NCBI GenBank assembly: GCA_044225505.1
Contig: JBGAIN010000005.1
Location: forward strand, 114,564 to 134,563
Source: Limisphaerales bacterium
GTDB taxonomy: Bacteria > Verrucomicrobiota > Verrucomicrobiia > Limisphaerales > SIBE01
Direction of reading: 5' to 3'
Length of the DNA stretch: 20,000 nt
Shown here: one piece after another, positions 1 to 20,000 of the stretch
Position numbering within the stretch: the first letter of the stretch is position 1
Layout of the letters: each line of letters starts with the position of its first letter
The notes under the pieces: generated by a model
Told to the model about the DNA's origin: nothing
Seen by the model: the letters and a program-made list of their open reading frames with translations, nothing else
Database searches by the model: none
Made by a program: the position numbers and the translations under genes

Positions 1-1062
1 ACGGGCGGCTTGGGGCCAACCTCGGATGATCTTACCCGACAATGCATCGCGGAACACTTTGGCCGCAAGCTCCGCGAAGACCCGGGCGTCGTTCAGCGTA
101 TCGAAACCTTCTTCCGCTCGCGCGGCCGTCCTATGCCTGTGCAAACGCGTGTCCAGGCCTTGGTCCCCGAAGGCGCTCTCGTCCTCGACAACAACAATGG
201 GACGGCACCGGGGCTGGCAATTGACGTGGCCAGCGGAAAGATCGGCTCGGCCAAACTCCTAATCATGCTGCCCGGCCCACCGCGCGAGCTCGAACCGATG
301 TTCTTGAGCGAAGTGATTCCCTTGCTGCAGAAGCGCTTTCCAGCTCCGAGCCCGTTCGCGTGCTGCGTCCTGAAATCGACGGGCGTTGGTGAATCGGTCG
401 TTGAAGCCCGAATAGCCGGTCCGCTTCAGCCGATGGTTGCGGCCGGATTGGAAATTGGTTACTGCGCCCGGTTTGGCGAAGTCGACGTTCGACTGATCGC
501 GCGCGGCGATAGAGCCGCGGAGGTCGTCGGTGAAGCCGAACGAATCGTGCGGTCGATCCTCGGCAAGCATGTCTTTGGCACAGAGTCGGAAGACCTGGCC
601 GCCGTCGTCTTGCAGCAATTGACCGCTCGTAAGGAAACCCTCGCGCTCGCGGAATCATGCAGCGGCGGTTTTGTGGCGCATCGATTAACAAATGTTCCCG
701 GGGCGTCGGCCGCTTTTCTGGGAGGATTCGTCACCTATAGCAATGAAGCCAAGGTATCGTGTCTGGGTGTGAGTCAGGAAACCCTCAGCCACTTTGGCGC
801 CGTCAGCGAACAAGTCGCTCGCGAAATGGCGGAAGGCACGCGAGCCAAGCTGAATTCGAACTACGCGCTCGCCATTACAGGTATTGCCGGCCCAACCGGC
901 GGCACACCGGAAAAACCGGTCGGAACAGTTTATCTCGCGCTCGCGGGAGGAGGGCCCACCGTCGTGCTGTCGCAAATGAATCGATACGACCGAGAGAGCT
1001 TTAAGTTCGTGACCTCGCAGCAAGTGTTGGAAATGCTGCGAAGGCGATTGCAGGACCTGTAA
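1..1062 (+). CDS. cinA: Competence/damage-inducible protein A (molybdopterin-binding-like domain + PncC NMN deamidase domain), 5' end outside window
   Basis: Frame is open from base 1 and reads TGGLGPTSDDLT. It also contains GTAPG, MLPGPPREL and the C-terminal PncC motifs AESCSGG, VTYSNEAK, GAVSEQVAREMAEG and ITGIAGPTGGTPEKPVGTV. Confidence 0.95.
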   Translation, partial: TGGLGPTSDDLTRQCIAEHFGRKLREDPGVVQRIETFFRSRGRPMPVQTRVQALVPEGALVLDNNNGTAPGLAIDVASGKIGSAKLLIMLPGPPRELEPMFLSEVIPLLQKRFPAPSPFACCVLKSTGVGESVVEARIAGPLQPMVAAGLEIGYCARFGEVDVRLIARGDRAAEVVGEAERIVRSILGKHVFGTESEDLAAVVLQQLTARKETLALAESCSGGFVAHRLTNVPGASAAFLGGFVTYSNEAKVSCLGVSQETLSHFGAVSEQVAREMAEGTRAKLNSNYALAITGIAGPTGGTPEKPVGTVYLALAGGGPTVVLSQMNRYDRESFKFVTSQQVLEMLRRRLQDL

Positions 1063-1093
1063 ATCTTCGCGGCGGCAGTAAGCTCACTGCCTG

Positions 1094-1127
1094 AAAAGAG
1101 AAAAACCCGCAGGTCTCGCCCTGCGGG
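1094..1127 (-). terminator. Rho-independent terminator of the ferredoxin gene (may also serve convergent cinA)
   Basis: Minus strand reads CCCGCAGG-GCGAGA-CCTGCGGG (perfect 8-bp stem, 1106-1127) followed by TTTTTCTCTTTT. It starts 20 nt after the ferredoxin stop. Confidence 0.8.
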
Positions 1128-1147
1128 CAGAATGAAAGTCTGGCGCG

Positions 1148-1381
1148 TTATTCGCCGTTATTGCCAATCGCCTCGACCGGGCAACCCTCCATGGCTTCTT
1201 TGCATTGGGCTTCTTCCTCAGGGCTCTCCGGCTGCTTGTAGACAAAGGAGAAACCTCCGTCGTCATTGCGCTTGAAGTTGTTAGGAGCCGTCTCACGGCA
1301 CAAGTCACAGTCGATGCACTGATTATCTACGTAGAATTTGCCCGGAGTGTTATCTGGATATTTATTTGCGATGTCTGCCAT
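1148..1381 (-). CDS. Single-cluster [4Fe-4S] ferredoxin (77 aa)
   Basis: CIDCDLC...CP ligand pattern in a small acidic protein. The ATG at 1381 (MADIANKYPDN) is preferred over the upstream ORF-track start. Confidence 0.92.
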   Translation of the reverse strand: MADIANKYPDNTPGKFYVDNQCIDCDLCRETAPNNFKRNDDGGFSFVYKQPESPEEEAQCKEAMEGCPVEAIGNNGE

Positions 1382-1550
1382 AAAGTTGGGTCCATATATG
1401 ATGATGCACCCACCAAAGATCAAGCCTCATTTGGGGCTCTGATCGGCAGCCGACGAGGTTTAGAGAATCCGTGAGCTGCGCAAAATGCGGTCGGGCTTTT
1501 CCCTCAGGCGTCTGGAAGTCACGACGATCCGCAATGGCGACTCCAGAAAC

Positions 1551-2582
1551 TTAAGGGGACGCAGTAACCCGTTCGGTCGATTCCACGAGCTGCAAGGCGT
1601 GCCCGTCCGGATCGCGAAGAAACACGCGTCGTGGCAATTTCGTATCGCGGACGGTGTTCATCTTGTGGGAAACGAACGTCAATCCGGCATGGCGGCACGC
1701 CTCGATAAGAGTGTCATAACTTTCAACCAAAACTGGGATGGACCAGAAAGTGAGATCCCGGGCATTCGCTTCGGCCGAAAGCGCCCGCCCTCCGGGTGGA
1801 GCGATGTACTCGAGGAACTCAACGCCTGGGCCGCGGGGCGCGCGGAGAGCGGTAATATGTAGCCGCGCCCCAAACACGAGGTTCAAATGCTCCTGCTCTG
1901 GCCCAAAGTTCTCGCTTGTTCCGACGACTCTGAAACCGAGCTTGTCTCGGTAAAACGCGAGGCTCTTGGCGGTATCTGAAACTACGATCGCGGAATGGTC
2001 GATGCCGAGAAACAAAGGTCCGCTCTCCGTCTGCCATTTGGGATCTCCTTTACCTGGTGGGAATGAGATGATCTCAAGCACGTGGGCTTCCGAGTCTTGG
2101 AAGTAAAAGGCCTTGATTCCAGCCGCGTTCGTGTTCCATTCCGGGAGTGTTTGCGGTGCCGTCGAGACGTGCTGGACTCGATGACGGAGCAAGTGTTGAT
2201 AAGCTTCGTCCATATCGCGCACGACAATTGCTAGGTGCTGAAACCAAAGATCGAAACTCCGGGAATCCTGCGGGACGGGCCGGCCCTTTTGATTGAGGTG
2301 CTCGGTGAGCGTAATGCGCTCCTTTCCCAGAGCGAGCTCGACAGTTCTCGATTCGGTGTTCGCCAATCCGAGAAGCGCATCTGCTTCGCCCAGCGAAGAT
2401 CGGCTTTCGGAGACGACCACGAAAGGGAGCACGTTCGTGTAGAAGTTTAGTGCGCGATCGAGTTGCCCGACCGTCAATCCAATCGCGCCGACCTCGAGCG
2501 CCGCCGCGCTGCTTGAAGGCGGCGCCGAGAGTGCCAACGTCGATAGCACCAAGGCAAATCTCAGGAGTCGAAAGAGCGTCAT
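1551..2582 (-). CDS. VOC (glyoxalase/bleomycin-resistance-like) family protein, two VOC domains, N-terminal signal peptide
   Basis: Repeated VOC patterns: IGLTVGQLDRALNFY, WFQHLAIVVRDMD, AFYFQDSEAHVLEI, IDHSAIVVSDTAKSLAFYRDKLGF, VEFLEY and FLRDPDGHALQL. The N-terminus is basic then hydrophobic, with an AAA cleavage region. Confidence 0.88.
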   Translation of the reverse strand: MTLFRLLRFALVLSTLALSAPPSSSAAALEVGAIGLTVGQLDRALNFYTNVLPFVVVSESRSSLGEADALLGLANTESRTVELALGKERITLTEHLNQKGRPVPQDSRSFDLWFQHLAIVVRDMDEAYQHLLRHRVQHVSTAPQTLPEWNTNAAGIKAFYFQDSEAHVLEIISFPPGKGDPKWQTESGPLFLGIDHSAIVVSDTAKSLAFYRDKLGFRVVGTSENFGPEQEHLNLVFGARLHITALRAPRGPGVEFLEYIAPPGGRALSAEANARDLTFWSIPVLVESYDTLIEACRHAGLTFVSHKMNTVRDTKLPRRVFLRDPDGHALQLVESTERVTASP

Positions 2583-2647
2583 AGGAGAGAATCCGGGTAG
2601 ATTGGGAACTATAGCCGCTCGCGAGCCGCCATGCGAGCGCCGATGGG

Positions 2648-4294
2648 TTAGACCGTTATGAGCGGCTCCGCAACTGGGTGGGGTCTCGTTCTCGCGTCAA
2701 GAGCAGGTAAGGCGTGGGACATTATATTCGCACCGAGCCGCGCGAGAATGTGATCCCCGACGCGAAGGGCGTTCGCCATGATTGTCAAGGCCGGGTTCAC
2801 TGCCGCGCTCGACGCAAAGAAACTGGCATCCACGACGTAGAGATTGTCTAATTCGTGCTCGCGGCATTGGGAGTTCAAGGCAGACGTGCGGGGATCGTTT
2901 CCAAAGCGAATCGTTCCATTCTGATGGGCTACACCCGCCAGCGGAATGCGCTGGCCTGCATACAGACTGCGTGCGAACAACCCTTCGTGACATTCGTGTC
3001 CGTGGACTCCGCACTTCGTTTGTTGTTTTAGGAGTTCCTTAAGCTTTTCCATCAGGCGGCGGTGTCCCTCCTCGTTATTGGGACGGTAAGAGAGCACGAT
3101 CCTGCCGTCGCGATCCAGCGTAACGCGGTTATTCGGATCGGGGAGATCTTCGGAGGTAAGCCAAAAGTCGAGAGAATGCTTGCCCATCAGATCGAGCGTC
3201 CAGCGTGGTGCGATCGCTGGGGCTCCAGCGCGGAGGGTGTCTGCGTCGAGCTTGCCAACGAACGAGATGTGCCCCATCGGGAATGCCCAGTCGGGAGCTT
3301 CCAGATAAAAGTCATTTATCGACAGTGTCTTTTGGAACACCGTGGGATTCGGACATTTCGAGATCGCCATCAAGACGGAATTCACGTGGCCCATATAATG
3401 CCGCCCGACGACGTCTGAACCATTGGCCAGACCCCGCGGGTGTTTCTCATTGGCGGAACGCAGCAGCAACGCTGCAGAGTTGATGGCCCCGCACGCCACA
3501 ACCACGATATCCGCGCTCAACGCCAGGGTTTCTTCGCGTCGTTTTACATGTACTTTGGTGACGGTGGTCCCTGCCGCGTTCGTCTCCAGCCGGGTCACCT
3601 GAGCTTCGGTCATGAGAGCGACGTTGGGAAATTCAAGCGCAGGATCGACGCAGCAAACTTGCGCATCGGCTTTGGCGTTGATCAGGCAGGGGTGTCCGTC
3701 GCACGTGCTACAGCGGATGCAGGCGCTTTTGTGCGGATTGTTCTCGTCCAACATCACGCCCAATGGCGTGTGGAACGGTCGGAGACCTGCGGCGGTCAAA
3801 TCGTCACTGAGCTGTTGAATTCGCGGCTCGTGGCTGATGGAGGGATAGGGATAGGGGGTGCTCCGCCAAGGTTCGACCGGATCCTCACCTTTCTGCCCAT
3901 GAACGTGATAGAGCCGTTCTGCTTCCGCATAGTAAGGCTCAAATTCATCGTAACCGACGGGCCAAGCGGGAGAGATGCCGCCATGATGACGAATTTCGCC
4001 GAAATCCTCTTTGCGCAAGCGAAATAGAGCAGAACCGTAAAACTTCGTGTTCCCGCCGACAAAATAGTTTGTGTGCGGATGAAGATCGCGACCGTCCCGG
4101 TCTTGCCAGACTTCTTTCGTGTTGTAGCGGCCTTCGGCGTTAACCGCTTTTGTGCTCCAATTCTCGCGCTCGCGCGGAACATACGAGCCGCGCTCAATGA
4201 GGAGGATCTTCTTGCCGCTCGACGCTAAGCGATAGGTCAGTGTGCCACCGCCTGCACCTGACCCGATGATGATCACGTCGTAATGATTATTCAT
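2648..4294 (-). CDS. GMC family FAD-dependent oxidoreductase with Cys-rich (putative Fe-S) motif
   Basis: YDVIIIGSGAGGG Rossmann motif directly after ATG 4294. Also VGGNTKFYG, VVVACGAINSAALLLRS, HQNGTIRFG, NLYVVDASFF and NPALTIMANALRV, plus CIRCSTCDGHPC. Confidence 0.93.
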   Translation of the reverse strand: MNNHYDVIIIGSGAGGGTLTYRLASSGKKILLIERGSYVPRERENWSTKAVNAEGRYNTKEVWQDRDGRDLHPHTNYFVGGNTKFYGSALFRLRKEDFGEIRHHGGISPAWPVGYDEFEPYYAEAERLYHVHGQKGEDPVEPWRSTPYPYPSISHEPRIQQLSDDLTAAGLRPFHTPLGVMLDENNPHKSACIRCSTCDGHPCLINAKADAQVCCVDPALEFPNVALMTEAQVTRLETNAAGTTVTKVHVKRREETLALSADIVVVACGAINSAALLLRSANEKHPRGLANGSDVVGRHYMGHVNSVLMAISKCPNPTVFQKTLSINDFYLEAPDWAFPMGHISFVGKLDADTLRAGAPAIAPRWTLDLMGKHSLDFWLTSEDLPDPNNRVTLDRDGRIVLSYRPNNEEGHRRLMEKLKELLKQQTKCGVHGHECHEGLFARSLYAGQRIPLAGVAHQNGTIRFGNDPRTSALNSQCREHELDNLYVVDASFFASSAAVNPALTIMANALRVGDHILARLGANIMSHALPALDARTRPHPVAEPLITV

Positions 4295-4465
4295 GCGCAG
4301 ATGGGTCGCCTCGCGACACAGCTCCTTACAGAGAATCGCAGAGGCAAGTGGCCGTGCCCAAAGGCAAGAGAATTCAGCCGATAGCGTCACCGCTGCTTCG
4401 ATCGCCTCGTGTCAGGAATGTCCGCTGCGCACGACACACTGGCACGTGCATACGCCTGCGTTGCT

Positions 4466-5233
4466 ATGAAAATGCTCCTTCAACCGAATCGACTACTGAC
4501 TCATCCGTCGGACACTTATCAAATCCGGCTCGCGAAAAACCTTGATGATATCCAGGCAGCGCAGCGTTTGCGCTTCATGGTCTTCAACCTCGAACTCGGT
4601 GAGGGCTTGCAGGAATCTCTACAGACTGGACTCGACGCAGATCCTTATGACGCTGTCTGTGATCATTTGCTGGTGGAGCATGTGCCTTCCGGGGATATCG
4701 TAGGAACGTATCGCCTGCAAACTGGGACAGTGGCCGGTTCGCGACTGGGGTATTACAGCGCGGAGGAGTTTGACTTTCGACCTTATGAACCACTGCGTTC
4801 CGAGTTAATCGAGCTGGGCAGAGCCTGCGTGCACCGCGAGCATCGCAATCTCCTGGTGCTCGGGCTGCTTTGGAAGGGCATCGCCCAATACGCTGCTCGA
4901 CGCGGGGCGCGGTATTTGTGCGGCTGCAGTTCGTTGACCTCTCAAGACCCGGCCGAAGGTGCATCCATTTACGCGGAGCTCTGTCGGCGACACCAGGCAC
5001 CACCGCCGTTGCGAACTCAACCTTTGCCACGCTATGCGTGCCCACTCGATCGACTCGCTAGTGAGAACGCAAAGGTTCCAAAGCTCCTAAAAGCCTATCT
5101 GACAATCGGTGCCAAAATATGCGGTCCTCCCGCTATCGATCGTCGTTTTCGAACCATCGACTTCTTAACACTGCTTGATTTGGAATCGCTGCCAGCGATC
5201 GTCCGCGAGCGCTTTACCAGCACGGACCTCTGA
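4466..5233 (+). CDS. OlsB-like GNAT N-acyltransferase (ornithine/amino-acid lipid synthesis type)
   Basis: AAQRLRFMVFNLELG, DADPYDAVCDHLLV, VGTYRL, YSAEEFD, ELGRACVHREHR, YLCGCSSL and PKLLKAYLTIGAKICGPPAID..F.TIDF are typical of the OlsB/Acetyltransf_5 family. Start is 4466 or 4472. Confidence 0.88.
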   Translation: MKMLLQPNRLLTHPSDTYQIRLAKNLDDIQAAQRLRFMVFNLELGEGLQESLQTGLDADPYDAVCDHLLVEHVPSGDIVGTYRLQTGTVAGSRLGYYSAEEFDFRPYEPLRSELIELGRACVHREHRNLLVLGLLWKGIAQYAARRGARYLCGCSSLTSQDPAEGASIYAELCRRHQAPPPLRTQPLPRYACPLDRLASENAKVPKLLKAYLTIGAKICGPPAIDRRFRTIDFLTLLDLESLPAIVRERFTSTDL

Positions 5234-5239
5234 TTGACG

Positions 5240-6061
5240 ATGCTTCGATCGATGGCCCAGCTCTTTCGCATTACCGCACGCGGTGCGGCATTGCTAGTCA
5301 CGTTGGGATGGGCTGCGTTCCTCCATGGTTATCAGGTTTGCCGTCAACCGAGCTTAGGATCGGTCTCAACACGGTCGGAATGGCTGCACAAAATCTGCCA
5401 GAGGCTTATCAAAGTCTTAGGGGTTCAACTGCATGTCCGCGGCCCGGTGCCTCGCCAGGGGCTCCTCGTGAGCAATCATCTGGGGTATCTGGACATATTG
5501 GTGCTTGCGGCGACAACGCCGTGCCTCTTTGTGTCCAAAAGCGAGGTTGAGACCTGGCCTCTGTTTGGATGGTTCGCCCGGCGTGCCGGCACGCTCTTCG
5601 TGCAGCGGGGAAAGCGCTCGGATACTGCCCGGGCCTCGTCCTTGATGACAGCGGCCCTGCATCAAGGAGCCCTCGTGGTTTTGTTTCCGGAGGGCACAAG
5701 CACGAATGGCTTCTCGGTCCTGCCGTTTAAGTCGGCGCTGCTCCAACCGGCGATCGAGCCGGGTCGAATGTTAACGGTCTGCAGCCTGGAATATCATGTG
5801 TCCGGGGGGAATGCCGCGACCGATGTTTGTTACTGGGGTGAAATGACGTTGGTACCGCACCTCCTGCGGTTGCTGGGGCTACGGGAGATCCGTGCCAGGA
5901 TCACTTACGCGCCCTGGGAACCGGAGTTATCCCAAAAGAGTCTCCATCGAAAAGATCTGGCACGCACGCTGCATTCGGAGGTCGTCCGGCTGCACGCCAT
6001 GGGACAACGACAAGCCGCAGAACTGCCGAGCCATTCTCTCGCCTGCCACGCCGTGTCTTAG
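5240..6061 (+). CDS. Lysophospholipid/lyso-aminolipid O-acyltransferase (PlsC/OlsA family)
   Basis: Catalytic NHLGYLD (NHxxxxD), FVSKSEV..WP..G, GTLFVQR and FPEGTST. It directly follows the GNAT gene. Start could be 5234, 5240 or 5252. Confidence 0.92.
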   Translation: MLRSMAQLFRITARGAALLVTLGWAAFLHGYQVCRQPSLGSVSTRSEWLHKICQRLIKVLGVQLHVRGPVPRQGLLVSNHLGYLDILVLAATTPCLFVSKSEVETWPLFGWFARRAGTLFVQRGKRSDTARASSLMTAALHQGALVVLFPEGTSTNGFSVLPFKSALLQPAIEPGRMLTVCSLEYHVSGGNAATDVCYWGEMTLVPHLLRLLGLREIRARITYAPWEPELSQKSLHRKDLARTLHSEVVRLHAMGQRQAAELPSHSLACHAVS

Positions 6062-6159
6062 GGCTCTTTTCGTCGCTCAGCTCTTCCGCGGATCCTTTGG
6101 GGGCCGTGTAAGGATCTGTCCAAAGGCACGACATAACTGGAAAGATCATCCACTTGCTT

Positions 6160-6594
6160 ATGTCATCCTGCAAAACCAAACGCATCACCAGCTGGACGTT
6201 ACAGATCATAACGGCGGCCATCTTGTTCCAGACGCTCTTCTTTAAGTTCACGGCCGCGGAGGAATCTGTCTATATCTTCACCACGCTCGGAATTGAGCCC
6301 TGGGGACGGATTGTTTCCGGGGTGGTGGAGTTAGTCGCCGTTGTGCTCCTGCTCGTGCCGCGGACCGTCGTGATGGGAGCGTTCCTCTCGCTCGGCGTGA
6401 TTTCAGGCGCTCTTTTCAGCCATTTGACCAAGCTCGGCGTCAGCGTTCAGAACGACGGTGGTCTCTTGTTCGGGCTGGCCCTCGTTGTATTTGTAGCGAG
6501 CGTGGCCATCTTGTTTCTGCGACGGGAACAGATCCCAGTTCTGCGGGCGTTGCTACCCGCGTCCGCAGAGCACCACTGCGCGATCCATGATTGA
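6160..6594 (+). CDS. DoxX family membrane protein
   Basis: Four hydrophobic segments. Motifs ILFQTLFFKF, ESVYIFTTLGIEPWGRI..GVVEL, GALFSHLTKLG and DGGLLF. Confidence 0.85.
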   Translation: MSSCKTKRITSWTLQIITAAILFQTLFFKFTAAEESVYIFTTLGIEPWGRIVSGVVELVAVVLLLVPRTVVMGAFLSLGVISGALFSHLTKLGVSVQNDGGLLFGLALVVFVASVAILFLRREQIPVLRALLPASAEHHCAIHD

Positions 6595-6641
6595 ATCCAC
6601 CACGTGCCCGATCTAGTCCCCATCCCCGCTCAACAGGATTT

Positions 6642-7313
6642 ATGACCCCTTCTCTCGAATCTCCCGCCGGTGCAATTTCCGCGGGAGACCCTTTGGCGAA
6701 TCGTGGGAACGCCTCGGCGCGCTGGATCGAGATCGCGTTCCCTAAAACACTGCCAACTCCGTCTGAACCGACGTTGGCGGACGGTGCGCGGATCGTGCAA
6801 GCCGCGATCTCGATACTGGAACAAGGCGAATTGCTCCTCAGTGCGGTTTCCCCGCAATCCTACACCGAACGGCTGCCGATCGCTTTCAACGCCTCGATCG
6901 GTGGCCATTACCGCCACTGCCTTGACCATTTCACCAGCCTCTTCCGCGGCGACGACCAACCGGAGATTGATTATGACCGGCGCGACCGGGACCGCCGCGT
7001 CGAAACCGAGCCTGACTTTGCCCTGCATCTCACCCGATCGATGCGGAAAGAGTTGCAGGATTTGACATCGGAAGATCTTCGCCTGCCCGTTCGCGTCCGC
7101 TGCGCCGTGAGCTATGAGAAAGGACCGTCACCTGTGACGAGTTCCACTCGCGGGCGGGAACTGTCGTATGCCATTGCCCATGCGATTCACCACTATGCGC
7201 TCATTTCGATCATAGCGCGCCTGCTCGAAGTGGCGCTTCCCATCACGTTCGGCGTGGCTCCGTCCACCTTGGCTCATCAAGCAAAGATTGGATCCAGCTC
7301 CACCTCCCGATGA
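6642..7313 (+). CDS. DinB/YfiT-like four-helix metalloprotein
   Basis: SIGGHYRHCLDHF, IDYDRRDRD and RELSY..AHAIHHYALI give the DinB His triad pattern. The ATG at 6642 is preceded by AGGA. Its stop overlaps the next start (ATGA 7310-7313). Confidence 0.85.
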   Translation: MTPSLESPAGAISAGDPLANRGNASARWIEIAFPKTLPTPSEPTLADGARIVQAAISILEQGELLLSAVSPQSYTERLPIAFNASIGGHYRHCLDHFTSLFRGDDQPEIDYDRRDRDRRVETEPDFALHLTRSMRKELQDLTSEDLRLPVRVRCAVSYEKGPSPVTSSTRGRELSYAIAHAIHHYALISIIARLLEVALPITFGVAPSTLAHQAKIGSSSTSR

Positions 7314-8971
7314 GTTCCGCGGCGTTCCCACTCTGGCCGGTCGAATTCCTTCAATGGAGCTTCTTTGCCCAAGCGGTCACCCTTGCGCTTTCGACGTTCG
7401 TGCAAGAGGATGCGCCCACGTTGGCGGCAGCCCTGTTATGGAGCAGTGGCAATCTCCCGATCTCGACCGGATTCATCGGCTGTTCCGTGGGTATCTGGGC
7501 GGGCGACGCCATCCTTTACCTCCTCGCGCGAGCCTTTGGACGTCCGCTGATCGATTGGCGCTGGACACGGCATTGGCTGCGCGGAGATGCGATCGCTCGA
7601 AGCGAGCGGTGGTTCGCTCAACGCGGGGCGTGGCTGCTGTTGACGAGCCGTTTTGTTCCGGGAACTCGATTGCCGACCTACCTGGCGGCAGGCTTTCTGC
7701 GACTTTCCTTTCCGCGATTCCTCGCGCTGACTGGCATCGCGGTGACCCTTTGGACCAGCCTCCTCTTTCTGCTCGTCGGTTGGTTTGGGAAATCAGTTTT
7801 CCAGTGGGCGGGTGAATCACTCAACCAAGGCTGGACTTGGTTGCTCCTCGTCTTGCTCGCGGCCCTGTTCTGGAAAACGTTGACCCGGTTCATGAACCCA
7901 ACCTGGCGCCGCCGCGCCAGTGCGATGTGCGGCCGGCTCCGCCACTGGGAATTTTGGCCGGCCTGGCTATTTTATTTTCCTGTCGCCCTCCAGTACCTTC
8001 GTCTCGTTGTGAAATATCGCGGACTTACCGTGCCCACGGCCGCCAACCCAGGCATCTTCTCCGGCGGTCTCGTTGGCGAATCGAAAGTCACGACGCTTCT
8101 GGATTTGAATGCCTCCAGCCCGGAGTTTACAGCGCAAGCCTGTCTGATCCCGGTTAGTTCCTGCGTCGGCAGACTGGCCTTGCTGGACGCATTTTGTGCA
8201 CGGCTCCCGGTAGCCTACCCTCTCATCCTCAAACCCGACGTCGGGCAACGGGGCGTTGGGGTCAAGTTGATCCAAACGCGTGCGCAAGCGGTCGATTATT
8301 TGAACGCCGTTCAGGCTCCGATCGTGGCGCAGGAATACATTCCCGGTCCGTGCGAAGTTGGGATCTTCTATTATCGGTTGCCAGAAGAAGCCACAGGGCG
8401 GATCTTTGCGATTACCGAAAAAGTCTTTCCGATGTTGGTGGGCGATGGGCGCCAGACGGTCGAGGAACTCATCTGGCAACATCCACGCTGCCGATTCATG
8501 GCCGACACCTACCTTCGTCGTCTCGCTCCGCGCCGCTTCGAAATTCTGGCGACAAATGAAACCTTGCGCCTTGTCGAGGCTGGCAATCATGCCCAAGGAT
8601 GCATCTTTCAGGACGGCCATCACCTCTGGTCGCAACCTCTGCAAGATCGCATCGACTCCATCTCGCAACGGCTGCCCGGCTTTTTCATCGGTCGCTACGA
8701 TATCCGATATCGCGATGCCGCCGATCTCCAAGCCGGGCAAAACTTCAAAATTTTGGAGCTGAATGGGGCGGCCGCCGAAGCGACCAGTATTTACGACGCC
8801 CGCAACTCGCTTGGCACTGCTTACCGAACCCTCTTCCAGCAATGGGAACTCGTCTTCCGAATTGGTGCGGCCAATCGGCAACGAGGCGCCCAACCGACTT
8901 CCCCTCCGTTGCTTTGGCACAAATGGCGCGAGACTTCTCGTCTTGTTCGCACTTATCCCGTGGCCGACTAA
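7310..8971 (+). CDS. Fusion protein: N-terminal DedA/VTT membrane domain + C-terminal ATP-grasp (D-Ala-D-Ala ligase-like) domain
   Basis: DedA motifs: STFVQEDAPTLAA, GIWAGDAILYLLAR, SRFVPGTRLPTYLAAG. ATP-grasp motifs: LILKPDVGQRGVGV, AQEYIPG, GRYDIRY, ILELNG. Confidence 0.9.
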   Translation: MSSAAFPLWPVEFLQWSFFAQAVTLALSTFVQEDAPTLAAALLWSSGNLPISTGFIGCSVGIWAGDAILYLLARAFGRPLIDWRWTRHWLRGDAIARSERWFAQRGAWLLLTSRFVPGTRLPTYLAAGFLRLSFPRFLALTGIAVTLWTSLLFLLVGWFGKSVFQWAGESLNQGWTWLLLVLLAALFWKTLTRFMNPTWRRRASAMCGRLRHWEFWPAWLFYFPVALQYLRLVVKYRGLTVPTAANPGIFSGGLVGESKVTTLLDLNASSPEFTAQACLIPVSSCVGRLALLDAFCARLPVAYPLILKPDVGQRGVGVKLIQTRAQAVDYLNAVQAPIVAQEYIPGPCEVGIFYYRLPEEATGRIFAITEKVFPMLVGDGRQTVEELIWQHPRCRFMADTYLRRLAPRRFEILATNETLRLVEAGNHAQGCIFQDGHHLWSQPLQDRIDSISQRLPGFFIGRYDIRYRDAADLQAGQNFKILELNGAAAEATSIYDARNSLGTAYRTLFQQWELVFRIGAANRQRGAQPTSPPLLWHKWRETSRLVRTYPVAD

Positions 8972-8976
8972 CTCCT

Positions 8977-9948
8977 ATGTGCACCGTCACCTTCGTTGCG
9001 CTCGCTCGAGGATATATCGTCGGCATGAACCGCGACGAAAAGCTGGCGCGCGCGCGCGCGTTGCCGCCAGCCGTCGCTACTCTTGGCCGCGACCTCGCCG
9101 TGTTTCCCAAGGAGTCCAGCGGCGGCACTTGGATTGGCGTCAACAGTTGGGGAACAACGGTGGCCTTGATCAACTGGTATGCCGTTCCTTGTCGCGTCGA
9201 ACAGGGCGCGATCAGCCGGGGTGAAGTAGTCAAGAGTGCGCTCGCCCATTGTGGCGCGGCCGCGAGCGAGTCATTTCCGCCCGGCTTGCCCTTGGAAAGC
9301 ATCAAATTCTAGCCCCATGCAACCCCTCTCCGCTGGACAATCTTTGTCCATCGCCCCGGTTGCCGGGCTCCCTTCTTGACCGCCGTTCCCGCCGTCGTCA
9401 TTGATCCAGATTCTCGCGTGAACCCGTTTCGTCTGCTCGTTTTTGCTTGCCTCGTTTTTGCACAGGCGCAAGCCCAGGTCGTCGAATGGCAATGGGACCT
9501 TCACCGGTTGCATCGAGTCGATCATCCGTGGCTTACGAACACCTGGATTTCTTCTGGATTCGACGAGCCCGGCGCCCAGATCAGCCGTGGACACACCTTT
9601 GCCACGGCTCGTCCGCGCTTTGGATCACAACCTCGTGTTGCGCTCCGTCGACTGCATCGGTCGCACGTGCCCGAGCCTGGCCCTTACTCTACTTGCATGC
9701 ACCGAAACGACGCCGCCACCGTGAGCTACACTGAAATCTCGGTCTCCAAACGCCTGGCAAAAGTCTATTATGCTCCCGGCCCGCCCTGTTCGACGGAAGC
9801 ACTTCCGGTGACACAACTGAGATTGTGCCCGATGATTCGAGCGAATGTGGCGTCCGTTGCGGAAGCACCGCTCGTCAGAAACCGAGGTGAGAGATCTCTC
9901 CAGGATCGCCTTAAAGGACTATGTAACACCTTTGTAGATAAGCACTAA
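8977..9948 (+). pseudogene. NRDE/TANGO2 family (Ntn-hydrolase-like) gene interrupted by an in-frame TAG (9310-9312) within an apparent insertion
   Basis: N-half: MCTVTF...MNRDEK, GGTWIGVN, ALINWY, SRGEVV. C-half in the same frame: NPFRLL, WISSGFDE, LHRSH, YSTCMHRNDAATVSYTEI. The TAG at codon 112 is the only stop between them. Confidence 0.75.
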
Positions 9949-10058
9949 CGCTGAGCTAGGGCGTGCCTCAGCCTTTTGGGCAACCGCCTTTTCTCGTGCA
10001 ACTGCCACATGGTTAGAGGGTTATGCCTCAGGATACGGCGCCGTTCAGCCCTTCTACC

Positions 10059-10090
10059 CGCACGCTAAACGCACGCTAAACGCACGCTGA
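10059..10090. repeat. 11-bp tandem repeat CGCACGCTAAA, about 3 copies
   Basis: Exact copies at 10059-10069 and 10070-10080, then a variant CGCACGCTGA at 10081-10090. Confidence 0.9.
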
Positions 10091-10109
10091 CCCCACGTGC
10101 ACGTGGGGT
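10090..10109. repeat. Perfect 20-bp palindrome ACCCCACGTGCACGTGGGGT
   Basis: The sequence equals its own reverse complement. It is the centre of a longer imperfect inverted repeat at about 10058-10141. Confidence 0.92.
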
Positions 10110-10337
10110 TCGCTTGAGCTTGGGGTGTGCGTATCGTGTGGAGCCTGCGTTAGACCCTGCGATCGAGGGTATCGGTGGATTCGTTAAGGAGCTTGAAAAG
10201 CGCGGTCAGCTCAGCCTGGCGAAAACCCGGGCGGCGTATCGCATGGGTAGCTTGGGGCCGGGTCGGTCCCATCCTGAAAGCGGTCGCAAGCTGACTTTAG
10301 GGGTGCCAGTAAGAGCGACAATATGAAGAACTCGCTC

Positions 10338-10991
10338 TCATTTCGGCGCTCGGACCACGGTCAGGTCGTCGAATCGAATAGGGGTTCCGGCATAGGGGCT
10401 GCCAAAGATAGCCGCACGGCCGGGAGGCAGCTCTTGCGTCTCCTCGGTCCGGATGAGCCAGTCCGAAGGTTCAGGAGTGCCTGCCATCCAGACCTTCCCG
10501 CGAATCTCCCATGCCGAGCCAGACTTGAGGACCTGGATTTTAAGGTGCGTCCATTGGCCAGACTGCCAGCGGAATGGTTGATTGGTCTTGGCCACGTCCC
10601 CACGGTAAAGCTCGATCAGATTCTTGGCCGGACTAACTTGAAGCCGATAACCGCCGGCGCCGTTGACCCCGACGGCAAACGTGGGAGCGCGTCGACCTTT
10701 GGCAAGTCCGAAAACTCGGGCTGAGGCCGCGATTCCTTCCGATTCTGTAGGGCCGAAGAGCAAGCCGAAACTGTCCAAGGGAGCACCTGGCAGTTCGAGA
10801 AATCGATTGTTCTGCTGCTCCTTGACGACGAAAGCGCCGTCCAGGACTAACAGTTCGTCGGGGACTTTGTCCAATTCGGCCGATTGCAGGTCGTTCATGT
10901 AGAGTGTTTGGCTCTCTTGCGCCACGCTGTTCCAAGTCGAGGAAGCGAGCAGCAAGGCCATGACAGATCGAATTATCCAAAGCGGCGACAT
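10338..10991 (-). CDS. Secreted hypothetical protein, probable beta-sandwich (ConA/LamG- or DUF1080-like)
   Basis: Signal-peptide-like N-terminus ending SVA/QE. Beta-strand-rich, Trp-containing body (WTHLKIQV, IRGKVW..GTPEP..W, FDDLTV). AGGAG lies 8 nt upstream of ATG 10991. Confidence 0.7.
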   Translation of the reverse strand: MSPLWIIRSVMALLLASSTWNSVAQESQTLYMNDLQSAELDKVPDELLVLDGAFVVKEQQNNRFLELPGAPLDSFGLLFGPTESEGIAASARVFGLAKGRRAPTFAVGVNGAGGYRLQVSPAKNLIELYRGDVAKTNQPFRWQSGQWTHLKIQVLKSGSAWEIRGKVWMAGTPEPSDWLIRTEETQELPPGRAAIFGSPYAGTPIRFDDLTVVRAPK

Positions 10992-11016
10992 AGGGATCAC
11001 TCCTGTTTTCGTGATA

Positions 11017-14000
11017 TCAATCGTTTCTTAAAGCCTGCAACAAAGAGCCGCGCAGGGCAAGTTGCGTGGCGGCCCACGTCCAGATCAGGCCGCTGCCAAA
11101 GACGGCTCCCAGCGTCAACGACAGCGAGCGGAAGGGCAACTCCGCGCCCGGAGACAAGATGGTGGGTAATACCGCCACCAGGGCTGCGACCGTGCCAATG
11201 AGCAATCCCAGTAGCAGCAGGGCGCCATGTTCGGAAAGCACCAGCCAACGCAAGGCGCGTGCCCGGAACCCAACGGCAATGAGGAGCGCCAGTTCACCGC
11301 GGCGCTCGAGCACATTCCGTAACACCACGACCCCCAAGCCCACGCTGCCCAAGAGCAAACCGAGACCCCCAAGAACCTGGAAAGTGTTCAAATAGGTGTT
11401 TTGAACTGCGTTAAAGGCTTCCAGCCGGCGCACGGTCGGGGTGAACTGCACGCCGTAATCCTGCGTGGCGCGGGACAAGGTCGCCGCTACGGCATCGATC
11501 TGAGCGCGATCGTAAGGTTGCACGTCGACCAGGAAGGCTCGGTATCCGCTCTCATTAGAAAAGCGTTCGAGGAAGGCCTTCTCGGAAATGACCAGGCTGC
11601 CTTGCAGGATCGAATTAGCCACGGCGCCGACGAGCCGGACCTTAAACTCGCGGCCTCGATCATCTTTGTAGTTGAGGGTATCCCCGAGTTTCTTCCCAAG
11701 CGCCCATTGGATGGAAGCGGCATCTCCAATGGCGGGCACACTGCCGTCCGGCTCGAGCTGGTCGAGCAGCAGCCATGGGTTAGCGTCGCCAGCGTGGTCG
11801 ACCGTTTGAGCAAACGTGAATGCCTGGCGTTCCGCCAGGCGTTCCGCGCGGACCCCAAGGAGGCGCGGCGTTTGCGCCCGGTTCAAGTTGAGACAGCTCG
11901 CGTCGTCGCCATCCCGGACGCGCATGGGAACCACACGCACCCCAGCCAAGTCCGATTCGCTCAGCCCGAAATACTGCCGGCCTTCTTCCGTGTTCAAGTC
12001 GTGGACGATTGGAAAAGAAGATTCTCCGATCAGCGCAAATCCGCCCGTGCCCGACGCCCGTTTCCGAACTCCATCCTGAGATTCGAGGCGGAACACGCCA
12101 ATCGCCGCTACTAAAAAGCTGCCGCAGGCCAGGAGACCAATCGTCGCCAAACTGCGGCGTCTCCGCCGGGCAGCGTTGCGCAGGCCCATGTTCGTTAGAC
12201 TCGGGCGTTCGCTGCTATCGACACTGGTTAACGCTGCGAGACCCGCAGCGGCAAAGCTGAGGCCCGAGATCAGCAAAAGCGCGCCCGCCATAAAAAAGAC
12301 GCCAGGGTTGGACGTTTGCTGGCGGAACCCAGCCCAGCCGATCGCCAGCATGGCGGTGGCGCTCGTCAGCCAGCCCAGCCAGATCCCGCGGCTCGTTCGG
12401 ACATGGTGCGAGGTCTCAGGGTCCGATCCCAAGGAGAGCAAAACGCGGGCAGATTGCCGGGCCTGTTTTCGCACTGTGAGCCAGACGGTGAGCGACGCAA
12501 TGACTGTCCCGCTGATTACTCCGATCGCCAAGGTCGCGGGCGTGGCATGAAAACCAAGAGCGGAAGTGCCAACGGCGGAGCGCCAGAGTGTCGAAAGCCC
12601 GTAAAGCATCGCTCGGGCATAAGCAATTCCTCCTGGAACACCAATCAAGGCGCCGATCGCCGCAAGGCCAATCCCTTCGCCAATCAGGATTCGACGAACT
12701 CTACCGGGCGTAAAGCCCAGGGCGAGCAACGTGCCGATCTCCGTGGCGCGCCGTTCGATACTGAATTGAAAAAGCAGGGCCATGAGCAAGAGGGCGGCAC
12801 CGATGAGGAAGAAACTAAACCCGAGGAAGAGTTGCCCAAAGTCTTGCGCTTGCCCGCTTGCCGCCAAGGCCTGCTCACGCACCGGCAGGAAGCTCAGGCC
12901 GATCGATTCGGGAGCGAGCGAACGGCGAATCGCTTCCGTGACGGCCTGAACGGTGACGTCGGAAGGATAGCGGATAGCCGTGACATTTCCGAAACGATTA
13001 GCCCACATCTGCTGGCCGGCGCTCAAGCGGACAAACGCTTTGGGCGTTCCGCGGTGGTTCTTCCAGTAATCCTCGTCCTTGGGGCGAATGCGATCGAGCT
13101 TGATAGGCAAGGTGCTGTCCCAGTCCCGAGTGCTTTCGGCTTTCTCCAGGCCAGGAAAGTCCGGCATCAAGCTGCGATCGTCGGTCGGGCCAGGCCATTG
13201 AGCAACCGCGCGGATGCGAAAATCGTTGGTGCGCTCTTCCAGGGTGCGAGAAAGTCCGATGACAAAGTACGTCAGGCGCAGCGCGTCACCCGGTTTCGCT
13301 TGTAGATCTTCCGCCAGCCATGGGCTGATGACAATCTCGTCATCCTTCAGATCCGCCGGTACCAGCGGAGGACCAGCGGCCGTCACCATGGAGTAAGGTG
13401 TTGCCCTCTCGCCGACGCGAAGTTCGTTCACAAAGTAAGTCAAAAGGGCGCTGTGGTTCGTCAAGCTGGCGGTGGCCGCCGTCACGATGGGCTCATCCAG
13501 GAAAATGCGGCTGGAGCGCAGCTCGATCCCCTGATGGTCTGGAAGCGGGCGCAGTTCCAGTTCGGCGTCGGCCAGCTGCCAATGCTCCCGTATCTGGGCA
13601 GCGAGCCCTTGGAGGGTCACCCCAGGCAAACCTTGCGCGAGCAGCAAATTGGCGCGATCGGGAAGCTGGAGCTGACGGCTTAAACCTGCCAGATCGAGGA
13701 AAGCGTTGAGCGGAGGCGTTTGGCTCGACTGCAGTCCAAATCGGCCCATTTGAGTGTCCGGTGCAATCCCTCGGACGGTCAGACGCAAAGCGACGGCAAA
13801 ACCCTCCTGTGGCGTGATTGGCGCTTCGCGGGACAAGCGCGACGGCTTGTCGACGCGCAGCAGAACGGAGTCGCCGACCTTAACCTTAAGCTGATCTGCA
13901 AGGGCAGGGTTTAGGATAACGTCGTCGGCGCTCGCTGGCAGTGGGAACTGCACCGGCCCGAGCCCGAGCTGCCAGAACTCAGGCGTAACGCCAAGCACTT

Positions 14001-14319
14001 GGACGTGGTTGGCGCGGGCCGAACCGTCTGCGGACGCAGCTGTGCCGGCAAGCTGGAGAGCCGCCACGACCTTCACGCCGGCCCCTTGCGTCAGGTGGCT
14101 GGCCAACTCTTGGCGGAAGAAACGATCGTTCGATGCGAGCGCATAGTGAATCGATCCCAAGCGGCCGAGCGCCAGGTTCCGAAGGCTTTCCCGAACCGAG
14201 TCGCCGACCAAAAGCGCTCCGACGAGCACGGCCGTTCCGACTGCCGATCCTAGAAGCGCGCCCAGATGCGAGCGGGCGTGAAAGACCAGTCCGCGCCAGA
14301 CGAGGGTAGTCGCGTTCAT
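11017..14319 (-). CDS. Large MacB/FtsX-like ABC transporter permease (two fused permease modules, 1100 aa)
   Basis: Two FtsX-type C-terminal signatures (ERRATEIGTLLALGF and ERRGELALLIAVGF), each following a TM helix and a large extracytoplasmic region. Its start overlaps the ATPase stop (ATGA). Confidence 0.9.
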   Translation of the reverse strand: MNATTLVWRGLVFHARSHLGALLGSAVGTAVLVGALLVGDSVRESLRNLALGRLGSIHYALASNDRFFRQELASHLTQGAGVKVVAALQLAGTAASADGSARANHVQVLGVTPEFWQLGLGPVQFPLPASADDVILNPALADQLKVKVGDSVLLRVDKPSRLSREAPITPQEGFAVALRLTVRGIAPDTQMGRFGLQSSQTPPLNAFLDLAGLSRQLQLPDRANLLLAQGLPGVTLQGLAAQIREHWQLADAELELRPLPDHQGIELRSSRIFLDEPIVTAATASLTNHSALLTYFVNELRVGERATPYSMVTAAGPPLVPADLKDDEIVISPWLAEDLQAKPGDALRLTYFVIGLSRTLEERTNDFRIRAVAQWPGPTDDRSLMPDFPGLEKAESTRDWDSTLPIKLDRIRPKDEDYWKNHRGTPKAFVRLSAGQQMWANRFGNVTAIRYPSDVTVQAVTEAIRRSLAPESIGLSFLPVREQALAASGQAQDFGQLFLGFSFFLIGAALLLMALLFQFSIERRATEIGTLLALGFTPGRVRRILIGEGIGLAAIGALIGVPGGIAYARAMLYGLSTLWRSAVGTSALGFHATPATLAIGVISGTVIASLTVWLTVRKQARQSARVLLSLGSDPETSHHVRTSRGIWLGWLTSATAMLAIGWAGFRQQTSNPGVFFMAGALLLISGLSFAAAGLAALTSVDSSERPSLTNMGLRNAARRRRRSLATIGLLACGSFLVAAIGVFRLESQDGVRKRASGTGGFALIGESSFPIVHDLNTEEGRQYFGLSESDLAGVRVVPMRVRDGDDASCLNLNRAQTPRLLGVRAERLAERQAFTFAQTVDHAGDANPWLLLDQLEPDGSVPAIGDAASIQWALGKKLGDTLNYKDDRGREFKVRLVGAVANSILQGSLVISEKAFLERFSNESGYRAFLVDVQPYDRAQIDAVAATLSRATQDYGVQFTPTVRRLEAFNAVQNTYLNTFQVLGGLGLLLGSVGLGVVVLRNVLERRGELALLIAVGFRARALRWLVLSEHGALLLLGLLIGTVAALVAVLPTILSPGAELPFRSLSLTLGAVFGSGLIWTWAATQLALRGSLLQALRND

Positions 14320-15032
14320 GCGAGAGAACCCGATCGGCTTTCCTGGAAAGTTCCGTCGGCGAGTTCAAGCACGCGCTCCATCCTGGCAGCCAGGTCGAGG
14401 GCGTGCGTTACCAGGATCAAGGTAACTTGCTGTTCTCGATTAAGATCGATGAGCAACTGCCCGAGCTCCTGCGCGGAGTGTCTGTCCAACGCACCCGTCG
14501 GCTCGTCCGCGAGGAGGAGCTTGGGTTGATTAATCAGCGCACGCACCACCGCCACGCGCTGCCGCTCCCCACCGGATAACTGTCCCGGCCGATGACTCAT
14601 ACGCGCCCCGAGCCCGACTCTTTCCAACAACGTGCGCGCGCGCTGGCTGGCGTCTGCAGCACCTTGGCCACCTTGGCATGGGATGGTGGGCACGAGCACA
14701 TTCTCGAGCACATTGCATTGCGGCAAGAGGTGGTGAGCTTGGAAGATAAACCCGATCCGCTGATTGCGAACGGACGCTAGCGCCACATCGTCCAGCTGGC
14801 TGATGTCCTGACCGTCCAGCAGGACTTGTCCCCGGCTCGGACGATCCAAGGTCCCGATGATATTCAGAAGGGTGCTTTTGTCGGAGCCTGACGGACCCAC
14901 AATGGCCACCGAATGTCCCGACTGGACTTCCAGCGTGATGTTCCTCAGCACCCCAACGGGCGCGCCCCCGTCCACGGAATCGTAGAACTTGGTCACGTCG
15001 ACCAATTTGAGGACTGGCGTCGGATCACTCAT
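14316..15032 (-). CDS. ABC transporter ATP-binding protein, LolD/MacB type (Walker A reads GPSGSDKST)
   Basis: IGFIFQAHHLLP Q-loop, LSGGERQRVAVVRAL signature, LLLADEPTGALD Walker B/D-loop and LVTH switch. The Walker A is aberrant. Confidence 0.92.
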   Translation of the reverse strand: MSDPTPVLKLVDVTKFYDSVDGGAPVGVLRNITLEVQSGHSVAIVGPSGSDKSTLLNIIGTLDRPSRGQVLLDGQDISQLDDVALASVRNQRIGFIFQAHHLLPQCNVLENVLVPTIPCQGGQGAADASQRARTLLERVGLGARMSHRPGQLSGGERQRVAVVRALINQPKLLLADEPTGALDRHSAQELGQLLIDLNREQQVTLILVTHALDLAARMERVLELADGTFQESRSGSLA

Positions 15033-15110
15033 GTGGCTCAATCTAGACCAGGAATCCGGAGAGCCAAACCAAAAAGGCCGGAAGTAAAGCAGGTTCGGCC
15101 AAGCTGCGCG

Positions 15111-16085
15111 TCAGGTTAGTTCTTCAAGAAGCTTGGCTGGCCGGTGCAGGGCACAGTCCGCGCCAATAACAATCACGATTACAGCCCCGGCGATGGCATC
15201 CTGAGCGTATGGACTGGCTCCGGCATACGTCATGGCTTGCGAGATAAAATAAAGGAAGAACGCGCCCAAGACTGTGCCAAGAAAGCTGCCGGCACCTCCG
15301 AAGATGTTCGTGCCACCTAAGACAACTGCACCAATGACTTGAAGTTCAAATCCCAAAGCGATCCGCGAAGGCTCGATGGCTTGCAGGCGCGTTGCATAGA
15401 TCAAAGAGGCGAACCCCAAAAACAACCCACTAGCCCAAAATGCCGTTTGTAGAATGCGCGATGAACGCAGACCGATCAGTCGACAGGCCTCTTCCGAGCT
15501 TCCTAGAGCGAGCCATTGCCGCGGTGTCCGAGCAAACCGCTCCCACAGAAGCGCGGCGGCCACCACCAGCCAAAGAATGGTCCCGGGGTAGAGTTTCCCA
15601 GGCGCATGGTAGATTTCGTCCTGAACCGATATGTTGCCGCCGAAATTGGGGATCGCTAAGTCCGCGACAATCAATGCGACTCCCCGGTAGAGTGGAAGCC
15701 CCGCTAACGTCACGATGATTGCTGGGATTCCCAGCCTCTGGACGAGCTGACCGTTAAGTCCGGAAAGCAACCAGGCGGTCCCGATGCACGCTCCATAACA
15801 AATCCAAGGGGCAACTCCATGTTGGACCAGGATTCCAAAGACGGTCGCTGCAACTGCCAGAACGGAAGCTATCGACAAGTCGATTGCTCCGGTAAAAACA
15901 ATGCCGGTCATGCCCAGCCCCGCCAGAATAACGGGCGCTAAGTCAGAGCCGCATCGCTCCAGCACCAGCCCAAATGAAGCGCCTTCCCGCAGCAAAAGCC
16001 GAATGATGATCAGCAATAGAAGGTTTCCGCCAAGAAGCAGCCCGATTCGCTGGGCGACCGGCGGAGGGACTCGCCCTTGCATCAT
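15111..16085 (-). CDS. Monosaccharide ABC transporter permease (RbsC-like)
   Basis: GMTGIVFTGAIDLSIAS, IPAIIVTL, ALGSSEEACRLIG (EAA-like loop) and GFELQVIGAVVLGGTNIFGGAGS. Confidence 0.9.
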   Translation of the reverse strand: MMQGRVPPPVAQRIGLLLGGNLLLLIIIRLLLREGASFGLVLERCGSDLAPVILAGLGMTGIVFTGAIDLSIASVLAVAATVFGILVQHGVAPWICYGACIGTAWLLSGLNGQLVQRLGIPAIIVTLAGLPLYRGVALIVADLAIPNFGGNISVQDEIYHAPGKLYPGTILWLVVAAALLWERFARTPRQWLALGSSEEACRLIGLRSSRILQTAFWASGLFLGFASLIYATRLQAIEPSRIALGFELQVIGAVVLGGTNIFGGAGSFLGTVLGAFFLYFISQAMTYAGASPYAQDAIAGAVIVIVIGADCALHRPAKLLEELT

Positions 16086-17641
16086 AAACCGCCTTTCTCT
16101 GGCGTTTGCGCATAGCCCGACGCCGCCAGCAGGACGTTCTCTTGTGTTAGGGATGAACCTCGCAACTCGTTGGCGATTCTCCCGGCGTGCATCACCAGGA
16201 CGCGATCGCTCATTCCCATGACCTCGGGAAGATCGCTTGAAATCAAGAGCACGGCTTTGCCCATGCCCGCAAGCCGATCGATCAACGCATGGATCTCGGC
16301 TTTAGCACCGACGTCAACCCCGCGAGTCGGTTCGTCGAGCAGCAGGACGTCCGGTTCACGATCGAGCCACCGGGCCAGTAAACACTTCTGCTGGTTGCCA
16401 CCGCTCAAAGTGCCGACCGGCTGGTCGACGCGATGGGCCCGAATGTCATAACGTTGCAGCACCGCTGCAACCCGGGAGCGTTCCGCGGCGGCCGGTATTA
16501 GATTCCAACGCGCGAGCAGATCGGAAAATCCGATGCTCACGGCATCTGCAACCGAATGCTCGAGAACAAACCCCTGGCGTTTGCGCTCCTCGGGCAGGTA
16601 GACCAGACCGGAATTCAGGGAGTGTTTCGGACTCGACGGGCGCCAAGGCTGGCCCTGGAGCTTCATGGTTCCCGTCTGCAACGGATACAGTCCAAAAATG
16701 GCGCGAGCGACTTCGGATCGACCCGAACCGACGAGCCCGGCCAGTCCAACGATCTCCCCGGCGCGGAGGGAGAAAGTCACATCCTCAAAAAGCGGCGGGA
16801 ACGCGGCGTTTGAAAGCTCAAGGACGATTGGCCCAGGTTTATGTCGGGAATGAGGGTAAACCTGGTCCAGCGGGCGTCCCACCATGTCCCGAATTAGCTG
16901 ATTGATAGAGGTCGCCGACGTAGCTGACTCGGAGACGAGGGACCCATCGCGCAAGACGATAATTCGATCAGTAAGTTCCATGATCTCGTCAAGCCGATGC
17001 GAAACATAGAGGACAGCGATGCCACGGTTTTTGAACGTGCGGAGGTGCGTAAGTAAACGGGCGGCGTCGGGCTCGCTCAGGCTTGCGGTCGGTTCATCCA
17101 GGATGATCAAGCGAGCGTTCTGGGACAGAGCCCGAGCGATCGCGACTTCCTGGCGGTGCGCGGCACTCAGCTCGCTGAATAACTGCTGCGGAGACACCGG
17201 AATTGCAAACTGGTCGAGAATACCGGCAGCCGTGGCGTAGAGCTCCGTCCACCGAATTCCTCCCCATGAATAGCGCGGCCACTTCTGGCCTAGAAGCAGA
17301 TTCTCCGCAACGGTGAGTTGTCCGAAGAAAGCCAGTTCCTGATGAATGGTGGCGATTCCTGCGTCCAGTGCGGAATCCGGCGTGGAGAATTCTGTGACGT
17401 TCCCGAGCCACTCCATCTGGCCGCAGTCGGGAACACAGACGCCGCTCAGAAGCTTGATTAAAGTCGATTTGCCCGCTCCGTTCTCTCCGACCAATCCCAA
17501 TACCTCGCCTTCCCCAAGCTCCAGGCTCAAGGGCTTGAGCGCCGGGATACCCGAGTATGCTTTGGACACGCCTCGCAATTTCAGCAGACGGGGTCGCACG
17601 CCGAAAGCGTAATGGAGCCCGAAGCGAGGGTCGACCTTCAA
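16082..17641 (-). CDS. Monosaccharide ABC transporter ATP-binding protein with two NBDs (RbsA-like); start uncertain
   Basis: GENGAGKST, IILDEPTASL and YVSHRLDE in the first domain. GLVGSGRSE, LSGGNQQK, LLLDEPTRGVDVGAK and LISSDLPE in the second. Confidence 0.92.
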   Translation of the reverse strand: MKVDPRFGLHYAFGVRPRLLKLRGVSKAYSGIPALKPLSLELGEGEVLGLVGENGAGKSTLIKLLSGVCVPDCGQMEWLGNVTEFSTPDSALDAGIATIHQELAFFGQLTVAENLLLGQKWPRYSWGGIRWTELYATAAGILDQFAIPVSPQQLFSELSAAHRQEVAIARALSQNARLIILDEPTASLSEPDAARLLTHLRTFKNRGIAVLYVSHRLDEIMELTDRIIVLRDGSLVSESATSATSINQLIRDMVGRPLDQVYPHSRHKPGPIVLELSNAAFPPLFEDVTFSLRAGEIVGLAGLVGSGRSEVARAIFGLYPLQTGTMKLQGQPWRPSSPKHSLNSGLVYLPEERKRQGFVLEHSVADAVSIGFSDLLARWNLIPAAAERSRVAAVLQRYDIRAHRVDQPVGTLSGGNQQKCLLARWLDREPDVLLLDEPTRGVDVGAKAEIHALIDRLAGMGKAVLLISSDLPEVMGMSDRVLVMHAGRIANELRGSSLTQENVLLAASGYAQTPEKGGL

Positions 17642-17708
17642 CTCATCCCATTTTGAAACAAAGGCGAAACTTAACGTGCATCGTGCAAGGGTCGTTCCGG
17701 TCTGATTG

Positions 17709-18449
17709 TTATAGAATCGACGCGGCGCGGCGGCCCCCGAATGTCCCCGAACGGCGCTGGAACCGCCAGGCGGCCATCGCTACTAACGCAACGCCCGAGG
17801 CCAGGGCGCCATGCGCTGGTTCGGGAACAGCCGTAAACTCCAACGATGCACCCATAATCGCTCCGCTCCCTAACACCGAAGAATCCGAAACCGACAGTCT
17901 CCAGGTGCCCGCCGGAAAGGGTCCCGTAGGCCACGATTGGGCTGCAAAGACATCGCCGCTGCTCAGAAGCGTCATGCTGGACAAAGTCTGTTGCGTCAAA
18001 GGATCCAATGGTGCCCCTGTGGGGCCGAAGCGGTAGGAAGTCGGTTCCAAAACGAATGTGGAGTCGGGTTGAGAGGTAAACGTTCCCAACACGGTGGATG
18101 AGCCATCGGGACTCTCACTGGTCACGCCCACACGCTCAAAGAGCACGAACTCGGGACCTGCGGGCGAGATCAACTTCACCGTCAAGTCCCCCAGCCATTC
18201 GTGGCAAATGGTAATGTTAACATTATCTACAGATGCGATCGCGTCGCTGAAGCTCGTGGCAGAAATGCCCACCGGATCCCCGTCGGGGATGGCTGGCTGA
18301 GGGAAGTCGAAAGTGACGAGTTGAGCATAACTCGAGCAGCACGTCACGGCCGCCAGCGAGAGAGCAATGGCGGTGCTACGACAGCTTCGCTTTGTAGTCT
18401 GGTTAAGGAAACCAGCGAATGATCTAGTGGATCCATAATGTAATCTCAT
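17709..18449 (-). CDS. PEP-CTERM sorting-signal protein with proprotein-convertase P-domain-like region
   Basis: Signal peptide ending SYA/Q. P-domain-like motifs AIPD, VNITICHEWLGDLTVKLISPAG and GTWRLSVSD. C-terminus is VPEP + hydrophobic helix + basic tail (WRFQRR). Start uncertain. Confidence 0.85.
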   Translation of the reverse strand: MRLHYGSTRSFAGFLNQTTKRSCRSTAIALSLAAVTCCSSYAQLVTFDFPQPAIPDGDPVGISATSFSDAIASVDNVNITICHEWLGDLTVKLISPAGPEFVLFERVGVTSESPDGSSTVLGTFTSQPDSTFVLEPTSYRFGPTGAPLDPLTQQTLSSMTLLSSGDVFAAQSWPTGPFPAGTWRLSVSDSSVLGSGAIMGASLEFTAVPEPAHGALASGVALVAMAAWRFQRRSGTFGGRRAASIL

Positions 18450-18465
18450 GGAATCACGGTGGCAC

Positions 18466-18496
18466 GACGGCGCCCCTTCGACGATTGGGTGCCGTC
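18466..18496. other. Intergenic hairpin upstream of the PEP-CTERM gene
   Basis: GACGGCGCCC (18466-18475) and GGGTGCCGTC (18487-18496) pair with one G-T and enclose an 11-nt loop. There is no clear U-tract on the minus strand. Confidence 0.4.
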
Positions 18497-18566
18497 CCAA
18501 AACGCTGTCCGATTCTGGTGCCGGTCGGACGTCGGATGAACTCCTACGGCGGCGCGGCTGAAAAGA

Positions 18567-20000
18567 TTACTGACTGAACCTCAGACGATAAAAGCGGATG
18601 GACAGTGTGGCGGAATCCGGATCGATAAAGGTGAATGGCGCCGTCGTGAGACGAAACTGAACGAGCTTAGTCCACTGATTTAAGTCGGAACTTCCTTCCA
18701 ACTCATAATCGTGGCCCGCATCCCCGGAGATCGTTAGTCGCACCAGGCCAGAGTTCAGGCGGTCCAAGGCCAAGGTGCTGCCCGCTCCGGTCACGGTAAT
18801 CATGAAGGTGACCGCGCTATTGAGCGCAGGTGTGCCGTTATCGGATACGCGGAGCGTCACTGTATGAGTTCCGACTTGAGCCTCGGTTGGGGTCCACGTC
18901 AGCGTCCCTTTCGCGGCGTCCACGGAGAGGCCAGTGGGTGCGTTCTCAAGTTGGTAGCTCAGCGGATTGGCTGGCAAGTCGGCATCAGAGGCCTCTGCTT
19001 GCAGAGTAAGGGGTGTGCCAAAGTGCAGGGATTGGTTGGCGATCGCCTTTAACTCGGGCGCCGTATTCACTTCTCGAACAATGACGGTGAAACGATTGGT
19101 CGCGCTAAGCCGTGGAGTTCCGTCATCCGTGACTACCGTCGTGAGGATATTGGTGCTGGGGCCGTCCGCTTCCATAGGCGTCCAGGAAATCACGCCTGCG
19201 GGACTGATCGACGCGCCGGCCGGAGGTGAAATCAGCTGGTAAGAAAGCTGGTTCGCGGGCAAGTCGGCGTCCGTCGCCGTGTTGACGATATTCAGAGGGG
19301 AGCCTTCGTCGACTTCGCGGATGCCAGACTCGGGTAGAGCCGGGGCGCTATTCACCTCGCGAACAATCACGGTGAATACGTTCGTGGCGCTGAGCCGCGG
19401 CGTTCCGTCATCCGTGACCACCGTGGTGAGGGTGTTGGTGCTGGGACCATCCGCTTCCGTAGGTGCCCAGGAAATCACGCCCGAGGGACTGATCGACGCG
19501 CCGGCCGGAGGCGAAACTAGTTGGTAGGAAAGCTGGTTCGCGGGGAGATCTGTGTCCGTAGCGGTGTTGACGATGCTCAGCGGGGTACCTTCGTTGATTT
19601 CACGAGTCCCAGATTCGGGTAACACCGGCGGACTGTTGACGTCGCGAACGGTCACCGTAAAGCTCGCGGTCGCGTTGAGCGTGGGCACGCCGTTATCTTC
19701 GACTTTCACTGTGACGATGTTGGTGATGGGACCTTGAGCTTCGGTTGGAACCCAGGTAATGGCACCGGTCGCGGGGTTGATGGCCATTCCGGCAGGAGCA
19801 GACACCAAGGAGAACGTGGGCGTGTTCGCTGGCAGATCGGGATCAACCACTGTCGCGACGACGTTCAACGGCTGAAGCTCGTCCACCGTTTGCGGAGGTG
19901 GAAGTGTTAGTTGAGGCGGCAAGTTTACTTCACGGACGGTGACGGTCACTGTATTCGTGGCACTCAGATGAGGCGAATTGGCCGCGGGCGGATTATCGTC
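18567..20000 (-). CDS. Large surface protein with tandem putative Ig/cadherin-like (He_PIG-type) repeats, 5' end outside window
   Basis: Frame is open to base 20000. Units of about 95 aa carry VREVN.AP, ATD.DLPAN.L.Y.L, G.ISW.PTEA and VTDDG.P.LSAT. The C-terminal domain ends RFYRLRFSQ. Confidence 0.9.
   Translation of the reverse strand, partial: DDNPPAANSPHLSATNTVTVTVREVNLPPQLTLPPPQTVDELQPLNVVATVVDPDLPANTPTFSLVSAPAGMAINPATGAITWVPTEAQGPITNIVTVKVEDNGVPTLNATASFTVTVRDVNSPPVLPESGTREINEGTPLSIVNTATDTDLPANQLSYQLVSPPAGASISPSGVISWAPTEADGPSTNTLTTVVTDDGTPRLSATNVFTVIVREVNSAPALPESGIREVDEGSPLNIVNTATDADLPANQLSYQLISPPAGASISPAGVISWTPMEADGPSTNILTTVVTDDGTPRLSATNRFTVIVREVNTAPELKAIANQSLHFGTPLTLQAEASDADLPANPLSYQLENAPTGLSVDAAKGTLTWTPTEAQVGTHTVTLRVSDNGTPALNSAVTFMITVTGAGSTLALDRLNSGLVRLTISGDAGHDYELEGSSDLNQWTKLVQFRLTTAPFTFIDPDSATLSIRFYRLRFSQ
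19066..19635. repeat. Two closely similar 285-bp tandem coding repeats (19066-19350 and 19351-19635); more diverged units flank them
   Basis: Shared DNA blocks such as GTTCCGTCATCCGTGAC, CCAGGAAATCACGCC and GGGACTGATCGACGCGCCGGCCGGAGG recur at a 285-bp offset. Confidence 0.9.

What the first reader, a model, noticed from the sequence alone, without database searches (positions are those of the whole stretch)
4466..9948. Candidate uncharacterised amino-acid/peptide-lipid pathway: OlsB-like GNAT + OlsA/PlsC + DoxX + DinB + DedA-ATP-grasp + NRDE/TANGO2
Seen: six same-strand genes with gaps under 100 nt, including a 6-nt gap, an ATGA overlap and a 5-nt gap. Established: an OlsB-type N-acyltransferase plus an OlsA-type O-acyltransferase suffices to make ornithine lipid. 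ATP-grasp enzymes form amide bonds from carboxylates, several DedA proteins flip lipids, and NRDE proteins have an Ntn-hydrolase-like fold with an N-terminal Cys. Inference: the operon builds an aminolipid, extends its free carboxyl group with a second amine or amino acid at the membrane, translocates it, and edits or recycles it via NRDE and DinB. I know of no characterised pathway with this gene set.
Basis: partly seen in the sequence, partly recalled or inferred. Interest (0 to 1): 0.85.

Follow-up and report, generated by a model that had tools for sequence, protein, structure and literature searches.

The report
Aminolipid genes joined to membrane ligase cassette
Two genes that build ornithine-type membrane lipids sit beside a widely conserved but undescribed gene set, centred on a membrane protein fused to an ATP-driven amide-forming enzyme and including a relative of the human disease protein TANGO2, which probably alters the head group of those lipids.

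Summary
The six same-strand genes and their junctions are real. One point is wrong: the NRDE/TANGO2 frame is not open. A TAG at 9310-9312 lies inside a 117-nt insertion that near-identical strains in two other studies lack.

Comparative data support a functional link. DoxX, DinB, the DedA::ATP-grasp fusion and NRDE stay together in most of 64 related loci. OlsB/OlsA or an OlsF-like gene lies next to them, in different gene orders, in records labelled as six phyla. Some genomes fuse NRDE, an alpha/beta-hydrolase, DedA and the ATP-grasp into one protein. Every ligase-bearing genome in a 201-genome class sample (16 of 16) also has an OlsB- or OlsF-type synthase, as do 19 of 21 in a second phylum.

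The ligase domain folds like the cyanophycin-synthetase G domain, GshF, LysX and RimK, which add amino acids to a free carboxyl end.

Best reading: an ATP-dependent ligase that extends the aminolipid head group and is coupled to flipping, with NRDE as a lipid amidase. The chemistry is untested. I found no paper describing the module. This scan has noted it before on other DNA.

The parts
4466..5233 (+). OlsB-like GNAT N-acyltransferase. The ORF opens at GTG 4409; ATG 4466 fits where homologues begin to align.
   Evidence: PF13444 4.7e-28. Best NCBIfam match is OlsB NF052554, 2.6e-42 and 145 bits, below the equivalog cut-off of 350. Homologue matches start at query residues 21-36.
5234..6061 (+). 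OlsA-like lyso-aminolipid O-acyltransferase (TTG 5234 or ATG 5240).
   Evidence: PF01553 1.4e-22. NF052552 OlsA 9.1e-43, 146 bits, below the cut-off of 300. The translation holds H-x4-D (NHLGYLD).
6062..6153 (.). The only sizeable intergenic gap of the cluster (92-98 nt). In close relatives this place holds two more genes.
   Evidence: letters. L036 and L019 have a CoaB-like gene and an AhpC/TSA-YHS gene here. No promoter- or terminator-like site in the gap.
6154..6594 (+). DoxX-family small membrane protein.
   Evidence: PF13564 27.8 bits against cut-off 26.3. The hydropathy scan gives four overlapping hydrophobic windows, about three separate stretches. Present near the ligase in 33 of 57 loci with enough upstream flank and in Vibrio aquimaris.
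6591..7313 (+). DinB/YfiT-fold protein. The conserved domain starts near 6768; the true start is uncertain (TTG 6591 or ATG 6642).
   Evidence: DinB_2 6.3e-4, below the cut-off. 45 of 49 aligned homologues match DinB_2. Model pLDDT 95.1. Foldseek gives TM 0.6-0.7 to 3gor, 2qe9, 1rxq (YfiT) and 3dka, with ClbS, mycothiol S-transferase and BstA lower in the list. Invariant H50, H138, H141, H142, R72, R74, E131 (numbered from 6768).
7310..7909 (+). DedA/VTT membrane domain of the fusion protein (residues 1-200).
   Evidence: PF09335 1.3e-15, 58.4 bits. Best NCBIfam match is the undecaprenyl-phosphate transporter UptA, 1.8e-12, far below its cut-off. Near-invariant E33, D34, D66, R114, R120. Hydrophobic stretches at 54-73, 136-161, 177-195.
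7910..8971 (+). ATP-grasp carboxylate-amine ligase domain of the fusion (residues 201-553). It opens with an aromatic, conserved EFWP-W-FY-PV stretch.
8977..9312 (+). NRDE/TANGO2-like gene, N-terminal part, ending at an in-frame TAG (9310-9312). Cys2 and the NRDE motif are present.
   Evidence: PF05742 1.8e-8. Stop seen. C2, N18, R19, D20, E21 are invariant in 43 homologues.
9297..9413 (+). 117-nt insertion specific to this assembly or strain. It carries the TAG.
   Evidence: Skipped by DNA contigs of X4 and X2, two studies, 99% or more alike. Absent from 12 homologues. Unique in the own genome. A 40-nt piece has 0 exact matches in metagenome contigs.
9414..9948 (+). NRDE/TANGO2-like gene, C-terminal part. 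It is in frame with the N-part and aligns to homologues. It holds a further 15 extra nt near 9436 and a C-terminal tail of about 40 residues.
   Evidence: No Pfam match on its own.

Best explanation
The cluster joins an OlsB/OlsA-type pair to a conserved accessory module. The pair makes an acyloxyacyl aminolipid, most likely ornithine lipid. The module acts on that lipid.

The core of the module is one polypeptide, a DedA/VTT lipid-transporter domain followed by a cytoplasmic ATP-grasp domain. I infer that the ATP-grasp activates a free carboxyl group as an acyl phosphate. The most likely carboxyl is the alpha-carboxylate of the lipid's amino-acid head group. The enzyme then joins an amine or amino acid to it at the membrane surface. 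The DedA domain presents or flips the lipid.

NRDE is an N-terminal-cysteine amidohydrolase of the TANGO2 family. It would cut an amide of the lipid or its new head group, for trimming, reversal or recycling. DinB/YfiT is a metal-dependent helper. DoxX, with an exported YHS (seleno)protein in relatives, is a membrane and periplasmic partner of unknown, possibly redox, role.

Shown here: gene content, folds, conserved residues, synteny, fusions, and genome-level nesting within synthase-bearing genomes. Inferred: substrate, product, direction of transport, and the role of each helper.

In this assembly NRDE is interrupted, so the module may run here without its amidase. Near-identical strains have it whole.
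For: 1. Module conservation. Each count covers only the loci with enough flank. DinB is near the ligase in 48 of 59 loci, NRDE in 40 of 49, DoxX in 33 of 57.

2. Link to aminolipid synthases in shuffled orders.
- OlsB-OlsA directly upstream in L008, L019, L020, L029, L036.
- OlsB-OlsA followed by DinB and/or NRDE and then the ligase in the four MAGs titled Planctomycetota (L049, L052, L054, L057, L061).
- OlsB-OlsA followed by a triple fusion in Fodinibius (L048) and Thermoanaerobaculia (L055).
- Convergent or divergent pairs in L044 and L064.
- Vibrio aquimaris: DedA | ATP-grasp | DinB | NRDE | YHS | DoxX | OlsF-like, all packed on one strand.

3. Fusions. Among the best 150 cluster representatives of the ligase domain: 84 DedA-grasp, 25 hydrolase-DedA-grasp, 9 hydrolase-grasp, 2 NRDE-hydrolase-DedA-grasp, 30 grasp alone or fragments. 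P0155 starts with Met-Cys and keeps the NRDE motif.

4. Nesting. In the 201-genome class sample, 16 genomes have the ligase. Ten of them have an OlsB-like gene. The other six have a full-length OlsF-like gene (1e-112 to 1e-125). The rate is 55-56 of 185 among the rest. In the 42-genome class reached from the L049 MAG, 19 of 21 ligase-bearing genomes have such a gene against 3 of 21 without the ligase.

5. Fold. The nearest solved relatives all add an amino acid to a free carboxyl end of a peptide, polymer or carrier protein.

6. Precedent. A 2026 review states that taurine transfer to the carboxyl of ornithine lipid is ATP-dependent and that the enzyme's gene is unknown (PMC12971839, passages).

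7. TANGO2. A 2026 crystal-structure paper argues that human TANGO2 is a Cys-Ntn hydrolase of fatty-acid derivatives (PMC13044924, passages).
Against: No lipid, substrate or product was seen; everything about the chemistry is inference.

In 24 of 31 loci with at least 5 kb on both sides, no OlsB/OlsA lies within 10 kb.

In one verrucomicrobial family the module sits between pgsA/pgpA-like phospholipid genes and a MacB-type ABC transporter, not beside a synthase.

Two ligase-bearing genomes of the second class (G209, G231) showed no OlsB/F match. Their completeness is not given.

Related genomes are not independent, so the nesting counts overstate the support.

OlsB and OlsA score well below NCBI's equivalog cut-offs, so the amino acid of the lipid is not established.

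Several helpers have thiol or redox relatives: DinB (thiol S-transferases), the YHS (seleno)protein, AhpC/TSA, DoxX. A plain head-group ligation does not explain them.

The RNA-library contigs do not cover the gap between OlsA and DoxX.
Confidence: 0.5

Rival explanations
1. A general envelope-lipid module whose substrate is not the aminolipid. The ligase and DedA domain would act on a phospholipid, a polyprenyl phosphate or a lipid A precursor. Under this view the module travels with ornithine-lipid genes only because both answer the same stress, such as phosphate limitation, low salt or cationic peptides.
For: 24 of 31 well-flanked loci lack OlsB/OlsA nearby. In L077, L079 and L080 the module lies between CDP-alcohol phosphatidyltransferase and PgpA genes and a MacB/FtsX ABC pair. 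The best NCBIfam match of the DedA domain is the undecaprenyl-phosphate transporter UptA, 1.8e-12, far below its cut-off.
Against: 16 of 16 and 19 of 21 ligase-bearing genomes carry an OlsB/F-type gene, against 30% and 14% of the others. Adjacency to a synthase recurs in different gene orders in several phyla.
Confidence: 0.18
2. An aminolipid turnover or remodelling pathway. The hydrolases (NRDE amidase, and the alpha/beta-hydrolase in relatives) take the lipid apart. The ATP-grasp re-ligates or salvages a piece. Nothing new is added to the head group.
For: Two of the recurrent partners are hydrolase folds: NRDE and Abhydrolase_1 fused in 36 of 150 representatives. In P0155 the hydrolase lies between a hydrophobic stretch and DedA, so it may face the periplasm (inference).
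Against: Breakdown needs no ATP-dependent ligase, yet the ligase is the most conserved and the defining member. The window's lineage has no hydrolase domain in the cluster.
Confidence: 0.12
3. A thiol or redox system. The GshF-like ATP-grasp makes a small cysteine-containing peptide, or a thiol-bearing lipid head group. DinB acts as its S-transferase. DoxX, the YHS (seleno)protein and AhpC/TSA keep it reduced across the membrane.
For: Structural neighbours of DinB include mycothiol and bacillithiol S-transferases, at weak E-values. A YHS (seleno)protein (NF041384, 126-167 bits against cut-off 70) lies just upstream of DoxX or DinB in about 40 loci and in Vibrio. An AhpC/TSA fusion and a CoaB-like cysteine-ligase homologue occur in L019, L020, L036, and the CoaB-like gene also in L035. 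GshF is among the top fold matches of the ligase.
Against: The CoaB-like gene is in only 4 of 64 loci. The window itself has neither YHS nor CoaB-like in the cluster. Nothing shows a thiol product. This reading does not explain the tie to OlsB/OlsF unless the thiol is lipid-bound.
Confidence: 0.1
4. A separate, fourth route of aminolipid synthesis. The ATP-grasp N-acylates an amino acid with a free 3-hydroxy fatty acid, as the GH3-type OlsH does with ATP. The fused alpha/beta-hydrolase adds the second chain, as OlsI does.
For: The OlsH/OlsI pathway pairs an ATP-dependent amide former with an alpha/beta-hydrolase-superfamily protein (PMC12493201, passages). Hydrolase-DedA-grasp fusions are common.
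Against: The module is nested in genomes that already have OlsB/A or OlsF, and it sits beside them. The window lineage lacks the hydrolase. The nearest solved ATP-grasp enzymes activate amino-acid or peptide carboxylates, not fatty acids.
Confidence: 0.05

Closest known systems
OlsB/OlsA two-step ornithine-lipid pathway, and the fused OlsF variant
   Same: The first two genes have these folds and give OlsB and OlsA as their best NCBIfam matches. Relatives of the module sit beside OlsB/OlsA or OlsF-like genes.
   Different: Four more genes follow that are no part of any described ornithine-lipid pathway. Scores are below the equivalog cut-offs, so the amino acid may differ. The genome has a second OlsB-OlsA pair elsewhere (C222).
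Vibrio cholerae vca0646-0649 operon (VCA0646 = OlsF2)
   Same: According to the papers, VCA0646 is a functional ornithine-lipid synthase induced at low salt and is the last gene of a putative four-gene operon (PMC12186959, passages). The other genes are of unknown function, and vca0646 plus vca0647 together drive cell death on overexpression (PMC11573629, passages). A related replicon of Vibrio aquimaris carries the full module ending in an OlsF-like gene.
   Different: I could not read V. cholerae DNA here. That its operon holds the same families rests on earlier notes of this scan and on the V. aquimaris locus. In Vibrionaceae, DedA and the ATP-grasp are separate genes.
ATP-dependent taurine transfer to ornithine lipid (cerilipin, Gluconobacter cerinus), an orphan activity
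   Same: It is an ATP-dependent amide formation on the carboxyl of the ornithine head group, and its gene is unknown (PMC12971839). This is the reaction type an ATP-grasp would perform.
   Different: No evidence for taurine here. Stand-alone homologues exist in Komagataeibacter, Novacetimonas and Gluconacetobacter. No row named Gluconobacter appeared among the best 120, most of which carry no name.
Cyanophycin synthetase G domain, GshF, LysX/ArgX and RimK (ATP-grasp amino-acid ligases)
   Different: 13-18% identity. Below Pfam's cut-offs. A helical, aromatic N-terminal segment replaces the usual N-domain. Fused to a membrane domain.
MprF (aminoacyl-phosphatidylglycerol synthase fused to a flippase)
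   Same: One protein that couples a head-group-modifying enzyme to a lipid-translocating membrane domain. This comparison is recalled, not tested.
   Different: MprF uses aminoacyl-tRNA and a different catalytic fold. It acts on phosphatidylglycerol, and its flippase is not a DedA domain.
TANGO2 / NRDE family (human TANGO2, proposed Cys-Ntn hydrolase)
   Same: PF05742 match, Cys2 and the N-R-D-E motif. These are the residues the 2026 structure paper names as catalytic.
   Different: A bacterial member in a lipid-gene context. In this window it is broken by an insertion with a stop. No activity is known for any member.

Membership tests
OlsB (ornithine N-acyltransferase) | GNAT-type Acetyltransf_5 domain over Pfam's cut-off | tested here: met
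   PF13444 98.3 bits against 22.4.
OlsB (ornithine N-acyltransferase) | Score over NCBIfam's equivalog cut-off | tested here: not met
   NF052554 145.4 bits against 350; NF052555 135.3 against 320. Best match, but not an equivalog.
OlsB (ornithine N-acyltransferase) | Uses ornithine and 3-hydroxyacyl-ACP | not testable with these tools
   Needs an enzyme assay or lipidomics.
OlsA / PlsC-type O-acyltransferase | PF01553 domain with the H-x4-D motif | tested here: met
   80.3 bits against 23. NHLGYLD is in the translation. The motif definition is recalled.
OlsA / PlsC-type O-acyltransferase | Score over NCBIfam's equivalog cut-off | tested here: not met
   NF052552 146.2 bits against 300.
DedA / VTT | VTT domain over Pfam's cut-off, with conserved acidic and arginine residues | tested here: met
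   PF09335 58.4 bits against 33.9. E33, D34, D66, R114, R120 are near-invariant. Their roles are recalled from E. coli YqjA work.
DedA / VTT | Moves a lipid across the membrane | not testable with these tools
   -
ATP-grasp ligases | ATP-grasp fold | tested here: met
ATP-grasp ligases | Match to a Pfam ATP-grasp family over its cut-off | tested here: not met
   RimK 18.7-19.6 bits against 21. Stand-alone homologues have no Pfam match.
ATP-grasp ligases | Conserved ATP- and Mg-binding residues | tested here: met
   K308, E349, D464, E483, N485 are invariant in 79 sequences. K308 aligns to the VVKP lysine of CphA2. Assignment of roles is recalled.
NRDE / TANGO2 | PF05742 match, N-terminal Cys and NRDE motif | tested here: met
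   35.3 bits against 22.6 on residues 1-91. C2 and N18-E21 are invariant in 43 homologues and present in the window.
NRDE / TANGO2 | Intact reading frame | tested here: not met
   TAG at 9310-9312 within a 117-nt insertion. The frame is intact in near-identical strains.
DinB / YfiT | Four-helix-bundle DinB fold | tested here: met
   Model pLDDT 95.1. All top Foldseek rows are DinB/YfiT proteins, TM 0.5-0.7, although E is only 2e-3.
DinB / YfiT | Pfam DinB_2 over its cut-off | tested here: not met
   20.6-21.5 bits against 24.8 for the window protein. 45 of 49 homologues match at E<=0.01.
DinB / YfiT | Histidine metal site | tested here: inconclusive
   H50, H138, H141, H142 are invariant. Which of them bind metal was not modelled.
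DoxX | DoxX_2 over Pfam's cut-off | tested here: met
   27.8 bits against 26.3.

The most novel reading that the evidence does not exclude
The ligase resembles enzymes that extend a tethered carboxyl end one residue at a time (cyanophycin synthetase, RimK, GshF). On this reading it builds a short peptide on the aminolipid, possibly one with cysteine, giving a lipid-anchored peptide or thiol head group. DedA flips the product. DinB, DoxX and the exported YHS (seleno)protein use it or keep it reduced. NRDE trims it. That would be a new class of bacterial membrane lipid. It would also be the first defined substrate type for the TANGO2 family.
Probability: 0.12. Interest if true: 0.9.

Novelty: new variant of a known kind. 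Interest (0 to 1): 0.7.

Why it matters
Ornithine-type lipids are widespread phosphorus-free membrane lipids. Only hydroxylases and one methyltransferase are known as their modifiers. The gene for the one known ATP-dependent head-group addition (taurine) has been missing since the 1970s.

This module is a candidate for that kind of enzyme. The ligase family has 1131 cluster representatives at E<=1e-30. Carriers include tractable species such as Paracoccus denitrificans.

The module also places a bacterial TANGO2 relative in a defined lipid-gene context, by synteny and by fusion. The function of human TANGO2, mutated in a severe childhood disease, is still debated.

It may also explain the unexplained phenotypes of a Vibrio operon.

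Tried and rejected
1. Mobile-element origin of the 117-nt insertion. There is no second copy in the own genome and no exact match of a 40-nt piece in metagenome contigs. Its origin is unexplained. An assembly artefact is not excluded.

2. Promoter and terminator scan of 4200-10400. One promoter-like site and 6 terminator-like sites, no more than in shuffles, and none in the 6062-6153 gap.

3. Co-transcription.
- RNA-library contigs of X10 and X11 (one study) cover 4617-5420, 6149-7661 and 9703-10000.
- They bridge the DoxX/DinB and DinB/fusion junctions.
- In both runs a contig begins at 6149.
- Nothing was laid on 5421-6148 or 7662-9702.
- Contigs cannot show transcript ends, and DNA may be present in such libraries.

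4. Link to Gluconobacter cerinus. No row named Gluconobacter among the best 120 homologues of the Komagataeibacter protein, most of which are unnamed. This is no evidence either way.

5. Komagataeibacter context. The stand-alone ligase sits beside a SAM methyltransferase and an ABC transporter, with no DedA, NRDE or DinB. It may do something else.

6. Rfam found nothing in the window.

7. Complex prediction (NRDE with the ligase domain) was not available, so no test of binding was made.

9. The ESM Atlas gave only unnamed or loosely named ATP-grasp clusters.

10. Record titles of several MAG loci ('uncultured Bifidobacterium', 'Pseudomonadota') do not fit their gene content. I did not use them for taxonomy.

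Full report
**What is in the window**

Between 4409 and 9948 the + strand carries six ORFs in a row.
- OlsB stop and OlsA start are 0-6 nt apart.
- A gap of 92-98 nt precedes DoxX.
- DoxX and DinB overlap by TTGA.
- DinB and the fusion overlap by ATGA at 7310-7313.
- A gap of 5 nt precedes the NRDE gene.

Pfam and NCBIfam give the following.
- OlsB-like GNAT: PF13444, 98 bits. Best NCBIfam match is OlsB, 145 bits against a cut-off of 350.
- OlsA-like acyltransferase: PF01553. OlsA scores 146 bits against 300.
- DoxX_2: 27.8 bits against 26.3.
- DinB_2: weak, 20.6 bits against 24.8.
- A 553-residue protein with a VTT/DedA domain (58 bits) and a weak RimK-type ATP-grasp match (18.7 against 21).
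- A TANGO2/NRDE match confined to the first 91 residues of the last gene.

The window is part of a 9.0-Mb, 342-contig genome, 95% complete with 4.7% contamination. The labels of the nearest homologues (Verrucomicrobia subdivision 3, Limisphaerales) point to a verrucomicrobial organism. Near-identical DNA occurs in bioreactor and activated-sludge runs.

**The NRDE gene is broken in this assembly**

Translating 8977-9948 gives an in-frame TAG at 9310-9312. Homologues from the 46 loci where a full NRDE frame was read are 233-283 residues long (most 233-263) and start Met-Cys or, in three loci, Val-Cys. Aligned with 12 of them, the window copy has about 39 extra codons that begin at the stop, and a further 4-5 extra codons just downstream.

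DNA contigs from two other studies (X4, X2) are 99% or more alike over the whole 5.6 kb. They skip exactly 9297-9413 (117 nt) and lack 15 nt at 9436. Across that joint the frame is kept and reads like the homologues. The intact allele therefore exists in the same population.

The insertion has no second copy in the genome. A 40-nt piece of it has no exact match in metagenome contigs.

**The accessory genes form a conserved module**

The fusion protein has more than 2,700 relatives in the 5.8-billion-protein set, most of them about 553 residues long. I fetched 64 loci from species genomes and mapped the window's proteins on them. Counting only loci with enough flank, DinB is present in 48 of 59, NRDE in 40 of 49 and DoxX in 33 of 57.

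A further member that the window lacks is an exported YHS (seleno)protein (NF041384). It lies just upstream of DoxX or DinB in about 40 loci. In L019, L020, L029 and L036 it is fused to an AhpC/TSA domain. In L019, L020, L035 and L036 a CoaB-like gene (PF04127) is also present. In the window these genes are missing from the 92-nt gap. The genome has YHS genes and one CoaB-like gene elsewhere.

**Link to aminolipid synthases**

OlsB and/or OlsA lie within 10 kb of the ligase in 15 and 14 of the 64 loci respectively. Where both sides have at least 5 kb of flank, the count is only 7 of 31. So in most verrucomicrobial loci the module stands apart from the synthase genes.

The adjacency nevertheless recurs in different orders and lineages.
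- OlsB-OlsA-(two genes)-DoxX-DinB-fusion-NRDE in close relatives.
- OlsB-OlsA followed by DinB and/or NRDE and then the fusion in contigs titled Planctomycetota.
- OlsB-OlsA followed directly by a triple fusion in Fodinibius and a Thermoanaerobaculia MAG.
- Convergent or divergent arrangements in two more loci.
- In cultured Vibrio aquimaris, seven genes are packed on one strand: DedA, ATP-grasp, DinB, NRDE, YHS, DoxX, and a 585-residue OlsF-like gene of 424 bits.
- Salinivibrio has VTT | ATP-grasp | DinB-like | NRDE.
- Paracoccus denitrificans PD1222 has a stand-alone ligase, an alpha/beta-hydrolase and a VTT gene side by side.

**Genome-level nesting**

In a sample of 201 genomes of the window's class, 16 have the ligase domain at E<=1e-20. 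Ten of these have an OlsB-like gene. The other six have a full-length OlsF-like gene, 1e-112 to 1e-125. Among the 185 without the ligase, 55 match the OlsF family search. The count is 56 if G098 is included, whose OlsB-like match carries two TGA stops.

I repeated the test in a second phylum. The centre was the genome of locus L049, a MAG titled Planctomycetota, and 42 genomes were held for its class. Of these, 21 have the ligase and 19 of those match at E<=1e-8. Only 3 of the 21 without the ligase match. In 14 of the 21 ligase-bearing genomes the OlsB-like match lies within 6 kb on the same contig. Related genomes are not independent, so these figures overstate the support, but both samples point the same way.

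**Fusions**

The ligase domain alone finds 2,887 cluster representatives at E<=1e-3 and 1,131 at E<=1e-30. I classified the best 150 by BLAST against the window's domains and a hydrolase and an NRDE from the loci. This was checked by Pfam on twelve of them.

| Architecture | Count of 150 |
|---|---|
| DedA-grasp | 84 |
| alpha/beta-hydrolase-DedA-grasp | 25 |
| hydrolase-grasp | 9 |
| NRDE-hydrolase-DedA-grasp | 2 |
| grasp alone or fragments | 30 |

P0155 begins Met-Cys and keeps the NRDE motif. A hydrophobic stretch follows, then the hydrolase, DedA and the ligase. The order fits an N-terminal-nucleophile enzyme, which must sit at the N-terminus. It also suggests that the hydrolase faces the periplasm while NRDE and the ligase face the cytoplasm. 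That topology is an inference.

**Folds**

*Fusion.* The model built on 79 sequences is confident, with pLDDT 94.1 and pTM 0.86. Residues 215-525 align best to the following.

Foldseek and a PDB profile search give the same families. All of these add an amino acid to a free carboxyl end of a peptide, polymer or carrier protein. K308, E349, R462, D464, E483 and N485 are invariant. K308 aligns with the lysine of the VVKP loop of CphA2. The domain opens with a conserved aromatic stretch (EFWP-W-FY-PV) in place of the usual N-domain. I read this as a membrane-interface element; that is an inference.

*DinB-like protein.* The model has pLDDT 95.1. It matches only DinB/YfiT proteins at the top of the list, with TM 0.5-0.7 but weak E-values. 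Among them are YfiT, ClbS, mycothiol S-transferase and BstA. Four histidines are invariant.

**How it most likely works**

The most economical reading is as follows. The OlsB/OlsA (or OlsF) product has a free alpha-carboxylate and a free amine. It is the substrate of a membrane-embedded carboxylate-amine ligase that extends its head group at the cytoplasmic face. The fused DedA domain presents or flips the lipid. NRDE cuts an amide of the lipid or the new head group.

A precedent for the reaction exists. Taurine transfer to the carboxyl of ornithine lipid is ATP-dependent, and its gene is unknown (review PMC12971839, passages read).

None of this chemistry is shown here. The rivals, with my odds:

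| Reading | Odds |
|---|---|
| Head-group ligase on the aminolipid (best) | 0.5 |
| Another lipid is the substrate | 0.18 |
| Turnover or remodelling pathway | 0.12 |
| Thiol or redox system | 0.10 |
| Independent synthase route | 0.05 |

The redox-type helpers (YHS, AhpC/TSA, DoxX, DinB) are the part my best reading explains least well.

**What is in print**

I ran nine full-text searches. None found a paper that links a DedA or VTT protein, an ATP-grasp enzyme or NRDE to ornithine lipids.

The closest are two papers on Vibrio cholerae, of which I read passages.
- VCA0646 is a second, low-salt-induced OlsF and the last gene of a putative operon VCA0649-0646 (PMC12186959).
- vca0646-0649 are 'four genes of unknown function', activated by HapR. 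Overexpressing vca0646 and vca0647 together causes cell death (PMC11573629).

That this operon holds the same families rests on earlier notes of this scan and on the V. aquimaris locus. I could not read V. cholerae DNA.

A 2026 crystal-structure paper proposes human TANGO2 as a Cys-Ntn hydrolase of fatty-acid derivatives, with unknown substrate (PMC13044924, passages).

Supplements of these papers were not opened. The RNA-Seq dataset of the PNAS paper might bear on co-expression.

**Earlier notes of this scan**

The same module has been reported at least 14 times on other genomes, with the same general reading. Those notes gave me the Vibrio lead. I tested the synteny, the fusions and the fold neighbours independently here.

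New in this window:
- the interrupted NRDE allele and its intact counterpart in other samples;
- the direct abutment of OlsA on DoxX, without the YHS or CoaB-like genes;
- the two class-level nesting counts.

**Verdict**

I found no description of the module in print. It is widespread and testable in tractable species.

Noticed in passing
window 1551-4390 (- strand): A VOC/glyoxalase-type gene (1551-2582) and a GMC oxidoreductase (2648-4390) lie divergent from OlsB. Homologues recur within 10 kb of the module in other arrangements. GMC, at 74-77% identity, is in 8 of 64 loci and VOC in 9 of 64 (for example L031, L032, L037, L038, L041, L053).
   Followed up: partly
L036 7125-8841; L019 3822-5548: Close relatives carry two more genes between OlsA and DoxX. 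One is a stand-alone CoaB-like (phosphopantothenate-cysteine-ligase-type) gene. The other is an exported AhpC/TSA-Redoxin protein fused to a YHS (seleno)protein domain. The CoaB link is curious, given reports tying TANGO2 to CoA metabolism.
   Followed up: partly
window 11017-15041 (- strand); L077, L079, L080, L063: A 1100-residue MacB/FtsX permease and an ABC ATPase lie convergent to the cluster. In three genomes of another family a MacB/FtsX and ABC ATPase pair follows the module directly. In L063 an ABC ATPase homologue precedes the ligase.
   Followed up: partly
own genome C222:156222-157700 (L084 6190-7771): A second OlsB-OlsA pair (OlsB 61% identical to the window's) with no module genes nearby. 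G026 also has two OlsB-like genes.
   Followed up: partly
window 6149: Contigs from two RNA libraries of one study both begin at 6149, 5 nt before the DoxX TTG. This could be a 5' end or mere coverage.
   Followed up: no
window 10059-10097: An 11-nt unit (CGCACGCTAAA) repeated about three times in the 390-nt non-coding stretch after the NRDE gene. No Rfam match in the window.
   Followed up: no
L019 9146-10699: A phage-integrase-family gene directly follows the NRDE gene in this relative.
   Followed up: no
L009, L012, L013, L028, L036, L056 (record titles): Several MAG records titled 'uncultured Bifidobacterium/Bifidobacteriaceae' carry this verrucomicrobia-like module at 53-65% identity. The titles look like placeholders or mislabels.
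   Followed up: no
L085 (Komagataeibacter medellinensis plasmid pGXY010) 6079-10668: A stand-alone homologue of the ligase lies on a conjugative plasmid of an acetic-acid bacterium, beside a SAM methyltransferase, an iron-containing redox enzyme and an ABC transporter. No DedA, DinB or NRDE is present.
   Followed up: partly
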